Shown here piece by piece: positions 1 through 64,000 of a stretch of DNA of 64,000 bases. The notes beneath the pieces were generated by a model. That model made no database searches, was not told the origin of the DNA, and saw only the letters and a list, made by a program, of their open reading frames with translations. Positions within the stretch are counted from its first letter, which is position 1. Each line of letters begins with the position of its first letter. Source of the stretch: Candidatus Levybacteria bacterium GW2011_GWA1_37_16. Its GTDB lineage: Bacteria; Patescibacteriota; Microgenomatia; Levybacterales; UBA12049. The position numbers and the translations under genes were made by a program. The stretch spans positions 6,496-70,495 of the forward strand of contig CALRGR010000003.1 in the NCBI GenBank assembly GCA_943357985.1, read 5' to 3'.

Positions 1-763
1 ACATAATCTTCCCGACTTGGTTAAAATTGGAGATATAAGGGGAGATTTGCATATTCACACAAATTATCCAATCGACTCAAGTCATGATTACGGAATTTCC
101 TCAATGCAAGAAATGATAAATAGAGCTAAAGAATTAAAATACGAATATATAGGACTTTCAGATCACAATCCAAGTATCGGAAATCATACAAAGAATGAAC
201 TTTATTCAATACTTTCAAAAAGAAAAAGTATAATTGATAGTATAAAAAAGAGTAATAAAAGTATTCGAGTAATAAATCTACTTGAAATGGACATTCTAGC
301 CTCGGGGGAGTTAGCAATAGACAATAAAACCCTTGAGCTGGTAGATGCGCTAATAGTTTCAATCCACAGCTCTTTCTCTACCAACAAGGAAGATATGACA
401 AGGAGAGTCCTTGCAGGATTGTCTAATCCAAAAGCTAAAATCCTAGCCCATCCAACAGGAAGACTTCTTAACTTAAGAGCTGGATACGAACTTGACTGGA
501 ATAGAATATTTGATTTTTGTGTTAAAAACAATAAAGCTTTGGAGATAAATGCTTGGCCAGAAAGACTTGATTTGTCTGATGGACTCGTAAAGCAAGCAAA
601 AGAAGCAGGGGTAAAATTTGTTATAAACACAGATAGTCACGCAATATCTCATATGGACAATATGTTCTACGGGGTGTCTGTTGCAAGACGAGGCTGGACA
701 GAGAAGAAAGATATCCTAAATACCTTACCTGCCAATAAATTCGTTGAGTGGATTACATCTTAA
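1..763 (+). CDS. PHP-domain metal-dependent phosphoesterase; probably the C-terminal PHP domain of a PolX-family DNA polymerase or histidinol-phosphatase-like protein (5'-partial)
   Basis: Listed ORF 17-763 starts at a TTG and the frame stays open back to position 2, so the gene likely starts upstream of the window. PHP motifs are present: GDLHIHT, SDHN, and DSH near the C-terminus. Confidence 0.5.
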   Translation, partial: HNLPDLVKIGDIRGDLHIHTNYPIDSSHDYGISSMQEMINRAKELKYEYIGLSDHNPSIGNHTKNELYSILSKRKSIIDSIKKSNKSIRVINLLEMDILASGELAIDNKTLELVDALIVSIHSSFSTNKEDMTRRVLAGLSNPKAKILAHPTGRLLNLRAGYELDWNRIFDFCVKNNKALEINAWPERLDLSDGLVKQAKEAGVKFVINTDSHAISHMDNMFYGVSVARRGWTEKKDILNTLPANKFVEWITS

Positions 764-784
764 ATAAGTGATATACTATAAAAT

Positions 785-1336
785 ATGAACAGCATATGGA
801 TAGTAGCAGGAGTAGTATCATTGATAGCTATTTATCTCCTTACCATATATAACGGCCTCGTTTCGGCTAAGGTAAAGATTTCCGAAGCGTTTTCCCACAT
901 AGACGTACAGCTTAAAAGAAGAGTTGATCTTATTCCAAATTTAATTGAATCCGTAAAAGGATATGTTAAACATGAGAAAGAAGTTCTAGAAAAAGTTACT
1001 GCAGCAAGAACCTCACTTATGCAAGCAAAAAGTCCTCATGAAAAAGCAAAATCAGACAACATGCTTACAGACACACTTAAATCTCTTTTTGCTGTAGCAG
1101 AAAACTATCCGACGCTTAAAGCAAATGAAAATTTCATTAAACTCCAGGATGAGCTTTCTGACACAGAAAATAAAATTGCCTACAGCCGCCAGTTCTATAA
1201 TTCAACAGTTATGGACTTTAATACCAAAATACAAATTTTCCCAAATATGATTGTCGCTAGTCTTCTTGCTTTTAAGGCTGCGGAGTTTTTTCAAATTGAA
1301 GAAGACGAAAAGAAACCAATAAAAGTTTCTTTCTAG
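785..1336 (+). CDS. lemA: LemA family protein (N-terminal membrane anchor)
   Basis: N-terminal TM helix followed by the conserved LemA core (VSAKVKISEAFSHIDVQLKRRVDLIPNL...ENYPTLKANENF). The usual LemA-HtpX pairing is seen with the next gene. Confidence 0.8.
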   Translation: MNSIWIVAGVVSLIAIYLLTIYNGLVSAKVKISEAFSHIDVQLKRRVDLIPNLIESVKGYVKHEKEVLEKVTAARTSLMQAKSPHEKAKSDNMLTDTLKSLFAVAENYPTLKANENFIKLQDELSDTENKIAYSRQFYNSTVMDFNTKIQIFPNMIVASLLAFKAAEFFQIEEDEKKPIKVSF

Positions 1337-1345
1337 GCTTGCCCT

Positions 1346-2248
1346 ATGAACATCTATTCCTCTATTTCTCAGAATAAATTCAAAACGTGGTTAATAATGT
1401 TACTGTTTGTAATTTTTATAGTCACCGTCATCTATATTTTCGGCAAAGCATCAGGCTATGGACTTTCCTTCGTTGGATTTGGCCTTATTTTCGCCGGACT
1501 TGTAAGTCTTGGCAGTTACTACTATTCCGACAAATTAGTTCTGGCTATATCAGGAGCAAAGAAGCTTAAAAAAGAAGATAGTCCCAATCTGTTCAAAATC
1601 ATAGAAAATTTAAGTATAGGTGACGGCCTTCCAATGCCTCAAATTTATATGACAAATGATGCCTCTCCTAATGCCTTTGCAACTGGCCGTGATCCAAAAC
1701 ATGCAGTAGTTTGTGTAACAACAGGTCTTCTTGAAAAGCTAAATAAAACCGAGGTTGAAGGAGTGTTGGCTCACGAACTTTCTCATATCAAAAACTATGA
1801 TACCAGACTTATGGCAGTTGTGGCAATTCTAGTGGGATTTATAGCAATTGCGGCCGACTTTTTCATGCGTAGTCTTTGGTTTGGCGGCATGAGAGATAAT
1901 GACAGACAAGGTAGCGGAAACTCTCAATTCATATTTCTTGCAATTGGAATTGCTTTTGCAATACTTTCCCCTCTAGTTGCAACTCTAATTCAGCTTGCAG
2001 TTTCAAGAAAAAGAGAGTTTCTGGCGGACGCGTCCGGCGCGCTTTTAACTAGATATCCCGAGGGCCTAGCATCTGCACTTGAAAAGCTAGCTGCTGACAA
2101 AACGCCCATGAAACACGCAAGCAATGCAACGGCCCACCTTTATATTGAAAACCCATTCAATGATAAGAAAAAAACAACATGGTTTGCAGGACTTTTCAAT
2201 ACTCATCCTCCGATTGAAGAACGCATTAGAATCCTCCGCTCAATGTAA
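1346..2248 (+). CDS. htpX: HtpX-like M48 zinc metalloprotease
   Basis: HEXXH motif (HELSHIKNYD), multiple TM segments, and a position directly downstream of lemA. Confidence 0.8.
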   Translation: MNIYSSISQNKFKTWLIMLLFVIFIVTVIYIFGKASGYGLSFVGFGLIFAGLVSLGSYYYSDKLVLAISGAKKLKKEDSPNLFKIIENLSIGDGLPMPQIYMTNDASPNAFATGRDPKHAVVCVTTGLLEKLNKTEVEGVLAHELSHIKNYDTRLMAVVAILVGFIAIAADFFMRSLWFGGMRDNDRQGSGNSQFIFLAIGIAFAILSPLVATLIQLAVSRKREFLADASGALLTRYPEGLASALEKLAADKTPMKHASNATAHLYIENPFNDKKKTTWFAGLFNTHPPIEERIRILRSM

Positions 2249-2249
2249 A

Positions 2250-3551
2250 ATGCTACAAACACTTTCCATACTTGCTGGAAAAACTGTTTCGCTTATTAGT
2301 AAATTATTGAACAGGAGTGGTTCTACTTGGCCTGGACATGCCGCATTTGGCCTCGATTCCAACATAGTTAAGAAGTTAACGAGAACTAATCCAAAGCTAA
2401 GGATTGTTTTAGTTGCAGGCACAAATGGCAAGACGACTACTTCTAAGATGCTTTCTGAAATCCTGGAAGCAAACGGCAAGAAAGTCTTTAGAAATGAAGA
2501 AGGCGCCAACTTGTTAAATGGGATAGCTTCAAGTCTTATTTCTCATTCGAACTTGCTAGGGAAAATTAATTTCGATACTGCAATTTTTGAAGTTGATGAA
2601 AATTCCCTATCGATTATTCTTGAAAATACAAAGCCTTACGCAGTTATTCTTTTGAACCTATTTAGGGATCAATTAGATAGATACGGAGAAGTAAATATTA
2701 TTGCTGAAAAGTGGAAAAAGGCACTGGAAAATCTTCCAAAAGAAACTTTTCTTATTTCAAATGGCGATGACCCAATGCTTTCCTACATAAGTGCCAAATC
2801 CGGGACAGAAAATTATTATTTTGGCCTACCGAAGAAAATAAATTCGAGCACAGGGTCGGACCCTCTACAATCAGATGTGGACTTTTTATACTGTCCACAT
2901 TGTTCTACAAAATTAGAATTTGAAAGCAGAATTTATTCCCATTTGGGAAAATTTAAATGTCCAAAATGCAATTTTACAAACCCATTAATTTACTCATTCG
3001 ACACCTTGTCAAATCCTCTGCTTGGAGAGTACAACCGATACAATATCAACGCTGCAGCGCTACTTTTAACAGAGGGGTTTGGTGTTGGCTTGGATGCAAT
3101 TGAGATGTCTTTGCAAAACTTTACTCCGGCCTTTGGAAGACAAGAAAAAATAAAATATAAAAATAAGGACGTCTTTGTCATGCTCTCCAAAAACCCCGCA
3201 AGCTTTAATCAATCTATTCAGGCAATCTTAGGAAAAGAAAAATCCCCCAATGTTTTACTTGTATTAAACGACAGAATTCCTGACGGACGCGACGTCTCAT
3301 GGATCTGGGATATAGATACAGATGAGTTATCGAGAAAAGCAAGTTCAATAACAATTTCCGGAGAAAGATGCTTTGATATGGGACTAAGACTTAAATACTC
3401 GGAAGGAAAATTTGAGATTAGAGAAAATTTGGAGCAAGCAATTAATTACGCAATTTCAAAGCTAAAAACAGGTCATACTCTTTATATTCTCCCAACTTAT
3501 TCGGCAATGCTTGATACAAGAAAAATCTTAACCGGAAGGAGCATCCTTTAA
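2250..3551 (+). CDS. murT: Lipid II isoglutaminyl synthase subunit MurT (Mur-ligase family with C-terminal DUF1727 zinc ribbon)
   Basis: Mur-ligase P-loop (VAGTNGKTTTSKM) and a Cys4 ribbon (CPHCSTKL...CPKC). The start was chosen at the ATG overlapping the htpX stop, giving MLQTLSIL. It is followed by gatD. Confidence 0.75.
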   Translation: MLQTLSILAGKTVSLISKLLNRSGSTWPGHAAFGLDSNIVKKLTRTNPKLRIVLVAGTNGKTTTSKMLSEILEANGKKVFRNEEGANLLNGIASSLISHSNLLGKINFDTAIFEVDENSLSIILENTKPYAVILLNLFRDQLDRYGEVNIIAEKWKKALENLPKETFLISNGDDPMLSYISAKSGTENYYFGLPKKINSSTGSDPLQSDVDFLYCPHCSTKLEFESRIYSHLGKFKCPKCNFTNPLIYSFDTLSNPLLGEYNRYNINAAALLLTEGFGVGLDAIEMSLQNFTPAFGRQEKIKYKNKDVFVMLSKNPASFNQSIQAILGKEKSPNVLLVLNDRIPDGRDVSWIWDIDTDELSRKASSITISGERCFDMGLRLKYSEGKFEIRENLEQAINYAISKLKTGHTLYILPTYSAMLDTRKILTGRSIL

Positions 3552-3567
3552 CTAAACGCTATACGCT

Positions 3568-4365
3568 ATGAACTATACGCTAAAAATTGGTTGGCTATAC
3601 CCGGATTTAATGAATACTTATGGCGATAGAGGAAACATTTTAGTTCTTCAAAAAAGATGTCAGTGGAGAAATATAGATGTTGAAATAAAACACCTTGACG
3701 TTGGATTTTTGGATACTGAGCTCAAAGCCTGCGATATCCTATTTATGGGCGGTGCGCAGGATACCCAACAAATGATCGTTTCCCATGACTTTAGCGCTAA
3801 CAAGACTACTCTGCTAAAAGAGCTAGTAGAGGCCGGAACACCCGGACTTTTCATTTGCGGAGCTTATCAGTTTTTAGGACAATATTATAAAGAAGCAGAT
3901 GGCACCAAAATCCCCGGACTCTCCATACTTGACCTTTACACCGAGCATCCCGGAAATAATCGTAAAAGGCTTATCGGCAACATAATCATAAAAGTTAATA
4001 GTCAATGGTCACTAGTTGATAGAAATAAACCCATAACCAATAAACCATCAACCATAAGCTATTTAGTCGGTTTTGAAAACCATGGAGGAATGACTTATCT
4101 TGCTGATAAGAGCCTCTCTTTTGGCAAAGTTATCAAAGGCTTTGGAAATAATGGGAGGGATGAAACAGAAGGGATAATGTATAAAAACTCAATAGGCACG
4201 TACCTTCATGGCCCAATTCTTCCAAAAAATCCAAAACTAGCAGATTTTCTCATCCAAAAAGCTTTAACGAAAAAGTATGGAAAAGTGAAATTAGAAAAGC
4301 TCGACGACACACTGGAAAACAAAGCCCGAAGTGTCATTGCTAAGAGACTTGGCACTGCGTTATAA
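3568..4365 (+). CDS. gatD: Glutamine amidotransferase GatD (CobQ/CobB-type GATase partner of MurT)
   Basis: Catalytic Cys in FICGAYQFLG and a His in YLHGP. The size and the position after murT fit the MurT/GatD lipid II amidation pair. Confidence 0.75.
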   Translation: MNYTLKIGWLYPDLMNTYGDRGNILVLQKRCQWRNIDVEIKHLDVGFLDTELKACDILFMGGAQDTQQMIVSHDFSANKTTLLKELVEAGTPGLFICGAYQFLGQYYKEADGTKIPGLSILDLYTEHPGNNRKRLIGNIIIKVNSQWSLVDRNKPITNKPSTISYLVGFENHGGMTYLADKSLSFGKVIKGFGNNGRDETEGIMYKNSIGTYLHGPILPKNPKLADFLIQKALTKKYGKVKLEKLDDTLENKARSVIAKRLGTAL

Positions 4366-4372
4366 TTACCGC

Positions 4373-4687
4373 ATGAAAATAAATGTTCCTCATATTGCAA
4401 AACTGGCAAATCTTACAATTTCCCCGCAGGAAGAAAGTAAACTCGAAAAGCAGCTGACCGAAATTTTAACTTATGTAGAAAAACTTAAGGAAGTTAACCT
4501 GCCTGCCGGCAAGGCAGGTACCTCCGGAGCTGAGGAAACTTCACAAGTTACAGGGCTTGAAAATATAACTCGCGAAGACATAGCTAAGGACTGCGAGCTA
4601 ACTCAACAAGAAGCAATCTCCGGATCCAAATCTACTCACAACGGACTTTTTAAAGTAAAAGGAATATTAGTAGCGACTAGTGAATAG
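4373..4687 (+). CDS. gatC: Asp/Glu-tRNA amidotransferase subunit C
   Basis: About 100 aa with GatC-like sequence (ISPQEESKLEKQLTEILTYVEKL), directly upstream of gatA and gatB. Start chosen at the internal MKINV. Confidence 0.65.
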   Translation: MKINVPHIAKLANLTISPQEESKLEKQLTEILTYVEKLKEVNLPAGKAGTSGAEETSQVTGLENITREDIAKDCELTQQEAISGSKSTHNGLFKVKGILVATSE

Positions 4688-4703
4688 CGTTTAGCGTATA
4701 GTT

Positions 4704-6143
4704 ATGAATTTAAATCAATTAACAATTGCAGAAGCAATAAAAGAACTAAAAGAAAAAAAGTTTTCCTCGATCGATATCACAAAAGCTTGCCTTGAGCAAA
4801 TTAAAAAACACAATTATGAGATTAATGCTTTTATAACAGTTGATGAAAAAGGAGCACTTGAGCAAGCAAAGATTGCAGACAAATTAGCCTCGCAAGGGGA
4901 GACCTGGGAGGCTAAACCTTTACTTGGAATTCCAATTGCCCTTAAAGATATTTTTTTGACAAAAGGGCTAAAGACTACTGCCGCCTCCAAGGTTCTGGAA
5001 AACTATATTCCACAATATGACGCAACAGTTACTAAAAAACTAAAAGATGCCGGAGCTGTAATACTCGGAAAAACAAATCTTGATGCGTGGGCACATGGTT
5101 CAAGCGGAGAGAATTCCGACTTTGGTGCGACCAAAAACCCATGGAATAAAGAATACGTTCCTGGAGGCTCTAGCAGCGGCTCTGCTGCTTCTTTGGCTGC
5201 AGACATGTGTCTTGCATCAACAGGAACCGACACAGGCGGCTCTATAAGGCTACCTGCAAGCTTCAACAATCTCGTAGGGCTAAAACCAACTTACGGCAGA
5301 GTTAGCCGTTATGGAATTATTGCCATGGCATCATCCCTTGACACAATAGGACATTTTACAAAAACAGTTGAAGACTCAGCTATTCTTTTAAACGTTACTG
5401 CAGGTTCGGACCCTCTTGATGCGACGACCCCTGGGGTTGAGCCTCAAGATTATACAAAAAGCATTGGAAAAGGAGTAAAAGGATTAAAAATTGGAGTTCC
5501 AAAAGAATACTTTACTGGGGGACTCGATAGTGCAATAAAAGACAAAGTCGAAACAGCAATAAAAAAACTCGAAGAACTTGGAGTTGAAATCGTTGAAATC
5601 TCTCTTCCAAATACTGAATACGCAGTTTCGGTTTATTACATTATTATGTCTTCCGAAGTTTCGTCTAATTTAGCAAGATACGATGGTATCCGATTTGGCA
5701 ATGATCGTTCGAGCTTTGGTGAGGAAGCGAAAAGAAGAATAATGCTGGGAACATTTACATTGTCTACAGGCTACTACGACGCTTACTACAAAAAAGCTAT
5801 GCAAGTTAGGACTTTAATAAAGCAAGACTTTGATAAAGCTTTTGAAAAAGTAGATGCAATTATTTCTCCAGTATCCCCTACGGCTCCATGGAAACTTGGA
5901 GAAAAAGTTAATGATCCGCTGAAAATGTATTTGTCTGATATTTTTACAGTCACTGCAAATTTAGCCGGAATTCCAGGACTTTCTGTCCCCGCAGGTTTTA
6001 TCCGTTCGGCGAGCTCAGGACAAGCAGAATTGCCGGTAGGTATCCAAATATTAGGACCTCAGTTTTCTGAGGAGAAACTATTTCAAATTGGAAACGCATA
6101 CGAAAAATCAACAGATTTTTATAAACAAAAACCAACATTATGA
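4704..6143 (+). CDS. gatA: Glutamyl-tRNA(Gln)/Asp-tRNA(Asn) amidotransferase subunit A (amidase signature family)
   Basis: Amidase signature GGSSSGSAAS and the Ser-cisSer-Lys context. Located between gatC and gatB. Confidence 0.9.
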   Translation: MNLNQLTIAEAIKELKEKKFSSIDITKACLEQIKKHNYEINAFITVDEKGALEQAKIADKLASQGETWEAKPLLGIPIALKDIFLTKGLKTTAASKVLENYIPQYDATVTKKLKDAGAVILGKTNLDAWAHGSSGENSDFGATKNPWNKEYVPGGSSSGSAASLAADMCLASTGTDTGGSIRLPASFNNLVGLKPTYGRVSRYGIIAMASSLDTIGHFTKTVEDSAILLNVTAGSDPLDATTPGVEPQDYTKSIGKGVKGLKIGVPKEYFTGGLDSAIKDKVETAIKKLEELGVEIVEISLPNTEYAVSVYYIIMSSEVSSNLARYDGIRFGNDRSSFGEEAKRRIMLGTFTLSTGYYDAYYKKAMQVRTLIKQDFDKAFEKVDAIISPVSPTAPWKLGEKVNDPLKMYLSDIFTVTANLAGIPGLSVPAGFIRSASSGQAELPVGIQILGPQFSEEKLFQIGNAYEKSTDFYKQKPTL

Positions 6144-7465
6144 AACCCATCATTGGACTTGAAGTACACGTAGAGTTAAAAACCAAGAGCAAAATGTTTT
6201 GCGGCTGCTCTGCGAATTATTTTGGACAGAAACCTAATAGCCATACTTGTCCTGTCTGTTTAGGTCTTCCCGGAGCTTTGCCCGTTCCAAACAAACAAGC
6301 AATTGACTGGTGTATAAAAATAGGGTCGTCTTTAAACTGTGAGATAAGCTCTTTTTCTAAATTCGATAGAAAAAATTATTTCTACCCCGACCTTTCCAAA
6401 GGCTACCAAATAAGCCAATACGACAAACCTTTCTGTGAGAATGGCGAAATTATTTTATCGAATAACAAAAGGATCAGGATTAGAAGAGTTCACATGGAAG
6501 AAGACACAGCCAAATTGATACATCAATTTGAAACTCAAAACTCAAAAGTCAAAAGTCAAAATTACTCACTGGTTGATTTCAACAGAAGCGGCGTTCCACT
6601 TGTAGAAATAGTTACGGAGCCTGATTTTGAAAACGCAACAGAAGTTAAAGAATACTTGCAGAAACTTCAACAAATTGTCCGCTATTTAGAAGTTTCCAAC
6701 GCGGATATGGAAAAAGGAGATATGAGATTAGAACCAAATATTTCCCTCTCTCCCGATGGAAACCTACCGAATTACAAAGTTGAGGTAAAAAACATAAATT
6801 CATTTAGCTTTGTAGAAAAAGCAATTAATTTTGAAATTAAAAGGCAAGGCGAACTTTTAGATAAAGGTGAAACTCCTGCACAGGAAACCAGAGGCTGGGA
6901 TGAAAAAAGCCAAGGAACAAAATCACAAAGACTAAAAGAAGAAGCTAATGATTATAGGTACTTCCCAGAGCCCGACATCCCTCCGATTAAATTTTCTGAC
7001 TTAGAAATAGAAACAATAAAAGGTAGCATGCCAGAACTTCCCCAGCAAAAATTGGAAAGATTCCAAAGTGAATTTATCCTACCCCATTACGACTCGGAGA
7101 TCATAACAAGAGATAAAGTCTTGGCTGATTATTTTGAAGAGACAGTCGAAGTTGGCAAAAAGCATAACATTACACCAAAACAGATTGCAAACACGATTAT
7201 TAATAAGAAAATTAATATCGGAGAAGTTTTGCCTGCAAAACTTATCGAAACGATATTGGAAAGTGGAAAGATTGAGGAAATGTCTGCTGAAAAACTGGAA
7301 GAAAACATATCGGAAGTACTTATAGAAAACCAAAAAGCTGTAGATGAATATAAGGGTGGAAAAGAGAATGCTCTTAAGTTTTTGCTAGGACAAACTATGA
7401 AAAAAATAGGTAAAAAGGTCGATTCAAGCGCAGTAAAAAATGCTATACTAGAAAAGCTAAAATAA
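6140..7465 (+). CDS. gatB: Asp/Glu-tRNA amidotransferase subunit B
   Basis: N-terminal MKPIIGLEVHVEL...CGC motif typical of GatB/GatE, and a C-terminal GatB/YqeY domain. Confidence 0.9.
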   Translation: MKPIIGLEVHVELKTKSKMFCGCSANYFGQKPNSHTCPVCLGLPGALPVPNKQAIDWCIKIGSSLNCEISSFSKFDRKNYFYPDLSKGYQISQYDKPFCENGEIILSNNKRIRIRRVHMEEDTAKLIHQFETQNSKVKSQNYSLVDFNRSGVPLVEIVTEPDFENATEVKEYLQKLQQIVRYLEVSNADMEKGDMRLEPNISLSPDGNLPNYKVEVKNINSFSFVEKAINFEIKRQGELLDKGETPAQETRGWDEKSQGTKSQRLKEEANDYRYFPEPDIPPIKFSDLEIETIKGSMPELPQQKLERFQSEFILPHYDSEIITRDKVLADYFEETVEVGKKHNITPKQIANTIINKKINIGEVLPAKLIETILESGKIEEMSAEKLEENISEVLIENQKAVDEYKGGKENALKFLLGQTMKKIGKKVDSSAVKNAILEKLK

Positions 7466-7489
7466 TAAGGAGAGCTTGCTCTCGAAACT

Positions 7490-10400
7490 ATGACAGACTT
7501 CGTTCACCTACACAACCACAGCGAATATTCTCTACTTGATGGATTGTCAAAAATAAAAGCAATGGTACAAAGAGCCAAAGAGCTTGATATGAAAGCTCTT
7601 GCCATTACAGATCATGGCAATATGTATGGAACTATAGTATTTTTTAAAGCATGCAAAGAAGCGGGAATAAAACCAATCATCGGTTGTGAAATTTATATAA
7701 GCAAAAGAGCAAAGGAAAATAAGGAAGCAGGAATAGATTCAGACTCAAACCACTTAATACTTCTGGCAAAAGACATGAAAGGCTATAAAAATCTGATGAA
7801 AATAGTATCCGAAGCACAACTAGATGGATATTATTACAAACCAAGAACAGACGAAAGTCTTCTTGAAAAATATCATGAGGGATTAATTTGTCTTTCGGCT
7901 TGTGTAAATGGATATGTTTCAGAACCGCTAATAGAAGGGAAAGAAGATGAAGCAATAAGAAGAGCAAAGAAACTTTCTGAAATTTTTGGAGAAGGAAATT
8001 TTTACTTAGAACTCCAAAAACATCTAAACGTTAAAAAACAAGATCCGCTAAACGAAAAGCTGGTTGAGATGTCAAAAAAACTGGGGATTCCGCTGGTTGC
8101 AACAAATGACAATCACTATGTTTACAGTAGCGATGCTCAGGCACAGGAAATACTGCTTTGTATTCAAACGCAAACAACAATAGATACCCCAAACAGAAGA
8201 CTTTCTATGATTGACTCTCCTGATTTTTATATGAAAAGCAAAGAAGAAATGACAGGCCTTTTCTTGCAAACTCCGGAAGCTTTGGAAAACACATCAAAAA
8301 TAGCAGATATGTGCAACTTGGAACTTACACTTGGAAAATGGACAATGCCAAAATTTGCAGTACCGGACGGAAAAACTTCAAGCGAATACATAAAAGAGCT
8401 TGTTGATAAAGGACTTGTTGAAAGGTACGGGCAGATAACGCCAACGATAAGAGAAAGAGCTGACTACGAGCTTTCAATTATTCTAAATAAAGGTTACGAG
8501 ACATACATTCTGATTGTTGCGGATTTTGTTAATTGGGCAAAAGACAGAGGCATTACAGTCGGGCCAGGAAGAGGATCTGCAGCGGGAGCTATTGTTTGCT
8601 ACTCACTGAGAATCACTGACGTTGACCCACTTTACTTTAAGTTACCATTTGAAAGATTTCTAAACCCGGATAGACCTTCCGCTCCTGATATTGATCTTGA
8701 TTTTGCAGACAACAGAAGAGATGAGGTAATAGATTACGTTACCAAAAAATATGGGAGAGATAAGGTAGCACAGATTATAACATTTGGAACTATGGAAGCT
8801 AGAGGCTCGGTCAGAGATGCAGGAAGAGCTTTGGGCATGCCCTATTCCGTTCCGGATAGGATTTCAAAAATGATTCCACCAGGCTGGCAAGGACACGCAA
8901 TGACTCTTGAAACAGCCTTGGAACAAAGTTCGGATTTAAAAATGGCTTACGACGGTGAACCGGAAACAAAAAGGCTCCTAGATCTTGCTATGAAGCTTGA
9001 GGGAGTTTCCCGCCACGCCTCAGTACATGCAGCCGGTGTTGTTATTGCAGACAAAGATATTACCGAATATACACCACTACAACGGGAGCCTAACGGTGAA
9101 AAAATAATTACACAATACGACATGTATTCAATTGGAGAAGACGGTGTTGGGCTTTTAAAAATGGACTTCTTAGGACTTAGAAACCTTACAATCATTCAAG
9201 AAACTCTAAGATTTATAAAAGAAAATAAAGACGAAACTGTAGATTTTTCAACTCTTGGGTTTGAAGATGTAAAAACATATAGCCTTTTAGCCTCCGGTGA
9301 AACGACCGGAATTTTCCAGCTTGAGTCACCGGGAATGAGGAGATACATAAAAGACCTTAAGCCAACAACAATATTTGACGTTATGGCAATGGTTGCTCTT
9401 TACCGCCCTGGTCCAATGCAAAATATTCCAGAGTTTGTAAAAAGAAAGCATAACCCGGCCTTTATTGATTTTCCGGATGAAAGATTAAAAGATATCCTGT
9501 CTCAATCCTATGGAATTCTTACTTTTCAAGATGACGTTATGCTTATCTCCATTGCAATTGCCGGCTATTCATGGCTTGATGCCGACAAATTTAGAAAAGC
9601 TATGGGGAAAAAAATTCCTTCAGAAATGAAAAAACAGCACGATATATTTGTGAAAGGCGCCATAAAAAACGGACTAACAGAAAAAAAGGCAGAAGAAATG
9701 TTTAACCTTATAGCACCTTTTGCAGGATATGGATTCAATAAAGCTCATGCAGCCTGTTATGCAACAATTGCCTTTAGAACGGGCTATCTAAAAGCACACT
9801 ATTCTGTTGAATTTATGACAGCCCTTCTTACTGCCGAATCAAGAGGAAGCACGGGACCCACTAAAAATGAAAAGCTTGCTCAGGCAGTTGCCGAATGCAA
9901 AAGACTTAATGTCTCCGTTCTTCCACCAGACATAAATAAATCTAGGAGTGATTTTACAATTGAAGAAAATTCAAAAATAAGATTTGGTCTTTCTGCAATA
10001 AAGAACGTTGGAGGAGCTGCTATTCAAACAATTCTGGAGGGAGGACAAAGAGGACCCTTTAAGAGCTTTGAAGACTTTTGCTTACGGGTGAATTTAAGCA
10101 CTGTAAATAAAAAAACCATAGAAAGCCTTATTAAAGCAGGCGCCATGGATCAATTTGGAAATAGAGCAAGTCTTTTAATTACTGCTCCTGAAATAATTGA
10201 CAACGTCCAAAAAAAGAAAAAACAGGAACAGGAAGGACAGTCTACTCTTTTTGGAGATTCAGGCCAATCTCATGAAATCAAAAAAAATACTCAAGACGAC
10301 ATAAAGGATTTTTCTACAGATGAAAAACTATCTTTTGAAAAAGAATTTTTAGGATTTTATCTTACATCTCACCCATTTATGAATGAGCTCTTATCAATTA

Positions 10401-10717
10401 GATCAATTATTACGCATGAGATAGATTTTGTTGAGGAAGAGACAGAAGGCAAGAAAGTGACAATTGGAGGAATTATTGAAGCAACAAGAAGAATATTTAC
10501 AAAGAAAAACGGAAACGAAATGGCATTTGTAACGATTGGCAATGAAAAGGGAATTGTAATTGAGTGTGTTGTTTTTCCAAAAATATTTTCGGAATATAAA
10601 CACCTCTTAAATATGGACACAGTCGTAATAATTGAAGGGAAAATAGACATAAACAATGATAAATCCGTAATAATTGTGGAAAAAATTTCTCCAGTAAAAG
10701 CCTTTAATCTGACCTAA
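7490..10717 (+). CDS. dnaE: DNA polymerase III alpha subunit
   Basis: N-terminal PHP domain (HLHNHSEYSLLDG), polymerase core motifs, and a length of 1075 aa. Confidence 0.9.
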   Translation: MTDFVHLHNHSEYSLLDGLSKIKAMVQRAKELDMKALAITDHGNMYGTIVFFKACKEAGIKPIIGCEIYISKRAKENKEAGIDSDSNHLILLAKDMKGYKNLMKIVSEAQLDGYYYKPRTDESLLEKYHEGLICLSACVNGYVSEPLIEGKEDEAIRRAKKLSEIFGEGNFYLELQKHLNVKKQDPLNEKLVEMSKKLGIPLVATNDNHYVYSSDAQAQEILLCIQTQTTIDTPNRRLSMIDSPDFYMKSKEEMTGLFLQTPEALENTSKIADMCNLELTLGKWTMPKFAVPDGKTSSEYIKELVDKGLVERYGQITPTIRERADYELSIILNKGYETYILIVADFVNWAKDRGITVGPGRGSAAGAIVCYSLRITDVDPLYFKLPFERFLNPDRPSAPDIDLDFADNRRDEVIDYVTKKYGRDKVAQIITFGTMEARGSVRDAGRALGMPYSVPDRISKMIPPGWQGHAMTLETALEQSSDLKMAYDGEPETKRLLDLAMKLEGVSRHASVHAAGVVIADKDITEYTPLQREPNGEKIITQYDMYSIGEDGVGLLKMDFLGLRNLTIIQETLRFIKENKDETVDFSTLGFEDVKTYSLLASGETTGIFQLESPGMRRYIKDLKPTTIFDVMAMVALYRPGPMQNIPEFVKRKHNPAFIDFPDERLKDILSQSYGILTFQDDVMLISIAIAGYSWLDADKFRKAMGKKIPSEMKKQHDIFVKGAIKNGLTEKKAEEMFNLIAPFAGYGFNKAHAACYATIAFRTGYLKAHYSVEFMTALLTAESRGSTGPTKNEKLAQAVAECKRLNVSVLPPDINKSRSDFTIEENSKIRFGLSAIKNVGGAAIQTILEGGQRGPFKSFEDFCLRVNLSTVNKKTIESLIKAGAMDQFGNRASLLITAPEIIDNVQKKKKQEQEGQSTLFGDSGQSHEIKKNTQDDIKDFSTDEKLSFEKEFLGFYLTSHPFMNELLSIRSIITHEIDFVEEETEGKKVTIGGIIEATRRIFTKKNGNEMAFVTIGNEKGIVIECVVFPKIFSEYKHLLNMDTVVIIEGKIDINNDKSVIIVEKISPVKAFNLT

Positions 10718-10734
10718 CAACAAAACTGCTCTTT

Positions 10735-10768
10735 TCCTGCTTGACACATATATAGTTTAGCCTTAATA
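10735..10768 (+). promoter_or_regulatory. Putative sigma70-type promoter of the atp operon (TTGACA-17-TAATAT)
   Basis: Sequence cTTGACAcatatatagtttagcctTAATATaaaagg lies upstream of atpB. Confidence 0.4.
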
Positions 10769-10776
10769 TAAAAGGA

Positions 10777-11514
10777 ATGGTTACATTTTCTTCTGAATCA
10801 ATTTTTCACCTCGGTTTTTTCAATGTTACCAATACAATTCTCAATACCCTTCTGGTAGACGCTATAATTCTTGGGCTTGTTTTTTTCATTGCTAAAAACC
10901 TTTCCAAAATTCCTAACCTTTTCCAGAGCGGCGTAGAGCTAACGGTTGAATGGTTCTACAACTTAACAGAAACGATAGCAGAAGAAAATACTAAAAAAAT
11001 ATTTCCTTTTTTTATGACTTTTTTTCTTTTCATTCTAGTTGCAAATTGGAGCGGACTTATTCCCGGTGTTGGCAGCATCGGGTTTTTTGAAGAAGGTAAG
11101 CTTGTTCCCCTTTTCCGCGGAACTACTTCAGATTTCAATACAACGCTAGCGCTTGCTTTAATATCCGCCCTAGCCACTCATACAATGAGTATCGGAACTA
11201 TTGGTATTAAAAGTTACCTTAGTCGTTATTTTTCCTTAAACCCGATAAATCTATTTATAGGACTGCTTGAAATAATTTCTGAGTTTACAAAGGTCATCTC
11301 TCTTTCATTCCGTCTTTTTGGAAATATCTTTGCGGGAGAAATTGTTCTCATAACTGTTTCGGGAATTTTTGCATTTCTCTTCCCTATTCCATTCCTCTTA
11401 CTTGAAATAATCGTTGGACTGGTCCAGGCCCTGGTTTTTTCAATGCTTACAATGGTGTTCATGGCGGTATTGTCAACGCCACATGGTGAGCATGCTAAGG
11501 AGGTGAGTCACTAA
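10777..11514 (+). CDS. atpB: ATP synthase F0 subunit a
   Basis: Conserved Arg motif LSFRLFGNIFAGE and multiple TM helices. Confidence 0.85.
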   Translation: MVTFSSESIFHLGFFNVTNTILNTLLVDAIILGLVFFIAKNLSKIPNLFQSGVELTVEWFYNLTETIAEENTKKIFPFFMTFFLFILVANWSGLIPGVGSIGFFEEGKLVPLFRGTTSDFNTTLALALISALATHTMSIGTIGIKSYLSRYFSLNPINLFIGLLEIISEFTKVISLSFRLFGNIFAGEIVLITVSGIFAFLFPIPFLLLEIIVGLVQALVFSMLTMVFMAVLSTPHGEHAKEVSH

Positions 11515-11720
11515 TGGATTTTTCAATTTCTGGAGGGTTAATCGTTGCCATAGGAGGTATTATGCCAGCTTTGGCAATCGGGCTCATAGGAGCCAAAGCA
11601 ATGGAGTCTATAGGAAGAAATCCTGAATCTTCAGCTAAAATATTACCTGCAATGCTTTTAGGAATGGCTTTCGCGGAAGCTATCGCAATTTACTCGTTAA
11701 TTCTGGCCTTTATAAAGTAA
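11514..11720 (+). CDS. atpE: ATP synthase F0 subunit c
   Basis: A 68-aa two-helix hairpin proteolipid with the conserved carboxylate in AEAIAIYSL. Confidence 0.85.
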   Translation: MDFSISGGLIVAIGGIMPALAIGLIGAKAMESIGRNPESSAKILPAMLLGMAFAEAIAIYSLILAFIK

Positions 11721-11730
11721 GAATTTTTAT

Positions 11731-12228
11731 ATGGAGCTATTAGAAAAATTTGGATTTGATCCTGTGCTTTTAATTGCTCAGGTAATAAACTTTTTGATAA
11801 TTTTATATGTTTTAAAAAGGTTTTTGTATAAGCCTATTTTAGACATGCTCAAAAAAAGAGAAGAAACTGTTAAAGAAGGCCTTAAGCAAGCGGAAGAAGC
11901 AAGGCTGCTACTTGAAAGCACGCAGGAAAAGGAAAAAGTAATAATTAAAAAGGCCAGACTTGCCGCAGAACAAATGATAAAAGACGCTAAAACACAAGCT
12001 CAAGAAGAAGCAAAGCTTATAGAAGAGACTTCTAAAAAACAGGCAGCAAGACTAATTGAAGACGCACAAAGACAAATAGAATTGTCCGAAAACGAAACAG
12101 AGAAGAAGCTGGCAACATATGTAAGCCGGCTGGCAATAGAACTATTAACTAAATCAAGCAAGGAACTTTTTTCCGAAAAAGAACAGAAAGAGATTTCGCA
12201 AAACGCCATAAAACACATAAAACAATAA
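11731..12228 (+). CDS. atpF: ATP synthase F0 subunit b
   Basis: N-terminal TM helix followed by a long charged coiled coil. Position in the operon supports the call. Confidence 0.7.
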   Translation: MELLEKFGFDPVLLIAQVINFLIILYVLKRFLYKPILDMLKKREETVKEGLKQAEEARLLLESTQEKEKVIIKKARLAAEQMIKDAKTQAQEEAKLIEETSKKQAARLIEDAQRQIELSENETEKKLATYVSRLAIELLTKSSKELFSEKEQKEISQNAIKHIKQ

Positions 12229-12229
12229 T

Positions 12230-12592
12230 ATGATAAAAAAACAAGTTGAAAAATTGGCTTTATTAAGCTATGTAGGAAATAACCTTGATAATAAAAAGGC
12301 TGAGAAAATAACTAGTTCTATGTCAAGAAGTGATCTAAAAATGTACATAGAAGCTTTGAAAAATTGGGAAAGAAAGCAAAGAATAGAAATTCTGATACCG
12401 GATGAAGGATACAAAAAGAATTTGAAACTGAATATGATCAAAAAAATATTTCCCAAAAAAGAAATTAGATACTCTGTTGACTCATCGCTTATTACAGGAA
12501 TTAGAATAGTGAGCCAAGACTTAGTTTATGATTTTAATTTAAAAAATACACTTGAAGACATAGTTGAGCACATTAGAAAACAATATGATTAA
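12230..12592 (+). CDS. atpH: ATP synthase F1 delta (OSCP)-like subunit, unusually short (120 aa)
   Basis: Sits between atpF and atpA. The C-terminal part (ITGIRIVSQDLVYDFNLKNTLEDI) resembles the delta C-terminus. Confidence 0.45.
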   Translation: MIKKQVEKLALLSYVGNNLDNKKAEKITSSMSRSDLKMYIEALKNWERKQRIEILIPDEGYKKNLKLNMIKKIFPKKEIRYSVDSSLITGIRIVSQDLVYDFNLKNTLEDIVEHIRKQYD

Positions 12593-14093
12593 CAGCGACA
12601 AAATAATAGAAAGATTAGAAAAAGGACTGATGACATTTTCATCAGACACAAAAATGCAGTCTGTGGGAAAGATTGAAAAAAATACAGATGGCATTATTGT
12701 TGCCTCCGGACTCTACAAAGCAGAAATGGGAGAAGAGGTAATCTTCCAAGACGGCGCAAGGGGAATTGTTCTTAATTTGGATGAAGACTATGTATCTATA
12801 GCGCTTCTTACGGGAGGAGAAAACCTAGAAGAAGGAACAACGATTAAAACAACAGGCAAGATGATAGGCGTTAATGCATCAGAAGATTTACTGGGGAGAG
12901 TTATAAGCCCTCTGGGAGAGCCTCTAGACAGCAAAGCAAAAGTAAAACAAGGAAAACTTATGCCAATTGAAAAAATTGCGGCAGGAGTTGTAGAAAGGGA
13001 ACCAGTAAACACTCCTCTTAAAACCGGAATTAAGGCAATTGACGCTATGATTCCAATTGGCCGCGGACAAAGAGAACTTATTATTGGCGACAGAGGCTTA
13101 GGAAAAACTGCAATCGCAATTGACACCATAATTAACCAAAAGCAAAATAAAAAGCCCGTAATTTGTATTTACGTTGCTATTGGCCAAAAACAAAGCTCAA
13201 TTGCACAAGTTATTGACAAATTAACCCAGACCGGCGCCATGGAATACACAATAGTAGTTGTTGCATCCGCTTCTAACCATGCCTCTCTTCAATATCTTGC
13301 TCCATATGCTGGATGTGCCATAGCCGAATATTTTATGGAAAAGGGACAAGATGTATTAATTGTCTATGATGATCTTACAAAACATGCATGGGCATACAGA
13401 CAAATTTCCTTAGTATTAAGACGCCCTGCCGGACGAGAGGCATATCCCGGCGACATCTTCTATCTTCACAGCAGGCTACTGGAAAGAGCAGTAAAGCTTA
13501 ACGCAAAAAATGGTGGCGGATCTATCACCGCCTTACCAATAATTGAAACTCAGGCAAGCGACATCGCAGCATATATTCCAACAAATGTTATTTCTATTAC
13601 AGATGGCCAAATTTACCTTCAAAATGATCTTTTCAATAGCGGTATAAGACCGGCAATTAACGTTGGCAATTCAGTTTCAAGAGTTGGCAACTCCGCATTA
13701 ACAGCAGCAATGAAATCTATTGCAGGGAGAACAAGATTAGAACTTGCCCAGTATGCAGAACTTGCAGCATTTGCTCAATTTGGAAGCGAATTAGATCAAG
13801 CAACGCAAGAACAACTAGAAAGAGGAAAAAGAACAACCGAAATTCTTAAACAACCTCAATATAATCCTTTAACTGAACCTTTTGAAATACTAAGTATTTT
13901 TGCAGTAACAAATGGCCTTATGAATGACGTTCCCATTGAGAATTTTGCAAAATTTGAAACAGCATATCATACATATATGGATAAGAATCACAAAAAGATT
14001 ATTACAGAACTTTCAAGCGGAGATAAATTAACAGATGCACTTAGCAAAGAAATAAATGAAGCAACCGAAAAGTTCAAAAAATCATTTCTATAA
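12585..14093 (+). CDS. atpA: ATP synthase F1 alpha subunit
   Basis: Walker A motif GDRGLGKT and alpha-type conserved blocks. Start chosen at MINSDKII, which overlaps the atpH stop. Confidence 0.9.
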   Translation: MINSDKIIERLEKGLMTFSSDTKMQSVGKIEKNTDGIIVASGLYKAEMGEEVIFQDGARGIVLNLDEDYVSIALLTGGENLEEGTTIKTTGKMIGVNASEDLLGRVISPLGEPLDSKAKVKQGKLMPIEKIAAGVVEREPVNTPLKTGIKAIDAMIPIGRGQRELIIGDRGLGKTAIAIDTIINQKQNKKPVICIYVAIGQKQSSIAQVIDKLTQTGAMEYTIVVVASASNHASLQYLAPYAGCAIAEYFMEKGQDVLIVYDDLTKHAWAYRQISLVLRRPAGREAYPGDIFYLHSRLLERAVKLNAKNGGGSITALPIIETQASDIAAYIPTNVISITDGQIYLQNDLFNSGIRPAINVGNSVSRVGNSALTAAMKSIAGRTRLELAQYAELAAFAQFGSELDQATQEQLERGKRTTEILKQPQYNPLTEPFEILSIFAVTNGLMNDVPIENFAKFETAYHTYMDKNHKKIITELSSGDKLTDALSKEINEATEKFKKSFL

Positions 14094-14096
14094 CAT

Positions 14097-16350
<2,254 letters not shown>

Positions 16351-16352
16351 AA

Positions 16353-16781
16353 ATGGACATTCTTCTAGAAATAATTACCCCCGAAAAAGTGGTTTATAGC
16401 GATAATGTTTTGGAGGTTTTGGTTCCTACGGAAAGTGGCCAGCTGGGAATTCTCCCAAGACACGTTGGTCTTTTTGCAAAAATTGTCCCCGGAGAACTTA
16501 TTATAAAAAAAGGCGGAAGCGAGCAAATAATTGCCATAACAGGAGGGTTTCTGGAATTTTCTAAGGAAAAGATTTCAATTCTTGCAGATTATGCAATAAG
16601 AGCCGAAAATATTGAAGTTGCAAAAGCTATTGAAGCAAAAGAAAAAGCTGAAGAACTCATGAAAGCAAAGGTAAGCGAGCAAGACAACGCAATGCTAGAA
16701 GGACAGCTAAGAAGAGCAATTCTAGAACTTAAAGTCGCCAATAAACTCAAAGTCACCAAACCGACAAGAATTACTTCTTAA
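16353..16781 (+). CDS. atpC: ATP synthase F1 epsilon subunit
   Basis: Size and position match, with an N-terminal beta-sandwich sequence. Confidence 0.8.
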   Translation: MDILLEIITPEKVVYSDNVLEVLVPTESGQLGILPRHVGLFAKIVPGELIIKKGGSEQIIAITGGFLEFSKEKISILADYAIRAENIEVAKAIEAKEKAEELMKAKVSEQDNAMLEGQLRRAILELKVANKLKVTKPTRITS

Positions 16782-17232
16782 TATTTCCTATAACCCTTTG
16801 GTAAGCTTCTTTATCTATCATGTTATTTGCTAAAGCAAACGAGAAAATTTGAGTTGCGGATATTCCAGCAACAATATTGCTACCCTTTTTTCTCATTTCT
16901 TGCATGCCTCCCTCTTGTCTATCTACTACAACTATATGCCCTCCAACCATATAACCACTCTCTGATAAAAGCGTTTCCTCATCAATTTTAGTAGCAGCTC
17001 CTGTAATAAGATCGTCAACAACAAGTGATTTATCAGAATAAACTATAGCGTCCCCTTGGTCTCCAATAGCAAACTTTCTGCCAATCCCTGATGTAGGCTT
17101 CTCTAGAATTCTGGAGTAAGGCATCCCGATCATCTCAGCAAATGGTTTTGCTATATCGTAACCAGTAAGAGGTATTCCGGTAACATAATCATAATCAAAT
17201 GGAATTTCTGTATCTTCTAAAAGCCTTGCCAT
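16771..17232 (-). CDS. pyrE: Orotate phosphoribosyltransferase-like type I PRTase, apparently lacking the N-terminal hood region
   Basis: PRPP-binding motif VVDDLITGAATKI and a downstream VVDRQEGG loop typical of OPRTase. It is only 153 aa. Confidence 0.55.
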   Translation of the reverse strand: MARLLEDTEIPFDYDYVTGIPLTGYDIAKPFAEMIGMPYSRILEKPTSGIGRKFAIGDQGDAIVYSDKSLVVDDLITGAATKIDEETLLSESGYMVGGHIVVVDRQEGGMQEMRKKGSNIVAGISATQIFSFALANNMIDKEAYQRVIGNIKK

Positions 17233-17293
17233 TATTTCATAATCATGTTCACTTCCGCCCCCTTAAATTTATAAAATAACTAAGCAAGGGCAT

Positions 17294-17536
17294 CTATGTG
17301 CCACCATAGTTAGCTGCTCCAATAAATTCATGATCATTCCTAGCTATGGTAATCATAGGAAACCTTCCCTCTTCTGTTTCATAGCTATAATTTCCTGGCT
17401 CTCCAAATCTCCTTACTAATTTCCCATCAACTTCAGCAGTGAGCATCATATGAGCAGCTTTCAACTGCCTAGGCCTCATTGCTTCAACTATCGCAATTGC
17501 TTCTAAATTTGACTGTGGTGCTTCATGAGTTGTCAT
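17294..17536 (-). CDS. Hypothetical 80-aa protein; possibly the detached or frameshifted 5' part of the PRTase gene
   Basis: ORF in a different frame, 61 bp upstream of the pyrE-like start. No recognisable motifs. Confidence 0.25.
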   Translation of the reverse strand: MTTHEAPQSNLEAIAIVEAMRPRQLKAAHMMLTAEVDGKLVRRFGEPGNYSYETEEGRFPMITIARNDHEFIGAANYGGT

Positions 17537-17620
17537 TATAAATAAGTAAAGTTAGACATAAGGTACCAAAAGGCTCAATGGGTTGTCAATGTGAGAAAAA
17601 TTTCATAGAATAGAGGTACT

Positions 17621-17693
17621 GCCGAAGTAACTCAGTTGGTAGAGTAACTCTTTCGTAAAGAGTAAGTCGTGGGTTCGACTCCCACCTTCGGCT
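17621..17693 (+). tRNA. tRNA-Thr (anticodon CGT)
   Basis: Cloverleaf traced by hand. Acceptor GCCGAAG/CTTCGGC, D-arm CTCAGTTGGTAGAG, anticodon stem ACTCT/AGAGT with loop TTCGTAA, T-arm GTGGGTTCGACTCCCAC, discriminator T. Confidence 0.85.
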
Positions 17694-17764
17694 CTAAGAA
17701 AAAAATATCCTTAACTCTCCATACTACAGTATATGGATTGTTTGATCAGATCAATATAATTTAT

Positions 17765-18487
17765 ATGGCAAGACGGCAATCAAGACTTAACAGAATAATT
17801 GAAAAAAGAAGCAAAAGAAACCTAATCTTAAACTTACTTGGAATAATTGCAGTTATTTTCCTAATCATAAAGGTTGGAATTCCGCTTCTTGTAAACTTTA
17901 GCCTTTTTATTGCCAATCAAAAAGAAAACACAATTACTTCGCAAAATACTAACTCGAATGATTCATCCTTTATGTCTCCCCCCGTATTGGATCCTCCGCC
18001 TACGGCCACTAACAGTGCAAAAGTAGCACTATCTGGCACAGGAAGCCCTAACCAGACAGTTAGAATATATGTTAATAACGGCTTAAAAGATGAAGTATTA
18101 ACTAAAAAAGACGGAACATTTTCTTTAATTCAGGATTTAGAAAAAGGAGTAAATACTATAAAAGCAAAGTCAGAGTCTAAGGGAAAAGAAAGTGATTTTT
18201 CCCAGTCTGTGACAGTTACATACATCGACACAAAGCCAACACTTGACCTCACATCACCCTCAGATGGACAAACATTCTCCAAAAATCAGAATACTGCTCC
18301 GATTAGCGGAAAGACAAGTGCAAGCGCTAAGATCACGGTAAACGGATTCTGGGCGATTGTAGACGAAAACAGCAACTTCTCTTATAATCTCCCTCTTCAA
18401 AATGGAGAAAATCAAATAAAAATCACTGCAACCGACGAAGCTGGAAACACAACCGAAAAAAATTTAAAAGTCACATACAACCCTTAG
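17765..18487 (+). CDS. Hypothetical membrane-anchored secreted protein with tandem Ig-like/Big-type beta-rich repeats
   Basis: Start at MARRQSRL, because the longer listed ORF would overlap the tRNA. It has an N-terminal TM helix followed by repeated Thr/Ser/Asn-rich beta segments. Confidence 0.45.
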   Translation: MARRQSRLNRIIEKRSKRNLILNLLGIIAVIFLIIKVGIPLLVNFSLFIANQKENTITSQNTNSNDSSFMSPPVLDPPPTATNSAKVALSGTGSPNQTVRIYVNNGLKDEVLTKKDGTFSLIQDLEKGVNTIKAKSESKGKESDFSQSVTVTYIDTKPTLDLTSPSDGQTFSKNQNTAPISGKTSASAKITVNGFWAIVDENSNFSYNLPLQNGENQIKITATDEAGNTTEKNLKVTYNP

Positions 18488-19650
18488 TCCTCGGCAATGC
18501 CAATCAAAATCCACATCCAGAGCATTATGAACGGATAAAAAAGACTGTTTATAAAAAGGCTGTCGACAAATAGAGCAACTGATGAGGAAATTATAATTGG
18601 CGAATAGAAATTCTTCCTTGGAAAAGAAAGTATTTTGAACCAAAGATATAAGTAGGATAGCAGACCAATAATTCCTGTTGTTGCCATAACAAATAAAAAA
18701 CTATTGTCTGTGCCCGCTGCAGCATGATTTGGATATTTACTATCCACCGATAATCCATATCTTCTGCTTGCGAACTCATAAGCATTAAATCCAACTCCTA
18801 GAATAGGATTTTTCTCAAAAATAGTTAATGCATTTTTTGCAGATGGAATACGTGCCTCCGTTGAAGTAATTCTCAAAAGATTTGTACCCTCGCTTTTAAG
18901 TCCTACCATAGAAACTATCGATATCAAACAAATAAATAACACAGCAAAGATTAGAATCAGCTTCTTTTTTCCTTGCAAGAATAAAAATACAAATACACCT
19001 ACAAAAAACATTAAATACGCGCTTCTTGAAAAGGTTAAAGCGATTGCTATTAAAGAAAGTACTGATATAAATCCGTAAATCAAACTTCTGCTTTTTACAA
19101 ATAGCCCAAAAACAAATAAGAAATATAGGGCTAAAAAAGCTCCAGCAAAATTTGGATCCAAAAAGCTCGAAAATAATCTATAAAGATGTTCATCCCAACC
19201 CAAATAATAAAGGTTTCTAAGATCTGGGTACAGAAAATATTGGACAAAACCAAATCCAGCAATAATTGCTCCCATTGCAACAAGCATGGCAGGAATCTTC
19301 TTTTTGAAACCTTCGCCAAGGCTTACTACCGAAAAATAGACACCTGCATACGCAACCCATCTTAAAAGGTACAATGCCGATATGAATCCCTCAGCAGGTT
19401 TTAAATTCGCAAGACTTATAATAAGTGAGATCGTCGCTACGAAAACAAATACAAGCACAGGCTTTGTCAGTCTTGCCGTAATAAACTTTTTTCTAAACAC
19501 TGACACTAGCACAAATAAAGCAACAGCTACATCTGTTGCCATAATTGCGGCTCCATTTTGGAATTGAATTCTTGCGATTTCTCCCAATGGAAATATAAAA
19601 AGAAGAATTATAAAAAAAAATTCTTTTATTCTTTTTGCCATAACATCCAA
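18484..19650 (-). CDS. O-antigen ligase/polymerase family membrane protein (Wzy_C-like)
   Basis: Ten or more TM helices and a large periplasmic loop containing the NAYEF...R motif typical of O-antigen ligase-like proteins. Confidence 0.6.
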   Translation of the reverse strand: MDVMAKRIKEFFFIILLFIFPLGEIARIQFQNGAAIMATDVAVALFVLVSVFRKKFITARLTKPVLVFVFVATISLIISLANLKPAEGFISALYLLRWVAYAGVYFSVVSLGEGFKKKIPAMLVAMGAIIAGFGFVQYFLYPDLRNLYYLGWDEHLYRLFSSFLDPNFAGAFLALYFLFVFGLFVKSRSLIYGFISVLSLIAIALTFSRSAYLMFFVGVFVFLFLQGKKKLILIFAVLFICLISIVSMVGLKSEGTNLLRITSTEARIPSAKNALTIFEKNPILGVGFNAYEFASRRYGLSVDSKYPNHAAAGTDNSFLFVMATTGIIGLLSYLYLWFKILSFPRKNFYSPIIISSSVALFVDSLFINSLFYPFIMLWMWILIGIAED

Positions 19651-20372
19651 AGCTTTCCTCTAACCAGAAAAGAATGAAAACTCATAACAAGAGCAAAGAC
19701 CAAACCTTCTATTCCATCAAGAAATCCTCTTTTTATAAAATAATTAAGAAAGAATTTTGCCTTCGGATATAATATGATAAAGAAGAAATTTGACTTCATT
19801 CCTTTTTCATACAATTCTCTACTTCTTATATCCGTATAGAGATTAATTTCTGTTAAAAATTGCCCAAGCGTTTGATGTGGATAATGCAGAAGCGAATTAT
19901 TAAGTTTGTCTATTTTCCCTCTAACTTTCCATTTTTCATGAACCAGACCTTCCCATTTACCACTACTTTTCTTTGCTAGCCTGACAAAACTTATATTGCC
20001 TGTTTCGCCATGCTTCAATTCTTTACCCCAAATAATATCTTTTCTTTTAATCAAAAATCCATCGAAGGGATTCATTGGATCGGAAATTAAAGATTGAATT
20101 TCATAGCGCAATGAGTCTGTTACTCTTTCATCTGCATCCACAAAAAAAACCCAGTCACTTTTTGCCTTCTCAAGAGCTAAATTTCTTTGTTTTGAAAAAT
20201 TACCATTAAGATCTTGCTGTATAACTTCCACATTTTCTCTTTTCGCCAGATCCATTGTTCTATCTTCCGAATTATCATCAATAATCAAAACCTCATCGCA
20301 CCATTTTACACTTCTCAAACAATCAACTATGTTTTTTTCTTCGTTTCTTGTAAGAACTACAGCCGTAATCAT
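19626..20372 (-). CDS. Glycosyltransferase family 2
   Basis: N-terminal VVLTRNEEKNI...IIDDNSED...FVDADE (DXD) GT-A fold motifs. Confidence 0.75.
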   Translation of the reverse strand: MITAVVLTRNEEKNIVDCLRSVKWCDEVLIIDDNSEDRTMDLAKRENVEVIQQDLNGNFSKQRNLALEKAKSDWVFFVDADERVTDSLRYEIQSLISDPMNPFDGFLIKRKDIIWGKELKHGETGNISFVRLAKKSSGKWEGLVHEKWKVRGKIDKLNNSLLHYPHQTLGQFLTEINLYTDIRSRELYEKGMKSNFFFIILYPKAKFFLNYFIKRGFLDGIEGLVFALVMSFHSFLVRGKLWMLWQKE

Positions 20373-21190
20373 AAATATTTGAATGCTAAAATTGCCGACT
20401 TTCCAGCAATTGGATTCTTTATTAAAATAAATAAACTCTGTGCAAGTATAAAAATACGATTTAAAATTAGTCCACTCTTAAAATGTTTCTTTCCGAACTG
20501 TAGTCCACTTTTAGTTTGATGATAAACCGCAAGGGGAGATACTTTGCCAACAGAGATACTCAGTTCATGCTCTATAAAAATTCCTGGTAATACATAAGTT
20601 AAGAACCCTTTATTCCTTGCTCTAATACAAAAATCCACATCTTCATAATACAGGAAAAACCGGCCGTCAAAAAGCCCAATCTTGTCAAAAATCTCCTTTT
20701 TAATTAACATTGCGCAACCGGAAACATAATCTACTCGTCTGGGTGTTTTACTTACGACTTTCGAAACCTCCTCATGAGATGTCCTTCCGAAAACTTTATT
20801 GAACTTTCCTCCAATGTCATAAACCACCTTACCGTCTTTTTTAAACTTTATCGCAGGACCCACAATTCCAACTTGCATACTTTCCTCAGAAAAGCCTATT
20901 AACCTGTCTAGAAAATTATCTTCAACAAGAGTATCATTATTCAGGAGTAAAACGTAATCTGCGCCATTTGACAAAGCATATTTTATTCCCACATTAACTC
21001 CCTCGGCAAATCCGAGATTTTTTTTATTTTTAATAATAGTTATTCTTTTGTCCCTAGATTCAAAATTCCCCCCGTTATCTACAACAACCAAACCTTGAAA
21101 AGTTAATTTACTTTGAAAAATACTTTGTAGGCACTGCTGTGTTACTTTAGGATCACCAAAATGTAGGACAATTATAAAAATCCTATTCAT
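20369..21190 (-). CDS. Glycosyltransferase family 2
   Basis: GT-A motifs VVDNGG, LLNNDT and YYEDVDFC. Confidence 0.75.
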   Translation of the reverse strand: MNRIFIIVLHFGDPKVTQQCLQSIFQSKLTFQGLVVVDNGGNFESRDKRITIIKNKKNLGFAEGVNVGIKYALSNGADYVLLLNNDTLVEDNFLDRLIGFSEESMQVGIVGPAIKFKKDGKVVYDIGGKFNKVFGRTSHEEVSKVVSKTPRRVDYVSGCAMLIKKEIFDKIGLFDGRFFLYYEDVDFCIRARNKGFLTYVLPGIFIEHELSISVGKVSPLAVYHQTKSGLQFGKKHFKSGLILNRIFILAQSLFILIKNPIAGKSAILAFKYL

Positions 21191-22274
21191 AACTATTTAT
21201 TATACTCAAGACATCTTTTCCGAACTTAATATTTGAAAACTGCTTCGATCTTTCAAGTCCTTTTTTAATCATAGATTTTCTTTTCCTAGAATTACCGGAA
21301 ACTTCAATGAGAGCATTTCCTATCTCCTTATAGTTGTTTGGATTAACTAAAATCCCTGCATCCCCTACAACTTCCGGAATTGAACTGATATTTGAACTTA
21401 TAACCGGGCAGCCTAAGGCCATAGCCTCAAGCATTGGGAAACCGAATCCTTCATAAAAACTCGGAGACACAAAAGCGACTGCGCCTTCATATAGGGACCT
21501 GATCTTCTCATCGCTCGAGTTACCTAGGAATTTTATATTTGAATTGTTCTTTTCTATCTGCTCATCAAACCACTTATCCCCACCAACTATGATAAGGTCA
21601 AAATCTTTACCTGTTTTTTCTAAGAAGAGTAGAAATCCTTTTATAATATTTGGGACATTTTTCCCCTTCTTCAAAGAACCGACAAATAAAAAATAAGGAT
21701 TTTTGTTTTTATATTTCTTTCCGCTTTGCTTAAAATCTTTATGCAGGCCAGGATAAGATACCATTATTTTTAATTTTTTAACTCCGTAAATTTTTGAGAT
21801 GTCTTTTTTTGAGCTTTCGGAGATAGTTAGAATAACATCGGATTTAGCTGCGGCTTCCCTACTGTTTCTTTTAAGCTTTGATAGATCATCATTATACATC
21901 TTAGGAAATTTTTCAAAAGCTAAATCATAAAAGAAGCTTATTGTGTAAGGTTTTTTCTCAAAAGAAAGATATCTGGGAATACTCTGTCCAAAACCTAAGA
22001 AAACATCCGTATTATCCCTACTGATCCTAAGAGGAAGCCAAATTTTTAGCCACCCCCTTGTAGGCCTTACCACAATATTTTTCATTCTAGAACCAAAAAA
22101 TTTAAGAAGTGACTTGTCTATTGGGTAAAAGCTATAAAGATAATACGTATTTTTTTTATCTAATTTTCCAAGCGTTACCAAAAGATCTTCAACCAACCTA
22201 AACACTCCCACCTTAAGCCTTTCATCTTTAACTCCTAAACATCCACAATCAACCCCAATAAGCACTTTTGCCAA
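21183..22274 (-). CDS. Glycosyltransferase family 4 (GT-B, RfaB-like)
   Basis: C-terminal motif [33 protein letters not shown]. Confidence 0.75.
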
Positions 22275-23085
22275 ACCTCCTTAAAAAGTAATCTCCAATG
22301 CCGATTAGCTCATGCTTTTTATTCCTCGCTTGATAAATTGTTTTTGGAAGCCTAATTAATTCTCTAATCTTTATTGATAAAGGCGCAAATCTTTCAACAA
22401 ACAACATATGATTTCGTGCCATGTAGTATTGCATAGCAGGAGAGTTTTTCCCAACGGAAGATGAAGCCTTATGAATTATAGAAATATTCTTGTCGGTTGC
22501 AAGTTTAAAACCTGATTTCTTCGCTCTCTGGCAAAAATCTACATCTTCATAGTAGAGAAAATAGTCTTCTTTCAAAAATCCAATCTTATCGAAGACTTCC
22601 TTTTTTATAAAAATTGCTGTCCCAGATATGTAATCTAGTTCTGAATTTAATTTATGCTTTAGTATTGAGGAGTACCTTTTTTTATCCAATAACCCTCCAA
22701 CAGACCAAATTTTTCCGTTTTCATCAAAAATTTTAGGACCAATAATTGAATATCCATCAAGCAGTAATCTTGTGCTCTTGTTGAAGCTTTTCAGAAAAGT
22801 TTTGGGGACAACAGTATCGGGATTAAGCAGTAAAATTACATCTGCCCGAGAATTTAGTGCATGCTTTATCCCAATATTATTTCCCGCAGAAAATCCGAGG
22901 TTTTTTTTATTTTCTATGAGTCTCGCAAATTGGAATTTCTTAACCTGTAGTAGCGTCTTATCAGTTGACCCGTTATCCACAACAATAACTTTAAACCCAG
23001 ATTGTAACGAAAGAAGAGAATTAAGAAGGGCCGTAATAGTTTTTTCATTATTAAAAGTTAAAATTATTATATAAATTTTAAGCAC
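22249..23085 (-). CDS. Glycosyltransferase family 2
   Basis: GT-A motifs VVDNGSTD, LLLNPDT and YYEDVDFCQRA. Confidence 0.75.
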   Translation of the reverse strand: MLKIYIIILTFNNEKTITALLNSLLSLQSGFKVIVVDNGSTDKTLLQVKKFQFARLIENKKNLGFSAGNNIGIKHALNSRADVILLLNPDTVVPKTFLKSFNKSTRLLLDGYSIIGPKIFDENGKIWSVGGLLDKKRYSSILKHKLNSELDYISGTAIFIKKEVFDKIGFLKEDYFLYYEDVDFCQRAKKSGFKLATDKNISIIHKASSSVGKNSPAMQYYMARNHMLFVERFAPLSIKIRELIRLPKTIYQARNKKHELIGIGDYFLRRFGKSAYWG

Positions 23086-24328
23086 TCTTACTTCTCCTAT
23101 GATTTTGCATTAAAATTGCTAGAACAAGTAAAGAGAAAAGGAAAAATTCTGTAAGAACGGTAATGAAGCTTGAAGCAAGATATCCATATTGTGGAACATA
23201 AATTATGTTTAAAATAAAGTTTAATATTAAACCCAAAATGAGAATTATAATAATAGGAAGCATATTCCTTTTTACAAGAAATCTATAATATAGAAGATTG
23301 TTGATAAAAAGAAAAGGTATAGCAAAAACTAGAATTCTAAGAGCCGTTACGCTCTGAGAGAATCCATTTCCACCAAAAACATTTATTATGAAGGGAGCAA
23401 AAACATATGAAATTGACATTATTAAAAGAGAAAGTATAAGCGAAATAAAGAAAGAATGTCTAAATAATTTATTCAACTTATCATTCTCATTGCCTGCTTG
23501 AAATTTTGAGAGTAAGGGAAACACACTTGCCATATAAAATCCCCAAACTACAATAACGTTCTCAAGGGTCTTATATGCCAGGCTATATATCCCTACCTCT
23601 CCTGCGTTTTTAAGAACTGAAAGTATTATGGTATCCAATTTAAAATATGCCAGAGAAAAAAAAGTTGTAAAACCAATTGGAAGACTCAGTAAGAATATTC
23701 TTTTCGCCAAGGATTTATCAAAATTGAAATTAAAACTTATACTTTTCTTCAGCAAGATTACCGTAACTACAAGTCCCACTAAGTTTCCAAGCAAAACCGT
23801 TGAAACTATGCTGTAAAAACTAAATTTAAGAGCTATGAATAAAATTATAAGAGAGACTGTTACAACCTTTGTAATAACGTCAACAAGTGTTATAAAATCA
23901 AGTCTGATGTTGGACTGAAAAATTGCGCTTCCGAAACCCGTTATCCCGGATATACCAACAGCAACTCCTCCAATGAGTATTGCCGTTTTTAACATTGATG
24001 AATATGGAAAAAACAGTAAAAAAATGAATGCCAGTAACGTTGATAATAGAATTAAAATAATCTTTAACCAAAAATAAGTTCCATAAAACTTTTCGGCGTT
24101 TTCATTTTTACCTGCAAGCTCTCTAACCATTGTGAGCTGAAGTCCAAAATCTGCAATTACTGCAAAAAATGATATATATGCAAATACCAAGGTAAAATTA
24201 CCGTAGCCAGAAGCACCCAAGTAGCGAGTCAGAAAGCCAATTGTTACTATGCTCAGAAGAATAGATAGTACTTTTCCTACAAGTTGTATCGATGTATTAT
24301 AGCCAATTTTTATAAAAACTTTATCCAT
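23078..24328 (-). CDS. wzx: Polysaccharide flippase Wzx (MOP/MATE-like polysaccharide biosynthesis protein)
   Basis: Twelve or more TM helices with typical Wzx organisation. Start set at MDKVFIKIGY because the longer listed ORF would overlap the tRNA-Val gene. Confidence 0.65.
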   Translation of the reverse strand: MDKVFIKIGYNTSIQLVGKVLSILLSIVTIGFLTRYLGASGYGNFTLVFAYISFFAVIADFGLQLTMVRELAGKNENAEKFYGTYFWLKIILILLSTLLAFIFLLFFPYSSMLKTAILIGGVAVGISGITGFGSAIFQSNIRLDFITLVDVITKVVTVSLIILFIALKFSFYSIVSTVLLGNLVGLVVTVILLKKSISFNFNFDKSLAKRIFLLSLPIGFTTFFSLAYFKLDTIILSVLKNAGEVGIYSLAYKTLENVIVVWGFYMASVFPLLSKFQAGNENDKLNKLFRHSFFISLILSLLIMSISYVFAPFIINVFGGNGFSQSVTALRILVFAIPFLFINNLLYYRFLVKRNMLPIIIILILGLILNFILNIIYVPQYGYLASSFITVLTEFFLFSLLVLAILMQNHRRSKSA

Positions 24329-24386
24329 TGTTGTGGATCCGAAAAAATTCGAACCTTCGACATCTGAAACCTCCCCGCCACGCTTG

Positions 24387-24458
24387 TGCACGCATCTGGA
24401 TTTGAACCAGAGACTTCTTCGATGTGAACGAAGCGCTCTACCACTGAGCTATGCGTGC
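24387..24458 (-). tRNA. tRNA-Val (anticodon CAC)
   Basis: Reverse complement folds as a cloverleaf. Acceptor GCACGCA/TGCGTGC, D-arm GCTCAGTGGTAGAGC, anticodon stem CTTCG/CGAAG with loop TTCACAT, T-arm TCTGGTTCAAATCCAGA, discriminator A. Confidence 0.85.
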
Positions 24459-24461
24459 TTT

Positions 24462-24507
24462 GGCAGGCGGGTGTGAATACAGCGCTCTACCACTGAGCTA
24501 CGAGTCC
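24462..24507 (-). pseudogene. tRNA-like 5'-half fragment (acceptor 5' strand, D-arm and part of the anticodon arm; no T-arm or 3' acceptor strand)
   Basis: Minus strand reads GGACTCGTAGCTCAGTGGTAGAGCGCTGTATTCACACCCGCCTGCC. The 20-nt D-arm block is identical to that of the adjacent tRNA-Val, and the fragment ends 3 nt before that tRNA. Confidence 0.4.
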
Positions 24508-24580
24508 AAAATTGCTAAATTATCTTAGCATAAAATAGCCTCATTGACAAAAGAACTCCAATGTCCGACAATTTAAAGAT

Positions 24581-25150
24581 ATGTTTATTATCGCGGCACG
24601 TAAAATATTCCATCTTCTTTTAGATATTGCAGAAACGCTTGTTCTTTCAATAGTATTTTTTATATTCATTTGGTTTTTCTTTTTCCGTCCGTTTCAAGTC
24701 AACGGCCTTTCAATGTTTCCAACATTTAAAGATAAAGAATATGTACTAACTAATATAATCGGGCTTCATTTTTCAGATCCCAAGCTTGGTGATATTGTAG
24801 TTTTTAAATCTCCAACAAATAATGAAGAAGATTTTATAAAAAGAGTGGTAGCACTTCCCAGAGACAGAATTATGATTAAAAACGGTTCCGTGTATTTAAA
24901 CGGCAAGATACTGGACGAAAGCGCATATCTTAAACCGGACGTCAAAACTTACGGAGGATCATTTCTTAGAGAAGCTTCAGAAATTACAGTCCCACAAGAT
25001 CAATATTTTGCAATGGGAGACAACAGACCATATAGTTCCGATTCAAGAGAATGGGGATTTGTTCCTAAAGACTTTATAATCGGGGGCTCTTTCTTTGCCT
25101 ATTGGCCTATAGAGGATATGCGGACAATTAAAAATCCTTACAGCCGCTAG
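24581..25150 (+). CDS. lepB: Signal peptidase I
   Basis: Catalytic Ser in GLSMFPTF, Lys in the KRVVALPRD region, and the C-terminal GDNRPYSSDSREWGFV box. Confidence 0.85.
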   Translation: MFIIAARKIFHLLLDIAETLVLSIVFFIFIWFFFFRPFQVNGLSMFPTFKDKEYVLTNIIGLHFSDPKLGDIVVFKSPTNNEEDFIKRVVALPRDRIMIKNGSVYLNGKILDESAYLKPDVKTYGGSFLREASEITVPQDQYFAMGDNRPYSSDSREWGFVPKDFIIGGSFFAYWPIEDMRTIKNPYSR

Positions 25151-25971
25151 GACTGGCTTAAAATGTCTGATATTTGTTTTAGCTTTGGTGTAGTTTGCTC
25201 TTGATCTCCCTTTATTACTAAAACAATTCTTGCAAGACTTCTTGACTGGAAAACATTAACTTTATCAAATCCCTGCTTCTGCTTAATTTTTTCTGCCATC
25301 TCATCGAGTTCTGGAATATAAAGTTTATCACTTATACTTCTTGGTTCTTTTTTCTCAACTTCAGATTTTACCTGTCTTGCCATTTCTTCTGTTTGACGTA
25401 CCGTGCTATTTTCTTTAAGGATTTTCTTAAATAAATCAAGCATTAGCTTTGGATCACTCAAGGATATAAGAGGCCTTACGTGCCCTTCCGTAATAACTCC
25501 TGCAACCAAAGCATCTTTTATAGCATCCGGCAATGACAAAAGTCTCATGGTGTTTGAAACCGTTGGAGCACTTTTTCCAACTCTCTTTGCGACCTCGTTT
25601 GTTCCAAGCCCAAATTCATCAATGAGTCTTTTATAAGCCTGCGCTCTTTCAATTGGATTTAAGTCTTCTCTCTGAACGTTTTCAACAATAGACATTTCAA
25701 GCATTCCCTGTGGGGTTGTTTCTTTTATAACAACTGGCACTTTCTCAAGACCCAAGGCTCTTGCAGCTCTCCAACGTCTCTCGCCTGCAATAATTTGATA
25801 ACCTGCTGGGGTCTTAGCAACAACTAATGGTTCCAAAATTCCCTGCTCTCTTATAGATTCAATTAAGTCGGCAAGTGAAGCGGAAACAATAATACCTCTT
25901 GGCTGAAGAGGATTTGCCTGAAGTACGTTTATATCCAATTCAAAAATTCTGGTTTCGGTTTGATTATCCAT
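25147..25971 (-). CDS. parB: Chromosome partitioning protein ParB/Spo0J
   Basis: ParB box [13 protein letters not shown], an HTH region, and N-terminal LQANPLQPR. Confidence 0.8.
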
Positions 25972-26215
25972 TGATTATTTCCACCCAATTTTTTCCTCTA
26001 AGTTTTTTAAAATTAACTATTCCCTCTAGTACTGCAAATAGTGTGTAATCATTTCCAATAGATACACCTTTTCCTGCAAAAAACTTTGTTCCTTTTTGCC
26101 TAACGATTATATTTCCCGGCTTTACTTTTTCTCCGCCATAAAGCTTAACGCCTAAGCGCTTTGAAATAGAATCTCTGTTGCCTCTTACGGCTCCTTGTGC
26201 TTTTGTATGTGCCAT
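25964..26215 (-). CDS. rpmA: 50S ribosomal protein L27
   Basis: N-terminus [16 protein letters not shown] and typical L27 sequence. Confidence 0.9.
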
Positions 26216-26304
26216 ATAAATTTATAAAGTAAGTCCCTGTGAAAAGCTTCTGTATTTTACAAAAATATTTTCACGCAGTCAAGATATCAAAGTAAACTAG
26301 ATGC

Positions 26305-26679
26305 TTATTTCTTTGTAGATTTCTTTTCTACTACTTTCTTCTTTTTTAAAGCTGCACTTTTTATACCACTATCAATACTTTCTATTGCCACCTTCGTAAG
26401 AAGAGCTCTAAATCCAATTGTCCTTCTGTATCTTGCTTTAGCCTTAAACTTAGAAACTCTTATTTTTACTCCTTTTTTTTGTTCTAAAATTTTTGCCTTT
26501 ACTTTAACATCAGGAAGCATTGGCTTACCAATTTTAACTTGAGAATCTGAAACCCAAAGTAGTACATTTTCAAAAGTAACCGAGCTTGCAATATCACCTT
26601 CAAGCTTAGCTATTTCTAAAATATCTCCCACGGAAACTCTATATTGTTTTCCACCCGTTTTGATTACTGCGTATTCCAT
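26305..26679 (-). CDS. rplU: 50S ribosomal protein L21 (with a lysine-rich C-terminal extension)
   Basis: Sequence MEYAVIKTGGKQYRV, and position upstream of rpmA. Confidence 0.85.
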   Translation of the reverse strand: MEYAVIKTGGKQYRVSVGDILEIAKLEGDIASSVTFENVLLWVSDSQVKIGKPMLPDVKVKAKILEQKKGVKIRVSKFKAKARYRRTIGFRALLTKVAIESIDSGIKSAALKKKKVVEKKSTKK

Positions 26680-26699
26680 TTTGTCATTATATCAAAACC

Positions 26700-27785
26700 C
26701 TACCTAATTTCCAACACTTTATTATCTTTTCCCTCTTGAGTGTCAATAGCGGATAAAAATCCGAGAAGAATAAAACTTGACAACAGAGAACTGCCTCCAT
26801 AAGAAAGAAAAGGCAGCGTTACTCCTACAATAGGCAAAACGCCAACATTCATCCCAACATTTATAAAAAACTGGACTAGTAATATAAAAAAAGCAGTTAT
26901 GGAAAACACCCTAGGAAAAGTATCGCTGCACCTCGTAAATACTACGAATATTTTATATAAAAGCACTGCAAAAATTATAAGAATTAGAAGTGCTCCCACA
27001 AAGCCTAATTCTTCTGCGGTTGTAGCAAAAATAAAATCAGTATGTCTTTCCGGAAGAAATCTAAGAGCAGATTGAGTTCCTTGCCCTAATCCTTGTCCGA
27101 AAAACATTCCGGACCCAACAGCAATAACGGACTGAATTGCGTTATAAGAAGTACCTAGCGGGTCTGATGTTGGATTAATAAAAGTTAAAAGTCTTTGCTT
27201 TTGATATTCATGCAAAAACCTCCAGACAACTGGTGAAAGCATAAAAAAAAATGCAAGTCCACCCAAAAAATATTTAAAAGGAAAACCAAAAATTACCAGG
27301 GAGAGAATTACTACAAATCCATAAATAAGAGCACTTCCTAAATCCGGCTGAACAAATATAAGAAATGCCAAAGGCAGTAAATACAAGAACACCATAAGAA
27401 AAGTTTTAAATGATTGACTTTTGTGCTCTGAAAGATATGAAGCAAAAGAAATAGCCAAAAATGGCTTCATAAATTCTGAGAATTGAATTCTTAAGCCAAA
27501 AAATTCAAACCATCTTACCGCACCTCTGCTTTCTATCCCAATAAAAAGAAGAATCAAGAGAATAACAATTGAAGCAATATAGATGGGAGTAGAATATAAT
27601 TTTAAAATTTTATAATTAACATTTGAACAGATTAAAAATACAACAAGAGATACAAAAGCAAAAATTAATTGGCGCCAAAAAAGAACAGAACTCACAGAAA
27701 AAATAACCGTGAGGCTTAGTACTAAAAGCGCAAGTGCAGGAACCAAAAGTGAAAAATTTATATGGGACAGAATTCCTCTATTCAT
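26700..27785 (-). CDS. SEDS-family peptidoglycan glycosyltransferase (FtsW/RodA/SpoVE)
   Basis: Ten TM helices, the conserved SEDS loop and the C-terminal PFLSYGGSS motif. Confidence 0.75.
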   Translation of the reverse strand: MNRGILSHINFSLLVPALALLVLSLTVIFSVSSVLFWRQLIFAFVSLVVFLICSNVNYKILKLYSTPIYIASIVILLILLFIGIESRGAVRWFEFFGLRIQFSEFMKPFLAISFASYLSEHKSQSFKTFLMVFLYLLPLAFLIFVQPDLGSALIYGFVVILSLVIFGFPFKYFLGGLAFFFMLSPVVWRFLHEYQKQRLLTFINPTSDPLGTSYNAIQSVIAVGSGMFFGQGLGQGTQSALRFLPERHTDFIFATTAEELGFVGALLILIIFAVLLYKIFVVFTRCSDTFPRVFSITAFFILLVQFFINVGMNVGVLPIVGVTLPFLSYGGSSLLSSFILLGFLSAIDTQEGKDNKVLEIR

Positions 27786-30634
27786 TTGGCAAGAATTACT
27801 TTAAATTCCCCTTTTGAAATAGAATTAACTAATGCTTTGTTTTTAATTTCTTTTTCAAACTCTTCCGGCCAACTTTCTATGGAAACATTCACTTTGTCAT
27901 CTAATTTTGTTCCCAGAACTTTTCTCTCTTCTTGAATCTTCCTTACAATATCCCTAAACTCTCCCTCCGCTTTAAGCTCCGGTGTAATTTCTGTTACAAG
28001 CTTAACATCAAAAGTTCCACGGTCAACTTGGATATCTTTCACATTAACCTCATCTTTTATTAGCTGCTTAACTTCTTCAGACAAAGGCTGATTTGGTTCG
28101 ACTCTAACAATCAACAAGCTTAATGGCTGTCTTACTTTTATATTGTTTAGTTTTCGGACCGCGTGCCCTGCTTCAACAATTTTACGAGCATAATCCATCT
28201 CTTTTTCCAACTCCGGATTAAGCAAGCTTGAGTCCCCTTTTGGATAGTCTTCTAAGTGAACAGATTCTCCTTCTACCAAATTTCTATAAATTTCCTCCGC
28301 TATAAAAGGTGTAAACGGAGCCAAAAGCTTTGATAGCGTAACCAGAACTCCATACATTACAGACAAAGATGCATTTCTTTCATTCTCTTCCGAAGTGGAC
28401 CCTACTCTATCTCTTGATCTTCTTACATACCACATTGAAAAATCATTAACCACAAAATCCTCAATCTCCTTAAGAGCGCTCATTGCATCAAAGTCGTCCA
28501 AGCTCTTGTTTACGGAAAGTACAACATTTGTTAGCCTACTTAAGACCCACTTGTCAAGCACCGACAATTCCTTAGCCTGTATTTTACAATCCCAATTGGC
28601 GTTATTTGCGTATCCCACAAAAAAGCTATAGCTATTCCAAAGTCTTATATGGAAAAACCTTCTTACTTCATCGGCAACGTGATAACCAAAATTTACATTG
28701 TGTTCCGGGTTAGTTTTAAGATACAGCCATCTCATTACGTCTACGCCTATTTTATCCGCTGCTTCGTTAAATTCAACCGAATTTCCTTTGCTTTTGTGCA
28801 TCTCCTCTCCCTTTTCGTCCCTGACCGATCCAAAACCCAAAACTCTTTTGAAAGACGGCTTTCCTTCTAATGCTGCACTCATTGCAATTAAAGAATAGAA
28901 CCAGTTCTTAAATTGTCCCGGAAATGATTCCGTTATAAAATCTGCCGGTCTCCAATCCTCGGGCATTGTAGAATAAGGAACAATCCCTGCATCTAGCCAT
29001 GGATTTCCAACGTCCGGAATTCTGGACACCACTTCTCCGCATTTTTCACATTTAATCTTTATAGAGTCAATCCAAGGCCTGTGAGGACTATTTCCATTAA
29101 ATTCTTCCCATCCGGAAACTGCTTTTTCCCTTAACTGTTCTTCTCCGCCAATAACCTCAAAGTTTTTACAATTTTCGCAATACCAGATTGGAAGAGCCAA
29201 GCCCCAGTATCTTTTTTTGGAAATTAGCCAATCGTGCATGTTTTTAAGCCAGTCAAGCTCTCTTTCAAGCCCCCAGGCGGGCATCCACGTAATTTGCTTG
29301 GTAACTTCAACCATTTGCTCTCTGTAGGTCTTGCCCGAGCTGTCTTTTCTATCCATGGCTATATACCATTCATCAACAAGCCTCCATACAAGTTCCGTTT
29401 TGCATCTCCAACATGTTGGGTATCTGTGCGTAATTCTTTGCGTTGCGTAGAAATATTTTCCGTTTTCGAAAGACTTAAGATAGTCAATTATAAGCTCCGG
29501 ATGTTTTTTGGCATTTGCACCTGCAAATTCGCCCATTTCCGCAACGTAGGATGCGTCTTCTTCAATTGAGGGAATAACGGGCAGCTTATTTTCCTTACCT
29601 AGCTTAAAATCTTCTTCTCCTGCGCTTGGCGCAACATGCAAAAGTCCCGTTCCCTCCTCTATAGTTACTACGTCTCCGCCATCAATGATTCGATGTTTGT
29701 AACCCTCCAACGCTTCCTTAACAAGAGGCAAGCTATCAAAAGCCGCATCATACTCCCAACCAATTAAATCTTTTCCGATTTTTGTTTCAAGAGGTTCATT
29801 TTTTATATTCTCAAGAGAAGTTGCTCGTTTTTCCATCACCCATAGTTTCTCCGAATTTTCACCCGCAACCAAAACATACTTTTCTTTAGGATTTACTGCC
29901 ACGGCTACATTTGAAGGAACCGTCCAGGGAGTCGTGGTCCATACTAACAAAAACTCGTTAGATCGACCTTTTATTGGGAGCTTAAAATAGACTGTCTCAT
30001 GGGTAATTTCCTTATATTCCTCGGTTAAAATCTCGTGCTGGGAAATTGCTGTTCCGCATCTTGGGCACCATGGCACAGTATCGTGTCCCTTATAAAGCCA
30101 CCCTTTTTCATTTACCACTTTTAAGAAATTCCAAATGGCATAGTTATTTTCAGGGGAAGATGTATGATAGGAGTTATCCCAATCCATGAAATATCCCAGC
30201 CTCTTGGATTGCTCTGTTTGAACCTGAGAAAACTTTTTAACCCTCTCCTTGCAAAGATTTATGAATTTTTCAATACTTTTAAATTTGTCGCCCGAGACAA
30301 GATTTTCAATATCTTTCTTATTATGAAGCTGAAGCTCTTTTTCCACTTCCACTTCTACCCAAAGACCCTGCTCGTCAAAGCCATTCTGAAACCTCTGCTT
30401 TTTTCCCTTCATATTCCAGAATCTTTGCCAGAAATCTTTATAAGTTCTTCCCCATGCATGATGAACTCCCATTGGATTATTTGCGGTTATTGGACCATCA
30501 AGGAAGCTAAATTTTTCTTCCGAACTGTCATTTCTATGTAAATATTTTTTGACAATTCCGTCTTTGTACCACTTGTAAAGTAAATCTCTTTCCATTTGCG
30601 GAAAATCTACTTGAGGAGAAACGGGTTTAAACAT
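27782..30634 (-). CDS. ileS: Class Ia aminoacyl-tRNA synthetase with editing domain, most consistent with isoleucyl-tRNA synthetase (type 2-like)
   Basis: HIGH-region GPITANNPMGVHHAWG, KMSKS-like KSKGN, zinc knuckles (WCPRCGT, CENCKNF), and a C-terminal ELKAEGEFRDIVRKIQEERK segment typical of the IleS C-terminus. Confidence 0.6.
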   Translation of the reverse strand: MFKPVSPQVDFPQMERDLLYKWYKDGIVKKYLHRNDSSEEKFSFLDGPITANNPMGVHHAWGRTYKDFWQRFWNMKGKKQRFQNGFDEQGLWVEVEVEKELQLHNKKDIENLVSGDKFKSIEKFINLCKERVKKFSQVQTEQSKRLGYFMDWDNSYHTSSPENNYAIWNFLKVVNEKGWLYKGHDTVPWCPRCGTAISQHEILTEEYKEITHETVYFKLPIKGRSNEFLLVWTTTPWTVPSNVAVAVNPKEKYVLVAGENSEKLWVMEKRATSLENIKNEPLETKIGKDLIGWEYDAAFDSLPLVKEALEGYKHRIIDGGDVVTIEEGTGLLHVAPSAGEEDFKLGKENKLPVIPSIEEDASYVAEMGEFAGANAKKHPELIIDYLKSFENGKYFYATQRITHRYPTCWRCKTELVWRLVDEWYIAMDRKDSSGKTYREQMVEVTKQITWMPAWGLERELDWLKNMHDWLISKKRYWGLALPIWYCENCKNFEVIGGEEQLREKAVSGWEEFNGNSPHRPWIDSIKIKCEKCGEVVSRIPDVGNPWLDAGIVPYSTMPEDWRPADFITESFPGQFKNWFYSLIAMSAALEGKPSFKRVLGFGSVRDEKGEEMHKSKGNSVEFNEAADKIGVDVMRWLYLKTNPEHNVNFGYHVADEVRRFFHIRLWNSYSFFVGYANNANWDCKIQAKELSVLDKWVLSRLTNVVLSVNKSLDDFDAMSALKEIEDFVVNDFSMWYVRRSRDRVGSTSEENERNASLSVMYGVLVTLSKLLAPFTPFIAEEIYRNLVEGESVHLEDYPKGDSSLLNPELEKEMDYARKIVEAGHAVRKLNNIKVRQPLSLLIVRVEPNQPLSEEVKQLIKDEVNVKDIQVDRGTFDVKLVTEITPELKAEGEFRDIVRKIQEERKVLGTKLDDKVNVSIESWPEEFEKEIKNKALVNSISKGEFKVILAK

Positions 30635-30683
30635 ATTCTCTTATTCTAATTCAATTGAGCCTTATCTTCAAGGATCCTGTGGA

Positions 30684-31406
30684 TTATTCCTTAGGAGGCT
30701 CACCGTAAACCGTTACAAGCGTTCCTGGGTCATTTTTAGATTCGTAGGTAGTATGGCCGTCTGTAGCAGGCTGTGCCCAGGCAAAAAGCACTCCCGCATC
30801 CTCCGACCTCATATTAATACAACCATGACTCATAGTATGACCAAAGTTATTATGCCAATAGGCTCCATGCATGGAATACCCTCTGCTTTTTGACACTTCA
30901 CTGTTAGAGTAAAACATAGTGTATGGAACATTGGGTAAGTTATAGTAGGTGTTCCCAGAACCGCCTTCCATTCGCGTATAGCGCAACTTCACCCAAATCC
31001 TAAAGTCCCCGGTAGGGGTTTCCCCCCATTTTCCGGTTGAAACAGGAAAAGTGTAGACAAGCTTATCTCCTTCATAAGCGCGAAGCGTTTGAGTGGCTAA
31101 ATCAACAAAAATATGTTTTTCGCCCGCTGTTGAACCCAGGACTTTTGATCCTAAACTATCGCCTGCTAAATAAGTGGGAGGTGTTACAACTCTACCTAAA
31201 AACGTACCACTTTTGCCGGCCTCATACTTCCCGGACAAATCTTTTATACAACTTATGGAATTAGCGCACGTGGCAATCGGGTTACCTGCTTTACCAAATA
31301 CCAAGAACACAGCCAAAAGTAGCAATCCAAAAGCAAAAAGAAGAATCTGTAAATTAGACCAAAAACTAAATTTTGAGGCTGTTTTACGACGTTTCTTAAC
31401 TGGCAT
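30684..31406 (-). CDS. L,D-transpeptidase (YkuD domain) with N-terminal membrane anchor
   Basis: Catalytic His/Cys motif SMHGAYWHNNFGHTMSHGCINM. Confidence 0.75.
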   Translation of the reverse strand: MPVKKRRKTASKFSFWSNLQILLFAFGLLLLAVFLVFGKAGNPIATCANSISCIKDLSGKYEAGKSGTFLGRVVTPPTYLAGDSLGSKVLGSTAGEKHIFVDLATQTLRAYEGDKLVYTFPVSTGKWGETPTGDFRIWVKLRYTRMEGGSGNTYYNLPNVPYTMFYSNSEVSKSRGYSMHGAYWHNNFGHTMSHGCINMRSEDAGVLFAWAQPATDGHTTYESKNDPGTLVTVYGEPPKE

Positions 31407-31538
31407 ATATCTATAGTAAGCATTTTGTAGTCATTTGTAAATGCCTAAAACTTCTTTTCTTCAACCTTGACTTTTGCCCTATAGTATGATACACTCTAGG
31501 CCTAGACGGATCTTCGAAAGAAGGTCCGTTTTAAATAT

Positions 31539-32186
31539 ATGAATACGTTGCTCTCATTATTATTTTTGCCTATTATGGGATTTGTTCAGCCTGCGCTTCC
31601 CGCGCAGACACCTGACGCAAAACAGCTTGCTGTACGTGAATTTTCTATGGATAATAGATATGCTGACCCGTTTGTAAATGGTGTTTTTAGAGATAACATT
31701 CTTCTTGTTCTTAAATATTCTGCAGGAGAAAAAATTGATCCAAAAAATATAGACTGGAAAAAAGTCAACGAGCCCTTTAAGTATAACTTAACTCTTAAGC
31801 CGGGGGAGACTTTTGCCTATCATGATGATATTGCACCTGAGTATAAAGGTAAGACTATAAAAACAACTAATGCTCACTTTAACTTATCTCAAGGGTTTAA
31901 ATCTGATGGATGGTTAGCCGGAGACGGTGTGTGCCATTTAGCCTCGCTTATATATTGGGCTGCTCGTGATGCTAAGCTTGACGCTGTTTCAAAGGTAAGG
32001 CACGATTTTGCCTCAATTCCAGAGGTGCCTAGAGAATTTGGTGTATCTATTTATGATAATCCCGGTGCAAACGCAGGAGATCAAGCACAAAACCTTTATG
32101 TTACAAACAACAAAAAAAGGGATATATCTTTTGTTTTTGACTACAACGGAAAAGACTTAAAAATTACTGTTGAAGAAGCTATCTAA
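31539..32186 (+). CDS. VanW-like domain secreted protein
   Basis: Signal peptide plus a GDGVCHLASLIYWAA motif resembling the VanW G-GGVCQ-ST-LY signature. Confidence 0.5.
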   Translation: MNTLLSLLFLPIMGFVQPALPAQTPDAKQLAVREFSMDNRYADPFVNGVFRDNILLVLKYSAGEKIDPKNIDWKKVNEPFKYNLTLKPGETFAYHDDIAPEYKGKTIKTTNAHFNLSQGFKSDGWLAGDGVCHLASLIYWAARDAKLDAVSKVRHDFASIPEVPREFGVSIYDNPGANAGDQAQNLYVTNNKKRDISFVFDYNGKDLKITVEEAI

Positions 32187-32220
32187 CCTGCCTCGCCATC
32201 ACAGAGCTTGAAAGGCGGGC

Positions 32221-32850
32221 CTAACGTTGAACAAGCCTGTAGAAGGCATTACTTCCAAGTTCAAACCAATAAGGTGGTCCACTCGTGCGCACATGCAGAA
32301 GATCCGGTGCATCCCACCCAGTAACATCTTTTAGACTAAACTCCGTCATTTTTAAAGTGTAGTGAGATCTAAAATCAATATATGCTTTCCCATCCACAAA
32401 AACTTTACCTGTGGACTTAAAAACGAGGTAATTATCCACATTTCCGTCATTTTCTGTTATAAACAGATACTTATGATCAGGCGACCAGCTATTTAAAGGT
32501 ACAGACATTTCTCCCGTAGTAAGCGTTTTTGAGTAAATTTCAAACATGCTTGTCTCTGGACCCGTGACAAAGAAAGAATAAGAAGTAATCCCATTCCCTG
32601 CTTTAGTTTTTTGCATAATGATTTTCATACTTCCATCCGGAGAACGGACTTCTTCTCTTTCTGATATGGATACAGCAGGCGTCGGAGTAATATTAATTAC
32701 GGGTTCTTTTGACGCAATAGATTTTTCCAGCACCCCTACTCTTGTACTCGAATAGGTTACATAAGCCGTAATCATTACTCCAACAACTATCAAAATTATC
32801 AAAACTTTTCCCACTAAATCAAGAATAGATATAATTAAGGACCATGTCAA
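32221..32850 (-). CDS. Hypothetical membrane-anchored protein with TolB/beta-propeller-like repeats
   Basis: N-terminal TM helix and SPDGSMKII / SWSPDHKYLFI blade-like motifs. Confidence 0.35.
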   Translation of the reverse strand: MTWSLIISILDLVGKVLIILIVVGVMITAYVTYSSTRVGVLEKSIASKEPVINITPTPAVSISEREEVRSPDGSMKIIMQKTKAGNGITSYSFFVTGPETSMFEIYSKTLTTGEMSVPLNSWSPDHKYLFITENDGNVDNYLVFKSTGKVFVDGKAYIDFRSHYTLKMTEFSLKDVTGWDAPDLLHVRTSGPPYWFELGSNAFYRLVQR

Positions 32851-32872
32851 TATTGTGTTACAATAAATACTC

Positions 32873-34102
32873 GTGAAAAACTATTTTCCTACTCGCTTTC
32901 CTGCTTTTGCATCACGCGACTTCAGAATGTTCTATGTTTCTCAATTTGTATCAAACATTGGTTCTCAAATGCAGTTTGTTGCCATAAATTGGCACGTTTA
33001 CATCCTTACTCACTCCGCATTTGCGCTAGGGCTTGTAGGATTTTTGCGGTTTATGCCAATTCTAATTTTTTCTCTAATTGGAGGCTCTGTTGCAGATGCG
33101 CATAACAGGAAAAAGATCTTATTTCTAACCCAAAGCAGCCTTGCGACTTTATCTTTTATTCTTGCTTTCTTAACAATAACAGGAAATATTAGCGTTACTT
33201 CAATTTATGTAATCACGGTTCTTTTTGCCGTAGCGCTTTCCTTTGATATGCCTGCCCGTCAAGCATTCATACCCGCACTTGTTGACAGAAAACATCTCGC
33301 CAATGCAATGAGTCTAAATTCTATAATGTTTCAAACAGCAAGCATCTTGGGTCCGGCTATTTCTGGGTTTTTAATTGCCAAAACAGGTATGGGAACAATT
33401 TATAACTTAAATGCCCTTTCGTTTTTAACAGTAATAATAAGTCTTTTCTTTATAAATACATCAGGAGTTATACAAGGAATTCCAACAAAAATTTCCTTTT
33501 CTTCAATTATGGAAGGCCTTGCCTTCGTAAAATCAAGGACGATGATTTGGTCAACAATGCTTTTGGATTTCTTTAGCACTTTCTTCTCTTCCGCAACTGC
33601 TCTTATTCCTATTTTTGCAAAAGATATCTTAAGCGTAGGACCAGAAGGACTTGGGTTTTTATATGCAGCACCAGCAATAGGCGCCGTTTTGGCAGGACTT
33701 TTACTTGCGCATTTCCATACATTAAGAAAACAAGGACCCATACTTCTTTCTTCCGTTTTTCTTTATGGTCTTGGCACAATTTTGTTTGGATTTTCCCATA
33801 CATTCCTTTTATCCCTCGTGGCTCTTTCCATAGTAGGCGTAGGAGACGGAATAAGCACAATTATTAGAAATACTATCAGACAGCTGGAAACTCCTGACTA
33901 TATTAGAGGAAGGATGACATCAATAAATATGATTTTCTTTATGGGAGGACCTCAACTTGGAGATTTTGAAGCTGGAGCACTTGCCTCAAGAATTGGAGCA
34001 CCAATATCTGTTGTTGTTGGAGGAGTTGGAACATTAATTGTAGTCGGACTTATAACACTGGGAATTCCAACTCTTGCCCGCTACGACCACCACAAGAAAT
34101 GA
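32873..34102 (+). CDS. MFS transporter
   Basis: Twelve predicted TM helices and an MFS motif region (GGSVADAHNRKK). Confidence 0.75.
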   Translation: MKNYFPTRFPAFASRDFRMFYVSQFVSNIGSQMQFVAINWHVYILTHSAFALGLVGFLRFMPILIFSLIGGSVADAHNRKKILFLTQSSLATLSFILAFLTITGNISVTSIYVITVLFAVALSFDMPARQAFIPALVDRKHLANAMSLNSIMFQTASILGPAISGFLIAKTGMGTIYNLNALSFLTVIISLFFINTSGVIQGIPTKISFSSIMEGLAFVKSRTMIWSTMLLDFFSTFFSSATALIPIFAKDILSVGPEGLGFLYAAPAIGAVLAGLLLAHFHTLRKQGPILLSSVFLYGLGTILFGFSHTFLLSLVALSIVGVGDGISTIIRNTIRQLETPDYIRGRMTSINMIFFMGGPQLGDFEAGALASRIGAPISVVVGGVGTLIVVGLITLGIPTLARYDHHKK

Positions 34103-34103
34103 A

Positions 34104-35219
34104 TTAATTCCTTTGTCTTAGGAATGCTGGGATGTCAAAGACGTCTTCATCTTCATTTTCTTCTTGTCTTACCGGTTCTTCCTCAGAAACAGACTGCGAG
34201 GATTCTTCCGAAACCTGAGCGCTCACATTAACGCTAGGCGGCATAAAACTTCTAAGAGTTTGTCTTGCCTGGTCAAATCCGGTTGCCACAACTGTTATTT
34301 TTATCTGGTCATGCATATTCTCATCTATTGTTGCGCCAAAAATAATATTTGCATCAGGATCTGCAGCGCTTGAAATAATTTTTGCTGCCTCATCAACCTC
34401 ACTCATTGTGATATCTGGTCCGCCGGTAATATTAAATAGCACACCACGCGCTCCGTCCATAGATATTTCAAGAAGAGGTGATGCAATTGCGGTACGTGCT
34501 GCAGCCTGAGCTCTGTTTTCTCCGACTCCCGTACCTATTCCCATCAACGCACTTCCCGCATCTGTCATAATTGCCCTAACATCTGCAAAATCAACATTAA
34601 TAAGCCCCGGCATAGTAATTAAATCGGAGATTCCCTGAACACCCTGAGTCAAAACCGAGTCAGCAACCCTAAAAGCTTCAAGAAGAGAAAGCTTTCTATC
34701 AACTACGTCAAGAATTCTTTGGTTTGGAATAACAATAAGAGTATCAACTTTGTCTTTTAATTCTTCAAGACCGTCTTCTGCAGCAACCATCCTACGTGTT
34801 CCTTCAAAAGTAAAAGGTTTTGTAACAACTGCAATAGTAAGCGCTCCAACTTCTTTTGCAATCTTTGCAATTATAGGCGTTGCCCCTGTTCCAGTTCCTC
34901 CACCCATTCCTGCGGCCAAAAATACCATATCACTACCCTCCAGCATATTTTTTATTTTTTCGGCAGATTCTTCCGCCGCATTCTTTCCAATTTCAGGATC
35001 TCCTCCGGATCCTAAGCCTTTTGTTAAGTTTTCACCAATCTGAAGCTTAGTTGTTGCTTGGGAAGTAAGAAGAGCTTGAGCGTCTGTATTTACAGAAACA
35101 AAATCAACTCCCGAAATATTACCGCTTGCTATCATAGTACCAACTGCATTATTGCCGGCTCCGCCAATCCCGAAGACTCTTATTTTTGCGAAGTTTGTTG
35201 TTTGAGGTCTAATTAGCAT
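34104..35219 (-). CDS. ftsZ: Cell division GTPase FtsZ
   Basis: Tubulin signature GGGTGTG, N-terminal VFGIGGAGNNAV, and an acidic C-terminal tail. Confidence 0.95.
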   Translation of the reverse strand: MLIRPQTTNFAKIRVFGIGGAGNNAVGTMIASGNISGVDFVSVNTDAQALLTSQATTKLQIGENLTKGLGSGGDPEIGKNAAEESAEKIKNMLEGSDMVFLAAGMGGGTGTGATPIIAKIAKEVGALTIAVVTKPFTFEGTRRMVAAEDGLEELKDKVDTLIVIPNQRILDVVDRKLSLLEAFRVADSVLTQGVQGISDLITMPGLINVDFADVRAIMTDAGSALMGIGTGVGENRAQAAARTAIASPLLEISMDGARGVLFNITGGPDITMSEVDEAAKIISSAADPDANIIFGATIDENMHDQIKITVVATGFDQARQTLRSFMPPSVNVSAQVSEESSQSVSEEEPVRQEENEDEDVFDIPAFLRQRN

Positions 35220-35391
35220 GAGCTTTTAAAAGTAAGCAAATCCTAACAGATAGAATTTACTTTTGCAATACCCTAAGTGTCTGACTAGACGATAGAAAGT
35301 AGATAATAGAGAGTAGTGTTTTGAGAATAGAAGCTGGAAGCTATATTCTCTAACTTCTATTTTCCAAATTCTAATACTATCTTCAATCTTC

Positions 35392-35411
35392 CCTGCCTGC
35401 CGGCAGGCAGG
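35392..35411. repeat. Perfect 20-bp GC-rich palindrome (CCTGCCTGCC|GGCAGGCAGG) in the ftsA-ftsZ intergenic region
   Basis: Read directly from the sequence; it is strongly GC-rich within an AT-rich spacer. It would sit within the ftsA-ftsZ transcript on the minus strand. Confidence 0.6.
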
Positions 35412-35440
35412 TATCATCAACCGTCTACTATGCGAGCGAG

Positions 35441-36739
35441 CTAGGGTAAAAAGCTTTTGACGAGTTCTATCAGCTTTGAAAAATACTTTCCAAATTTAAT
35501 ATTCTTCATTACAGGAAAAGAAAAACCAAAAGGCAAAGAAGATGAAACCTCTAAAGTTGCTCCATACGCCACAAGTCCCACCGCAGTTGAAAAAGCAGGA
35601 TCTTGAATTTCATCTATTATTCCTTTTATATCCTGGGGTATTCCGATTCTAACCGGCATTGCCAAAACTCTTTTTGCAACATCTGCTACTCCAACTGTCT
35701 TTGCTCCTCCGCCTGTTACAACAAGTCCAGCTGGCGTTTGGCCGCCAAATTCACTTCTTTTAATTTCCATTCCCACCATTGCAAAAATTTCATTAATTCT
35801 TGGCCTTATTATTCCGTCAACCAAAGTTTTTTCGGATGCTTTACTAATGTCCTCCGGTAAATGTAATGAGCTTAAATTCAGTTCGTCCGATGGCTTTTTT
35901 TCTTTTGTATCCCCTTCTTCCTCATCGGCTTCAACTCTGAGCGCTTTTTTGGTATTAGAAAGAAAGAGCTTTATTTTTTCGGCAGATTCAAGTGAAATCC
36001 TAAGTCCAATTGCCAAGTCATTTGTAATATGACGGGCTCCGATTGCCAAGACGGATGAATAGGCAACAGACCCATCAATATAAATAGATATATCTGTGGT
36101 TCCGGCTCCAATATCAACCATTACCACTCCTAATTCTTTTTCTGTGTCGGATAAAACTGCAAGGCTTGAAGCATATCCGGAAGACACCATTCCTTCAACG
36201 TCAACGCCTACTTCGGAAAATGCCTTTTCCATATTCCTAAGCGCCATAGTGCTTGAGGAAATTATGTGAGTATCAACCTCAAGACGCACTCCAGTCATCC
36301 CAATTGGATCCTTAACTCCTTCGTGACCATCAACTATATAATTACGTGGCAAAATATGAATTATTTCACGGCTTGATGGAAGAGAGACTGCTTTCGCAGC
36401 ATCAATTACCCGCATTAAATCATTCTCGGTTATTTCTCCATGAGGCGCTGAAACTGCAACAACCCCACGGGAATTTTGCGACTCTATGTGCGCCCCACCA
36501 ACAGATGCAATAATCTTTGAAACGGAATATCCCGCCATTCTCTCTGCCGCTTCCAAGGAATTATTTATGGAAACAACTGCTTCTACTATATCTATTATTT
36601 GTCCTTTTTTAATGCCCGCAGAAGAAACCTCGGAAACACCAACAACATTGATACTTAAAGCCTCATCAATTCTGGCAATAAGAGTAACTATTTTGGAAGT
36701 ACCTATATCAATTCCAACAACTATTTTTCCTTCAGTCAT
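35441..36739 (-). CDS. ftsA: Cell division protein FtsA (actin-like ATPase)
   Basis: Sequence VGIDIGTSKI, the phosphate-2 motif DIGAGTTD, and position upstream of ftsZ. Confidence 0.9.
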   Translation of the reverse strand: MTEGKIVVGIDIGTSKIVTLIARIDEALSINVVGVSEVSSAGIKKGQIIDIVEAVVSINNSLEAAERMAGYSVSKIIASVGGAHIESQNSRGVVAVSAPHGEITENDLMRVIDAAKAVSLPSSREIIHILPRNYIVDGHEGVKDPIGMTGVRLEVDTHIISSSTMALRNMEKAFSEVGVDVEGMVSSGYASSLAVLSDTEKELGVVMVDIGAGTTDISIYIDGSVAYSSVLAIGARHITNDLAIGLRISLESAEKIKLFLSNTKKALRVEADEEEGDTKEKKPSDELNLSSLHLPEDISKASEKTLVDGIIRPRINEIFAMVGMEIKRSEFGGQTPAGLVVTGGGAKTVGVADVAKRVLAMPVRIGIPQDIKGIIDEIQDPAFSTAVGLVAYGATLEVSSSLPFGFSFPVMKNIKFGKYFSKLIELVKSFLP

Positions 36740-36744
36740 AGTTT

Positions 36745-37173
36745 TTAAAACGCAACCACGGGTTTATCAAACCTAAAATCCAGAGTCTTAAATCTCTTAC
36801 CCTCTATTGTAAGCCTAGAAAGTATAATTTGTAAAGAGCGCACCTGTGAAGAAATATCCTTTCCAGGAGAGATAACCACAATCCCTCCATCTTCAAGACT
36901 TACCATATATGAGGAATCAGTTGCCACTTCAATCTTTGATACGTTAATTTTTTCCTTTGCCAAAAGGCCTTTAATGTCCAAATCTTGACTTTTGACTCCT
37001 TTTGGAAGAGGACTAACTAAAGGATTTTTGAAAACATAAGGGGAAAAGAATATAAATACAGCCGTTAAAACAAGAGAAGATCCCAAAAGAACGAATATAA
37101 TTCCTAAGTATCTAAAATATTTTCTACTTTTTCTATTTTTTCTTTCGTGCAACATCTTCAACAACAGAGACAA
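36745..37173 (-). CDS. ftsQ: FtsQ/DivIB-like cell division protein (short; TM helix plus POTRA-like domain)
   Basis: N-terminal TM helix and a position between murG and ftsA. Confidence 0.5.
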   Translation of the reverse strand: MSLLLKMLHERKNRKSRKYFRYLGIIFVLLGSSLVLTAVFIFFSPYVFKNPLVSPLPKGVKSQDLDIKGLLAKEKINVSKIEVATDSSYMVSLEDGGIVVISPGKDISSQVRSLQIILSRLTIEGKRFKTLDFRFDKPVVAF

Positions 37174-38236
37174 TATGCGCTGCCGCTTTCTTTTCTATTA
37201 AATTTTCAGATTCAGGGCTTAGTCTGTATTTATCGATACTACTCATCATATAGTCTATTTTTGAGATAAAATTCTCAACAGACAACTCATCTTGCTCCAT
37301 TATCTCGCCCAGACCCAGTTCTTTTATAAAAAAAGCATTCTGATGTTGCTCTCCTTTTGCTGCAATAGGTAATGGAATCAAAAAGCACGGCTTTTTAAGA
37401 AAAATTAGCTCCGTTACAGTATTCATTCCCGCTCTGCCTACAACAAGTGTTGCTTTTTGAAGAACTATCCCTGCTTCTTTGCTTTCAATAAATTTTTCAA
37501 TCCTATATTTTTTTGCCAAATCCGCAGGTAGGGTTTTTTTTAGCTCCTGTAGTCTTTCAAAATCATTAAACTTTTTAGAATCTCCTGTTTGATGGATTAC
37601 GGAATATCTACCGAGCAATTTTTCAACCGATCTCTCAATTAAACTGTTTATGAAATGAGAACCCGTACTTCCTCCTGTTATGTAGATAATGGACTCGTCC
37701 GGTTTTTTGTCAGTATTTGCCGCCTCAATAATTTCTTTTCTCACAGGATTTCCTGTAACTATCACATTTTTGCCTGGAAAAAAGTCCTTGGAGCTATTCC
37801 AGGAAACGCAGATCATCTTGGCCCACATTGCAATTATTTTGTTGGAAACTCCAACTTGCAATGTCTGCTCATGAATGACAACCGGAATTTTCAAAAAATA
37901 TGCAGCAAGAGAAACAGGCAAAGATACATATCCACCAAATCCTAAAACCACATCCGGTCTTATTTTTCTAAGAATTGTTATGGATTTGCCAAAACCATAA
38001 GGAAGCTTTATTAATGAAGGGATTGTGCGGATCGTAAATTTCCTTTGAAACCTGCCACTTGGAAGATCTATGAATGGGATATTTAAAGATTTTATTGTTT
38101 GATATTCCAAAGTCGGGGACTTATCTCCCTCAAATGAAGATTTTCTGCCTATAAAGAAAACTTGTGAATCTTGCGGTAAAGCCTCTATCACACATTGAGC
38201 CGGAGAAAAATGACCACCTGTTATTACAAGTCTCAT
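37133..38236 (-). CDS. murG: Undecaprenyldiphospho-muramoylpentapeptide beta-N-acetylglucosaminyltransferase
   Basis: N-terminus MRLVITGGHFSPAQ, a GT-B fold, and GGS-G motifs. Confidence 0.85.
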   Translation of the reverse strand: MRLVITGGHFSPAQCVIEALPQDSQVFFIGRKSSFEGDKSPTLEYQTIKSLNIPFIDLPSGRFQRKFTIRTIPSLIKLPYGFGKSITILRKIRPDVVLGFGGYVSLPVSLAAYFLKIPVVIHEQTLQVGVSNKIIAMWAKMICVSWNSSKDFFPGKNVIVTGNPVRKEIIEAANTDKKPDESIIYITGGSTGSHFINSLIERSVEKLLGRYSVIHQTGDSKKFNDFERLQELKKTLPADLAKKYRIEKFIESKEAGIVLQKATLVVGRAGMNTVTELIFLKKPCFLIPLPIAAKGEQHQNAFFIKELGLGEIMEQDELSVENFISKIDYMMSSIDKYRLSPESENLIEKKAAAHIVSVVEDVARKKK

Positions 38237-38252
38237 ACTATGATTCTAGCAC

Positions 38253-39323
38253 CTAACTGTGGCTTTGTCTTGATATGTTTAATAAAATGCCAATAGCACA
38301 CAACTCTATGATAAGAGCCGAGCCTCCGTAAGATATGAAAGGAAGAGGAATTCCCGTAAGAGGAAGAAGCATGGTCTGCGCGCCAAGATTTATTATCATC
38401 TGGATTGCCAAAAAAGTTGTAATTCCTGCTGCTAAAAGCCTTCCAAAATTATCCGGCGCACGACTAGCAATTCTAAATCCTCTCCAAACAACGACTGCAA
38501 AAATACAAATAAGAATTGTTGCTCCAACAAATCCAAGCTCCTCCGCAATTATTGCAAATATAGAATCCGTTGTATTTTCCGGAAGATATGCATATTTTTG
38601 TAAAGAGTTTCCAAGACCCAAACCAAAAACTCCGCCATTTCCAAGTGAGATTAAAATCTGCTTTACGTGATAGGAAGAATTTTGAACATCTTGATTAGGA
38701 TTTAAGAAGGTTACCAACCTTTCAGCTCTATAAGGAGATGTTTTTATAAGTATTAGCCCCAAAGCTCCCAAAACAGGAATTAAAGAAAGAAGATAAAGCA
38801 TATTTCCTCCTGATAGAAAATATATCGCCATGGCTTCCCCCATTATTACAATTGCAGTTCCCATATCCGGCTGCATCATAATAAGTGCGACCAAAAGACC
38901 CATTAGAAGCACAAACGGGACAAATCTTCCCTTTTCTTTTCTTGAAAACCAAGCAGCCAAATATATAGCTAAAGATAGCTTTACAAATTCAGTCGGTTGC
39001 AGTAAGAATACTTTTAGATCAATCCATCGGCTTGCTCCAAGCAAATGAACACCAATCCCGGGTATAAAAACCATAATAAGAAGTACAATTGAAGTTATCA
39101 TCAAAGGTAATGAAAGATTATAAAATCTGTGATAGTCAAAAAATGAGAAAAACGTTAGAGCCCCAAATCCCAAAATGGCCCATAAAAACTGTCCTTTTAA
39201 ATAGTGATATTTATCCGCAAAATCTCTAAATGCAACAAAAGAAGATGCGTCATAAATCATAAGGAGACCAAAGAAAGTAAGAAATATGATGGAGAGTATT
39301 AAAGTAATGTCCAAACGCTTCAT
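38253..39323 (-). CDS. ftsW: SEDS-family peptidoglycan glycosyltransferase, likely FtsW
   Basis: Ten TM helices, PFISYGGS motif, and position between mraY and murG. Confidence 0.75.
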   Translation of the reverse strand: MKRLDITLILSIIFLTFFGLLMIYDASSFVAFRDFADKYHYLKGQFLWAILGFGALTFFSFFDYHRFYNLSLPLMITSIVLLIMVFIPGIGVHLLGASRWIDLKVFLLQPTEFVKLSLAIYLAAWFSRKEKGRFVPFVLLMGLLVALIMMQPDMGTAIVIMGEAMAIYFLSGGNMLYLLSLIPVLGALGLILIKTSPYRAERLVTFLNPNQDVQNSSYHVKQILISLGNGGVFGLGLGNSLQKYAYLPENTTDSIFAIIAEELGFVGATILICIFAVVVWRGFRIASRAPDNFGRLLAAGITTFLAIQMIINLGAQTMLLPLTGIPLPFISYGGSALIIELCAIGILLNISRQSHS

Positions 39324-39327
39324 GAGG

Positions 39328-40335
39328 TCATTTTATAAGAGCTATGTAAAGACCCATTATGGCAAATAAAAATCCCAAAAGCCAGGATCGCATGACAATC
39401 TTTGGCTCTTCCCAACCTCGTTTCTGAAGATAAAGATGAAGCGGTGCAACCGGAAAAATTTTTCGTCCTAGATATCTCTTTCCAAGAAGCTGAATTAAAG
39501 AAGAACCAACTTCTAAAATAAGAACTCCTCCAATAAATCCAATTGCTATTATTTTTCCTGTTAAAAGACCTATAACGGCAATGCTTGCTCCCAATGCAAG
39601 AGAACCTACATCCCCGAGCCAAATTCTTGCAGGATAAATATTAAAGTACAAAAATGCAGCAACGCTTCCCATAAGAATGGCTATAAAAATTCCGAGTGAT
39701 TTATCATATTGATTTGCGGAAATTGTTAAAAAAGCACCAAGCGCAATAAGCAGAAGACCACTTGCCTGTCCATCAAGACCGTCGGCAATATTAAAAGCGT
39801 TTGCAAAAGAAACAATAATAAAAGCGGCAAGAGGAATAAAGAAAATGCCAATAACTGCAAGCCCAAAGCCTTTTATAAAAATAAAATCATACCCAAGCTG
39901 GGAATAAAGAATAAAGGCAATAATAAAAGCCAAAATCCATTGAATCGCAAATTTATACCTAAATCTAAGACCAAAGAATCCTTCTTTTTTGTCGCTTAGT
40001 TTTTTAAAATCATCATATAAACCAAGAGCGCCAAAGCCTAAAAGAGTAAAGAGAACTACAAATATCTGCCAAAGATTAAAATCCACGTTTAAAAGACCGT
40101 AAGCCCAAAGAGTAAGTATAGAAACAACAATTATTATAAGAATTCCGCCTCCAAACGGAGTGCCTGTTTTCCAAGCATTAAATTTATCAAAATAGGGAGT
40201 TGGTTTATTAAAGAGGTCGCGGGTAACTTGCTTCTGACGCCTTAATTTTATTTTATATAAAAAATCAATAAACGGAATAAGCAAAATACCGGTTATAAAA
40301 GCAGACAAAAGTGTAAGTCCCAAAAATTGCGCCAT
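39328..40335 (-). CDS. mraY: Phospho-N-acetylmuramoyl-pentapeptide transferase
   Basis: Motifs NAFNIADGLDG and WLGDVGSLALG, with ten TM helices. Confidence 0.9.
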   Translation of the reverse strand: MAQFLGLTLLSAFITGILLIPFIDFLYKIKLRRQKQVTRDLFNKPTPYFDKFNAWKTGTPFGGGILIIIVVSILTLWAYGLLNVDFNLWQIFVVLFTLLGFGALGLYDDFKKLSDKKEGFFGLRFRYKFAIQWILAFIIAFILYSQLGYDFIFIKGFGLAVIGIFFIPLAAFIIVSFANAFNIADGLDGQASGLLLIALGAFLTISANQYDKSLGIFIAILMGSVAAFLYFNIYPARIWLGDVGSLALGASIAVIGLLTGKIIAIGFIGGVLILEVGSSLIQLLGKRYLGRKIFPVAPLHLYLQKRGWEEPKIVMRSWLLGFLFAIMGLYIALIK

Positions 40336-40498
40336 AAAAGGGTATTATACTCCTAAAGATGAGACTGCAGCAAGCTTACTTCTGCTTTTTTTGTTTCTTT
40401 TTCTCTTTCTTGGGTTTGGAAAACCTTTCAGCCATGTATTTATTTAATACCAATTTTGTCCTTATTGCAACAACCAAATTTATGCTATTATAGTTTCT

Positions 40499-41035
40499 AT
40501 GGAAGAGAAATGTCCAAAATGCGGTTCGGCCTTGTCTCCTATTACGGAGACAGCAACAGGCCGCAAGCTTCAAAGGTGCTCTAAGGGCTCTTGGAATCCC
40601 GAAACAAAACAGAATGAAGGCTGTGACTATGTATTATGGATTCAGGCAGAAGATGAAAAGCTAGATGAAAAATGCCCCAAGTGCGGAAATCCACTGGTCA
40701 TGGCGCAAACACGCTTTGGAAAGAAAATGAAAAAGTGTTCAACCAATGTCTGGAATAAAGATACAAAAAAAGCAGAGGGCTGTGACTTTATAGAATGGAT
40801 TAACGGCACAACAAAAGAACTTGATGAAGATTGTCCAGAATGCGGAAAGAAGCTTGTTCTTTATACAACCTCAACAGGAAAAAAGATGAAAAAGTGTTCA
40901 ACCAGTGGCTGGGACAGGGAAAAAAAGGTTACAACGGGCTGCACATATGTCCAATGGCTTAAACCAAGTGAGTATCAATCAAAAGACGAACCAAACGGAG
41001 AAGAGTTTTTACCCCCTGAATCCCAAGCAAACTAG
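40499..41035 (+). CDS. Stand-alone protein built from three tandem topoisomerase-type C4 zinc-ribbon modules
   Basis: Three ~58-aa repeats. Each carries CP(K/E)CG, about 15 intervening residues, then KC and GC (e.g. EKCPKCGNPLVMAQTRFGKKMKKCSTNVWNKDTKKAEGCDFIEW). This resembles the C-terminal zinc ribbons of topoisomerase I and YrdD-type proteins. Confidence 0.55.
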   Translation: MEEKCPKCGSALSPITETATGRKLQRCSKGSWNPETKQNEGCDYVLWIQAEDEKLDEKCPKCGNPLVMAQTRFGKKMKKCSTNVWNKDTKKAEGCDFIEWINGTTKELDEDCPECGKKLVLYTTSTGKKMKKCSTSGWDREKKVTTGCTYVQWLKPSEYQSKDEPNGEEFLPPESQAN

Positions 41036-41730
41036 AAAGGGATGTCTGAAGTTGTTGACTCGATACTTTCAAAGGATTTTCTATAAATGCAAAGCCTGCA
41101 CGTTTCAGACGGTTTTGGCAAATCACCATTTAGAACTTTAGAAATCTCATTAACGAATTTTAAAAATCCATCCATATCTTCCTCTATTGGATGCCATTTA
41201 GGAGATGTAGTAAATACAAATTTTCCGTCTTTATGCTCAATTGCGTCCGGTGAAACGCTAACTAGTCCGATTCTTGAAACTTTAATAGGCTTACCTTCTG
41301 CGGGATTTTCCAAAGCATATTTATAAGCATGCAGTTGACTTGAAAACTTTTTGATTTGCTCTTCATCTGGCTTTGTTATTTTAAAATCTATAACCGAGTA
41401 TGTACCATCTGCAAGTTTAGTTAAAACATCAAAACGTCCACTTATATAACAGTCTTCTGAGCCTTTTATTGGCTGGGATTTTAAAAACCCTTCCTGAATT
41501 TCAATTATTCCCTCTGGCAAATCCGGATGAATATCTTTTAAGCTTTTTCCCATAACAGAATTTTGTAAAAGACTATTCATGTGAGTAAAAATTGCAGGGA
41601 AAGCGCCGGAATGAGGAGGAATACCAAGTTTTACTTTTTGATAGAAACAAAACTTACAATCCTCCCAAAGATACTTGAAGTCGGAAGGGGATAATTTATA
41701 TTGCTTCTGTGCTTGCTCCATGAAAACCAA
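41032..41730 (-). CDS. Cas4/RecB-like PD-(D/E)XK nuclease with flanking Cys pairs
   Basis: Motif II GRFDVL, motif III IDFKITK (D-x-K), and a QLHAYKYAL (Q-x3-Y) motif. Cys pairs lie at the N-terminus (CKFC) and C-terminus (CRLC). No CRISPR array is present. Confidence 0.6.
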   Translation of the reverse strand: MVFMEQAQKQYKLSPSDFKYLWEDCKFCFYQKVKLGIPPHSGAFPAIFTHMNSLLQNSVMGKSLKDIHPDLPEGIIEIQEGFLKSQPIKGSEDCYISGRFDVLTKLADGTYSVIDFKITKPDEEQIKKFSSQLHAYKYALENPAEGKPIKVSRIGLVSVSPDAIEHKDGKFVFTTSPKWHPIEEDMDGFLKFVNEISKVLNGDLPKPSETCRLCIYRKSFESIESTTSDIPF

Positions 41731-41749
41731 TTATACCACTACTCTATCT

Positions 41750-42880
41750 CTAAAGGGGCGGCTCAAGTTCTAGGGTTTTAATTTCCGGGAGTGACTTACC
41801 TATTATTCCCTGCAAATCTCCATACATTCCATGAGTACTGTCTAAAACTTTTCTTATTTCTTTTTCCTGCCTTGCCCATTTGGAATTAAACCATCTTTTT
41901 TCTCTTTCTAATTCGTCCTGCAAATTTCCAAAACCCTCAACAACTGCCTCAACCCTATGCTTAAATTCAGTACCCGTTAAGTATTTATACAGAACCTCCA
42001 TCTTTTCATTCTTTCCCTCTCCATTTGACCTTTCATGATTTAGACTTACCAAGTTATACCGCAAAGAAAGCGCAAGTGGAACTACAAACTTCCATGTAGT
42101 TATCCAAACTCCATCTTTGTAAGTAAAAGAATCTAAGAATTCCGGCTTATTTATTGTGACAAGGATTGCCAAATCTGACTTTTTAGCTCTTTGATCTTCT
42201 TTTAATTTTGCAATCCAGCCATTTTGCCACTGAGCATTTTTAGATTCCCAAAGAATTGTCCCGCAACTTCTTCCCAATTTATCTGTCACTTCATGAACAA
42301 TATCCGCTCCCCTTTCCCCTTTTTTAACTTCAAGAATATTATCCTGTGGAAATTCACTTTTTAGAATTCTTTCGAGTTCTAACTCCATTACTTCTCCTTG
42401 TGTTTGCTGAGAGCCTTGTTCCATTTTGGTTTTAAGCTCTTCAAGTTGTTTTAGGGTATCTGTAAGTTTTTTGTCCTTTTCCAAATCTTTGAATTGATGT
42501 TCATCTTCCGACTGCTTTCTGACTTCTTTTCTAATCTTCTCCTCCTCATCCATTATTTTTTGCTTCATTTCCAATTCCCTCTCTTCATCTTTGCGTCTTA
42601 AGGCTCTCATTTCTTCAAGAAGTTTGTCTAATTTTTCCGTGAGGCTTTTATTTCTATCTTTTTCTTCTGTGTTTTCTTTTTTTAAAGTTTCGAGGGATTG
42701 CTCAAATTCTTTTCCGACTTTCTTTTTAGCGACTTCTTCTGCTGCCAATTTTGTATCTTCGAGTTCTTTTTTGTGCTTTATTTCCAGCGTGAGCAAAACT
42801 TGTTCTTCTATCTGATGAGTTAAAGCTTCCGATACTTCAATTTCTGCCCCACACTTTTTACACTTTATAACATTATTCAT
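41750..42880 (-). CDS. DUF2130/RmuC-like protein: N-terminal CxxC knuckle, long charged coiled coil, C-terminal PD-(D/E)XK-like nuclease domain
   Basis: N-terminal MNNVIKCKKCGAEIEV, then a ~200-aa E/K-rich coiled coil. The C-terminal region carries GERGADIV and ILWESKN (E-x-K) motifs. It is 19 bp upstream of, and co-oriented with, the Cas4-like gene. Confidence 0.5.
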   Translation of the reverse strand: MNNVIKCKKCGAEIEVSEALTHQIEEQVLLTLEIKHKKELEDTKLAAEEVAKKKVGKEFEQSLETLKKENTEEKDRNKSLTEKLDKLLEEMRALRRKDEERELEMKQKIMDEEEKIRKEVRKQSEDEHQFKDLEKDKKLTDTLKQLEELKTKMEQGSQQTQGEVMELELERILKSEFPQDNILEVKKGERGADIVHEVTDKLGRSCGTILWESKNAQWQNGWIAKLKEDQRAKKSDLAILVTINKPEFLDSFTYKDGVWITTWKFVVPLALSLRYNLVSLNHERSNGEGKNEKMEVLYKYLTGTEFKHRVEAVVEGFGNLQDELEREKRWFNSKWARQEKEIRKVLDSTHGMYGDLQGIIGKSLPEIKTLELEPPL

Positions 42881-42896
42881 CTTGAAAGTTAATTAT

Positions 42897-42925
42897 AGCA
42901 CGGGGACTTGGCGGGGTTTTTATTT
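42897..42925 (+). repeat. Direct repeat copy 1 (GCACGGGGACTTGGCGGGGTTTTTATTTT)
   Basis: Near-identical to a copy at 43234-43261. The consensus is GGGGAYTTGGCGRGGTTTTT, preceded in both copies by ATTATA(G/T)CACG. Together they flank a gene remnant. Confidence 0.4.
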
Positions 42926-43023
42926 TAAGAAGCGTTTTGGAAAAGCGTACTATACAAAAGTGCATCTTCTGCAGCTTCTGGTTTATTTTCTTTTCTAATG
43001 TTTTGAATCTTACTAAGCTATTT

Positions 43024-43200
43024 AATTAAATAAGGTTTTAATTCTTTATTGTCTATTTCAGCTCTTCTCTTTAAAGCTTCTAAAAATCTTTCTGTTATAA
43101 CATCAGAGCCTCTATAATAACCCAATGCTACTCGTTTTAAATCAAGAGCGATAGCGCCTAAAACAGCTTTATTTTTATCTGATTTTGTAATTATCCTCTG
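43024..43200 (-). pseudogene. Start-less C-terminal gene remnant (about 59 codons; ...AVLGAIALDLKRVALGYYRGSDVITERFLEALKRRAEIDNKELKPYLIK*)
   Basis: Open frame with no ATG/GTG/TTG start, and an in-frame stop immediately upstream. It lies between the two direct repeats. Confidence 0.25.
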
Positions 43201-43233
43201 ACTTTCAAAATATTATATCACGATATTTATTTC

Positions 43234-43261
43234 CTGGGGATTTGGCGAGGTTTTTGCTTTT
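43234..43261 (+). repeat. Direct repeat copy 2 (CTGGGGATTTGGCGAGGTTTTTGCTTTT)
   Basis: Pairs with the copy at 42897-42925. It lies just upstream of a putative TTGACA-17-TATTAT promoter for the 43306 gene. Confidence 0.4.
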
Positions 43262-43305
43262 ATAAATTTGACAATAAATAAGCAAATGACTATTATAGGT
43301 CACCT

Positions 43306-43755
43306 ATGATACACGAAGCCCCCAAAAGAACATCAGAGCAAATTGCTGCGGGTTTAGTTGCTCAAGCACTAACAGCTCAACAAGAAGGCCTAGAAAAGGA
43401 AATTCCTGTATATCTAAAAGTTTCTATAGACTCACCCTCACTCGCTGCCAGATTTAAAGTCCCTGATATTTCAGGCAATCCTATATTGGGAGACATGCTC
43501 GATAGATTGTTAGTTGTAAATGACGATTTCTCAGTGTCATACGTGACTGGTTTTAATTCTTACGATGGCCATAAATATGAGCACTGGATAACTCCTTCCA
43601 AAAGATATCCAGGATTATTTACTATTACTGAATTCGCGATGAAAGGTAGACAAAGAGTAGCCGAAAGAGTTGGTATTTTAGTCAGCGGGACTAATTTAAT
43701 AGAATTTCAAAATTGGTCACATTTTTTCTACAACGTTATTCAGAAGGAAGCCTAA
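43306..43755 (+). CDS. Hypothetical protein (149 aa, soluble, no recognisable motifs)
   Basis: ORF with a plausible upstream promoter. It is the last gene of the accessory segment before glmS. Confidence 0.4.
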   Translation: MIHEAPKRTSEQIAAGLVAQALTAQQEGLEKEIPVYLKVSIDSPSLAARFKVPDISGNPILGDMLDRLLVVNDDFSVSYVTGFNSYDGHKYEHWITPSKRYPGLFTITEFAMKGRQRVAERVGILVSGTNLIEFQNWSHFFYNVIQKEA

Positions 43756-43758
43756 GTT

Positions 43759-45522
43759 TTATTTCACAGTAACGCTTTTGGCGAGGTTACGGGGCTTGTC
43801 CGGATCTAAATTAAGGTCGACTGCCATATAGTAAGCAAGTAGCTGAATTGCAACAATTTGCGCAATATAAGATGCTTCCTTTATATCTTTTACTTGCAAG
43901 AAATAATCAAACACAGGCTGATTTTTGTCTGCAATTCCAATTATTATTCCCCCTCTACTTTTAATTTCAATTGCGTTTGAAATTATTGACTCAAAGCTAT
44001 CATCATTTGGGGCAAATACAATAACAGGCGTGCCTTTGGAAATAAGAGCAATTGTCCCGTGTTTTAATTCCCCACCTGCCAGGCCTTCTGTTGGCACATA
44101 GCTTACTTCTTTTATCTTCAAAGCTGCCTCTAGTGCCGATGGATAAGAAACTCCTCTGCCGATTACATAGATATTTGACGCAATCGAAAGAAACTTTGCA
44201 ACTTGCTTGATTTGGGCCGAGTTTTTTTTCTCAAGTATTCGATCAATCTCATCTGCAGCCAGAAGCAATAGCTTTTTCGCGTCCGCAGTTTTTTCTACCA
44301 TTGCAAAAACTAACATTAGAAGAACGGAAAGTTTTGCAATGTATGCTTTTGTTGATGCAACTGCTTTTTCAGGTCCTGCGTTTAGAAGAATTTTAAAGTC
44401 TGCCATTCTGTAAATTGAAGATCCTAAAACATTTGTTATGGCAACAATCTTACTTCCTCTTACCTTTGCCCTATTTAATGGCTCTATAACATCAATAGTC
44501 TCTCCTGACTGAGACAGAGCAATAACTAAGCTTTCTTTATTTAGAAAATGTTCAAGGTAATTAAACTCGGATGCAACCGCGGTATTAACATGCGTTTCTG
44601 CAATTTTTGAAAAAAGGTATGTGCCAGTTAATCCTGCATGAAAAGCAGTTCCGGCTCCAATAAAGTATGTTCCTCTGGCTTTTTTTATAAGTTTTGAAAG
44701 AGCATTTATTTCATCTTCATAGTTTTCTGCAATATTTCTTATAACTAGCGGCTGCTCATAAATTTCTTTTATCATAAAATGAGGAAATTTACCCATACTT
44801 GATAGTTCAAATTTCCAAGTTACAGTTTCTGGCACAACTTCAAGCTGCTTACCAGAGGGGACCGAAATTAGCTCTATATCCTTACCTAAAATAACCATTT
44901 CATAATCTTTTAGGAAAATTACTTTTTTTGTTTTTTCTATAAAACTTGAAATATCGGAGGCCAGATAAAATTCGTCCTTTCCAAGACCTACAACCAAAGG
45001 AGAACCGTTTTTGACAGCTATAATTTCGCTTGAAGGAGCATATGCAATAACAATTGCATTAAGTCCTTTTAATTTATTGAAAGATTTTCTAACTGAAGTT
45101 GCAAATCCGCTGCTGCCCTTAAGATTTTCTTCAATAAGATGAGGAATAACTTCCGTATCGGTTTCTGAGACAAACTTATGTCCTTTTTTGATAAGTTCTT
45201 CTTTAAGCTGTTCGAAGTTTTCAACAATACCGTTGTGAACTACTGCAATTTCCTTGCGGCAATCAAGATGAGGATGTGAATTTGCAACAGTTACGCCACC
45301 GTGAGTTGCCCAGCGGGTATGACCAATTGCTAAATTGCTTTTTGGCAAATTCACACTTGCCCCTCCAATTTTACCAACGTGTTTATCAACTGCAAGATTT
45401 TTGCCTTTTTTAACTGCAATTCCCCAAGAATCGTATCCTCTATATTCAAGAATTTTTAAACCTTCGAACGCTATATTAGCAGCGTCATTTTTATTACCGA
45501 TATAAGCAAATATTCCACACAT
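43759..45522 (-). CDS. glmS: Glutamine--fructose-6-phosphate aminotransferase
   Basis: N-terminal nucleophile MCGIFAYIG, two SIS domains, and the C-terminal ...VK. Confidence 0.95.
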   Translation of the reverse strand: MCGIFAYIGNKNDAANIAFEGLKILEYRGYDSWGIAVKKGKNLAVDKHVGKIGGASVNLPKSNLAIGHTRWATHGGVTVANSHPHLDCRKEIAVVHNGIVENFEQLKEELIKKGHKFVSETDTEVIPHLIEENLKGSSGFATSVRKSFNKLKGLNAIVIAYAPSSEIIAVKNGSPLVVGLGKDEFYLASDISSFIEKTKKVIFLKDYEMVILGKDIELISVPSGKQLEVVPETVTWKFELSSMGKFPHFMIKEIYEQPLVIRNIAENYEDEINALSKLIKKARGTYFIGAGTAFHAGLTGTYLFSKIAETHVNTAVASEFNYLEHFLNKESLVIALSQSGETIDVIEPLNRAKVRGSKIVAITNVLGSSIYRMADFKILLNAGPEKAVASTKAYIAKLSVLLMLVFAMVEKTADAKKLLLLAADEIDRILEKKNSAQIKQVAKFLSIASNIYVIGRGVSYPSALEAALKIKEVSYVPTEGLAGGELKHGTIALISKGTPVIVFAPNDDSFESIISNAIEIKSRGGIIIGIADKNQPVFDYFLQVKDIKEASYIAQIVAIQLLAYYMAVDLNLDPDKPRNLAKSVTVK

Positions 45523-45523
45523 A

Positions 45524-45991
45524 TTATTCCTTTACTAAATCGACCAACTTGTTAAGATTTTTAATCACTGCGTCTGCCTGGTAGTCCGTTGGCTCGTCTC
45601 CTTTCCAAATTCTTTTTTCTCTATCTATAAAAACCGTAAAAACTGCAGGCGAATGTTTTTTAACCTTTTCAAGAATAGATGACCTGTCATCAACCAAGAA
45701 AATTTGATGGTCTTTATATTTCTCTATTACCTGAGGAATTGGCGTAGTTTTTTCCAGGAAGATATGAATGTCTTCCTCGTTGAAGTTTTTCAATATATCA
45801 GTCTTGAGAAGTTTATTTCGCTGAAGCTCTATGTTTCCTTCTGAAAATATTCCAAGAGTCGCATAGGTCGCTATTTCCACCAAAACTCCAACAACTTCTT
45901 CATACAAAGTGTGCTTTGTAAGATCGCTTTCTTTAAAAAGGTCTGTGTCAAACAAAGTGTAGTCAATGTCAAAGAGAACTATTTTTTTCAT
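45524..45991 (-). CDS. HAD-superfamily hydrolase (small)
   Basis: Motif I LFDIDYTLFD (DxDxT) and a downstream Asp-rich motif IV (FLVDD). Confidence 0.6.
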   Translation of the reverse strand: MKKIVLFDIDYTLFDTDLFKESDLTKHTLYEEVVGVLVEIATYATLGIFSEGNIELQRNKLLKTDILKNFNEEDIHIFLEKTTPIPQVIEKYKDHQIFLVDDRSSILEKVKKHSPAVFTVFIDREKRIWKGDEPTDYQADAVIKNLNKLVDLVKE

Positions 45992-46001
45992 AATTTGTAG
46001 A

Positions 46002-47258
46002 TTATTTCTTCTCTATAATCTCCTGAAATTTCGCGTAGTAAGTAACATCATCTTCAATGTTTTTAAAAACACTGGTAGACGGACCAATTGTGACGTTATT
46101 ACCAATTATGACACCAGGCATTATAGAAACTTTTATTCCAATTTTTACATTGTTTCCAATTATCGCGCCCAGGCTGATAAGGCCAGTGTCTACTTTTGAA
46201 CCTTTTACTACTGCCTGAATATTTTTCCTGTCTATTTTTCTGTTTGCGGTTGTAAAGGCAGAACCAATTTTACAACTTGAACCAACAATTGAATCTCCTA
46301 CAAATCCTGAATGAATGCTCGTCCCTTTCATAAAAAGGCTGTTTTTAATTTCTGTAAACGCTCCAACCGATACTCCCTCTTCTAAATCTGACTCATTTCT
46401 AATAAGAGAATTTGTTCCAATATATACATCTTTACCAATGTAAGCTGGTCCCTTAATTTTTGCTCCTTCAAGGATTTGCGCTCCGCTTTCAATAATTACA
46501 TTATCATCAATCTCAGCGCTCTTTGAAATTTTTGCGCTTTCGTCTATCCTTCCCACAATATCTTTCATCAGTAAATTTTTTGTTGCAAGCAAATCCCAAG
46601 GGTACTTTAAAGTTGATGTTTCAAATTCTATCTGTCCAACATCAATTGAATTTTCCTTTACGTAAAGCTCAAGTACCTCTTGTTCAAAATTAAATTCGGA
46701 CATTTTTACTTGTCTTACCGTCTCAATAATATCCGTTGATAATAAAAATGCATTAACTAAACACAGATCCGATGGTTCCTCTCCCTTCTTAGGCTTTTCA
46801 ACTATGCGTACGAGCTTTCCGTCTTTAACAACAACTACTCCATAATCCCAAGGATTTTCTCTTTTATTTACAAGGATTACGCCCTTGGACCCACCTTTTC
46901 GAGCTTTTAACAATTCGTAAACAAGTTTTTTACTGGTAACGTGATTTCCACCAATGAGAATAAAATCGCCATCGAGGAATTTCTCTGCATTAAGAAGAAC
47001 CTCTCCCATTCCCAATGCTTCTTTTTGCTCAATGTAGTTTATGAAGAGGCCGGAGGCCGAACCATCACCAAAATAATTCTTAATTACTCCGTCTTCGCTT
47101 ACTCTTAAAATTATGTCTTTTATTCCTGCTTCTTTTAATCCCTCAAGCGTATATTCAAGAATTGGCTTTCCCATAATTTTACTCATGGTTTTATGAGCCA
47201 CTCTTGAGTATGGATAAAATCTGCTTGAATAACCGCCTGCTAAAACAACTGCTTTCAT
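46002..47258 (-). CDS. glmU: Sugar-1-phosphate nucleotidyltransferase fused to a left-handed beta-helix acetyltransferase (GlmU-like)
   Basis: Nucleotidyltransferase motif MKAVVLAGGYSSRF and C-terminal hexapeptide repeats (IGNNVKIGIKVSIMPGVIIGNNVTIG). Start set at MKAVVLAGG to avoid overlap with murA. Confidence 0.65.
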   Translation of the reverse strand: MKAVVLAGGYSSRFYPYSRVAHKTMSKIMGKPILEYTLEGLKEAGIKDIILRVSEDGVIKNYFGDGSASGLFINYIEQKEALGMGEVLLNAEKFLDGDFILIGGNHVTSKKLVYELLKARKGGSKGVILVNKRENPWDYGVVVVKDGKLVRIVEKPKKGEEPSDLCLVNAFLLSTDIIETVRQVKMSEFNFEQEVLELYVKENSIDVGQIEFETSTLKYPWDLLATKNLLMKDIVGRIDESAKISKSAEIDDNVIIESGAQILEGAKIKGPAYIGKDVYIGTNSLIRNESDLEEGVSVGAFTEIKNSLFMKGTSIHSGFVGDSIVGSSCKIGSAFTTANRKIDRKNIQAVVKGSKVDTGLISLGAIIGNNVKIGIKVSIMPGVIIGNNVTIGPSTSVFKNIEDDVTYYAKFQEIIEKK

Positions 47259-47259
47259 A

Positions 47260-48588
47260 TTATTCTTTAATCCTTTTAATATCTGCTCCCAAACTCTTAA
47301 GTCTTTTTTCAAAATTTTCATAACCGCGGTCCAAATGTTCAACCCCAAAAACTACACTTTCGCCCTTTGCAGAAAGTGCAGCCAAAACTAAAGTTGCGCC
47401 TGCTCTTAAATCTGATATTTCTACAACCGCATTATGAAGATTTGTGGGTCCCGTAATTTTAGCAGCATGCTTAAACTCCGCTTTATTGTCAGAAAGGTTA
47501 AAATTGTAAACTTCTTGTGGATTTTTAACTTCTGGATTAAAAAGCTCTATCTTTGCTCCCATTTTTAAAAGCTGATTAACATAGTTAAATCTACTTTCAT
47601 AAACTGTTTCATGAATTACTGACTCTCCTCTGGCTTTAGTCATAAGAACTGCCCATGGACCCTGCCAGTCAGTCATGAAGCCGGGATAAAAAGATGTTGT
47701 AGCATCTGTTGCCTTAAGATCATCCTTATAGAAAAATCTTAAATCTTTTCCTTTTTCCTCAAATTGTCCTCCAGCCTGCTTGAATTTTTCTAAAAATTCT
47801 ACAAGCTCCTGTTTCTTTACGTCTTTTACCGTTATATCTCCCTCTGTTATAATCGCCGCAATTGCAAAGGTGACTATTTCATTTCTGTCAGGCGCGATTG
47901 AAAATCTTGTACCATGAAGTTTTTCTACACCTTCAACTACAATTTTTCTTTTGGAAATTCTTTTAACTCTTGCTCCCATTCTATTTAGAAATTCAATTAA
48001 TTCATCAACTTCCGGTTCCTGCGCTGCATTATCTAAAACCGTCTTTCCTTTTGCCAAAACTGCTGCCATAAGAAGAGTCTCAGTGCCCGTGTGCGTGTTT
48101 TTCTCGAATCTATAAGCGGCCCCCTTAAGCCCGTTGCTTGCTTTAATATGAAAGAATCCATCTTTACTGTTATATGTTGCGTTAACTCCCATTTTTTTAA
48201 GACCTAAAATAGTTCTGTCAATTGGCCTGGCTCCAATTCTGCAACCTCCTGGGTTTGGAATTATCGCGCTATTTGTACGTGCTAAAAGCGGAGCAACAAA
48301 CATAGCGGAAGTTCTTACTTCCGCAGCAGCTTGCAACGCAATTTTTTCCTTTTTGAATTCTTCCATTTGAATATAAGCGGTATGATCTTGAATTCTCACC
48401 TTTCCACCCAACTCTTTAACGATATCTATCATTACCTGAAAATCCGAAATGTGAGGAATATTATCAATAATGACTTCTTCTGCTGTAAGACATGATGCCA
48501 CCACAACTTTAAGAGCCACATTTTTGGCACCTGAGATAACTACGCTTCCTTTAAGTTTTTTTCCGCCTTTTATAACAAATTTGTCCAT
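47260..48588 (-). CDS. murA: UDP-N-acetylglucosamine 1-carboxyvinyltransferase
   Basis: N-terminus MDKFVIKGGKKLKGSVVISGAKNVALK and the active-site Cys region (GGCRIG). Confidence 0.9.
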   Translation of the reverse strand: MDKFVIKGGKKLKGSVVISGAKNVALKVVVASCLTAEEVIIDNIPHISDFQVMIDIVKELGGKVRIQDHTAYIQMEEFKKEKIALQAAAEVRTSAMFVAPLLARTNSAIIPNPGGCRIGARPIDRTILGLKKMGVNATYNSKDGFFHIKASNGLKGAAYRFEKNTHTGTETLLMAAVLAKGKTVLDNAAQEPEVDELIEFLNRMGARVKRISKRKIVVEGVEKLHGTRFSIAPDRNEIVTFAIAAIITEGDITVKDVKKQELVEFLEKFKQAGGQFEEKGKDLRFFYKDDLKATDATTSFYPGFMTDWQGPWAVLMTKARGESVIHETVYESRFNYVNQLLKMGAKIELFNPEVKNPQEVYNFNLSDNKAEFKHAAKITGPTNLHNAVVEISDLRAGATLVLAALSAKGESVVFGVEHLDRGYENFEKRLKSLGADIKRIKE

Positions 48589-49982
48589 ATTTTATAAATA
48601 TCTCCAGCACCCATTGTTACAACAATAGTACCCTTATCGTATCCCTTTTTAGATAGATATTCTATCACATTGGCAAGCGTAGGCAAAAATACAACATCCC
48701 CATGAACTTTAGCCACTTCGGAAGCCAGAAGCGCAGATGAAACAGTTAGGTCAGCCTCTTCTCTAAGCGAAGCGTATATATTTGTTAGTATAATAGTATT
48801 TGCGTCCGCAAATGAGGTTTTAAACTGTTCGAACAATGATTTTGTTCTAGAATACGTATGCGGCTGAAAAATACAGACAATTCTCTGTTTTGGAAATGTT
48901 TTTTTGAACGCTCTGAGAGTTTTTTTAATTTCTGTTGGATGATGTGCATAATCATCAAAAGCCATTGCGCCGCTTGGTAATTTCCCCACAAACTCAAATC
49001 TTCTTTTGCTTCCGCTATATTTTGAGATACCCAACTTTATTTTTTCTATTGATATCCCAAGCTCGGCAGCTACGACAATGGCAGCTAACGCATTTACAGC
49101 ATTGTGTTCTCCCGGCACGCCAACAGAAAATTCCCCAAAATTCATTTCTCTTCCATTTACCCAAAAGAATGTTTTCTCGCCTGAAATACTAATTCTCTCA
49201 AGATGAAAATCATTCTTTGAAGAAAGACCGAATGTAACAACTCTGCCTTTGTATTCTTTTAGAAAAATTGACACTTGCTCATCGTCTCCATTTGCTATTA
49301 AGACTCCGTTTGAAGGCAAACTGTTTGCAAATTTAGCAAAAACCCCCCTCATATCATCTATTGCAGAGTAAACATCCGGATGATCAAACTCTATATTTGT
49401 AAAAACTGCAATTCTTGGATGCTGCCATAAAAACTTTACAGTTTTATCATATTTTGGATCTGTTATATACTCATCTGCTTCTGCCACAAAATATTTTCCA
49501 CGACCAAAATGCCCCGAGCTACCCAAGGATGGAATATTTCCTGTTCCAATAACATATGTTGGATCAAGTCCTACTTCTTTTATAATTGTTGCAATCATAG
49601 CCGTTGTAGTGGTCTTACCATGCGCACCTGCAACAGATATGCCTTCGAATCGCTTGTCGATAACCGAGCCTTCCATAAATGCGCCGACTGCTTCTCCCTG
49701 CATTAATACCTTAATTCCATTTGAAAGCGCAGCTTTTACCTCAACGTTATCTCTCCCACCGTGTGCTCCACTTGCAATAACCAAATCAACATCTGCAACA
49801 TGCTCACTATCAAAACCTTCAAACACGGCTATATCTGCTTTTTTTAAACCCTCATCTGTTATAAACTCTTCGGCAATGTCGGAACCGGTTACCTTAATTC
49901 CAGCTTCCTTAGCAATAATCGCAAGAGGTGCAGTTCCAACTCCTTTTATTCCAACAAAATGTATTGATTTTATTTTCTTCAT
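48570..49982 (-). CDS. murC: UDP-N-acetylmuramate--L-alanine ligase
   Basis: N-terminal IHFVGIKGVGTAPLAIIAKEAG (MurC-type Rossmann) and the P-loop GAHGKTTTTAM. Confidence 0.85.
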   Translation of the reverse strand: MKKIKSIHFVGIKGVGTAPLAIIAKEAGIKVTGSDIAEEFITDEGLKKADIAVFEGFDSEHVADVDLVIASGAHGGRDNVEVKAALSNGIKVLMQGEAVGAFMEGSVIDKRFEGISVAGAHGKTTTTAMIATIIKEVGLDPTYVIGTGNIPSLGSSGHFGRGKYFVAEADEYITDPKYDKTVKFLWQHPRIAVFTNIEFDHPDVYSAIDDMRGVFAKFANSLPSNGVLIANGDDEQVSIFLKEYKGRVVTFGLSSKNDFHLERISISGEKTFFWVNGREMNFGEFSVGVPGEHNAVNALAAIVVAAELGISIEKIKLGISKYSGSKRRFEFVGKLPSGAMAFDDYAHHPTEIKKTLRAFKKTFPKQRIVCIFQPHTYSRTKSLFEQFKTSFADANTIILTNIYASLREEADLTVSSALLASEVAKVHGDVVFLPTLANVIEYLSKKGYDKGTIVVTMGAGDIYKIWTNLL

Positions 49983-51175
49983 AACTTCTTAAGGGCTTTT
50001 GCTACTGCTTCATATTCATCCCATGGTTCTTCTCCATTGCCTAAATTCATTGATTTTTCATGACTTTTTCCCGTTAGGATAACCAAATCTCCCTTTCTTG
50101 CTATTCTAATAGCCTCATCAATTGCTTTCTGTCTGTCAGAAATTTTAATAAGAGTTTTGTTCTTGATTCTCTTGTCTTTATTTCTAATTCCCTTTTCTAT
50201 ATCATCCGCAATTTTATCTACGCTTTCTCCGCGGGGATCTTCACTTGTCAAAATAATAACATCTGAAAATCTGTCTGAAGCATCCCCCATAAGAGGTCTT
50301 TTTGTACTGTCTCTTTTTCCTGCGCTTCCAAAAACATGAATAATCCTTCCATTAGTCTCTTTTCTTGCCAATTTCAAGAGTTTCTCAAAAGAGTTAGGAG
50401 TGTGCGCAAAATCAATCATAACTCTAAATGGACCTTCAAAAACTATTTCTTGCCTTCCTTTTGGAAGTTTAAAACTCTCAACTGCTTCTTCGATATTTTC
50501 CTTAGAAATTCCCAGAACAGTACAGACAGAAGCTGCTGCCAATATGTTATAATTATTAAATTGTCCGAAAACATTCTTTTCAAAAGAAAAATCCTTTATT
50601 GAAAAATCAGCATCTTTTGAAATCCCATAAGTCAGAAATCTGGAGGAAGCTTTATCTTTTGAAATTATCTTAAAAGAATCATCATCAATGTTTGTTATGG
50701 ATATTTTTGCTTTTTTTAAAAGTTTAAGCTTTGTTGAAACATAATTTTCATAAGTTTTGTGGTAGTCCAAATGCTCATTTGTAACATTTGTTAAAACTGC
50801 GCCTTCAAAATTTATTCCCCATACTCTATGCTGATCTAAAGCATGAGACGTTACTTCCAAAACTACGTATTTTTTGCGCTTCTCTTTAAGATTTGAAATT
50901 CTTTTAAAAAGTTTTTGAATTGTCCACTCGGATGGAGTTGTTACATGAAGACCTATGTCTTCATAAAGCCCTTCAACAGATGCTCCCACCGTTGAAATCA
51001 TTGAGGAATTTAATCCCGCCTTGGTTAGGATGTGATGAATTAGGTTTACAGTAGTTGTTTTACCGTCTGTACCGGTCACTCCAACAACTATCAAATCTTT
51101 GGAAGGGAAACCGTACCAAATATTAGCAACTATTGCGCTAAGCAAATGATAAATATTTTTAATTTCTTGAAGCAT
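49979..51175 (-). CDS. murE: Mur ligase, MurE-like (UDP-MurNAc-L-Ala-D-Glu--diamino acid ligase), lacking the typical N-terminal domain
   Basis: P-loop VGVTGTDGKTTT, motifs HVTTPS and DYHKTYENYVSTK, at about 400 aa. Confidence 0.6.
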   Translation of the reverse strand: MLQEIKNIYHLLSAIVANIWYGFPSKDLIVVGVTGTDGKTTTVNLIHHILTKAGLNSSMISTVGASVEGLYEDIGLHVTTPSEWTIQKLFKRISNLKEKRKKYVVLEVTSHALDQHRVWGINFEGAVLTNVTNEHLDYHKTYENYVSTKLKLLKKAKISITNIDDDSFKIISKDKASSRFLTYGISKDADFSIKDFSFEKNVFGQFNNYNILAAASVCTVLGISKENIEEAVESFKLPKGRQEIVFEGPFRVMIDFAHTPNSFEKLLKLARKETNGRIIHVFGSAGKRDSTKRPLMGDASDRFSDVIILTSEDPRGESVDKIADDIEKGIRNKDKRIKNKTLIKISDRQKAIDEAIRIARKGDLVILTGKSHEKSMNLGNGEEPWDEYEAVAKALKKL

Positions 51176-52497
51176 TATAAAGTTTCCTCTCTTTTTTTGT
51201 CCCAAAATTGCCCACGCCTGCAAAGTTTTGCTTTATCAGCTGAATTTTTCAAAAGCATCTCGGTAACACGCTCTAAGAATAGTGTATTTTGCGAACTCTT
51301 AATAAGAACTACATCTCCTTCTTGTATATTATCAAGGATAAAGTCCCGTCCTTGCGAAAAAGTTTTAAAGCTTAAGTTTTCAAGTCCATTTTTTTTAAGA
51401 ACAGGAGCCACATACTGTTGCATCATTGGACCAACTAAAATTACAAGATCGCAGGTTTTAAGAATTTTATCAGCAACTGTCTTGTGAATTTTCTCCGAAA
51501 TCATACCAAGCTCCCTCATGTCTCCCAAAATTGCTACCTTGCGTCTTTTTCCTGAAACTTTTTTAAGCAAATCTAAAATATCCAGTATTGGCGGTAAAGT
51601 CGCGTTATTATAAGAAGAGTCAATAATCGTTGTGTTTTTTATACCATAAAACACGGAAAGTCTGCCCGGAGGAAGCTTGAAATTTCGTTCAAGCGAGACA
51701 ATTGCATCATTTATAGAAACTCCAAGATATAAAGCAATTGATATTGCGGACATAAATGAACGGGCATAATGATCAGAAAGAGGTCTATCGAGCTTTAACT
51801 TAAAACTTTCTCCAAGATGATTTACATTAAAGCTGAACTTGTTAAGAGTTACTTCAAGATTATCCGCATAAAAGTCTGCGTTCTCTTTTTCAATCGATAT
51901 TGTTGATTTTCTAGCCATAACCGTGGCTGATTCTTTCTCAATTAATTCATCATCAATATTCACAACAGCAAATCCGTCTCCAGGAAGAGATTTTAGAAGA
52001 AGCATTTCCTGCTCCATAGTCTTTTTTAGAATTTCATCTTCCGTTTTTGCTTTATTTTCAAAATAAACGCTATGCTCAAAAGAAATGTTTGTGAGAGTTG
52101 CTATCTGGGGTTTTACAATTTTTAGTAAATAACTCATGTTTTTAGGCTCATCCGGACCGTCAATTCCCATTTCACAAATATAAACGTCATATTGCTTCCA
52201 GTTTATAAAAATACCTAAAAATGAGGTTAGAATAATACGAATCCAGTCTAAAATTGTGTAATTTCCCGGATTTATATCCAAAATATCCAAAGGGATGCCT
52301 GTTTCGCTGTTTTTGCCCTGACCTTGTTTCACTTTATACTTTGAAGTAAGAGTTGCGGCCACAATTGAAGATAAAGAGCTTTTTCCGCTTGCACCTCCAA
52401 TACCCACAACAATAGGTCTTATTTTTATAAGCTGAACTTTTGCAATCATACGCAGATACCAAAGCACAAAAGAGACAACAAACTTTCTCAAAACCAT
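51175..52497 (-). CDS. murF: Mur ligase family protein, MurF-like by position; atypical P-loop GIGGASGKSS
   Basis: Mur-ligase central domain blocks (ICEMGIDGP, TLTNISFEH) and a position after murE in the dcw order. Confidence 0.45.
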   Translation of the reverse strand: MVLRKFVVSFVLWYLRMIAKVQLIKIRPIVVGIGGASGKSSLSSIVAATLTSKYKVKQGQGKNSETGIPLDILDINPGNYTILDWIRIILTSFLGIFINWKQYDVYICEMGIDGPDEPKNMSYLLKIVKPQIATLTNISFEHSVYFENKAKTEDEILKKTMEQEMLLLKSLPGDGFAVVNIDDELIEKESATVMARKSTISIEKENADFYADNLEVTLNKFSFNVNHLGESFKLKLDRPLSDHYARSFMSAISIALYLGVSINDAIVSLERNFKLPPGRLSVFYGIKNTTIIDSSYNNATLPPILDILDLLKKVSGKRRKVAILGDMRELGMISEKIHKTVADKILKTCDLVILVGPMMQQYVAPVLKKNGLENLSFKTFSQGRDFILDNIQEGDVVLIKSSQNTLFLERVTEMLLKNSADKAKLCRRGQFWDKKREETL

Positions 52498-52574
52498 ACT
52501 CGTATTATACCTGTTTAAGCCTCAAAAAGCCAAAATATTGTCAATAAAGTTTACATGGTGTACTCTTAAGTTAG

Positions 52575-53618
52575 ATGAGCCCGCTTGATGAAAATCAACT
52601 TCAGATTGAGATTAAAAAAGAGGGACTGCGCCATATTACGGATGAAATACCCGGCTTTATGAGGCAAAAACTTGGTATAAACTTCACTTATTATGACGAG
52701 GATCTCAAAAGAATAAAAGATAAAGTCGTAATTAGCCGGATTGAGAGCTTAGCAATTCCGCCAGCCTGGAAAAAAGTCTGGATTTGTGCTTCAGAAAACG
52801 GATATCTTCAAGCAACAGGCACTGATGACAAAAGACGTAAACAGTATATTTATCATCCGGAATGGGTAAAAGCAACTCAAACAAGCAAATTTGAAAGACT
52901 GACGGATTTTGGCCTCAGCCTTCCAATAATCCGCTCGAAAATCGATTATGACCTGCACCAAAAAGACATGGATAAGAAAAGAATCCTAGCTACTGTCGTT
53001 TGGTTGCTTGAGAAAACTTTTATCCGCATTGGAAATGAAGAATACGCAAGAAATAATGAAAGCTTCGGGCTAACAACTTTAAGAAACCGTCACGCAAAAG
53101 TAAGAGGAGACCAAATTTCATTTAAATTCATAGGGAAAAGCGGTATTGAGAATGTAATCGAAATATCAAACCCAACAATTGCCAAAACAATCAGAAAATG
53201 TATTGAACTTCCGGGCTACGAGCTTTTTCAATTTATAGATGATAGCGGAGAGCGTCATGTAATTGATTCTGCGGATGTTAACGAATTTTTGAAAGAAATA
53301 ACTAAAAATGAATTTACTACAAAAGATTTTAGAACTTGGGGAGCAACCAATTTATCAGCAAGACACCTTTATAAATTAGGAGGCGCGGAGAGTGAGAAGA
53401 CGATCAAGCAAAATATTATGGACACCATCAAGGAAGTCGCAAGTCAGCTTAACAATACCGTATCGGTTTGTAGAAATTATTACATTCATCCGCAAGTTTT
53501 GAAGAGCTACGTCAAAAAGACTCTAGTTCCCCACTTTGCAGGTTTTGAAAAATCCAGAAAATCAATAAAAGGACTCTCCTGGAACGAAACCGCCCTAATC
53601 AAACTCCTACAAAATTAG
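52575..53618 (+). CDS. Type IB DNA topoisomerase (bacterial/poxvirus-type TopIB)
   Basis: Conserved blocks GLTTLRNRH, KDFRTWGAT and the catalytic Tyr context SVCRNYYIHP. Confidence 0.8.
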   Translation: MSPLDENQLQIEIKKEGLRHITDEIPGFMRQKLGINFTYYDEDLKRIKDKVVISRIESLAIPPAWKKVWICASENGYLQATGTDDKRRKQYIYHPEWVKATQTSKFERLTDFGLSLPIIRSKIDYDLHQKDMDKKRILATVVWLLEKTFIRIGNEEYARNNESFGLTTLRNRHAKVRGDQISFKFIGKSGIENVIEISNPTIAKTIRKCIELPGYELFQFIDDSGERHVIDSADVNEFLKEITKNEFTTKDFRTWGATNLSARHLYKLGGAESEKTIKQNIMDTIKEVASQLNNTVSVCRNYYIHPQVLKSYVKKTLVPHFAGFEKSRKSIKGLSWNETALIKLLQN

Positions 53619-53642
53619 CAATTAGCTCTAAATTCTGCTATA

Positions 53643-54344
53643 ATGGGAACAATGAGAGATTTTAATAGAGGCGGTAACTCGAGACCAAGACGAAGCTATG
53701 ATAATAGAGGATCTTCTGGTGGAAACGAAGAAAGACAAACATTTAAAGCAATATGCGCAGATTGTGGCCGCGACTGTGACCTTCCATTTGAACCCCGTGG
53801 CAACAGACCAGTATATTGCAGAGATTGTTTCAAAAAGCATACACCGGAAGGCTCAAGCGGAGATAGATATGAATCAAGAGGAGATTCCAGAGGGGGTCCA
53901 CGTGAAGATTCAAGGCGATCAGGTGGCGATAGACCAATGTTTAGCGCAGTATGCGACAACTGCGGCAAAACTTGCCAGCTTCCCTTTGAACCAAGACAGG
54001 GAAAAGAAGTTTTCTGCAGTAGATGTTTTGAAGATAAAGAAAAAGGAATAGACATGACGCAAAGAAAAAGCAATAGCAATGGCACGCAAGCACAATCACA
54101 ACCAAACCTTCAAATGGACGCAATAAATGCAAAGCTTGATAAAATATTAAATCTTTTATCCAACACAAAAGCATTAAAAAATGACGAGAAAGCTTCCAAA
54201 GTAGTAGAAGATGAGATAGAACAACTAGTAAAAACAATTAAAGCTGAAAAATCAATCAAACCTAAAAAGAAAGTCAAAGATCCTGAGCAAAGCCGAAGCG
54301 TAGCAGCAGAAACAGAAATTCCAATAGAATCCCCAACGGAATAG
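53643..54344 (+). CDS. RGG/Arg-Gly-rich protein with two repeated CxxC...CxxC zinc-ribbon modules and a lysine-rich C-terminal coiled coil
   Basis: Duplicated module: CADCGRDCDLPFEPRGNRPVYCRDCF and CDNCGKTCQLPFEPRQGKEVFCSRCF. The region is locally GC-rich because of GGN/CGN codons, which produces many spurious overlapping ORFs on both strands. Confidence 0.5.
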   Translation: MGTMRDFNRGGNSRPRRSYDNRGSSGGNEERQTFKAICADCGRDCDLPFEPRGNRPVYCRDCFKKHTPEGSSGDRYESRGDSRGGPREDSRRSGGDRPMFSAVCDNCGKTCQLPFEPRQGKEVFCSRCFEDKEKGIDMTQRKSNSNGTQAQSQPNLQMDAINAKLDKILNLLSNTKALKNDEKASKVVEDEIEQLVKTIKAEKSIKPKKKVKDPEQSRSVAAETEIPIESPTE

Positions 54345-54475
54345 TTATCCTTTTTTATTCTTTTTTAATTTTCCCTGAAGATCATTAAAAAGTTCTTGAG
54401 AAATTTCCCTGGGCGTTAATTTCTTATCTCTAAGGTTTTTAGGGCTGAGAAGTCTTGAAGGTTTTTTCATCGAGA

Positions 54476-54592
54476 TTTAAAAAGGAATATCGGAAGTAGA
54501 ATTTGGGTCCACCTCAAAGGTTTTTCTGTATATGCAAAGCCTGCAATCTTCATAAAGATAAGCAAAGTCGGAAGGTGATAGCTTGTACATAT
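54476..54592 (-). pseudogene. Internally deleted remnant of a paralogue of the Cas4-like nuclease (N-terminal 15 aa fused to C-terminal 22 aa)
   Basis: Translates to MYKLSPSDFAYLYEDCRLCIYRKTFEVDPNSTSDIPF*. Compare the intact gene at 41032-41730: ...QYKLSPSDFKYLWEDCKFC... and ...ETCRLCIYRKSFESIESTTSDIPF*. The DNA is also similar (tgcaggctttgcat...). Confidence 0.6.
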
Positions 54593-54596
54593 TTAT

Positions 54597-54674
54597 GTAT
54601 TACGCCTTTCGACTAGTCCTGAGCGAAGCCGAATGACAAAATCAGAAGGAGATAATTTATACTGTTGCGCCATA
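54597..54674 (-). pseudogene. Second N-terminal fragment of the same nuclease family (MAQQYKLSPSDFVIRLRSGLVERRNT*)
   Basis: Translated by hand from the minus strand. It shares the QYKLSPSDF block with both the intact gene and the adjacent remnant. Confidence 0.45.
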
Positions 54675-54721
54675 AGAGAATAATTATACCACGAAGGAGG
54701 AATTCTGACTAAGAAGTCAAA

Positions 54722-54907
54722 TTATTTCTTGCTAGAATTTTCCACAACTCCAATCTCTCCTAGCGTGAGGTTGTAGAGTTTATAAACCATTTTATCAAGC
54801 TCTGCCTTTAGATCATCATAAACCTCGGGAAGCTTTTTCATTAACTCTAAAGAATCACCTAGATAGAGAGCGAAGTTTTTATCATCATTGAGGAAATAGG
54901 TCTTCAT
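54722..54907 (-). pseudogene. Probable in-frame deletion remnant of an amino-DNA methyltransferase / RM-associated gene (61 aa)
   Basis: N-terminal NFALYLGDSLELMKKLPE resembles the N-terminus of beta-class N6/N4 MTases that normally precedes the S/DPPY motif. It is immediately followed by LDKMVYKLYNLTLGEIGVVE, which resembles the C-terminal ends of RM enzymes. The catalytic core is absent. Confidence 0.4.
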
Positions 54908-54975
54908 TTGTATTAAAATTATACTTCTTTTCCTTACAATTTACTATTCCACTAATATTGACACCTTTTGATCTA

Positions 54976-55005
54976 TTGACAAGAGTGTGTATTGAGTTAT
55001 ATAAT
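54976..55005 (+). promoter_or_regulatory. Consensus sigma70-type promoter (TTGACA-18-TATAAT)
   Basis: TTGACA at 54976-54981, TATAAT at 55000-55005, with a second TTGACA at 54958-54963. Confidence 0.5.
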
Positions 55006-55011
55006 GCTTTT

Positions 55012-55091
55012 TACCTCTAATACGCAAGTGTTAGGGATAGAAAATCTAGCAATAGATTTTCGGCAAAGGGACCCCGCAAGGGGTTTTTTTG
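55012..55091 (+). ncRNA. Candidate small RNA (~80 nt) of unknown family with two GCAA-tetraloop hairpins
   Basis: Lies downstream of the consensus promoter. Internal 9-bp hairpin GAAAATCTA-GCAA-TAGATTTTC. It ends in an intrinsic terminator. There is no plausible CDS; the listed 78-aa ORF 54992-55228 runs across the terminator. Confidence 0.35.
55069..55091 (+). terminator. Rho-independent terminator (GGACCCC-GCAA-GGGGT followed by T7)
   Basis: GC stem with a GNRA loop and a run of seven T's. It may also serve the convergent ftsI gene weakly from the other strand. Confidence 0.55.
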
Positions 55092-55287
55092 TGCCTACTT
55101 TTCTGTCCTTTCGTTCCGGCGAAAGAACGAAAGCCTCTCTTGCCAGTGAAGCCGGACTATTTTTACTCCGCTCGCTGATCGGGTTATTTCACCCCCTCCA
55201 TCGACAGGTTTGCGAGGAATCCCCCTGATAGCTCGCTACATAAAAAAATTAACGTCCTAATGCTTCAAGGCAAGAATAAGAAGAATA

Positions 55288-56970
55288 TTATTCCGTGGGG
55301 GGAATTCCGTAATACGTCAATATGTCTTTGGCGATGGAGAAAAAGACCGGGGCGGCAGTGTCTGCACCGTATATGCTAGTCGTGGGCCTATCAATAATTA
55401 CAAGCATGACGAACTTTGGATTGTCCGCGGGAGCAAAACCAATAAAAGAAGCGATTGTTTGGTTTGGGTCATAATGTCCCGCAACCGGAATTGACGCTGT
55501 TCCTGTTTTACCTGCAATTCTATAACCTTTTAGCCTTGCCCACTGCGCCTCTCCCTTATTTACGGCATTTACCATAATCTCCGTCATTATTTTTGAAGTT
55601 TTTTCCGAAATTGTTCTTGTGACTACTTTTGACGGAATTTTTACTTTGTCCCCTTCTGCTGTATGAATTTGCGCCACAATGTGCGGTTCCATCCTAAGCC
55701 CTCCATTTGCAATTGAACCTATAGCGGCAAGAAGCTGTATGGGAGTAATTGAGATTCCCTGACCAAAACTTACCGTTGCCAAATCTACTTCATACCAATT
55801 ATCTTTTTCCTTAATTGGCTGTGCCACTTCTCCCTGCAAATCAATCCCCGTTGTTTGCCCTATGCCAAATTTTTCTAAATGCGATAGCATGCGATTTAGT
55901 CCGAGTTTCTTCCCAACAAAAACCATTCCTGTATTATCCGAATGAATTATTGTATCAATCATACTAATATTGGGCTTATACTTATCATTCCAGGTTTTGA
56001 TGGTATATCCGCCTATTGAAACAGGTTTATCACAGATATTACATTTAGTCTCTGGCGTTACCAAACCTTCATCCAAGGCAGCTGACATAATAAGAGGCTT
56101 AAAAGTAGAACCCGGTTCATAAGCATCATTAATGAATGGATTTCTATACTCTTTTTCGGAATAGTCCTGGAACTTTTGCGGATCAAAAGATGGAGTTGCT
56201 ACCATTGCAAGAATTTGCCCTGTTGCTGGATCCATAACTGCAACCATTCCCCCGCTTGCGCCGTAAGTATCAATTGCTTTTTTCAACTTGTTCTCTGCCG
56301 CATACTGAATAGCTCTGTCTATTGATAAGACAAGACTATCTCCATCAATTGTTTTTTCATCCCCGCTATTTAGTTTTGCAACTATTGGTCTTCCTAATGC
56401 ATCCTGAATAACGCTTGCAAGCCCTTCCTTGCCTCTCAAAAGCCTGTCGTAATGCCCTTCAAGCCCAAAATAACCAGTATCTACATCCGCATCATTCTTA
56501 CCCACAAAACCCAAAAGATGGGCCGCAGTTGATGCTTCCGAATAAAGCCTTGTGTAGTTTTCTTCAAACCCAATACCGGGGAGTTTTAATTGCTCAATTT
56601 GCTGTTTTGTTGCAAGGCCTACCTTTGGTGGAAGTGCCACCCAAAATTTATCCAGATTTAAAAGCGCGGATACAGAAGCCTCCTCAGTTTTTAGAATCGG
56701 AGCCAAAACCAAAGCTGTTAATTTTTTATCCTTAACCACTTTTGGGTTTGCAAAAACAGTATAGATAAGTCTATTGGCAACTATAGGAAATCCGTCTGAT
56801 GTATAGATTTGGCCACGCGCCGGCTGAAGTTTTATTATTCTTCCGTATTGATTTTCCCCAAGAAGAGAAAGCTCCGATGCTTTAACAACCTGCCAGTAAA
56901 AAAGACGGGAAATAACGACAAAGAAAAGAAAAATTAGAAAACAAAAGGTAAACCTGTAACGCCAGGTCAT
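55288..56970 (-). CDS. ftsI: Penicillin-binding protein 2 / FtsI (class B transpeptidase)
   Basis: N-terminal TM helix, a PBP dimerisation domain, and the SxxK (STFK), SxN (SDN) and KTG (KTGT) motifs. Confidence 0.9.
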   Translation of the reverse strand: MTWRYRFTFCFLIFLFFVVISRLFYWQVVKASELSLLGENQYGRIIKLQPARGQIYTSDGFPIVANRLIYTVFANPKVVKDKKLTALVLAPILKTEEASVSALLNLDKFWVALPPKVGLATKQQIEQLKLPGIGFEENYTRLYSEASTAAHLLGFVGKNDADVDTGYFGLEGHYDRLLRGKEGLASVIQDALGRPIVAKLNSGDEKTIDGDSLVLSIDRAIQYAAENKLKKAIDTYGASGGMVAVMDPATGQILAMVATPSFDPQKFQDYSEKEYRNPFINDAYEPGSTFKPLIMSAALDEGLVTPETKCNICDKPVSIGGYTIKTWNDKYKPNISMIDTIIHSDNTGMVFVGKKLGLNRMLSHLEKFGIGQTTGIDLQGEVAQPIKEKDNWYEVDLATVSFGQGISITPIQLLAAIGSIANGGLRMEPHIVAQIHTAEGDKVKIPSKVVTRTISEKTSKIMTEIMVNAVNKGEAQWARLKGYRIAGKTGTASIPVAGHYDPNQTIASFIGFAPADNPKFVMLVIIDRPTTSIYGADTAAPVFFSIAKDILTYYGIPPTE

Positions 56971-57272
56971 TGTTTTATAACCTGCCTCGCGTCAAGGCGG
57001 GCAACAGAGATTGACGTGCTTATAACAAAGTTAGTCTTGTTTGGAGCAAATCCCAATTCCCCTGCGTTTGAGGCAATTTTAGTAAAAGAGGACAAGGTTA
57101 AAAGTTTTTCCTGCAAAATTAAGTTTTCTTTTTTTAGAAGGCTTACATTTTCTTCTGTATTTTGGAGCGCAATTCCTGAAACTGAAATTCTATTTGAAAC
57201 GCTTATTCTTACCACTGATAAAACAAGTATAACAAATATTAGCGTTGATATTATTAAGGCAGGCTTATGCAT
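56967..57272 (-). CDS. ftsL: FtsL-like cell division protein (septum formation initiator)
   Basis: 101 aa with an N-terminal TM helix, then a short coiled coil (LLKKENLILQEKLLTL). It sits between rsmH and ftsI. Confidence 0.6.
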   Translation of the reverse strand: MHKPALIISTLIFVILVLSVVRISVSNRISVSGIALQNTEENVSLLKKENLILQEKLLTLSSFTKIASNAGELGFAPNKTNFVISTSISVARLDARQVIKQ

Positions 57273-57300
57273 AATTTATTTATGATTTACGATTTACCAT

Positions 57301-58203
57301 TTACGATTTTTCAAATACTCTGAGTTTTGCAGCGCTACTTCTTCTGTTAGTATCAATTTCTACTTGATCTGCAATAACCGGATGCTTAGTAATAATCGAG
57401 CCTAGTCCTTTGTCTTCAAAGTCAATGAATTTCCATTTAACAATTCTGTCTTCCAGTGAGTGGAAACTTATAACAGCAAGTCTTCCTCTCGGACTTAATA
57501 TCTCAAGCGCGGAAGGCAAAACCGCTCTTAAGTTATTAAGCTCGTCATTTACCGCAATTCTTAGTGCTTGAAATACTTTTGTGTTAACTTTTGCTTTCAT
57601 AAAAGGTTTTACCTCACCCCTTAACCCGAAGCTCTCTGCGACTATATCTGCAAGTTGTGCAGTAGTCTCAATCGGCTTTACTCCACGGGCGCTAATAATA
57701 TTTTTAGAAATGGTGCGAGCATTGTGCTCCTCACCCAATTTAGTAAATAATTCATATAATTCTCCACTATTTAATACGTTTATTAGATCTGCCGCCTTAA
57801 CAGCACCGTCCTTATCCATTCTCATATCCAGAGGACCATCCTGCTGAAAACTAAAGCCTCTCTCCGGCTTGTTTACTTGATAGCTAGACACTCCCAAATC
57901 AAACAAAACTCCCGAAACTTCCACGAAACCGTTTTTACGCCCGATCTCTTTAATGTCTTTGAAATTTCCCTTAGCCAAAATTATGTCTTTTCCGAGCTCA
58001 AACTCGGTACCTTTGATCTGAGATTTAACCTGATTCAGCGCTTCCTGATCTAAGTCTATTCCTAAGACTTTTCCGCCCCGCTTTAGAATTTCAAAGGTAT
58101 GTCCGCCTCCGCCTAAAGTTGCATCTATATAGAGCTTTTTAGGCTCTATATTTAGACTATCTATAGCTTCTTGTAAAAGTACACTTACATGAAAATCGCT
58201 CAT
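57301..58203 (-). CDS. rsmH: 16S rRNA (cytosine1402-N4)-methyltransferase
   Basis: N-terminus MSDFHVSVLLQEAIDSL...DATLGGGGH. Confidence 0.9.
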   Translation of the reverse strand: MSDFHVSVLLQEAIDSLNIEPKKLYIDATLGGGGHTFEILKRGGKVLGIDLDQEALNQVKSQIKGTEFELGKDIILAKGNFKDIKEIGRKNGFVEVSGVLFDLGVSSYQVNKPERGFSFQQDGPLDMRMDKDGAVKAADLINVLNSGELYELFTKLGEEHNARTISKNIISARGVKPIETTAQLADIVAESFGLRGEVKPFMKAKVNTKVFQALRIAVNDELNNLRAVLPSALEILSPRGRLAVISFHSLEDRIVKWKFIDFEDKGLGSIITKHPVIADQVEIDTNRRSSAAKLRVFEKS

Positions 58204-58634
58204 TCATTTCCTTTTCCGGACAGTTTATCTGCAATGCTTGTGATAGTACCAACGAGTATACTGTTGTGTTCTTCCCATTTTTTCTTGTCCCAAATTTCAA
58301 CATATCTTGATATTCCTAAGAAAACTATTTCACCCGACAGACTCCCGTATTCTTTTAAATGTGTCGGTAGTACAAATCTTCCTTTTTCATCCAATTCAAC
58401 CTCTGTTGCTGTTCCAAGTAAAAATCTTTGTGTTTCTCTGGTGGACAAATCTGTAAGAGGCATGCCTTCTGTTCCTTCAAGAAGAGATTTCCAACTAGCT
58501 TCTGCGACCACAATAAGAGATCCTTCAAAGCCCTGAGTAATAATGAGTTTGTCACCCAGCTCATCCCTAAACTTTTTAGGGAATGCAATTCTGTTTTTCT
58601 CTCCAATTGTACCGCCGTATTGTCCAATAAGCAT
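58200..58634 (-). CDS. mraZ: Transcriptional regulator MraZ
   Basis: N-terminus MLIGQYGGTIGEKNRIAFPKKFRDELG, and it is the first gene of the dcw cluster. Confidence 0.9.
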   Translation of the reverse strand: MLIGQYGGTIGEKNRIAFPKKFRDELGDKLIITQGFEGSLIVVAEASWKSLLEGTEGMPLTDLSTRETQRFLLGTATEVELDEKGRFVLPTHLKEYGSLSGEIVFLGISRYVEIWDKKKWEEHNSILVGTITSIADKLSGKGNE

Positions 58635-58656
58635 ATGTTTAATTTGTTTCTCATCC

Positions 58657-58696
58657 CACTTTAGACCACTTTAGACCATTTTGAACCGTTTTGAAG
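58657..58696 (-). promoter_or_regulatory. Putative MraZ operator: four 10-bp-periodic direct repeats ending in AAAGTG/AAAATG/AAAACG upstream of mraZ
   Basis: Coding-strand sequence CTTCAAAACG-GTTCAAAATG-GTCTAAAGTG-GTCTAAAGTG-GGATG lies 20 nt upstream of the mraZ ATG. The AAAGTGG repeat resembles MraZ boxes described in Firmicutes and Mollicutes. Confidence 0.5.
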
Positions 58697-58797
58697 TACG
58701 TGTCAATAGGGAAAAAGAGCAAAATAGTAGACCATAGCGGACTAAAACACAAGATATGGGGAAGACTATTGACTATTTACGATTGACGATTTACGAC

Positions 58798-59241
58798 TTA
58801 AAGGGATTCTTCTACTTGGAAGACATTTCCGTCTATTTTTGTGACTTTTACGACAATTTTTATATTACTGACTCCTTCATCATAGTGACAGACATCCGAA
58901 CAAGTTCCAAGAGTAATTTCTTTTGTTATTTTCTTGCCTGCAACCACATCTACGTGGCCAATTGCACCGCGTGGAATCTCTCCTGTTGAAGTATAGGAAA
59001 GCTCATAGTCAATAGATGCTATATCATCTGTCTTGTCAATTTCCAGGATTACTTTCTTTCCGTCTGCAGACATGAAAAGCATCAAGCCAATATCTTCCGG
59101 CTTAAGAGTAGCTATTGTTTGCTCCTGAGTCTGAGTAACAGGCGCTATTGCAGACTTTCTAGTAACTAAATAAACTCCTCCGACAATGAGAACTATTACG
59201 AGCGCTGCAACGCCAATTAAAATATTTTTATTATTTCTCAC
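58798..59241 (-). CDS. Hypothetical membrane-anchored protein (147 aa)
   Basis: N-terminal TM helix, and beta-rich after that. No motifs recognised. Confidence 0.4.
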   Translation of the reverse strand: MRNNKNILIGVAALVIVLIVGGVYLVTRKSAIAPVTQTQEQTIATLKPEDIGLMLFMSADGKKVILEIDKTDDIASIDYELSYTSTGEIPRGAIGHVDVVAGKKITKEITLGTCSDVCHYDEGVSNIKIVVKVTKIDGNVFQVEESL

Positions 59242-59272
59242 TAATTATTTATTACAAATAAAACAAAGGAAG

Positions 59273-60745
59273 TCAAGAGACATGTTGCATTTCATTAATT
59301 TTTACTATTGTATCTGAGACTTTAGTCGGATATCTACCTGTAAAACATCCCCCGCAAAAACCATTTTGCTCAAAAATATCCCCTTCGATCTCAACCGGAT
59401 TACCCAACGCAGCTTCAAGCAGCTCTGCTTCGCTCAAATAATAAAGACTATCGAGCCCTAAATACTTTCTTCTTTCTTCAATATCCGGCATTTTATGCGC
59501 AAGTACTTCATCTTTTCCAAAATCTACTCCGTAAAAACACCCATCCTCTATAGGAGGAGAAGCAATCAAAGCATGTACTTCTCTTGCTCCCGCTTCTCTT
59601 AATTTTTCAACCACAATTCTTAAAGACCCTCTTACTAAGGAATCGTCTACCAAAACTACTCTCTTACCACGAACGACGGCTTCATTTATACTGTACTTTT
59701 GTGTAGCAGCTTTATCTCTTCCATTGGGCTGGATGAATGTTCTTGGACCATCCACAACATTTCTGTATGGATTTGTATATATGCCATCAATGTATGGAAT
59801 CTTTTTTTCTTTTGCTATTTCAGAGCTGGCAACTCCTTGAGCCGCACTTATACCGGATCTGGGAACAGGCATGATTACGTCAACATCCGGCATATGCCTT
59901 GATAAAATTTCTCCTTCTCTTAATCTAAATTCAACAACGGAAATACCAAATACATTACTATCCGGCCTAGATATATATATAAGTTCAAAAATACATTGAG
60001 CAAGATTGGCATCTTCTCTTTTGCCGATAGTTTTTACTCCGTCATCGTCTATCATGATGGTTTCCCCCGGAAGAACATCTCTTATAAATTCCGTTCCCGT
60101 AGAAAAACCTGATGTTTCAGACATAACTATATATCCGCCCGAATCCCTTAACCTTCCTATCGACAAAGGTCTGAATCCGTGCGGATCTCTACTTGCAAAT
60201 AAGGCGTCTTTTGTTGCAAAAACCATACTGTATGCACCTTCAAACTGTTCTACTCCTTTAACAATTTTCTCTCCTGCATCTCCTTCCATTTCATTAATCA
60301 CTGCAAGAGCAATTCTGGTATCACTCCTTGATCCATCAATTTCTTCTGCAATATCATATTTCCTGCGAAGCTCTTCTATATTTGTTAAATTACCATTATG
60401 TGCTATACCTATCCCATCATCTAAAAACGGCTGTAATTCTTCCAAAGAACCGGAAGTAGAATAACGATTATGACCAATACCAATAACTGCGTTATCTAAA
60501 TTCGGAAGCACATTTATCATTCCAAAAACAATAGAAGCAAGCCCTGCCCCTTTAGTTAAAACTATTTCTTCACCGTCCGTAATCAAAATCCCAGAACCTT
60601 CTTGTCCACGATGATTTAATTCAATCAATCCATTAAATACTGAAGACGAAATATCATAGGTTCTTGAAAAAATACCAACAACGGCACAGTTATCTTGGGG
60701 TTTTTCAACTGACTCATGAAATAGAAGACTTTCTGTCCTAGGCAT
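59273..60745 (-). CDS. purF: Amidophosphoribosyltransferase-like (class II glutamine amidotransferase + PRTase)
   Basis: N-terminal nucleophile Cys (DNCAVVGIF), PRTase motif VVLVDDSLVRGS, and C-terminal Cys ligands (CFYGVDF, CGGCF) consistent with a 4Fe-4S PurF. Confidence 0.75.
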   Translation of the reverse strand: MPRTESLLFHESVEKPQDNCAVVGIFSRTYDISSSVFNGLIELNHRGQEGSGILITDGEEIVLTKGAGLASIVFGMINVLPNLDNAVIGIGHNRYSTSGSLEELQPFLDDGIGIAHNGNLTNIEELRRKYDIAEEIDGSRSDTRIALAVINEMEGDAGEKIVKGVEQFEGAYSMVFATKDALFASRDPHGFRPLSIGRLRDSGGYIVMSETSGFSTGTEFIRDVLPGETIMIDDDGVKTIGKREDANLAQCIFELIYISRPDSNVFGISVVEFRLREGEILSRHMPDVDVIMPVPRSGISAAQGVASSEIAKEKKIPYIDGIYTNPYRNVVDGPRTFIQPNGRDKAATQKYSINEAVVRGKRVVLVDDSLVRGSLRIVVEKLREAGAREVHALIASPPIEDGCFYGVDFGKDEVLAHKMPDIEERRKYLGLDSLYYLSEAELLEAALGNPVEIEGDIFEQNGFCGGCFTGRYPTKVSDTIVKINEMQHVS

Positions 60746-62111
60746 CTAGATTATTTTGGATAAATTCGGAAACAGAATCAATGCTAATTCTTTCCTGTTT
60801 TGCAGTGTCTCTGTCTCTTACGGTTATTGTAACATCCTGCAGCGTTTGAAAGTCAATAGTCAAACAATAGGGTGTTCCTATTTCATCCTGATAAAGATAT
60901 CTTTTTCCTATATTTCCCCTATCATCCCAATAAGTAGGAAAGTTTTTTCTTAAGTCTTCATAAACTTTCTTTGCTTTTTCAACCAGCTCCGGCTTATTTG
61001 CAAGAAGCGGGAAAACTGCTGCTTTGTACGGAGCAATCTTTGGAGAAAGTTTCAAAACAACTCTGCCTTCAATTTCCGAGTAAGCATCGCAAAGAACTGT
61101 TAGAAGTAAGCGATTGATGCCTACTGCAGGCTCTATAACATGAGGCGCAATTTTCTTACCGCTTTGCGGATCTGTGATTGATAAATCTTGTTTGGAAAAT
61201 TTTGAATGCTGTTTTAAATCATAGTCGGTTCTATATGCCAGTCCCCAAAGCTCCTTAAAGCCAAAAGGAAATTCATACTCCAAATCCACAGTTCTCTTAC
61301 TGTAAAACGAGCGCTCTTTATCATCATGCTCACGCCATTTAAGCTTGTCTTTTGAAACACCAAGAGTTTCTGTAACAAAAGCAAACATCTGTTTTTTCCA
61401 GTTTTCAAAAAGCTCTTGCCAATCACTAACTTCCGGGTCAAAAAAATATTCTATTTCTCCCTGTTCAAATTCCAATGTTCTAAAAACAGAATTTCCGGGA
61501 GTTATTTCATTTCTAAAACTTTTTCCAAGCTGTGCAATACCAAAAGGCAATTTAACCCGCGTTGAATCTACAACATTTTTGAAGTTTATAAACATTCCCT
61601 GAGCTGTTTCTCCCCGTAAATACGCCAACGACTGATCACCTTCAATAATTCCTAAGTTTACGGGAAACAGCAGATTGAACTTGCGTACTTCTGTCCAGTT
61701 AAATTTGCCGCAGTTTGGACAAGCTATTCTTCTATCTCTTATAATTTCTGATAACTTTTCTTCATTTAATCCCTCTGAATTTTCTTTTGTACTATCTTCT
61801 ATCAAATGGTCGGCGCGCATTCTAAGTTTACAGTTTTTACAGTCAACCAATGCATCTGCAAATCCGGTTGCGTGACCCGAAGCCTTCCACACTTCCTGAT
61901 GAGAAATAAGACTGGCATCAATTCCTACAATGTCCGTCTTTTTATGGACAAAATTATCCCACCAAAGATTTCTTATGTTTCTGAGCAACTCTGCTCCTAC
62001 AGGACCGTAATCATATGTGTTGGCAAGTCCTCCGTAAATTTCACTTCCAGGGAAAATAAAACCCCTTCTTTTGGAAAGGGAAACGATTTTATCCATTAAA
62101 TTATCTGTCAT
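60738..62111 (-). CDS. glyQS: Glycyl-tRNA synthetase (alpha2 type, class II)
   Basis: N-terminus IVSLSKRRGFIFPGSEIYGG, class II motifs, and an insertion zinc knuckle. Confidence 0.85.
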   Translation of the reverse strand: MTDNLMDKIVSLSKRRGFIFPGSEIYGGLANTYDYGPVGAELLRNIRNLWWDNFVHKKTDIVGIDASLISHQEVWKASGHATGFADALVDCKNCKLRMRADHLIEDSTKENSEGLNEEKLSEIIRDRRIACPNCGKFNWTEVRKFNLLFPVNLGIIEGDQSLAYLRGETAQGMFINFKNVVDSTRVKLPFGIAQLGKSFRNEITPGNSVFRTLEFEQGEIEYFFDPEVSDWQELFENWKKQMFAFVTETLGVSKDKLKWREHDDKERSFYSKRTVDLEYEFPFGFKELWGLAYRTDYDLKQHSKFSKQDLSITDPQSGKKIAPHVIEPAVGINRLLLTVLCDAYSEIEGRVVLKLSPKIAPYKAAVFPLLANKPELVEKAKKVYEDLRKNFPTYWDDRGNIGKRYLYQDEIGTPYCLTIDFQTLQDVTITVRDRDTAKQERISIDSVSEFIQNNLDA

Positions 62112-62114
62112 ATA

Positions 62115-62648
62115 TTAGTCAAAAAAAGGAAACATTCTCCTTGTCTTAAGACGTCTTTCAAGTATTTCTTCAATTAGCCCCTGTGTATTTACCAAATGCG
62201 TCTGGTGCGAAAAGCCCAAAGCGCTAAGAAGCTGCTTTTCAAAAGCAGAAATTAAAACTACATGATCTTCTCTGCTTTCTAGCTTTGACAAAACATCGCA
62301 AAGAAGAGAGAAAACTTGCGAGTTTTCCTGATTTTCTGCACAAAGACTATCTACGAGTTCACAAATATGATACGCAAAACCAACACTTTTAAGATTATCT
62401 TTAACACTTGAAAAGTTATCTATAGTTTCTACTTCTGTGAGCGTAGACATTGAACGGCCTTTATAAAGAGACAAAGAAACCAAGTTTAAAAGTTCTATAT
62501 GACCGGATCTTCTGCTTGAAATTTTCCTGACTCCTTTTGCCTGTATGGTAATTTTTCCGTGGTGTTTTGTGAAAACTGTCAAAAGCCTGTCTGCTTCTCC
62601 TATGTTTCTTCTTCTTATTACAACTCCTGTTGTTTTATAACTTCTCAT
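62115..62648 (-). CDS. recO: DNA repair protein RecO (short form)
   Basis: N-terminal OB-fold region (VVIRRRNIGEADRLLTVFTKHHGKI) and Cys residues in the C-terminal half. Confidence 0.65.
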   Translation of the reverse strand: MRSYKTTGVVIRRRNIGEADRLLTVFTKHHGKITIQAKGVRKISSRRSGHIELLNLVSLSLYKGRSMSTLTEVETIDNFSSVKDNLKSVGFAYHICELVDSLCAENQENSQVFSLLCDVLSKLESREDHVVLISAFEKQLLSALGFSHQTHLVNTQGLIEEILERRLKTRRMFPFFD

Positions 62649-64000
62649 TTGGAAATCTTAAACTCTTTGTCTGTCAGAAGCGGGAACTCTGATTTCTTAC
62701 TGCCATTTACTTTAATTGTATATTGGTCAGAATATGTTCCTGGCTGCTTTTGGATAAGAACTGGAAAATCCGGAACAAACTTAACGCTTGCCGGCAGTTT
62801 ATATGAGATAGTAAATTTAGCTGATCCCTGAGGTCTTACCATTATAACTGCCTCATATACGGTTTTACCCAGCTCCTCATACATTTTTAACTTTACTTCC
62901 GATCCCTTGCTATCAACAAGAGTTGAACCTTTTGGAACATAAATCCTAAGCCAATCCCTAAGGACTGCATTTAGACAAAGATTGCCCCGCTCAAGATTAC
63001 AGTCTGAAGCCCTGTACGGATTTTTCCAATCAATAGTAACCGTTTTTATAATTGACCCATCGCTTACTTTGTAATCTGTAGTTACCGATTTTGTTACAAA
63101 AATATTTGACTTTGCGCCTCCAAAATTTGCCTCATTTATGTGAAGATAGTCTCCATCAAAAGTTTTTATAACTCCATCCGCGTTAATTGCATGAATTCCC
63201 TTCTGCGCTCCGCTGTCATACAGATTAAATAAAACATGTTTTTCGTTGATTTTAGCTATAAGATCCTGCATTAGAGGACCCCAATAAATTTTTGGAGAAG
63301 ATTTCAAGGCCTTATCCATAATTGCATACATCAAATCTCCAATAATTGCTTTTCTCCCCGCCTGAATTGCCGCAAGATTTGAAACCTTAATGTCAACATT
63401 TAAAGGCGTACTAATATTATCTTCCAGAGCGTAAATTACCTGTGGACAATCACATCTTTTGTCTATTTTTGTGGTAAACGTCATGCCTGCTGCAGAAACA
63501 CTGTCATCAAGTATTTTTATTGTTGAGACTAAAACGGAAGTATCAACAGCAATTATTCCATCAACCTTAACTTTTCCGGATGCCTTGTCATATATAGAAT
63601 TAAACGTTTTCATGGACTCTATAAAATCAGGAGAAAGATTTGAATCTCTAAGATTTAGAACGTTAACTTTTAAGTAGTCCACCAACACTTGCGGAGCTTT
63701 TGGCTTGCCAGGAATACCATTGTCTAAGTTGTAAATGTTATCCGATTTGTCTACGTGAATTACTCCTTTATCCAACCTAAATATTGAGTATGCTGTTATA
63801 AAACCTCCTGTAGGCCTTAACTCTTTATCATTTTGAAATATAACAAGATATTTTTTAGGCGTACTTGCACCCAACAGATCCGGCAATACTTTTATAAGAG
63901 GCTTTGCTTCTTTAACAAAACTTACTCCTGAGGCTAGAGATTTTTCAAGAGCCACCAAGCTATCGTGTGCTTTTTTAAGACCAAGGAAAGAATAGTAGTG
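62645..64000 (-). CDS. Hypothetical secreted protein, DUF4012-like (5'-partial; the frame stays open to the window end)
   Basis: Large beta-rich ORF. The annotated start is a TTG and there is no in-frame stop before position 64000. Confidence 0.35.
   Translation of the reverse strand, partial: HYYSFLGLKKAHDSLVALEKSLASGVSFVKEAKPLIKVLPDLLGASTPKKYLVIFQNDKELRPTGGFITAYSIFRLDKGVIHVDKSDNIYNLDNGIPGKPKAPQVLVDYLKVNVLNLRDSNLSPDFIESMKTFNSIYDKASGKVKVDGIIAVDTSVLVSTIKILDDSVSAAGMTFTTKIDKRCDCPQVIYALEDNISTPLNVDIKVSNLAAIQAGRKAIIGDLMYAIMDKALKSSPKIYWGPLMQDLIAKINEKHVLFNLYDSGAQKGIHAINADGVIKTFDGDYLHINEANFGGAKSNIFVTKSVTTDYKVSDGSIIKTVTIDWKNPYRASDCNLERGNLCLNAVLRDWLRIYVPKGSTLVDSKGSEVKLKMYEELGKTVYEAVIMVRPQGSAKFTISYKLPASVKFVPDFPVLIQKQPGTYSDQYTIKVNGSKKSEFPLLTDKEFKISK

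Follow-up and report, generated by a model that had tools for sequence, protein, structure and literature searches.

The mraY-glmS junction

The locus is a variable spot among the cell-wall genes of a Levybacteria genome (candidate phyla radiation) and was analysed within a stretch of 64 kb, referred to here as the window. On both sides of the junction the dcw genes are tightly packed and co-oriented on the minus strand, as described in an earlier note on this DNA, and all the features that the note had named were found at the coordinates it gave. Beside mraY, a gene on the plus strand (40499-41035) encodes a YrdD-like protein of 178 aa with three tandem four-cysteine zinc ribbons of the topoisomerase type (Pfam Zn_ribbon_Top1, 38.8 bits for a cut-off of 32); the gene contains an internal repeat of 159 nt. 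The protein matches the C-terminal zinc-ribbon region of E. coli TopA (4RUL residues 662-743, E 1e-3) and is presumed to bind ssDNA. The gene is convergent with a gene for a Cas4-like nuclease, and their stop codons overlap. Of five close relatives, all but one (L165, L167, L168 and L169) likewise have it as a divergent neighbour of mraY, and its identity of 83-88% there tracks that of MraY (82-87%). A lysine-rich ORF of 19 codons located between the two genes (40376-40435, minus strand; MAERFSKPKKEKKKQKKQK) is found at the matching position in L165, L168 and L169 with one or two substitutions. The small ORF is part of the mraY-syntenic block and not of an insertion, and the zinc-ribbon gene, previously placed inside the insertion, is likewise a conserved mraY neighbour.

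In L166, glmS directly adjoins mraY, and in L169 the gene order is glmS-zinc ribbon-mraY. The extra block therefore measures about 2.7 kb (41036-43758). The proposed insertion of 3.4 kb was thus correct in that a block is missing from the same junction in these two relatives, but it was too large and wrongly included the zinc-ribbon gene. The junction is different in each relative examined (L165 to L169). The block abuts glmS on one side and the zinc-ribbon gene on the other, with no spare DNA. Its GC content is 0.32-0.42 versus 0.33-0.39 on the flanks, and no GC or skew discontinuity was found at the block. Neither the ORF list nor profile searches revealed an integrase, transposase or relaxase among the block genes, and no att-like or end repeats were found at its edges, observations which speak against a single mobile module. 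The window contains no CRISPR-like repeat array, the genes scanned include no cas gene, and no PADLOC system model matches the locus. The earlier statements that the nucleases are not accompanied by a CRISPR and form no named defence system agree with these results.

Upstream of the two nuclease genes lies the pseudogene of a small protein of about 90 aa (42925-43212, minus strand), which has no start codon and carries an in-frame TAG at 43018-43020. Intact homologues of 90-93 aa occur in L017 (740-1021) and L155 (110-382), in both cases preceded by a gene for a DUF5674 protein of 112-120 aa. The remnant is indeed flanked by direct repeats, identified by alignment on the plus strand: one copy (42902-42929; GGGGACTTGGCGGGGTTTTT...) adjoins the 3' end of the pseudogene and immediately precedes the -10 element of the DUF2130 gene, and the other (43236-43263; GGGGATTTGGCGAGGTTTTT...) lies immediately 5' of the pseudogene. 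They share a core of 20 nt, at 42902 and 43236, which extends to about 28 nt. The window holds two matches where 0.02 are expected, and none of 100 shuffles reached two. Across 2.6 Mb of related loci the repeat recurs only in L004, whose sequence is that of the window itself. Next to glmS and convergent with it, the ORF of 149 aa (ORF149; 43306-43755, plus strand) has no match in Pfam, NCBIfam, PADLOC or PHROG. However, eight full-length homologue clusters (29-51% identity) among 1.84 billion representatives mark it as a genuine gene of a rare family.

The two predicted nucleases and the history of the Cas4-like gene

The larger nuclease gene (41750-42880, minus strand) encodes a DUF2130 protein of 376 aa (Pfam PF09903, E 9.4e-58). 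From the N terminus, the protein consists of a CxxC beta-hairpin, a coiled coil of about 160 residues and a PD-(D/E)XK core, and it ends in a helical bundle. It had been called RmuC-like. This holds for architecture alone, because the Pfam RmuC profile does not match it. Only four papers in the literature searched mention DUF2130, none of them with a functional account.

The second gene (41032-41730, minus strand) encodes a RecB-family PD-(D/E)XK nuclease resembling Cas4, EXO5 and AdnAB (PDDEXK_1, E 4.5e-9, 37 bits for a cut-off of 22). It starts either at a TTG, giving 232 aa, or at the ATG at 41721 used in the public annotation, giving 229 aa; accordingly, it follows the co-oriented DUF2130 gene at 19 or 28 bp. 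Among 19 homologues, D101, D115-x-K117 and Q132...Y136 are invariant, as are four cysteines (C25, C28, C211 and C214) in the pattern CX2C...CX2C. The AlphaFold2 model (pLDDT 82) has AdnA/AdnB, human EXO5, the Cas4 protein SSO0001 and MGME1 as its top Foldseek matches. Profile, alignment and predicted structure thus agree with the earlier note that both proteins have nuclease folds, and their catalytic motifs are intact.

Reading of the sequence reveals an extended -10-like element before each gene on the minus strand: TGcTATAAT (42892-42900), 11 nt upstream of the DUF2130 ATG, and TGgTATAAT (41730-41738), 8 nt upstream of the Cas4-like ATG, in the 19-28-bp gap after DUF2130. TAnAAT occurs 12-17 nt before the ATG of 9 of 60 gene starts, compared with 3.4% of background windows. 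Since each gene, the Cas4-like one included, has such an element of its own, co-transcription in the operon proposed earlier is no more than plausible.

The Cas4-like gene had been taken for foreign DNA. Its distribution does not support this and marks it as a resident of the Levybacteria division and cell-wall cluster. It lies between ftsI and topoisomerase IB/murF in L203 and L204; in L011 it is likewise found between ftsI and topoisomerase IB, with the latter and mur genes downstream; and in L170 it precedes Mur ligase genes. Its closest relative is found in L203 (85-86% identity). In the window, a tblastn search with the Cas4-like proteins of L203 and of the window itself, together with the ORF list, located an in-frame relic of 37 codons (114 bp; 54477-54590, minus strand) between ftsI and topoisomerase IB, the place occupied by the gene in L203, L204 and L011. 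The relic consists of the N-terminal 16 aa fused to the C-terminal 21 aa (MYKLSPSDFAYLYEDC|RLCIYRKTFEVDPNSTSDIPF); 28 of 31 bases of its C-terminal block are identical in the DNA alignment, and a second N-terminal fragment (MAQQYKLSPSDF) is found at about 54638-54667. The intact copy is therefore now elsewhere, between glmS and the zinc-ribbon gene. The intact copy is of the FKYLW subtype and the relic reads FAYLY, closer to the L165/L011 subtype, an assignment that is ambiguous over 37 residues.

In Levy-, Davies-, Woese- and Curtissbacteria, members of the Cas4-like family share 50-86% identity, and their 148 neighbour proteins show little enrichment in defence functions. Such conservation and so weak a defence neighbourhood would fit a housekeeping role better. 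Among the neighbours of individual copies are Mrr in L203, a BubE/ThiF/Multi_ubiq system in L165 and restriction-modification genes of Type I in L003.

Recurrence of the pair and its interpretation

Of the 75 metagenomic DUF2130 loci that could be evaluated, six have a co-directional Cas4-like gene next to DUF2130, overlapping it or up to 88 bp away. DUF2130 comes first in L091 and L099, and the Cas4-like gene in L086, L098, L100 and L104; in the last three the partner comes from another Cas4-like subfamily, with 27% identity and a PDDEXK_1 match at E 6e-10. These loci represent about four independent arrangements versus roughly 0.3-0.5 expected in 155 loci, an estimated Poisson P of about 0.002. 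Conversely, among 80 Cas4-like loci from species representatives there is no case of an adjacent DUF2130 gene (one lies at 9 kb), so that the two families for the most part function independently of each other. Co-occurrence of the two genes exceeds chance but is not obligate. The zinc-ribbon gene lies at most 10 kb from a Cas4-like gene in 5 of 80 loci (about two expected) and adjoins DUF2130 in 2 of 75, which is statistically a weak link to the nucleases.

DUF2130 is an accessory gene whose neighbours change from locus to locus. A gene for an OLD-family or related AAA_15 ATPase lies directly upstream of it in at least five loci (L092, L102, L131, L136 and L207; 43-77% identity). Of the closest DUF2130 relatives, that of L207 (77%) is beside HsdR-type and N6_Mtase/Eco57I restriction-modification genes, OLD, Replic_Relax and a gene resembling TrwB, and those of L205 and L085 (80%) are beside a helicase of 1558-1563 aa matching PADLOC PDC-S37 at 3.5e-66. 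Other neighbours are AAA_13 ATPases and, on plasmids, toxin-antitoxin genes, and more distant homologues are carried by 29 viral contigs and 45 plasmids. The suggestion of a mobile or defence setting is thus borne out for close homologues of DUF2130, but not by the block itself, which lacks mobility genes.

The account favoured here, with about even confidence, regards the segment not as one mobile cassette but as a composite patch, situated at a junction prone to rearrangement within the Levybacteria cell-wall and division supercluster and including a facultative pair of nucleases. Three layers may be distinguished. The zinc-ribbon gene and the 19-codon ORF would go with mraY by synteny; the Cas4/EXO5-like nuclease would be an old resident of the supercluster whose copy between ftsI and topoisomerase IB collapsed to the relic; and DUF2130 would be an accessory gene, here directly upstream of the Cas4-like one and close to the small pseudogene and the rare ORF149. 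Judged from sequence, the nucleases most likely form a facultative DNA-end-processing pair. DUF2130, with its N-terminal zinc knuckle, would probably dimerise via the long coiled coil and make endonucleolytic cuts. The Cas4-like enzyme, its N and C termini presumably stapled by a four-cysteine metal site, could then, acting as a 5'-to-3' single-strand exonuclease, resect the ends so produced. Pairing of the two genes appears facultative but recurrent, with OLD-family or AAA_15 ATPase genes as alternative DUF2130 partners. Both kinds of pairing make conflict with foreign DNA the likelier arena, recombinational repair being the alternative.

Adjacency could also arise from shared landing in variable regions, without functional coupling. 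A chance juxtaposition by genome shuffling, in which the nucleases and the zinc-ribbon protein act independently (for example, the Cas4-like protein as a housekeeping repair exonuclease and DUF2130 as a selfish or accessory nuclease), is consistent with the variability of the junction in all relatives examined, the ongoing decay seen in pseudogenes and relics, the promoter-like element of each nuclease gene, and the heterogeneous neighbourhoods of two families mostly found apart. It is nonetheless rather unlikely: adjacency is about tenfold above random expectation, arose in both orders and also with a non-orthologous Cas4-like partner, and the pairs are always co-directional and closely spaced. 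The same tight pairs, and the ATPase, restriction-modification, helicase, toxin-antitoxin, Mrr and BubE neighbours described above, could instead point to a dedicated, unnamed two-gene system against phages or plasmids, with DUF2130 as sensor or endonuclease, the Cas4-like enzyme degrading the target and OLD-DUF2130 as a sister system. This seems unlikely given the rarity of adjacency (0/80 and 6/75 loci), a Cas4-like family whose strong conservation and spread through the lineage are unusual for a defence gene and whose neighbours show few signs of defence, and PADLOC models whose sole hit to DUF2130 is a weak one, of LmuB to the coiled coil. Acquisition of the whole 3.4-kb segment as a mobile island, the view taken initially, is highly improbable. 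The block is missing in L166 and L169, and the possible difference in subtype between intact copy and relic could mean replacement by an incoming copy, but that difference is ambiguous, part of the segment is syntenic with mraY, and the seamless block carries none of the hallmarks sought. The facultative pair within a composite patch, recurring but neither a mobile cassette nor a named defence system, is a modest lead and not a discovery.

Comparison with known systems

The Cas4-like protein shares its fold, the motifs D, DxK and QxxxY and domain-stapling cysteines at both termini with the iron-sulfur RecB-family nucleases (Cas4, the AddB and AdnAB nuclease domains and human EXO5). A difference is that it stands alone, as a protein of 229 aa without a helicase partner. 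It also differs from Cas4 in scoring below the equivalog cut-off (29 versus 65 bits), in its genomic setting, devoid of array and cas genes within the scope given above, and in its CX2C...CX2C cysteines, the canonical Cas4 pattern being C...CX2CX5C.

The layout of DUF2130 genes downstream of OLD or AAA_15 genes resembles the OLD-based two-gene systems (Gabija GajA/GajB, P2 Old and PARIS AriA/AriB). The usual second component of these is, however, a UvrD-type helicase or AriB and not DUF2130, and in the window there is no OLD gene, the partner is the Cas4-like nuclease and PADLOC recognises no system. DUF2130 itself is comparable to RmuC (PF02646) and other coiled-coil PD-(D/E)XK proteins in having a long N-terminal coiled coil followed by the nuclease core, and both families have been listed as PD-(D/E)XK (Steczkiewicz et al. 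2012, PMC3424549). It is distinguished by its CxxC hairpin and helical bundle as well as by the lack of an RmuC HMM match.

Finally, the zinc-ribbon protein is similar to E. coli YrdD and to the C-terminal zinc ribbons of topoisomerase I as a stand-alone protein of about 180 aa with tandem four-cysteine Zn_ribbon_Top1 units, and the TopA region that it matches binds ssDNA in 4RUL. Unlike these, its gene has a fixed divergent neighbour, mraY, within a Levybacteria subclade.

Gene order at the mraY-glmS junction

The minus strand carries a long cell-wall and division supercluster that starts with mraZ, rsmH, ftsL and ftsI and continues with murF, murE, murC, murA, a glmU-like gene, a HAD-type gene and glmS. 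The segment under study (40336-43758) lies between the stop of glmS (43759) and the start of mraY (40335), and beyond it the cluster runs through mraY, ftsW, murG, ftsQ, ftsA and ftsZ. All features described for this interval in the earlier note are present: a triple zinc-ribbon gene (40499-41035, plus strand; Zn_ribbon_Top1, PF01396), a Cas4-like nuclease gene (41032-41730, minus strand; PDDEXK_1, PF12705) that converges on the former with overlapping stop codons, a DUF2130 gene (41750-42880, minus strand; PF09903, COG4487), a gene remnant (42925-43212) and an ORF call of 149 aa, ORF149 (43306-43755, plus strand). Rfam models matched nothing in this interval at E <= 1, and elsewhere in the 64 kb they detected just two tRNAs. 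The window comes from a Levybacteria genome (Microgenomates, candidate phyla radiation); its MraY, Cas4-like and DUF2130 proteins have their best matches among entries annotated as Levybacteria or Patescibacteria.

Two features of the wider cluster deserve mention. The genes for glmS, a HAD-type phosphatase-like protein, a glmU-like nucleotidyltransferase/hexapeptide protein and murA (43759-48588) are fused into the cluster ahead of mraY, an order shared by the related loci L166 and L169, so that these UDP-GlcNAc supply genes are cluster members in this lineage. Between ftsI and murF are embedded a gene for a zf_Tbcl_2 double treble-clef zinc-finger protein (53643-54344, plus strand) and one for a eukaryotic-type topoisomerase IB (52575-53618, plus strand), both running opposite to the surrounding genes; the topoisomerase gene has the same position in L166 and in three further related loci (L203, L204 and L011).

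The junction upstream of mraY is variable among five close relatives whose MraY proteins are 82-87% identical to that of the window. In L166, glmS directly adjoins mraY at a distance of 39 bp, and in L169 only the zinc-ribbon gene separates the two; an empty site thus exists in related genomes. Locus L168 has the zinc-ribbon gene before mraY, L167 an M10 peptidase gene and the zinc-ribbon gene, and L165 a ubiquitin-like (BubE/ThiF/Multi_ubiq) system, a Cas4-like gene, an M10 peptidase gene and the zinc-ribbon gene. Because the zinc-ribbon gene and a 19-codon ORF are conserved beside mraY, the extra DNA comprises only 41036-43758, about 2.7 kb. The insertion of about 3.4 kb proposed earlier is therefore upheld as a block absent from L166 and L169, but its extent must be reduced, the zinc-ribbon gene being syntenic. 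In L165, the relative with the closest MraY (87%), the ubiquitin-like conjugation set (Multi_ubiq, DUF6791/ThiF and BubE; 2311-4166) lies in the variable region before mraY, directly upstream of the Cas4-like gene, and a LexA-like repressor gene is found two genes upstream of the set.

In the earlier note the same block was said to look like a mobile module. No ORF or domain of an integrase, transposase or relaxase was found in 40336-43758. GC content is 0.32-0.42 inside and 0.33-0.39 outside, with no compositional break at the boundaries, and the skew is likewise unbroken. Moreover, 41036-43758 abuts both neighbours without spare sequence, and no repeats mark its boundaries, the sole significant direct repeat being internal, around the pseudogene. 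The reading as a mobile module is accordingly not supported, and in spite of the empty sites it is very improbable that the segment is a single mobile island.

The zinc-ribbon protein exceeds the PF01396 gathering score (38.8 bits against 32). It is YrdD-like, with three CPxCG...C...C units and a 159-nt internal repeat, and matches the ssDNA-binding C-terminal region of E. coli topoisomerase I (TopA; E 1e-3). Its identity to proteins of relatives, 83-88%, is in the same range as that of MraY. A role as third partner of the nucleases was rejected, since the counts do not rise above chance or lineage synteny: the gene lies within 10 kb of the Cas4-like gene in 5 of 80 loci (about 2 expected) and adjoins DUF2130 in 2 of 75, probably representing one lineage. 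The 19-codon lysine-rich ORF between the zinc-ribbon gene and mraY (MAERFSKPKKEKKKQKKQK; 40376-40435, minus strand) is kept with 1-2 substitutions in L165, L168 and L169; it could encode a genuine micro-protein or act as a leader peptide.

ORF149 is rare: 1.84 billion representatives include just eight clusters of homologues. The remnant, now a pseudogene, derives from a gene for a small protein of about 90 aa; it lacks a start codon and has an in-frame TAG. Intact versions follow a DUF5674 gene in the homologous loci L017 (424-1021) and L155 (110-717), a conserved two-gene cassette of which the window retains only the decayed second gene. The pseudogene is flanked by two imperfect copies of a direct repeat some 28 bp long (42902-42929 and 43236-43263), which occurs nowhere else in the window or in 2.6 Mb of related loci. 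Both copies lie upstream of -10-like elements at different spacings (4 and 18 nt); the unequal spacing and the lack of other copies led us to reject a shared regulatory box. A duplication scar or an operator is possible.

Two predicted nucleases

The DUF2130 protein clearly exceeds the Pfam PF09903 threshold (195.9 bits against 26.7, residues 133-373). Its AlphaFold2 model (pLDDT 71) begins with a small N-terminal hairpin, followed by a long coiled coil (helices 16-134 and 139-176), an alpha/beta core (181-262) and a helical C-terminus. Among 19 homologues, E163, D193 and E212-x-K214 are invariant and an N-terminal C7-x2-C10 pair is nearly so. The conserved acidic and lysine residues, together with a restriction-endonuclease-like fold, identify a PD-(D/E)XK core. 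The label "RmuC-like" given to the protein earlier should be dropped: the RmuC HMM (PF02646) gives no match, DUF2130 is the sole Pfam report at E <= 0.01, and the resemblance to RmuC is limited to architecture.

The Cas4-like protein passes PDDEXK_1 (37 bits against a gathering score of 22). In 19 homologues the D...DxK...QxxxY motifs (D101, D115-x-K117, Q132...Y136) are invariant, as are four cysteines (C25-x2-C28 and C211-x2-C214). Since PDB sequence searches gave nothing meaningful for the DUF2130 or Cas4-like profiles, fold searches were needed for both nucleases. The AlphaFold model of the Cas4-like protein (pLDDT 82) matches the nuclease domains of AdnA/AdnB, human EXO5, SSO0001 Cas4 and MGME1, with Foldseek E values of 1.6e-6 to AdnA and 8e-6 to EXO5 and SSO0001. 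HMM, motifs and RecB-like fold thus agree in assigning it to the PDDEXK_1/RecB-family nucleases.

A TGnTATAAT element lies 11 nt before the ATG of the DUF2130 gene and 8 nt before that of the Cas4-like gene. Across the window, 9 of 60 gene starts carry TAnAAT, compared with a background frequency of 3.4% of windows. The heads of other units, including mraY and murF, show the same -10-like pattern; TAnAAT or TGnTATAAT is found 8-14 nt upstream of the ATG of, for example, mraY (39328-40335), murF (51175-52497) and DUF2130 (41750-42880). The position of these elements, with no Shine-Dalgarno sequence intervening before the ATG, suggests that leaderless mRNAs are common at the heads of transcription units in this organism. 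The two nuclease genes may be co-transcribed, and each can probably also be expressed alone, apparently as a leaderless mRNA.

Distribution, recurrence and turnover of the two genes

Within Microgenomates the Cas4-like family is widely distributed: it comprises 584 clusters, and a search with two peptide patterns matched 108 species-level genomes. Its members share 50-86% identity across Levy-, Davies-, Woese- and Curtissbacteria, and a scan of viral contigs found no relatives. In 80 related loci, surveyed for homologues of window proteins rather than for cas genes, only cell-wall, division and zinc-ribbon proteins were found beside the gene. A PADLOC scan of 148 of its neighbours turned up only two cytosine methyltransferases besides generic matches.

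The closest relative (85-86% identical) is encoded in L203 between ftsI and topoisomerase IB/murF, where it adjoins an Mrr gene and an HTH gene; L204 has the same arrangement, and in L011 (66%) and L170 (84%) the gene stands just ahead of topoisomerase IB or Mur-ligase genes. At the position where L203, L204 and L011 hold an intact copy, between ftsI and the zinc-finger/topoisomerase IB genes, the window has a 114-bp in-frame mini-ORF of 37 codons (54477-54590, minus strand). In its product MYKLSPSDFAYLYEDC, the initial 16 residues of a Cas4-like protein, is joined to RLCIYRKTFEVDPNSTSDIPF, the final 21, and a further N-terminal fragment lies upstream at about 54638-54667 (minus strand). Because this relic occupies the junction that holds the gene in relatives, an ancestral copy must have decayed in place; the intact copy sits 13 kb away and may have arisen by relocation, duplication or replacement from another Levybacterium. 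Assignment of the relic to either of two Cas4-like subtypes was abandoned as ambiguous on 37 residues. Such decay, with an intact copy elsewhere, is a clean example of how genes turn over even in a cell-division cluster assumed to be rigid. Beside the relic, a 61-codon ORF (54722-54907, minus strand) has ends that resemble DNA methyltransferase termini (..LYLGDSLELMKKLP.. and ..LYNLTLGEIGVVE) and could be a second internally deleted relic, a fused methyltransferase remnant that Pfam did not confirm.

DUF2130 matched more than 4,700 clusters. The neighbourhoods of its nearest relatives differ widely; with these in view, an initial reading of both nucleases as vertically inherited housekeeping genes was dropped for DUF2130. 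In L205 and L085 (80% identical) it adjoins a MerR-type gene and a helicase of 1558-1563 aa that matches PADLOC PDC-S37 (E 3.5e-66). In L207 (77%) one flank consists of HsdR-type and N6_Mtase/Eco57I restriction-modification genes and an OLD-family nuclease gene, the opposite flank of Replic_Relax and TrwB-like genes. Homologues occur on 29 viral contigs, in Helicobacter prophages and on 45 plasmids. Some of the viral copies adjoin restriction subunits of Type I or Type III and an AAA_13 ATPase, and others lie close to DNA polymerase I; the plasmid copies are found near genes for ParA and relaxase or near toxin-antitoxin genes. DUF2130 is thus an accessory gene with changing partners.

One class of partner recurs. 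A gene for an OLD-family protein (AAA_15 with OLD-like TOPRIM) or a related AAA_15 ATPase lies directly upstream of DUF2130, co-directional and sometimes overlapping, in at least five loci (L092, 8368-11137; L102, 585-3237; L131, 2-1665; L136, 7982-11167; L207, 6167-9146), and PADLOC identified four OLD/GajA-like proteins among 148 DUF2130 neighbours. None of the PADLOC v2 models covers this two-gene arrangement. A 326-aa gene adjoining DUF2130 in viral contigs L179, L181 and L196, with seemingly Cas4-like motifs, was discarded as evidence, its identity being unconfirmed by Pfam, PHROGs, PADLOC, PDB or hhalign.

Loci anchored on DUF2130 were drawn from metagenomes; of 80, 75 were evaluable, being flanked on at least one side by 700 bp or more. 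A Cas4-like gene is immediately adjacent in 6 of the 75, always co-directional and from overlapping to 88 bp apart. As in the window, DUF2130 precedes its partner in L091 and L099, and the Cas4-like gene comes first in L086, L098, L100 and L104; in the last three it belongs to another subfamily (27% identical; PDDEXK_1 E 6e-10) and overlaps the DUF2130 start. When loci were anchored on the Cas4-like gene in 80 species-representative genomes, DUF2130 was adjacent in none and 9 kb away in one. Over all 155 loci the arrangements that count as independent number about 4, where 0.3-0.5 would be expected (Poisson P ~0.002, our own estimate, which assumes random gene order in genomes of 600-1000 genes and leaves the clustering tendency of accessory genes uncorrected). 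Adjacency is above chance and far from obligate. These counts bear on two rival explanations. A chance juxtaposition of independent genes, in which case the segment reflects ordinary genome shuffling only, would fit the Cas4-like-anchored loci; the excess of adjacent pairs speaks against it, and it is rather unlikely. A dedicated new defence system of DUF2130 and Cas4-like nuclease would account for the compact co-directional pairs; the 0 of 80 speaks against it, and it is unlikely.

Interpretation and relation to known systems

The best-supported reading, about as likely as not, is that the segment is a composite patch at a rearrangement-prone junction. The zinc-ribbon gene would be its syntenic part, the Cas4/EXO5-like exonuclease a resident of the cluster that has relocated, and the DUF2130 endonuclease an accessory addition, the latter two as a facultative, recurrent nuclease pair. 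To judge from the folds and from the characterised AdnAB, EXO5 and Cas4 enzymes, the coiled-coil DUF2130 protein would cut DNA endonucleolytically, leaving ends for the Cas4-like enzyme to resect in the 5'-to-3' direction. The company that DUF2130 keeps with OLD nucleases, restriction genes, plasmids and prophages tilts the role of such a composite pair towards conflict with foreign DNA; the conservation and quiet neighbourhoods of the Cas4-like gene tilt it towards repair.

A broader and doubtful proposal is that DUF2130 is a shared component of undescribed two-gene nuclease systems directed against invading DNA (Cas4-like with DUF2130, OLD with DUF2130), in which the coiled-coil nuclease would cut first and its partner destroy the target. 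If true, this would extend to candidate phyla radiation bacteria and beyond. The genomes of these bacteria are tiny and their DNA upkeep and defence have been little studied experimentally. DUF2130 is a large uncharacterised family on chromosomes, plasmids and prophages, for which the nuclease core, the recurrent pairs with a second nuclease and the restriction and defence neighbourhoods of the nearest relatives provide a testable hypothesis. The finding is a useful lead on this family and points neither to an obligate system nor to mobility.

Two statements of the earlier note, the absence of CRISPR and the lack of a named defence system, agree with the searches. No CRISPR-like repeat array was found within the 64-kb window and no Cas protein among 17 window proteins run through Pfam or NCBIfam. 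No system-specific model of PADLOC-DB v2.0.0 was hit by the DUF2130, Cas4-like, zinc-ribbon or ORF149 proteins: the search returned only LmuB for DUF2130 (E 4.6e-4, over the coiled coil), generic Cas4 models only for the Cas4-like protein, and no match for the zinc-ribbon protein or ORF149. The literature searched contains no description of DUF2130 pairing with Cas4-like or OLD genes. The Cas4-like protein itself differs from CRISPR-associated Cas4. It falls below the cut-off of the equivalog TIGR00372 (29.1 against 65 bits), and the PADLOC Cas4 models match only its C-terminal half (E 1.6e-8 to 1e-5). The iron-sulfur motif of Cas4 consists of four cysteines, C...CX2CX5C, and the C25-x2-C28 and C211-x2-C214 arrangement does not fit it. 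No named system matches the segment; its parts belong to known superfamilies.

Follow-up and report, generated by a model that had tools for sequence, protein, structure and literature searches.

A free-standing RecB/Cas4-like nuclease gene of Levybacteria with a predicted 2+2 cysteine metal site and an SSB-like C-terminal tip

The window analyzed here, i.e., the whole stretch of 64 kb of Levybacteria DNA, carries on its minus strand a gene whose product is, judged from its motifs and its modeled fold, a stand-alone RecB/Cas4-like PD-(D/E)XK nuclease under the umbrella of PF12705. The best reading overall, to which a probability of roughly 0.55 is given, is that of a housekeeping nuclease of single-stranded DNA (ssDNA) ends that attaches to repair proteins such as RecO by way of their SSB-tip pockets. 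Two traits are newly seen as far as the searches reach, namely a predicted metal site with a 2+2 arrangement of cysteines and a conserved tip at the extreme C-terminus that is identical to that of SSB. The features on which the analysis is based are the following, with residues in the 229-aa numbering unless stated otherwise:

41032..41721, minus strand: nuclease coding sequence (229 aa) with the ATG at 41721 as start codon and the stop codon at 41032-41034
41730..41738, minus strand: extended -10-like element TGgTATAAT, read directly from the sequence, its end lying 8 nt 5' of the ATG
41647..41658, minus strand: N-terminal CxxC, C22-K-F-C25 (C25 and C28 in the 232-aa numbering), at the start of helix 23-32
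41449..41451, minus strand: middle cysteine, C91 (C94 in the 232-aa numbering), four residues before the GRFD strand
41323..41439, minus strand: catalytic core with the RecB-type motifs G95-R-F-D98, D112-F-K114, and Q129-LHA-Y133, placed by conservation and alignment
41089..41100, minus strand: C-terminal CxxC, C208-R-L-C211 (C211 and C214 in the 232-aa numbering), at the start of helix 209-215
41035..41076, minus strand: disordered linker and tip S-D-I-P-F-COOH (tip at 41035-41046), a look-alike of the SSB C-terminal tip

The open reading frame spans 41032..41730 on the minus strand, and the TTG at 41730 is its mechanical start, from which the 232-aa numbering derives. The ATG at 41721 is the likely start instead, since a database protein (P0001) with 100% identity to the nuclease and covering 99% of the open reading frame is also 229 aa long, and the same 229-aa product has been called on other contigs. 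No Shine-Dalgarno sequence was seen at the start on inspection of the sequence, and this, along with the -10-like element so close to the ATG, suggests that the gene has its own promoter and gives rise to a leaderless or near-leaderless mRNA. A scan for consensus promoters did not list the element at 41730..41738.

The three motifs quoted in a preliminary description of this DNA, i.e., GRFDVL (D101 in the 232-aa numbering), IDFKITK (D115 and K117), and QLHAYKYAL (Q132 and Y136), are all present and correspond to the conserved catalytic GxxD, DxK, and QxxxY. GxhD, (D/E)xK, and QhxxY of the RecB-family PD-(D/E)XK core are present and conserved, which places the protein in that family. Among 114 diverse relatives, drawn from 50%-identity cluster representatives, G95, D98, and D112 are each kept in 99%, K114 in 100%, and Q129 and Y133 in 98%, and the D, DxK, and QxxxY elements in 96–100%; the family as a whole comprises 858 cluster representatives at E<=1e-3. 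The nuclease matches PF12705 (PDDEXK_1) with 37 bits (E=4.5e-9) at a gathering cut-off of 22 bits, and so do 60 of 64 diverse family members. When the protein alone served as query against the sequences of the PDB, only noise was returned. A profile of the family reached the sequence of Cas4 SSO0001 (PDB 4ic1) with a whole-sequence E of 8e-4 over the catalytic core, this stretch being aligned to GRADAI, IEIKTS, and QLQIY of SSO0001 and also to ACE1 and AdnB. Family profile A1 gave a marginal match to ACE1 (E=0.35), and a match of the broad profile A2 to PvuII, limited to the N-terminal 44 residues, was taken as chance. The AF2 model of the nuclease (pLDDT 84, pTM 0.81) and its Foldseek matches point to a restriction-endonuclease-like alpha/beta fold. 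In the PDB these matches were 4ic1 Cas4, AdnA, Exo5, MGME1, ACE1, and RecE with E-values from 1e-5 to 1e-3, and the probability was 1.00 to 4ic1, 9np6, 7lw9, and 8xa9, with TM-scores of 0.45–0.52. The Cas4/RecB-like nuclease of the preliminary description is thereby borne out: the PF12705 cut-off was passed, Cas4 models gave weak matches, and Cas4 SSO0001, AdnA, Exo5, MGME1, and ACE1 were the best structural matches.

The cysteines had been described as a 2+1+2 arrangement, of which the terminal pairs stood whereas the middle residue did not. The two N-terminal cysteines are each conserved in 96% of the 114 diverse relatives (97–98% among the 120 homologs listed together with the query), and C208 and C211 in 98% and 96% of the 114. 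The middle cysteine is kept in 88% of close relatives vs. 22% of the 114 wider-family relatives. The family signature is, from these alignments, 2+2 (CX2C...CX2C), and the middle cysteine is not part of it. A role of this residue as a fifth ligand was rejected on the basis of its 22% conservation in the wider family, and it is lineage-specific and probably not a metal ligand. The claim that the arrangement departs from that of canonical Cas4 holds, as the pattern in the Cas4 family is one N-terminal and three C-terminal cysteines, C...CX2CX5C (PMC12094033, PMC5704561). The canonical third C-terminal cysteine is absent, and the site, six residues past C211, is occupied by F217 in at least 90% of close relatives. 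In the alignment, CKYC of SSO0001 and CRYC of ACE1 fall opposite the C-terminal CxxC; these segments carry no score alone. It is proposed that the two CxxC pairs ligate one metal centre and pin the N- and C-terminal segments together, so that a 2+2 metal site would take the place of the canonical 1+3 "iron staple." That the product is a DNA nuclease with a four-cysteine structural metal site is highly probable. Either an Fe-S cluster or Zn(Cys)4 could be bound there, as the sequence fits both. No report of a 2+2 Cas4-like site was found within reach of the literature searches, and term searches of PMC5704561 gave no mention of a 2+2 layout or of an SSB-like tip.

An SSB-like tip is not mentioned in the preliminary description. 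The query ends in ...TSDIPF, and the pLDDT of the tail is about 50 in the AF2 model. In the family, [ILMV]PF ends 134 of 196 distinct C-termini; among these 134 tailed sequences position -5 is D/E in 73%, position -4 is D/E in 86%, and position -3 is I/L in 96%, while the linker positions -10 to -6 are variable with every residue at 25% or less. The resulting tip consensus, (D/E)(D/E)(I/L)PF at the extreme C-terminus, conforms to a sequence of the SSB-Ct type. The SSB-Ct is DFDDDIPF, of which DIPF is the bound part (PMC10143822), and DIPF of the query is identical to it. Only one other open reading frame among the examined loci has a similar ending. The tail is missing in about a third of the members, including Daviesbacteria and several other clades, and is therefore dispensable for core function. 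No SSB gene was found in 0.9 Mb consisting of the window and the loci of relatives, and RecO is encoded in the window (62115-62648). A report of an SSB tip on a nuclease was not found within reach of the literature searches. It is tentatively proposed, at somewhat less than even odds, that the tail acts as a mimic of the SSB tip.

The tip may alternatively be some other short linear motif, i.e., a beta-clamp hexapeptide, an FtsZ-tail-like DIPxF or an autoinhibitory acidic tail lying on the DNA-binding groove, which is quite unlikely. Acidic tails are able to compete with DNA, and this counts for an autoinhibitory function. A beta-clamp-type tip would be QxxLxF-like, as in "QEDIPF" of Woesebacteria, and Q is found at -6 in 29 of the 134 tailed sequences, giving Q-E/D-D/E-I-P-F. 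These sequences are however a minority, and what is conserved is two acidic residues followed by I/L-P-F at the extreme end, which is the signature of the SSB-Ct; nor does the clamp pentapeptide, with its consensus QL[SD]LF, fit. A likeness to the FtsZ tail gains some interest from the location of the nuclease gene inside the cell-division cluster of the window, near FtsA and FtsZ, but this neighbourhood is not conserved across loci. On sequence grounds both the beta-clamp and the FtsZ-tail readings are ranked below mimicry of the SSB tip.

The genomic context agrees with the statement of the preliminary description that the nuclease is not linked to CRISPR and that the 64 kb hold no CRISPR repeats. 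No array was found in the window by TRF, a direct-repeat search returned only a 34-nt tRNA-related duplicate, and an Rfam scan returned two tRNAs only. Pfam scans of 35 window ORFs showed housekeeping genes and no cas gene, and with neither an array in the window nor a cas gene among these ORFs a CRISPR link was rejected. The neighbours of the nuclease in the window are DUF2130, a zinc-ribbon protein, MraY, and GlmS, and the surrounding genes are core genes (dcw cluster, GlmS, DnaE, and ATP synthase). Genes within 3.5 kb of the nuclease were clustered all-against-all for 85 loci, and the largest neighbour family was common to at most 8 of them, so that a conserved operon was rejected. Of the 84 other loci, not one has DUF2130 beside the nuclease and two have the zinc-ribbon protein, at a distance of about 3 kb, and even a homolog of 84% identity has a neighbourhood that differs from that of the window. 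No helicase gene recurs next to the nuclease at the 85 loci. A housekeeping RecB exonuclease with a conserved genomic context, which the preliminary description had named as the outcome that would speak against it, was not what these comparisons returned. Local GC is 0.33–0.42 with no step at the nuclease gene; a horizontal island was rejected as GC is flat, and the gene lies in core chromosome of native composition. Relatives are found in at least 149 species genomes, and the lineages named are mostly Microgenomates (Levy-, Davies-, Woese-, Gottesman-, Curtiss-, Ames-, and Chisholmbacteria). Their identities range from 42% to 86% and the architecture is unchanged, which suggests vertical inheritance in Microgenomates (CPR).

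Of the known structures, those most like the predicted fold belong to nucleases through which ssDNA ends are threaded, i.e., Cas4 SSO0001, AdnA, Exo5, and MGME1. It is proposed that the nuclease cuts ssDNA ends or flaps, probably in the 5'->3' direction, in replication-associated repair or recombination, and that it serves as a housekeeping stand-in for the nuclease modules of larger helicase-nucleases. The SSB-tip-like tail would then dock the enzyme onto genome-maintenance proteins that have an SSB-tip pocket, such as PriA, RecG, ExoI, and RecO, the last being one candidate, and the nuclease would in this way be brought to SSB-handled ssDNA or its product would be handed to recombination mediators. 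Any contact with a helicase or a mediator would be made in trans, possibly through the tail. It is tempting to speculate further that the nuclease is plugged into RecO or other SSB-tip pockets such that resection is coupled to RecA loading, and that the 2+2 staple possibly holds Zn and not Fe-S; this more specific version is possible though rather doubtful. If true, it would constitute a two-piece functional analogue of AddAB/RecBCD in minimal-genome bacteria and the first mechanistic handle on the "solo Cas4-like" nucleases of CPR/DPANN.

A housekeeping role in repair is somewhat favored over one in defence. The nuclease could be a "solo Cas4-like" defence enzyme by which invading DNA is degraded or processed, perhaps alongside restriction-modification genes or other genes of immunity, although this is unlikely. 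Such a role has been proposed for the solo-Cas4 of small-genome archaea, and PMC5704561 suggests defence or repair for those of CPR/DPANN. The weak matches to Cas4 models are in line with this, one relative adjoins a type I restriction-modification system, RusA, and toxin-antitoxin pairs, and the gene upstream in the window codes for a coiled-coil protein (DUF2130) that gives a weak match of the LmuB type. On the other hand, PADLOC gives weak matches to single Cas4 and LmuB protein models only, DUF2130 does not accompany the nuclease elsewhere, and no neighbour is shared beyond the 8 of 85 loci given above; the native composition of the core chromosome and the single architecture across Microgenomates, with the vertical inheritance it suggests, argue against defence as well. 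Native composition also speaks against an origin as a remnant or domesticated recombination exonuclease of a phage or mobile element (RecE/lambda-Exo/Cas4-like), normally found with a single-strand annealing protein. Such an origin is very unlikely, even though huge-phage-like contigs (L086 of 297 kb and L091 of IMG/VR of 441 kb) carry members of the wider 2+2 family, PHROG "exonuclease" families give weak matches and many of the 117 matches at E<=0.001 in the Foldseek viral library are phage PD-(D/E)XK, Cas4-like or RecB-like nucleases. Annealase, integrase, and other phage genes are absent around the nuclease in the window and at the other inspected Microgenomates loci, 50,697 genomes of isolated phages gave no match when searched by tblastn with three family members, and conservation of the gene extends over whole candidate phyla. 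The restriction-modification and toxin-antitoxin neighbours at some loci and the huge-phage-like contigs nevertheless leave some probability to a defence or mobile-element role.

Among small-genome bacteria and archaea without CRISPR there is an over-representation of stand-alone Cas4-like nucleases, whose function has been an open question since 2017 or earlier (PMC5704561). The 2+2 layout provides a test of how essential the geometry of the "iron staple," and iron itself, are for the fold. From the tip, identical to that of SSB, one can predict partners that have an SSB-tip pocket, RecO for instance, and through them a pathway. If the mimicry of SSB is true, a non-SSB enzyme would be using the own currency of the SSB interaction hub, of which no report was found in the literature searched, and this would bear on DNA repair in minimal genomes. 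Should the tail work otherwise, the protein would be one more uncharacterised PDDEXK_1 nuclease.

Among known systems Cas4 proper (COG1468/PF01930/TIGR00372; SSO0001, 4IC1) has the same RecB-type core with GxxD, DxK, and QxxxY, a similar size of about 200–230 aa and a cysteine-ligated metal site joining the N- and C-terminal segments, the site being a predicted one in the present nuclease, and SSO0001 is both the best structural match and the best relevant profile match. Comparison with the models of the Cas4 family, proposed as a check in the preliminary description, confirmed a weak likeness to Cas4 but not membership: TIGR00372, for which the curated cut-off is 65 bits, gives 29.1 bits, and PF01930 finds nothing in the query and matches 2 of 64 relatives only at E of about 0.006. 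The present nuclease further differs from Cas4 proper by 2+2 instead of 1+3 cysteines and by its SSB-like tail, and it has no cas1/cas2 or CRISPR neighbourhood and does not belong to a cas adaptation module. By its sequence it falls outside Cas4 proper. CPR genomes have been reported before to contain stand-alone Cas4-like genes (Hudaiberdiev et al., 2017; PMC5704561), and the nuclease belongs to exactly this category of PF12705 "solo" genes, being stand-alone, from a small-genome CPR lineage and apparently vertically inherited; the same paper holds that all Cas4 family members have a four-cysteine Fe-S module. The largest branch of PF12705 is fused to UvrD-like helicases, whereas the nuclease described here is unfused. 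The nuclease domains of AddB, AdnA, and AdnB share the catalytic motifs, are strong structural matches and have a Cys4 site that pins the N- and C-terminal parts (the "iron staple," predicted here). These are however domains of helicase-nuclease subunits of 1000 aa with 1+3 cysteines, while the present protein, free-standing and of 229 aa in a single domain, is no helicase fusion of the AddB/RecB/AdnAB type. Exo5 and MGME1 resemble it in being single-domain nucleases that thread ssDNA ends and in being top structural matches, but are eukaryotic and 11–16% identical. The Fe-S site of Exo5 is of the 1+3 type, and MGME1 lacks a cluster altogether.

The Argonaute-associated ACE1 (PDB 9IAB/9IAC) is likewise a stand-alone ssDNA nuclease of the Cas4 family outside CRISPR, and both the catalytic core and the C-terminal CxxC can be aligned to it. 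It differs in its 1+3 cysteines, which bind Fe4S4, and in being encoded together with pAgo (PMC12094033), no Argonaute or fixed partner having been found at the loci examined here. The SSB-Ct (DFDDDIPF) is carried by an OB-fold ssDNA-binding domain and not, as here, by a nuclease, where the linker is about 10 residues long; in both, the chain ends in acidic residues and I/L-P-F, and the linker ahead of them is disordered and poorly conserved.

The minus-strand ORF at 41032..41730 was confirmed as the nuclease gene, and all motifs quoted in the preliminary description were found in it. The listed start codon is TTG. An ATG at 41721, three codons inside this start, gives a product of 229 aa, which is the length of P0001, a database protein with 100% identity covering 99% of the ORF, and the same product is found in gene calls on other contigs. 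The elements of the gene are as follows.

41032-41730, minus strand: nuclease motifs (229-aa numbering) C22-K-F-C25, C91, G95-R-F-D98, D112-F-K114, Q129-LHA-Y133 and C208-R-L-C211
41730-41738, minus strand: extended -10-like TGgTATAAT, read from the sequence, ending 8 nt before the nuclease ATG

There is no Shine-Dalgarno sequence upstream of the ATG; together with the -10-like element this suggests that the gene may be transcribed from a promoter of its own, into an mRNA with little or no leader.

The protein passes the Pfam model PF12705 (PDDEXK_1; 37 bits against a cut-off of 22, E=4.5e-9) but fails the Cas4 equivalog TIGR00372 (29 bits against a cut-off of 65) and has no match to PF01930 in the Pfam scan. 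PADLOC Cas4 models match it weakly (best E=2e-8). A PDB sequence search with the single protein gave no matches; the family profile matched Cas4 SSO0001 (4ic1) at E=8e-4, as well as ACE1 and AdnB, across the GxxD / DxK / QxxxY core. An AlphaFold2 model built from a 31-sequence alignment (pLDDT 84, pTM 0.81) was compared with solved structures by Foldseek, and the best matches were Cas4 SSO0001, the AdnA nuclease domain, human Exo5, MGME1, ACE1 and RecE. In the viral structure library the top matches were AFV1 ORF223 and phage PD-(D/E)XK or RecB-like nucleases. The protein is therefore a genuine RecB/Cas4-like PD-(D/E)XK nuclease of a distant, separate family: the Cas4/RecB-like core proposed earlier stands, and the protein lies outside the Cas4 family.

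In 120 listed homologs and the query, the four terminal Cys were 97–99% conserved, against 88% for the middle Cys. When 1.84 billion cluster representatives were searched with a profile, 858 relatives passed E<=1e-3, 552 of them also E<=1e-10. In 114 full-length sequences of this wider family (the query and cluster representatives) C22 and C25 were conserved in 96%, C208 in 98% and C211 in 96%, G95, D98 and D112 in 99%, K114 in 100%, and Q129 and Y133 in 98%, but C91 in just 22%. From this difference between terminal and middle Cys, the family signature is 2+2 (CX2C ... CX2C), and the additional middle Cys is particular to the Microgenomates lineage. The preliminary description had read a 2+1+2 layout departing from the canonical 1+3; the departure is real and the terminal pairs hold, and with 2+2 in place of 2+1+2, and the protein taken as Cas4-like but outside the Cas4 family, its interpretation is essentially right.

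The absence of CRISPR repeats from the 64-kb window was borne out, as no CRISPR-like array was found. A Pfam scan of 35 window ORFs identified core genes, namely MurT/GatD, GatA, GatB, DnaE, the F-type ATP synthase operon, glycosyltransferases, ParB, RodA, IleRS, MraZ, MraW, PBP, Mur ligases, TopIB and RecO, and on L088, a contig identical to the window, FtsZ, FtsA, MurG, FtsW, MraY, GlmS and GlmU are annotated. GC is flat around the nuclease gene. The following features are of relevance here.

24472-24505: 34-nt, 85%-identical partial copy of tRNA-Val (24386-24458, minus strand), adjoining that tRNA
40499-41035, plus strand: stand-alone zinc-ribbon protein, 178 aa, three tandem Top1-type C4 zinc ribbons and an acidic C-terminal tail
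41750-42880, minus strand, as the nuclease: DUF2130 protein, 376 aa, its stop 28 nt from the nuclease ATG
43306-43755, plus strand: 149-aa ORF between GlmS and DUF2130
52575-53618 and 53643-54344, plus strand: bacterial type IB topoisomerase, then an RG-rich protein with two zf_Tbcl_2 zinc fingers
62115-62648, minus strand: short RecO, 177 aa, with RecO_N and part of RecO_C

Between GlmS and the dcw cluster, on the MraY side of the latter, lies a block of four genes: the 149-aa ORF, DUF2130, the nuclease gene and the zinc-ribbon gene. The zinc-ribbon gene is convergent with the nuclease gene (4-nt overlap) and possibly encodes a small ssDNA-binding protein. The DUF2130 protein has an N-terminal CxxC knuckle, a long charged coiled coil and a C-terminal domain with the PD-ExK-like sequence 'GADIVHEV...ILWESKN'; it matches PADLOC LmuB-like models weakly and is possibly a second nuclease. 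Searches of Pfam, NCBIfam, PHROGs and PADLOC gave no match for the 149-aa ORF, which is absent from the other loci. The 34-nt copy is not called as a tRNA by ARAGORN or Rfam and could be either a piece of a tRNA or the scar of an old integration.

Neither immediate neighbour is conserved: DUF2130 lies beside the nuclease in none of 84 other loci, and zinc-ribbon homologs (66–71% identity) occur in two of them, L019 and L081, about 3 kb away. When all neighbours within 3.5 kb were clustered, the largest family was present in at most 8 of 85 loci; in the individual loci inspected the nuclease was flanked by unrelated genes, and even an 84%-identical homolog has a different genomic position. In the window, 11 kb separate the TopIB/zf_Tbcl_2 pair from the nuclease; in some relatives (listed: L005, L011, L025, L030, L032, L070) the nuclease lies between or adjoins these genes on the opposite strand. 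TopIB is 0.1–0.5 kb away in three loci and a zf_Tbcl_2 protein at most 2.3 kb upstream in eight, which is weak synteny and no operon.

A relative was found in at least 149 species, scanned at one genome per species. The named lineages are mostly Microgenomates (Levy-, Davies-, Woese-, Gottesman-, Curtiss-, Ames- and Chisholmbacteria), a tally resting on named genomes where many MAGs carry placeholder names. The wider 2+2 family is also present in one Actinomycetota MAG and on two huge-phage-like contigs; the members on these two contigs are without the IPF tail and lie among many small unannotated same-strand ORFs.

L086 (297-kb contig), 6001-6714: wider 2+2 member
L091 (IMG/VR 441-kb contig), 4986-5699: wider 2+2 member

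No member was detected in isolated phage genomes at tblastn sensitivity. Solo Cas4-like genes in CPR genomes without CRISPR, evolving mainly vertically, were described earlier (PMC5704561), and a solo Cas4-like nuclease in CPR is thus a known category.

In the family alignment the C-terminal CxxC helix is followed by a variable stretch and then an invariant tip. An [ILMV]PF ending, which is ...ESTTSDIPF in the query, was found in 134 of 196 distinct C-termini; P and F are invariant in these by selection. Of the tailed sequences, 96% have I or L at -3, 86% have D or E at -4 and 73% have D or E at -5. Each position from -10 to -6 is variable, its commonest residue at 25% or less, and the CxxC-to-end spacing is mostly 18–19 residues. 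The tail is kept down to about 42% overall identity and lost in several clades, e.g., Daviesbacteria; a similar ending occurred in just one other ORF of the relatives' loci. Its low model confidence is as expected of a disordered peptide. The bacterial SSB tip, DFDDDIPF, is described as highly conserved among eubacteria, and crystal structures of ExoI and RecO show its distal DIPF bound (PMC10143822). The nuclease tail bears this signature. No SSB gene was found in 0.9 Mb comprising the window and the relatives' loci, so that agreement with the SSB tip of the organism itself is assumed. In the literature searched, no nuclease with such a tip was reported. RecO, present in the window, is a classical binder of the SSB tip and hence relevant to the tail hypothesis.

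The observations thus comprise an intact RecB-type active site, a Cas4/Exo5/AdnA-like predicted fold, conserved 2+2 Cys, a solitary core-chromosome gene and an SSB-tip-like C-terminus. The protein is probably a Mg/Mn-dependent nuclease acting on ssDNA ends or flaps, with one Cys4 metal site stapling its N- and C-terminal segments. The tail would dock into SSB-tip pockets of genome-maintenance proteins, RecO being the obvious candidate, and bring the nuclease to its site; docking would link the processing of ends or gaps with the repair step that follows, in a genome that encodes few repair proteins. Less likely alternatives are a role in defence, which has been suggested for some solo-Cas4, a domesticated mobile-element exonuclease, and another meaning of the tail, such as a clamp-binding hexapeptide (29 of the 134 tailed C-termini have Q at -6), an FtsZ-tail-like motif or an autoinhibitory acidic tail. 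All three match the conservation pattern and the absence of fixed neighbours less well than the mechanism proposed here. The tail offers a directly testable hypothesis for the role of this enzyme class.

The metal centre may be an Fe-S cluster or Zn(Cys)4, as the sequence is compatible with either, and each CxxC pair begins a helix in the AlphaFold2 model. Four distant wider-family proteins (P0136, P0150, P0176, P0178) have, besides the N-terminal CxxC, a C-terminal CX2CX2CX5C and a further Cys-rich extension, and may hold a second metal site. In Cas4, AddB, AdnAB and ACE1 one N-terminal and three C-terminal Cys hold an Fe-S cluster, the 'iron staple' (PMC12094033, PMC5704561). The C-terminal CxxC of the nuclease aligns, in segments that do not score by themselves, with the leading pair of the C-terminal Cys triplet in SSO0001 and ACE1. 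The canonical third site (CX2CX5C, six residues past C211) is F217, at least 90% conserved in close relatives. The second N-terminal Cys would then stand in for the lost third C-terminal one, with one metal centre still stapling both termini. The rewired metal site proposed here and the SSB-like tip mark the nuclease as a variant within the known category of solo Cas4-like nucleases.

Follow-up and report, generated by a model that had tools for sequence, protein, structure and literature searches.

A stand-alone protein of three tandem topoisomerase I-type zinc ribbons in Microgenomates bacteria

The ribbon gene and its setting

The window, i.e. the whole stretch of 64,000 nucleotides that was analysed, carries on its plus strand a small gene that is real and strongly conserved in Microgenomates (candidate-phyla-radiation) bacteria and that is located inside a cluster of cell-division and cell-wall genes. 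Genes of the cluster were assigned with Pfam or, in the case of ftsA, ftsQ, murG, ftsW, mraY and glmS, read from the translation together with the Pfam labels of a locus of the same species (L091). The features to which the text refers are the following.

34104-35219, minus strand: ftsZ (Pfam)
35441-36739: ftsA (translation and L091)
36745-37173: ftsQ (translation and L091)
37133-38236: murG (translation and L091)
38253-39323: ftsW (translation and L091)
39328-40335: mraY (translation and L091)
40465-40470, plus strand: weak -35-like TTGCAA, read from the sequence
40483..40491, plus strand: extended -10-like element TGcTATTAT, 7 nt 5' of the ATG, with no Shine-Dalgarno sequence between
40499..41035, plus strand: coding sequence of the triple zinc-ribbon protein, stop codon included (ATG start, 178 aa; from the ORF list)
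40511..40639, plus strand: core of zinc ribbon 1, C5-W47 (CPKC ... RC-S-x3-W-x8-GC-x-Y-x2-W; net charge +2)
40673..40798, plus strand: core of zinc ribbon 2, C59-W100 (CPKC ... FGKKMKKC-S-x3-W-x8-GC-x-F-x2-W; net charge +5)
40832..40957, plus strand: core of zinc ribbon 3, C112-W153 (CPEC ... GKKMKKC-S-x3-W-x8-GC-x-Y-x2-W; net charge +6)
40958..41032, plus strand: acidic C-terminal tail, residues 154-178, predicted to be disordered (net charge -4)
41032..41730, minus strand: PD-(D/E)XK gene (PF12705, 4.5e-9)
41750-42880, minus strand: DUF2130 gene (Pfam, 9e-58)
43759-45522: glmS (translation and L091)
46002-47348, minus strand: GlmU-like gene (Pfam)
52575-53618: TopIB gene, 12 kb from the ribbon gene
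53643-54344: neighbour of the TopIB gene, encoding a treble-clef zf_Tbcl_2 protein
55288-56970, minus strand: ftsI (Pfam)
57301-58203, minus strand: mraW (Pfam)

The ribbon gene and the PD-(D/E)XK gene are convergent and overlap by 4 nt, their stop codons sharing the CTAG at 41032-41035, in agreement with the initial annotation, which had described a convergent overlap with a Cas4-like nuclease gene. An identical copy of this nuclease was found on public contigs, the longest of which has 131,692 bases. The initial annotation had also mentioned a second protein with repeated zinc ribbons, next to a TopIB; the TopIB gene is indeed present in the window, but the protein beside it belongs to the treble-clef group and not to the Top1-type ribbons.

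The three ribbons and the acidic tail

The protein consists of three tandem repeats with a period of 53-54 aa (C5 to C59 to C112), somewhat shorter than the approximately 58 aa first estimated. Pairwise identity between the aligned repeats was 38-45%, and 16 columns were invariant in all three, with the pattern C-P-x-C-G ... G-x-K ... C-S-x3-W ... G-C ... W. Each repeat begins with C-P-x-C-G and continues, after 17-18 residues, with [KR]-C-S-x3-W-x8-G-C-x-[YF]-x2-W; the four cysteines of each of the three modules are placed in two knuckles (C-x2-C ... C-xn-C). The CPxCG and GC elements had been recognised correctly for every repeat, but the gap is longer than the 15 or so residues initially given, and the KC applies to repeats 2 and 3 only, the residue before the third Cys being R in repeat 1. 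About one third of the columns were invariant in an alignment of 25 homologues, including all 12 Cys, all 6 Trp and the Lys clusters (C5, C8, C27, C42, W32 and W47 in ribbon 1). The invariance of the 12 Cys and 6 Trp indicates that the ribbon pattern has been selected and is not due to chance. The linkers between the ribbon cores are short and acidic (-3, -3).

Downstream of the third ribbon, and after a variable linker, the tail contains the near-invariant motif G167-E-E-F-L-P-P-E174 (GEEFLPPEP) at nt 40997-41020, which is followed by 2-15 variable residues in the 25 homologues. G167, P172 and P173 were invariant in these sequences, and E169, F170 and L171 were at least 90% conserved. The same motif was also observed in fragments and in a two-ribbon variant among the distant representatives. 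The AlphaFold model of the whole protein had a pLDDT of 69.6, with residues 160-178 below 50, and a model of repeat 2 alone showed six short strands at a pLDDT of 75.6. The confidence of both models is only moderate (pLDDT 70-76).

When the whole protein was scanned with Pfam PF01396 (Zn_ribbon_Top1), three stretches matched (E=8.2e-10), with 38.8 bits against a gathering cut-off of 32. This score adds up three partial matches, all confined to profile positions 1-20 of 39, i.e. the profile recognises just the N-terminal half of each repeat, and the repeats scanned singly scored 15.6, 26.5 and 21.4 bits, each below 32, repeat 2 being the best stretch. BLASTP against E. coli YrdD (from NC_000913) gave E=3e-7 at 32% identity, and the only large gap in the alignment was an insertion of 9-10 residues between the third and fourth Cys. 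Searching PDB sequences with phmmer yielded meaningful scores for E. coli TopA only (4RUL, 9GDA; E=1e-3). The top four Foldseek matches of the whole model in the PDB were likewise all E. coli TopA (probability 0.90-0.99). None of the matches of the single-repeat model was significant, the best probabilities falling on RNA polymerase Rpb9/C11 ribbons as much as on TopA. Together with the occurrence of the same ribbon subtype on TopA (see below), these results showed by sequence homology that the protein comprises three tandem 4-Cys modules related to the C-terminal ribbons of topoisomerase I. Both the assignment to topoisomerase I/YrdD-type ribbons and the architecture of a stand-alone protein made only of three of them, as initially described, were therefore upheld.

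Alignment of single ribbons revealed an extended subtype. Relative to canonical ribbons (C-x4-[YF]P-x-C), this subtype has nine additional residues between Cys3 and Cys4, an invariant Trp among them, as well as a Trp at the fourth position past Cys4 and a Lys-rich third strand (GKKMKKC). Met or Leu occupies the site of the base-stacking aromatic residue (GKKMKKC, GRKLQRC). The insertion between Cys3 and Cys4 is predicted by the model to form an extra hairpin. The canonical aromatic residue of strand beta-3 is lost, and its part might be taken by the two Trp and the one Tyr/Phe that are invariant in each repeat.

The ending GC-x-[YF]-x2-W resembles that of the GRF zinc finger of eukaryotic TOP3-alpha, APE2 and NEIL3 (C-x2-C ... 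GR-x-F ... C-x-F-x-W). A GRF-type finger was rejected, as no GRF family appeared in Pfam scans of each repeat or among the 25 best families listed for the whole protein, and no GRF structure was among the 50 listed Foldseek matches of either model. A bacterial SSB was also rejected, the model being composed of small zinc-ribbon sheets throughout, with no OB fold. Nor does the tail correspond to an SSB-like tip, which is acidic and ends with I/L-P-F at the extreme C-terminus; GEEFLPPEP is not terminal.

The ribbons of E. coli TopA bind ssDNA mainly via pi-stacking, F616 and Y728 on strand beta-3 stacking on the bases, and YrdD has been reported to bind ssDNA in a Zn-dependent manner (PMC4678816). 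Like the window protein, YrdD stands alone, is about 180 aa long and contains nothing but tandem 4-Cys ribbons of the TopA type. It has, however, four canonical ribbons (C-x4-YP-x-C second knuckle) instead of three extended ones, contains neither the 9-residue Trp hairpin nor the GEEFLPPEP tail, and retains an aromatic (FL/FI) at the site on beta-3 where the window protein has Met/Leu. In E. coli, yrdD adjoins smg and smf/dprA. Compared with YrdD, the window protein is lineage-specific and far more strongly conserved in sequence. Domains D5-D7 of E. coli TopA (4RUL) belong to the same fold family by sequence and by Foldseek; two knuckles on a small antiparallel sheet coordinate their Zn, and the ribbons bind ssDNA like beads on a string. 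In TopA these ribbons are present in cis on a type IA catalytic core, whereas the window protein has no catalytic domain and differs further by the extra Cys3-Cys4 hairpin and by Met/Leu in place of the beta-3 aromatic. The window protein is thus a member of the known stand-alone COG0551/YrdD-type class, with a distinctive ribbon subtype and tail.

Relatives, promoter and gene neighbourhood

At 90% identity, 2108 homologous clusters were found, the best 120 listed showing 71-82% identity along nearly their entire length; identity was 68-86% among the relatives examined. Relatives were present in at least 502 species-representative genomes, and at least 502 further relatives were found in JGI metagenome contigs. 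The best 80 species relatives carried mostly Levy-, Gottesman-, Collier-, Roizman-, Shapiro-, Woese- and Curtissbacteria labels, and the closest match among species genomes came from a Levyibacteriota MAG (84% identity). An exhaustive search of 1.84 billion representatives (50% identity clusters) resulted in 252 matches. P0121, with 64% identity, was the only other full-length three-ribbon representative at this level of clustering, indicating that the three-ribbon family is very tight; P0197 is also a three-ribbon protein, but unrelated. As to a viral origin, no triple-ribbon relative was present in IMG/VR viral contigs. Family members are named 'topoisomerase DNA-binding C4 zinc finger domain-containing protein' at NCBI and 'ssDNA-binding Zn-finger/Zn-ribbon topoisomerase 1' at IMG, and a literature search combining Patescibacteria with topoisomerase and zinc ribbon gave no result. 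Identity to the window protein overlapped between lineages (Levybacteria 69-84%, Gottesmanbacteria 71-76%). Horizontal transfer as the cause of the high identity was set aside because, given this overlap and the one-third of invariant columns, strong sequence constraint would be the simpler reading.

A motif scan detected at least one extended ribbon in 101 of 150 representatives. The ribbon is located at the C-terminus of TopA in P0152 (Mycoplasma sp. MAG) and P0145, where Toprim and Topoisom_bac domains were confirmed, and P0240 was read from its sequence as a further TopA of this kind. The W-rich translations of P0145 and P0240 suggest an alternative genetic code. These three proteins share CS-x3-W-x8-GC-x-[YF]-x2-W and KK[MF]KKC with the window protein and are 34-49% identical to its repeats, but they have only one or two ribbons, joined to Toprim and Topoisom_bac in P0152 and P0145, and no GEEFLPPEP tail. 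A single extended ribbon was also found after ERF (1e-29), Rad52_Rad22, Erf-like PHROG, phrog_11717 or, in one protein, Rho_N domains. In phage-type Erf/Rad52 annealing proteins (P0168, P0172 and relatives) the same subtype occurs as one C-terminal copy, which, unlike in the window protein, is appended to a recombinase or phrog_11717 domain. The ribbon of the Rad52-type fusions is followed by an acidic aromatic-proline tail, EEEDYPFPEEEL, comparable to GEEFLPPEP. P0123 is a two-ribbon variant with the same tail as the window protein.

A promoter-like -10 element directly before the ATG was observed at about 96% of 157 loci. A TANNNT hexamer ended 4-9 nt before the ATG at 76 of the 81 genome loci, i.e. 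the 80 species loci and the window, and at 74 of 76 metagenome loci. It was often TGn-extended, and spacers of 6, 7 and 8 nt were counted 30, 23 and 19 times, against about two counts for every other offset. An SD-like 4-mer upstream of the ribbon gene was seen at none of the 81 genome loci and at one of the 76 metagenome loci. The hexamer close to the ATG and the near absence of SD-like sequences indicate that the gene is almost always the head of its own unit and that its mRNA is probably leaderless. Among 240 neighbouring unit-head genes used as a control, an SD-like 4-mer was present in only 19%, and in about 40% a -10-like hexamer preceded an ATG by 6-8 nt. Leaderless-type starts therefore appear to be common in these genomes, and the promoter of the ribbon gene looks more like a lineage habit than a special trait. 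The upstream neighbour was on the opposite strand at 56 of 79 loci, and the downstream neighbour at 44 of 74; which genes flank the ribbon gene varied from lineage to lineage.

For a neighbourhood census, ORFs were called in the 80 species-representative loci and the neighbours were clustered. No conserved neighbour family was found beside the ribbon gene in these loci. The more frequent families were the following.

HflX: 13 of 80 loci (commonest)
FKBP: 11 of 80 loci
TspO: 11 of 80 loci
ABC transporter: 10 of 80 loci
PDDEXK_1: 10 of 80 loci
GIY-YIG: 9 of 80 loci
Cyclophilin: 9 of 80 loci

By iterative search a PD-(D/E)XK gene was detected within 6 kb at 13 of the 80 loci and directly adjacent at two, L022 (position -1) and L066 (position +1). 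The 13 cases comprised three nuclease subfamilies, and seven of them derived from one Gottesmanbacteria syntenic block. DUF2130 was present within 6 kb at six loci, and mraY was a neighbour at two. Orthologues of the window's nuclease were inspected on long contigs (P0278, 84% identity; P0301, 77%; P0305, 72%; P0320, 71%; P0357, 64%), and neither the ribbon gene nor DUF2130 was found within 4 kb of any of the five. The arrangement seen in the window was kept on same-species contigs only, and the same convergent overlap of 4 nt was also formed with other partners, for instance with DUF2130 (L029, L035) and with a rhodanese-domain gene (L022). Co-transcription with the nuclease is ruled out by the convergent orientation and the ribbon gene's own promoter. 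There is no operon and no conserved pairing of the two genes, and the ribbon gene is widespread in genomes where nucleases are not its neighbours.

Possible functions

The protein is rather probably, as judged from its sequence and relatives, a YrdD-like stand-alone binder of single-stranded nucleic acid, most likely of ssDNA, that is specific to Microgenomates-type Patescibacteria, and its gene is a solitary housekeeping-type gene and not a partner of the neighbouring nuclease. Each module would bind one Zn(II), and the three ribbons would lie along a short single-stranded nucleic acid, by analogy with TopA D5-D7 and YrdD, with stacked aromatic residues and contacts between lysines and phosphates gripping it. 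The acidic tail may recruit a partner protein, or it may be autoinhibitory by folding onto the basic ribbons. The gene would form a transcription unit of its own with a leaderless mRNA, and the protein would act in general genome maintenance or in a function coupled to transcription, rather than being tied to the adjacent nuclease. Fusions of the ribbon to TopA and to two unrelated ssDNA-annealing families favour ssDNA as the ligand. With Met/Leu in place of the beta-3 aromatic, the protein may bind in another way and may not even prefer ssDNA to dsDNA or RNA; given the Lys-rich strand as well, dsDNA or RNA might be the ligand.

A detached topoisomerase subunit, i.e. an ssDNA-binding module acting in trans with a ribbon-less TopA or with the TopIB of the same genome, appears unlikely. 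The same ribbon subtype is found in cis on TopA of other lineages (43-49% identity), and TopA without any COG0551 region exists in some bacteria (PMC6300522). In L031, L033 and L113 the gene immediately upstream, in the same orientation, is TopIB; in L175 the distance to TopIB is 6 kb, and in the window 12 kb. This adjacency is, however, rare (3 of 160 loci); the upstream regions of L031 and L033 are near-identical, so that these two probably represent one lineage, and the ribbon gene keeps its own promoter even at the TopIB-adjacent loci. No TopA gene was found near the ribbon gene in the window, in 89 genome loci or in 80 metagenome loci, and the roughly 1.6 Mb of DNA flanking 160 loci, in which about two would be expected by chance, contained none. 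The TopA-length matches in the representative search had canonical ribbons or belonged to other lineages (P0228, P0253, P0257 and P0233, which is Topo III-like by eye). Moreover, E. coli possesses both a full TopA and YrdD, and a paralogue of this kind is not proof of a split enzyme.

It is equally improbable that the small basic protein is a factor associated with RNA polymerase, the ribosome or RNA, working on RNA or on the transcription or translation machinery and not on DNA. Its very high conservation is typical of core-machinery proteins, the canonical base-stacking aromatic is absent, and E. coli TopA ribbons contact RNA polymerase (PMC4678816; PDB 9GDA-9GDH). The single-repeat model resembles Rpb9/C11 zinc ribbons, but these matches of fold lack statistical significance. 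Although HflX GTPase is the most frequent neighbour, the HflX genes inspected were on the opposite strand and hence not co-transcribed with the ribbon gene. No fusions to RNA-related enzymes were seen either, the partners being TopA, ssDNA-annealing proteins and one Rho_N domain.

Quite unlikely, but of wider bearing, is a reading in which the TopA ribbon array was detached in Microgenomates into a separately transcribed, near-invariant trans subunit, which would complete a ribbon-less TopA or assist TopIB, or would serve as an SSB-like hub built of zinc ribbons, drawing in partners via GEEFLPPEP. If the protein were such a trans topoisomerase subunit or an alternative ssDNA-binding hub, this would bear on the handling of ssDNA in the reduced genomes of candidate-phyla-radiation bacteria. 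For a YrdD-like binder, as preferred here, the architecture (YrdD/COG0551) and the public annotation as a topoisomerase zinc-finger protein are already known. The modest interest that remains lies in a lineage-specific, unusually constrained three-ribbon protein, in an uncharacterised ribbon subtype that PF01396 half recognises, in the conserved acidic tail motif and in the reuse of the module on TopA and on phage annealing proteins.

A role apart from nucleic acids, in which the Cys4 modules would store or buffer zinc, sense redox state or form a scaffold that binds proteins only, is very unlikely. It would fit the 12 Cys in 178 residues and the iron binding of YrdD indicated by the title of a reference cited in PMC4678816, but fusion to TopA, Erf and Rad52, as well as invariant Lys and Trp at the surface, speaks for nucleic acid. 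Least credible of all is the initial proposal of an ssDNA-binding adaptor or regulator dedicated to the adjacent pair of Cas4-like PD-(D/E)XK nuclease and DUF2130, in spite of the convergent overlap in the window and on same-species contigs, of PD-(D/E)XK being among the more frequent families within 6 kb and of the directly convergent DUF2130 in L029 and L035: against it stand the scarcity of adjacent nucleases and their scatter over three subfamilies, the five nuclease orthologues that lie apart from both genes, the overlap formed with other partners, the gene's own promoter and neighbours that are usually on the opposite strand. Ribbon gene and nuclease genes may share variable neighbourhoods as a loose tendency.

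The C-terminus of the adjacent nuclease

The Cas4-like gene convergent with the ribbon gene was found to encode a protein with a distinctive end.

41032-41730, minus strand: PD-(D/E)XK nuclease, Cas4-like; its C-terminal DIPF is encoded at 41035-41046

In translation the nuclease ends in SDIPF-COOH, and bacterial SSB carries the same motif at its C-terminal tip (DDDIPF). Of 120 homologues, 50 ended in IPF and 24 in LPF, about 10 more showed another x-PF ending, and acidic residues usually preceded these endings. The SSB-like tip is thus conserved across the family of this nuclease. No nuclease family is known to mimic the SSB tail, and searching the literature for such a mimic on a nuclease returned nothing specific.

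Topoisomerases and further extended-ribbon proteins

In several loci on other contigs, a TopIB gene was located close to the ribbon gene.

L031, 4645-5685, same strand as the ribbon gene: TopIB, directly upstream of it
L033, 4839-5864, same strand as the ribbon gene: TopIB, directly upstream of it
L113, 1-192, same strand as the ribbon gene: TopIB, directly upstream of it
L175, 16388-17359: TopIB, 6 kb downstream of the ribbon gene

L031 and L033 probably represent one lineage, since their upstream regions are near-identical. The proximity of TopIB to the ribbon gene hints only weakly at a link with topoisomerases. The window itself also contains a TopIB gene.

52575-54344, plus strand: type IB topoisomerase, followed by a two-finger zf_Tbcl_2 protein (Pfam matches)

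This TopIB is of the bacterial type (PF01028 at 2e-37, plus PF21338) and the protein that follows it has two treble-clef fingers of the zf_Tbcl_2 family (PF23477 at 3e-31). Both genes lie inside a cell-wall/division gene cluster, on the opposite strand and downstream of ftsI. A zf_Tbcl_2 gene was also observed near an orthologue of the window's nuclease in another locus (L092).

The extended ribbon was also present in two TopA entries (P0145 and P0240), which showed unusually many tryptophans where other TopA proteins have glycine, e.g. IWRPSTY vs IGRPSTY. Judged from these substitutions, the entries suggest UGA-as-Gly organisms whose genes had been translated with a UGA-as-Trp table. Further stand-alone extended-ribbon arrays were P0197 (235 aa), with three ribbons, a G-T-C second knuckle and an N-terminus of low complexity, and P0123 (128 aa), a two-ribbon variant that has kept a GEEYLPPSE tail.

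Gene neighbourhood, start sites and taxonomic labels

Upstream of the ribbon gene on one Collierbacteria contig, a stretch resembling a defence island was observed.

L004/L022 (JACPES010000003.1), locus coordinates 375-5890: HTH, HNH, Dcm-type methylase, Vsr, LexA, a CBASS pair (CD-NTase plus Cap15) and a 291-aa PDDEXK_1/Cas4-like gene

In the window, an additional ORF was located between DUF2130 and glmS.

43306-43755, plus strand: 149-aa ORF

It had no match in Pfam or NCBIfam; the gene calls for the same-species contig L091 include it as well.

A consensus TATAAT was found 8 nt 5′ of the mraY ATG (40336-40354, minus strand). In 240 unit-head genes of related loci (L010-L089), a -10-like hexamer occurred 6-8 nt before the ATG in approximately 40%, and any SD-like 4-mer in only 19%, a pattern suggesting that leaderless translation is widespread in these Microgenomates.

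Many species-representative MAGs carrying the Microgenomates-type ribbon gene (70-86% identity) are titled 'uncultured Gammaproteobacteria' or 'Pseudomonadales bacterium' (L015, L017, L020, L025, L027 and many others). These taxonomic labels are probably wrong; L015 shares the mraY neighbour with the window.

What the first reader, a model, noticed from the sequence alone, without database searches (positions are those of the whole stretch)
41750..42880. DUF2130/RmuC-like coiled-coil nuclease with N-terminal CxxC knuckle as a partner of the Cas4-like nuclease
The architecture is zinc knuckle, then a ~200-aa E/K/R-rich coiled coil, then a C-terminal domain with GERGADIV…ILWESKN (D…E-x-K). This resembles RmuC and SMC-like nuclease effectors found in defence systems such as Lamassu. 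Pairing with a second Fe-S-type nuclease 19 bp downstream suggests a two-component sensing/effector system.
Basis: partly seen in the sequence, partly recalled or inferred. Interest (0 to 1): 0.65.

Follow-up and report, generated by a model that had tools for sequence, protein, structure and literature searches.

The report
DUF2130 nuclease with loosely linked Cas4-like neighbour
The gene encodes a member of DUF2130, a catalogued but untested family of restriction-enzyme-like DNA nucleases on a long helical stalk, and its pairing with the neighbouring Cas4-like nuclease recurs only in a few close relatives, so it is not a fixed two-part system.

Summary
The ORF at 41750-42880 (-) is real. It matches Pfam DUF2130 at E=9e-58. 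All described features check out: an N-terminal CxxC hairpin, a 139-residue charged helix, and an invariant D193...E212-x-K214 motif on an alpha-beta-beta-beta-alpha-beta core. Fold searches return almost only restriction-endonuclease-like proteins.

It is not an RmuC member and not SMC/Lamassu-like. The only resemblance is general architecture.

The Cas4-like neighbour is an intact RecB/Cas4-type PD-(D/E)XK nuclease with a 2+2 cysteine cluster. Its orthologue lies next to a DUF2130 gene in two other lineages, once collinear (L103) and once in reversed order (L142), and 2.3 kb away in a third (L106). It is absent around 80 of 80 species-level DUF2130 loci. DUF2130 is absent from 79 of 80 Cas4-like loci.

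Homology to other close relatives stops exactly at the ORF ends. Those relatives sit in other settings: type IIG RM + OLD-like ATPase + DUF2130 cassettes, large helicase-nucleases, Top1-type zinc-ribbon genes, or RNase HII.

Verdict: an autonomous nuclease of a known but uncharacterised family, with a facultative, lineage-restricted link to the Cas4-like gene. Its biological role, DNA conflict or DNA repair, is unresolved.

The parts
41750..42880 (-). DUF2130-family protein gene, 376 aa, including the stop codon
   Evidence: ORF listed. Pfam PF09903 E=9.4e-58. An identical protein is on public contigs.
42836..42871 (-). N-terminal CxxC beta-hairpin (residues 4-15; C7 and C10), read as half of a zinc site
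   Evidence: Hairpin in the AF2 model. C7 and C10 are invariant. CxxC is present in 76/79 orthologues and in the Bacteroidota and Alphaproteobacteria plasmid copies, while H22 is not universal.
42419..42835 (-). 139-residue charged amphipathic helix (residues 16-154), a probable coiled-coil stalk
   Evidence: A single helix in the AF2 model. It is 53% D/E/K/R with no proline. Heptad periodicity is modest, profile p about 0.02, strongest at 58-99. The N-terminal extension varies from 0 to 450 aa across the family.
42095..42418 (-). PD-(D/E)XK nuclease core (residues 155-262). It includes the invariant QGSQQTQGE motif, D193 (42302-42304), E212 (42245-42247) and K214 (42239-42241).
   Evidence: Invariant columns. 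Alpha-beta-beta-beta-alpha-beta order in both models. Foldseek hits are restriction endonucleases, Hjc, McrC, Mrr-type and VRR-NUC proteins.
41753..42094 (-). Conserved C-terminal helical region (residues 263-376), including the long helix 304-363
   Evidence: AF2 models. Many invariant residues: W335, E339, R343, G354. It lies inside the Pfam DUF2130 envelope.
42892..42900 (-). Extended -10-like box TGCTATAAT, 11 nt before the DUF2130 ATG
   Evidence: Pattern search: 9 matches in the window against 3.4 expected. Sequence read. This is a consensus match only.
41032..41721 (-). Neighbouring Cas4/RecB-like PD-(D/E)XK nuclease gene (229 aa from ATG 41721). A facultative neighbour, not a fixed partner.
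   Evidence: PDDEXK_1 E=4.5e-9, above its cut-off. Cas4 TIGR00372 scores 29 bits, below its cut-off of 65. D98, D112-x-K114, Q129..Y133 and C22/C25/C208/C211 are conserved in 120 homologues.
41730..41738 (-). Extended -10-like box TGGTATAAT in the 28-nt spacer, 8 nt before the Cas4-like ATG
   Evidence: No terminator-like site lies between the two genes. Inference: the gene could be transcribed on its own as well as by read-through.
40499..41035 (+). Protein with three Top1-type C4 zinc ribbons (178 aa). It is convergent with the Cas4-like gene and overlaps it by 4 nt. It is a recurrent neighbour of DUF2130 in related genomes.
   Evidence: Zn_ribbon_Top1 E=8e-10. Orthologues at 60-79% identity are adjacent to DUF2130 in L008, L189, L190 and L191, and nearby in L015, L035 and L106.

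Best explanation
The gene encodes an autonomous, cytoplasmic nuclease of the DUF2130 family (PF09903 / COG4487). Shown: a restriction-endonuclease-like PD-(D/E)XK core with an intact D193 / E212-x-K214 site lies at the C-terminal end of a ~140-residue charged helix. That helix starts with a family-wide CxxC hairpin. Inferred: the protein cleaves DNA with a divalent metal. It probably works as a parallel dimer held by the amphipathic stalk. The two CxxC half-sites would together bind one zinc at the tip, much as the Rad50 hook does. The gene behaves as a single-gene module. Homology to several close relatives ends exactly at the ORF boundaries, and those copies sit in unrelated settings. The Cas4-like gene downstream belongs to a separate, conserved Microgenomates nuclease family that is usually found without DUF2130. 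The adjacency is a lineage-restricted, facultative linkage that is probably co-transcribed, not an obligate sensor/effector pair. My estimates for the biological role are: about 45% a DNA-conflict (restriction-like, anti-mobile-DNA) nuclease, about 35% a repair/recombination nuclease, and the rest other.
For: Family membership and motifs. Fold: AF2 models. Foldseek against PDB returns MspJI, BstEII, Hjc, HindIII, McrC, Bax1, EndoMS, EcoRI and BamHI. Foldseek against BFVD reaches E=1.6e-7, and the named hits are Mrr-type or restriction endonucleases, resolvases, and VRR-NUC or RecB-like proteins. CxxC occurs in 76/79 orthologues and in distant plasmid copies, whereas the histidine is not conserved. 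Modularity: blastn homology to L081, L101 and L104 runs only from 42883 to 41760. Pair statistics: 0/80 species-level DUF2130 loci carry the orthologous Cas4-like gene, and 1/80 Cas4-like loci carry DUF2130. The closest Cas4-like relative (84% identity) sits beside Mur ligases without DUF2130. The pair is adjacent in L103 (collinear through the spacer) and in L142 (reversed order). Conflict-type settings of 65-80%-identical copies: type IIG RM -> OLD-like AAA_15 ATPase -> DUF2130 in L081, L187 and L004; an HTH_17 gene plus a helicase-REase or a DrmD-like gene in L101 and L103; PDC-S46 in L075; PDC-S37/Hhe-like in L051. In plasmids, DUF2130 lies directly before GajA/GajB and before type I hsdM/hsdS.
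Against: No biochemistry exists for any DUF2130 protein. The Foldseek-PDB E-values are weak (0.006 and above). Heptad periodicity is marginal, so the stalk could be a single charged helix rather than a coiled coil. A matched control found no excess of RM, OLD or helicase genes around species-level DUF2130 loci: 6/80 loci in 853 kb, against 7/80 Cas4-like loci in 562 kb. Most neighbours are housekeeping genes. Identity of 60-80% across several Microgenomates classes, together with repair-type neighbours (RNase HII, RecO, UvrD-PDDEXK, beta-CASP), fits a housekeeping role. Tight spacing of 8-28 nt in three lineages, with two gene orders, leaves room for real cooperation with the Cas4-like nuclease.
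Confidence: 0.6

Rival explanations
1. DUF2130 and the Cas4-like nuclease form a dedicated two-component defence system, one part sensing and the other executing. They would be co-transcribed and act as a complex.
For: The pair is tightly spaced: 28 nt in the window, 8 nt in L103 and about 9 nt in L142. It recurs with different flanks and in both gene orders. In L103 it sits between a DrmD-like SNF2 gene and an HsdM fragment. Non-orthologous PDDEXK_1 genes also lie next to or near DUF2130 in L004, L189, L190, L003 and L006.
Against: The orthologous partner is absent from 80/80 species-level DUF2130 loci, and DUF2130 is absent from 79/80 Cas4-like loci. Identities are discordant: the L103 DUF2130 is 80% identical but its Cas4-like gene only 56%, while the 84%-identical Cas4-like gene has no DUF2130 beside it. 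The Cas4-like gene has its own extended -10 box. Neither protein matches a PADLOC system model beyond generic Cas4. The window carries no other defence gene.
Confidence: 0.12
2. DUF2130 is a housekeeping DNA repair/recombination nuclease of Patescibacteria, for example processing ends, flaps or branched DNA. It would work loosely with a Top1-type zinc-ribbon ssDNA-binding protein and with RecB/Cas4-type nucleases. The defence-island copies would be incidental.
For: Identity is 60-80% across Woese-, Davies-, Roizman- and Gottesmanbacteria, with one copy per locus. RNase HII lies immediately downstream, often overlapping the stop codon, in 10-11 loci. Zinc-ribbon orthologues are adjacent in L008, L189, L190 and L191 and close by in the window, L106, L015 and L035. 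Other neighbours include RecO (2 loci), UvrD-PDDEXK_1 (2), beta-CASP (2-3), adenine glycosylase, GIY-YIG and RecJ. There is no defence enrichment in the matched control.
Against: The RNase HII link is confined to one clade with shared synteny (holin-like, CofD and SecG genes), so it may reflect a single event. ORF-precise relocation and the cassettes with RM, OLD-like ATPase, Gabija and type I RM are unusual for a core repair gene. The family is patchy outside the CPR, and some copies are plasmid-borne.
Confidence: 0.3
3. The protein is an RmuC or SMC/Lamassu-type protein, that is, a divergent member of those families.
For: It has the same general layout as RmuC, a helical N-terminal part followed by a PD-(D/E)XK domain. 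There is a weak PADLOC LmuB hit, E=4.6e-4.
Against: No PF02646 hit for this protein and no PF09903 hit for E. coli RmuC, even at E<=10. hhalign probability is 0.18. The LmuB hit scores 17 bits, lies in the helical arm only, and there is no P-loop or ATPase head. The N-terminus has no membrane anchor (read directly from the sequence).
Confidence: 0.03

Closest known systems
DUF2130 (Pfam PF09903, COG4487), listed among PD-(D/E)XK phosphodiesterases by Steczkiewicz et al. 2012 (PMC3424549)
   Same: A full-length match far above the curated cut-off. The domain is C-terminal. The D...ExK motif and the N-terminal CxxC are as in other members.
   Different: Nothing separates it from the family. It is simply a Microgenomates member. 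The family itself has no tested function.
RmuC, and ShdA of the Shield anti-phage system (PMC10270631)
   Same: A helical N-terminal region followed by a restriction-endonuclease-like nuclease domain. ShdA shows that such a protein can defend on its own through non-specific DNA cleavage.
   Different: No detectable sequence relationship. RmuC and ShdA are membrane-anchored, whereas this protein has a CxxC hairpin and no hydrophobic N-terminus.
Rad50/SbcC zinc hook (established knowledge, used here only as an analogy)
   Same: A lone CxxC at the far end of a long helical arm, distant from the catalytic head. Two such half-sites could share one zinc.
   Different: Rad50 has an ABC ATPase head and an antiparallel intramolecular coiled coil with the hook at its apex. 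Here the CxxC is at the extreme N-terminus of a single helix, and the head is a PD-(D/E)XK nuclease. Zinc binding is untested.
Solo Cas4 / RecB-family PD-(D/E)XK nucleases (PDDEXK_1), for the neighbouring gene
   Same: PDDEXK_1 scores above its cut-off. The D, D-x-K and Q..Y motifs and four conserved cysteines are present.
   Different: It scores below the TIGR00372 Cas4 cut-off (29 against 65 bits). No CRISPR genes lie nearby. The cysteines are arranged CxxC...CxxC, not 1+3.
ATPase-plus-nuclease defence pairs of the OLD/ABC-ATPase kind: Gabija GajA/GajB, PARIS AriA/AriB, Septu PtuA/PtuB. These are relevant to relatives of this gene, not to the window copy.
   Same: In L004, L081 and L187 an OLD-like AAA_15/AAA_21 ATPase lies directly before a 65-77%-identical DUF2130 gene and after a type IIG RM gene. 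On an Aliarcobacter plasmid, DUF2130 directly precedes bona fide GajA/GajB.
   Different: The window has no such ATPase anywhere in its 64 kb. DUF2130 is not a component of any PADLOC v2 model.

Membership tests
DUF2130 (PF09903) | Match to the family HMM above the curated gathering score | tested here: met
   195.9 bits against a cut-off of 26.7, E=9.4e-58, profile positions 6-253 of 255.
DUF2130 (PF09903) | The domain lies at the C-terminus behind a variable helical N-terminal extension | tested here: met
   In the 150 best representatives the match always ends at the C-terminus, and the N-terminal part spans 0-450 aa. Here it is residues 133-373 of 376.
DUF2130 (PF09903) | Conserved N-terminal CxxC | tested here: met
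   C7 and C10 are invariant in 76 homologues. The motif is present in 76/79 orthologues and in the Chryseobacterium and Mesorhizobium copies.
PD-(D/E)XK (restriction-endonuclease-like) superfamily | An alpha-beta-beta-beta-alpha-beta core, with D before strand 2 and (D/E)xK on strand 3 | tested here: met
   AF2 gives alpha158-176, beta181-184, beta194-199, beta205-214, alpha221-232 and beta237-242. D193 precedes strand 2 and E212-S-K214 ends strand 3. All three residues are invariant.
PD-(D/E)XK (restriction-endonuclease-like) superfamily | Structural similarity to solved or annotated members | tested here: met
PD-(D/E)XK (restriction-endonuclease-like) superfamily | Metal-dependent phosphodiester cleavage | not testable with these tools
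   This needs purified protein and active-site mutants.
RmuC (PF02646) | Match to the RmuC HMM or profile | tested here: not met
   No PF02646 hit at E<=10 for the C-terminal domain. E. coli RmuC hits PF02646 at 3e-109 but does not hit PF09903. hhalign of A2 against RmuC gives probability 0.18.
RmuC (PF02646) | N-terminal membrane anchor, as in ShdA and E. coli RmuC | tested here: not met
   The N-terminus reads MNNVIKCKKCGAEIEV, followed by a 53%-charged helix with no hydrophobic segment. No dedicated transmembrane predictor was run.
SMC-like / Lamassu LmuB | ABC/SMC ATPase head with a Walker A motif | tested here: not met
   The only hit is 17 bits (E=4.6e-4) to LmuB positions 319-481, which is the arm. 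There are no SMC_N or AAA hits in Pfam. No GxxxxGK[ST] motif is visible in the sequence.
Cas4 (TIGR00372), for the neighbour gene | Equivalog-level HMM score and the 1+3 cysteine cluster | tested here: not met
   29.1 bits against a cut-off of 65. The conserved cysteines are C22, C25, C208 and C211, a 2+2 arrangement. The gene is a PDDEXK_1 member (37 bits against 22) rather than a bona fide Cas4.
Conserved two-gene (DUF2130 + Cas4-like) system | The two genes co-occur as neighbours across lineages | tested here: not met
   0/80 DUF2130 species-level loci and 1/80 Cas4-like loci show the pair. It is adjacent only in the window lineage, L103 and L142, and 2.3 kb apart in L106.

The most novel reading that the evidence does not exclude
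DUF2130 proteins may be a so far unrecognised class of stalked DNA nucleases with a zinc-hook-like tip, serving as interchangeable effectors in anti-mobile-DNA modules. Examples would be the terminal gene of the type IIG RM / OLD-like ATPase / DUF2130 cassettes and the add-on to Gabija and type I RM loci. In the window's lineage the same module would have been re-wired to a Cas4-like nuclease and a Top1-type zinc-ribbon DNA binder, forming a small three-gene DNA-surveillance unit.
Probability: 0.2. Interest if true: 0.65.

Novelty: new member of a known kind. Interest (0 to 1): 0.35.

Why it matters
On its own, the window gene is an ordinary member of a catalogued family. The family, however, is large: about 4,200 clusters at 50% identity. 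It is catalytically intact and completely uncharacterised, and it has an unusual build, with a lone CxxC at the tip of a 20-nm-scale helix. If the recurrent cassettes with OLD-like ATPases, Gabija and RM systems reflect function, DUF2130 would add a new effector type to bacterial immunity. It would also offer a tractable case of a hook-like zinc staple outside Rad50. If it is instead a repair nuclease, it would fill a gap in the sparse DNA-repair repertoire of Patescibacteria.

Tried and rejected

2. A sequence search of the PDB with the family profile gave only coiled-coil noise.

3. RmuC kinship was tested with hhalign against a single E. coli RmuC sequence and with permissive Pfam scans. 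Both were negative. A deep RmuC profile was not built.

4. A defence-island reading for the whole family was tested with a matched control, using external RM, OLD and helicase queries on DUF2130 loci versus Cas4-like loci. There was no enrichment. I therefore did not file the gene as a defence gene.

5. I first concluded that the pair never recurs, based on the 80 species-level loci. Look-ups of the closest relatives and the reciprocal metagenome scan corrected this to 'rare and lineage-restricted'.

6. An 18-nt direct repeat upstream was considered as a possible insertion scar or att site. It does not flank the gene and occurs only in the window's own contigs, so it was left unexplained.

7. 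I looked for a remnant of the HTH_17 gene that precedes the closest relatives. No similar frame exists in 42881-43305.

8. Phage carriage is negligible: 7 prophage-like records and 6 IMG/VR contigs.
Full report
THE OBSERVATION

The ORF at 41750-42880 on the minus strand is real (376 aa, ATG start). Pfam assigns residues 133-373 to DUF2130 (PF09903) with E=9.4e-58, far above the curated cut-off. NCBIfam has no model for it. PADLOC gives only a 17-bit match to the helical arm of LmuB.

- C7-K-K-C10 at the N-terminus.
- GERGADIV at residues 188-195.
- ILWESKN at residues 209-215.

In an alignment of 76 homologues at 60-80% identity, the invariant residues are C7, C10, the QGSQQTQGE motif, E163, E166, D193, E212 and K214.

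AlphaFold2 models were built for the full length (pLDDT 80.7) and the C-terminal domain (pLDDT 84.4). They give a beta-hairpin at 4-15, one uninterrupted helix at 16-154, and then a core in the order alpha-beta-beta-beta-alpha-beta. D193 sits just before strand 2 and E212-x-K214 ends strand 3. A conserved helical C-terminus follows.

Foldseek against solved structures gives weak E-values (0.006 and above). The hits are almost exclusively restriction-endonuclease-like proteins: MspJI, BstEII, Hjc, HindIII, McrC, Bax1, EndoMS, EcoRI and BamHI. Against predicted viral structures the hits reach E=1.6e-7. The named ones are Mrr-type and other restriction endonucleases, Holliday-junction resolvases, and VRR-NUC and RecB-like nucleases. 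So the fold assignment holds. It agrees with the 2012 catalogue of PD-(D/E)XK families, which already lists DUF2130 with unknown function (PMC3424549).

THE 'COILED COIL'

This part needs a caveat. The helix is 53% D/E/K/R and has no proline. Heptad-type hydrophobic periodicity is not significant on the single sequence (253 of 2000 shuffles reach it). It is only modestly significant on the family profile (45 of 2000) and clearest at residues 58-99. A dimeric coiled coil is plausible, but a partly single charged helix cannot be excluded.

THE FAMILY

A full scan of 1.84 billion cluster representatives with the C-terminal domain finds 4,192 clusters at E<=1e-3 and 1,237 at E<=1e-30. The domain always sits at the C-terminal end, behind an N-terminal extension of 0-450 residues.

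The N-terminal CxxC is present in 76 of 79 Patescibacteria orthologues. It is also present in plasmid copies from Chryseobacterium and Mesorhizobium, whereas the nearby histidine is not conserved. Only two zinc ligands per chain are therefore universal. From this I infer an inter-subunit Zn(Cys)4 site at the tip of the stalk, by analogy with the Rad50 hook. This is untested.

Full-text searches for DUF2130, COG4487 and PF09903 find no functional study. No relative has a solved structure.

WHAT IT IS NOT

- It is not an RmuC member. The C-terminal domain does not hit PF02646 even at E<=10. E. coli RmuC does not hit PF09903. hhalign gives probability 0.18. It also lacks the membrane anchor typical of RmuC and ShdA (PMC10270631).
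- It is not SMC- or LmuB-like, because it has no ATPase head.
- The resemblance to both is architectural only.

THE NEIGHBOUR

The downstream ORF most likely starts at ATG 41721, giving 229 aa and a 28-nt spacer. It is a PDDEXK_1 protein. It scores below the Cas4 equivalog cut-off.

Its family of 120 close homologues conserves D98, D112-x-K114, Q129...Y133 and four cysteines arranged CxxC...CxxC. It is therefore an intact RecB/Cas4-type nuclease. Whether the cluster is Fe-S or zinc is open.

DOES THE PAIR RECUR?

- From the DUF2130 side, 80 species-level genome loci (41-68% identity, nearly all Patescibacteria) contain no orthologue of the Cas4-like gene within 6 kb. One locus (L004) has a distant PDDEXK_1 gene directly downstream.
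- From the Cas4-like side, 80 metagenome loci with orthologues at 55-86% identity contain DUF2130 only once (L142). There the order is reversed and the gap is about 9 nt.
- The closest Cas4-like relative (84% identity) sits beside Mur ligases without DUF2130.

Among the closest DUF2130 relatives (69-80% identity) the picture is richer:
- L103 has the same pair in the same order. It is collinear with the window at the DNA level from the promoter through the spacer into the Cas4-like gene, but its flanks are different.
- L106 has the Cas4-like gene, still convergent with the zinc-ribbon gene, 2.3 kb downstream of DUF2130.
- L189 and L190 have non-orthologous PDDEXK_1 genes within 0.3-2.1 kb.
- L081, L101, L104, L187 and L191 have no PDDEXK_1 gene nearby.

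The identities are also discordant. The L103 DUF2130 is 80% identical to the window's protein, while its Cas4-like partner is only 56% identical.

In the window the spacer carries a perfect extended -10 box (TGGTATAAT) 8 nt before the Cas4-like ATG. A similar box lies 11 nt before the DUF2130 ATG. Such boxes are over-represented in the window, 9 against 3.4 expected. No terminator-like site separates the genes.

Taken together, the pair is a facultative, lineage-restricted linkage. It is probably co-transcribed where the genes abut. It is not a conserved two-component system.

WHERE ELSE THE GENE SITS

DNA homology between the window and L081, L101 and L104 begins at the start codon and ends at the stop codon. 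The ORF therefore relocates as a unit.

Close relatives at 65-80% identity occur in these settings:
- As the last gene of a type IIG RM -> OLD-like AAA_15/AAA_21 ATPase -> DUF2130 cassette in L081, L187 and L004. The L004 and L187 ATPases are 47% identical to each other.
- Behind a divergent HTH_17 gene, next to a 1,558-aa helicase-REase (L101) or a DrmD-like SNF2 gene (L103).
- Next to PADLOC candidates PDC-S46 (L075, E=3e-264) and PDC-S37/Hhe-like (L051).

On plasmids, DUF2130 directly precedes bona fide GajA/GajB in Aliarcobacter and type I hsdM/hsdS in two Chryseobacterium plasmids.

Other neighbours point the opposite way:
- In one clade, RNase HII follows DUF2130 and often overlaps its stop codon, in 10-11 loci.
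- RecO, UvrD-PDDEXK_1, beta-CASP, adenine glycosylase, GIY-YIG and RecJ genes appear nearby.
- Orthologues of the window's three-fold Top1-type zinc-ribbon protein are adjacent to DUF2130 in L008, L189, L190 and L191, and close by in L015, L035 and L106.

A matched control used RM, OLD and helicase queries taken from outside the test set. It found such genes in 6 of 80 DUF2130 loci (853 kb) and 7 of 80 Cas4-like loci (562 kb), so there is no general enrichment.

The gene is rare on plasmids (46 of 72,556 records) and in viral sequences.

In the window the block lies inside a peptidoglycan-precursor cluster. The order is murA, glmU, HAD-like, glmS, orf149, then DUF2130, Cas4-like and zinc-ribbon, then mraY, ftsW and murG. 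No RM, OLD or helicase-type defence gene matching my external query set occurs anywhere in the 64 kb.

MECHANISM AND ROLE

Shown:
- An intact PD-(D/E)XK site on the canonical core.
- A long charged helix.
- A conserved CxxC hairpin.
- Single-gene modularity.

Inferred:
- Divalent-metal DNA cleavage.
- Dimerisation along the stalk.
- A shared zinc at the tip.
- A stalk that spaces the nuclease head or docks partners.

The biological role is unresolved. I put about 45% on a DNA-conflict (restriction-like or accessory defence) nuclease. I put about 35% on a repair/recombination nuclease that works with the zinc-ribbon protein and RecB-type nucleases.

NOVELTY AND SCORE

The gene is a new member of a known, uncharacterised family, and the fold assignment has been published. 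What may be new is the recurrent cassette with OLD-like ATPases and type IIG RM, the Gabija and type I RM adjacency, and the hook-like CxxC. These concern relatives and the family rather than the window locus, and they rest on few independent cases. Interest: 0.35.

Noticed in passing
window 42881-43305 (- strand): The 425-nt region upstream of DUF2130 holds an 18-nt direct repeat, AAACCYCGCCAARTCCCC, at 42902-42919 and 43236-43253. Each copy is followed by a TGnTATAAT box. Between the copies lies a 64-codon open frame (…KSDKNKAVLGAIALDLKRVALGYYRGSDVITERFLEALKRR…) that has no canonical start until late. It has no Pfam match. The repeat occurs only in the window's own contigs.
   Followed up: partly
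window 8774, 26686, 41730, 42892, 43212, 47845, 50545, 53636, 54683: Extended -10 boxes (TGnTATAAT) are over-represented, 9 against 3.4 expected, with 0 of 100 shuffles reaching 9. At least four of them (26686, 41730, 42892, 53636) lie at or within about 11 nt upstream of a listed ORF start, which hints at leaderless or near-leaderless transcripts in this genome.
   Followed up: partly
window 40499-41035 (+); L008, L106, L189, L190, L191: A 178-aa protein made of three Top1-type C4 zinc ribbons is convergent with the Cas4-like gene and overlaps it by 4 nt. The same convergent pair is kept in L106. Its orthologues (60-79% identity) are the most consistent neighbours of DUF2130 in the window's subclade.
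   Followed up: partly
L081 1-6146; L187 1-5146; L004 1721-7927: A three-gene cassette recurs in relatives 65-77% identical to the window protein: type IIG RM (N6_Mtase/Eco57I), then an OLD-like AAA_15/AAA_21 ATPase, then DUF2130. In L004 a PDDEXK_1 gene follows. In L004 and L187 the ATPase has no TOPRIM domain detected, so DUF2130 might supply the nuclease.
   Followed up: partly
L097 4413-9619 (Aliarcobacter butzleri plasmid); L089 and L100 (Chryseobacterium plasmids): DUF2130 lies 1 nt upstream of bona fide Gabija genes, GajA (E=2e-190) and GajB (E=3e-270). In two Chryseobacterium plasmids it lies directly upstream of type I hsdM-hsdS.
   Followed up: partly
L038, L040, L047, L049, L050, L052-L054, L056, L067 (about 7100-7800 in most): In a Levyibacteria-type clade, RNase HII follows DUF2130 on the same strand and often overlaps its stop codon. 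Holin-like, CofD and SecG genes are conserved upstream.
   Followed up: partly
L075 1279-3456; L051 2443-5967: Immediately upstream of DUF2130 are full-length matches to PADLOC candidate single-gene systems: PDC-S46 (E=3e-264, 2-nt gap) and PDC-S37/Hhe-like helicase-REase (E=3e-76).
   Followed up: no
L101 3765-3947; L102 348-530; L103 1011-1196: A 60-aa HTH_17/MerR-type gene, 80% identical between contigs, is divergently transcribed from the two closest DUF2130 relatives. This suggests a small regulator-nuclease unit that the window copy lacks.
   Followed up: no
window about 37100-48600: The DUF2130 / Cas4-like / zinc-ribbon block, together with the unannotated orf149 at 43306-43755, interrupts a peptidoglycan-precursor gene cluster. 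murA, glmU, a HAD-like gene (DxDxT motif) and glmS lie on one side. mraY, ftsW and murG lie on the other.
   Followed up: partly
window 41032-41721 (-): The Cas4-like family conserves four cysteines as CxxC (22, 25) and CxxC (208, 211), rather than the 1+3 'iron staple' pattern of Cas4 and AddB. The metal centre may therefore differ.
   Followed up: no
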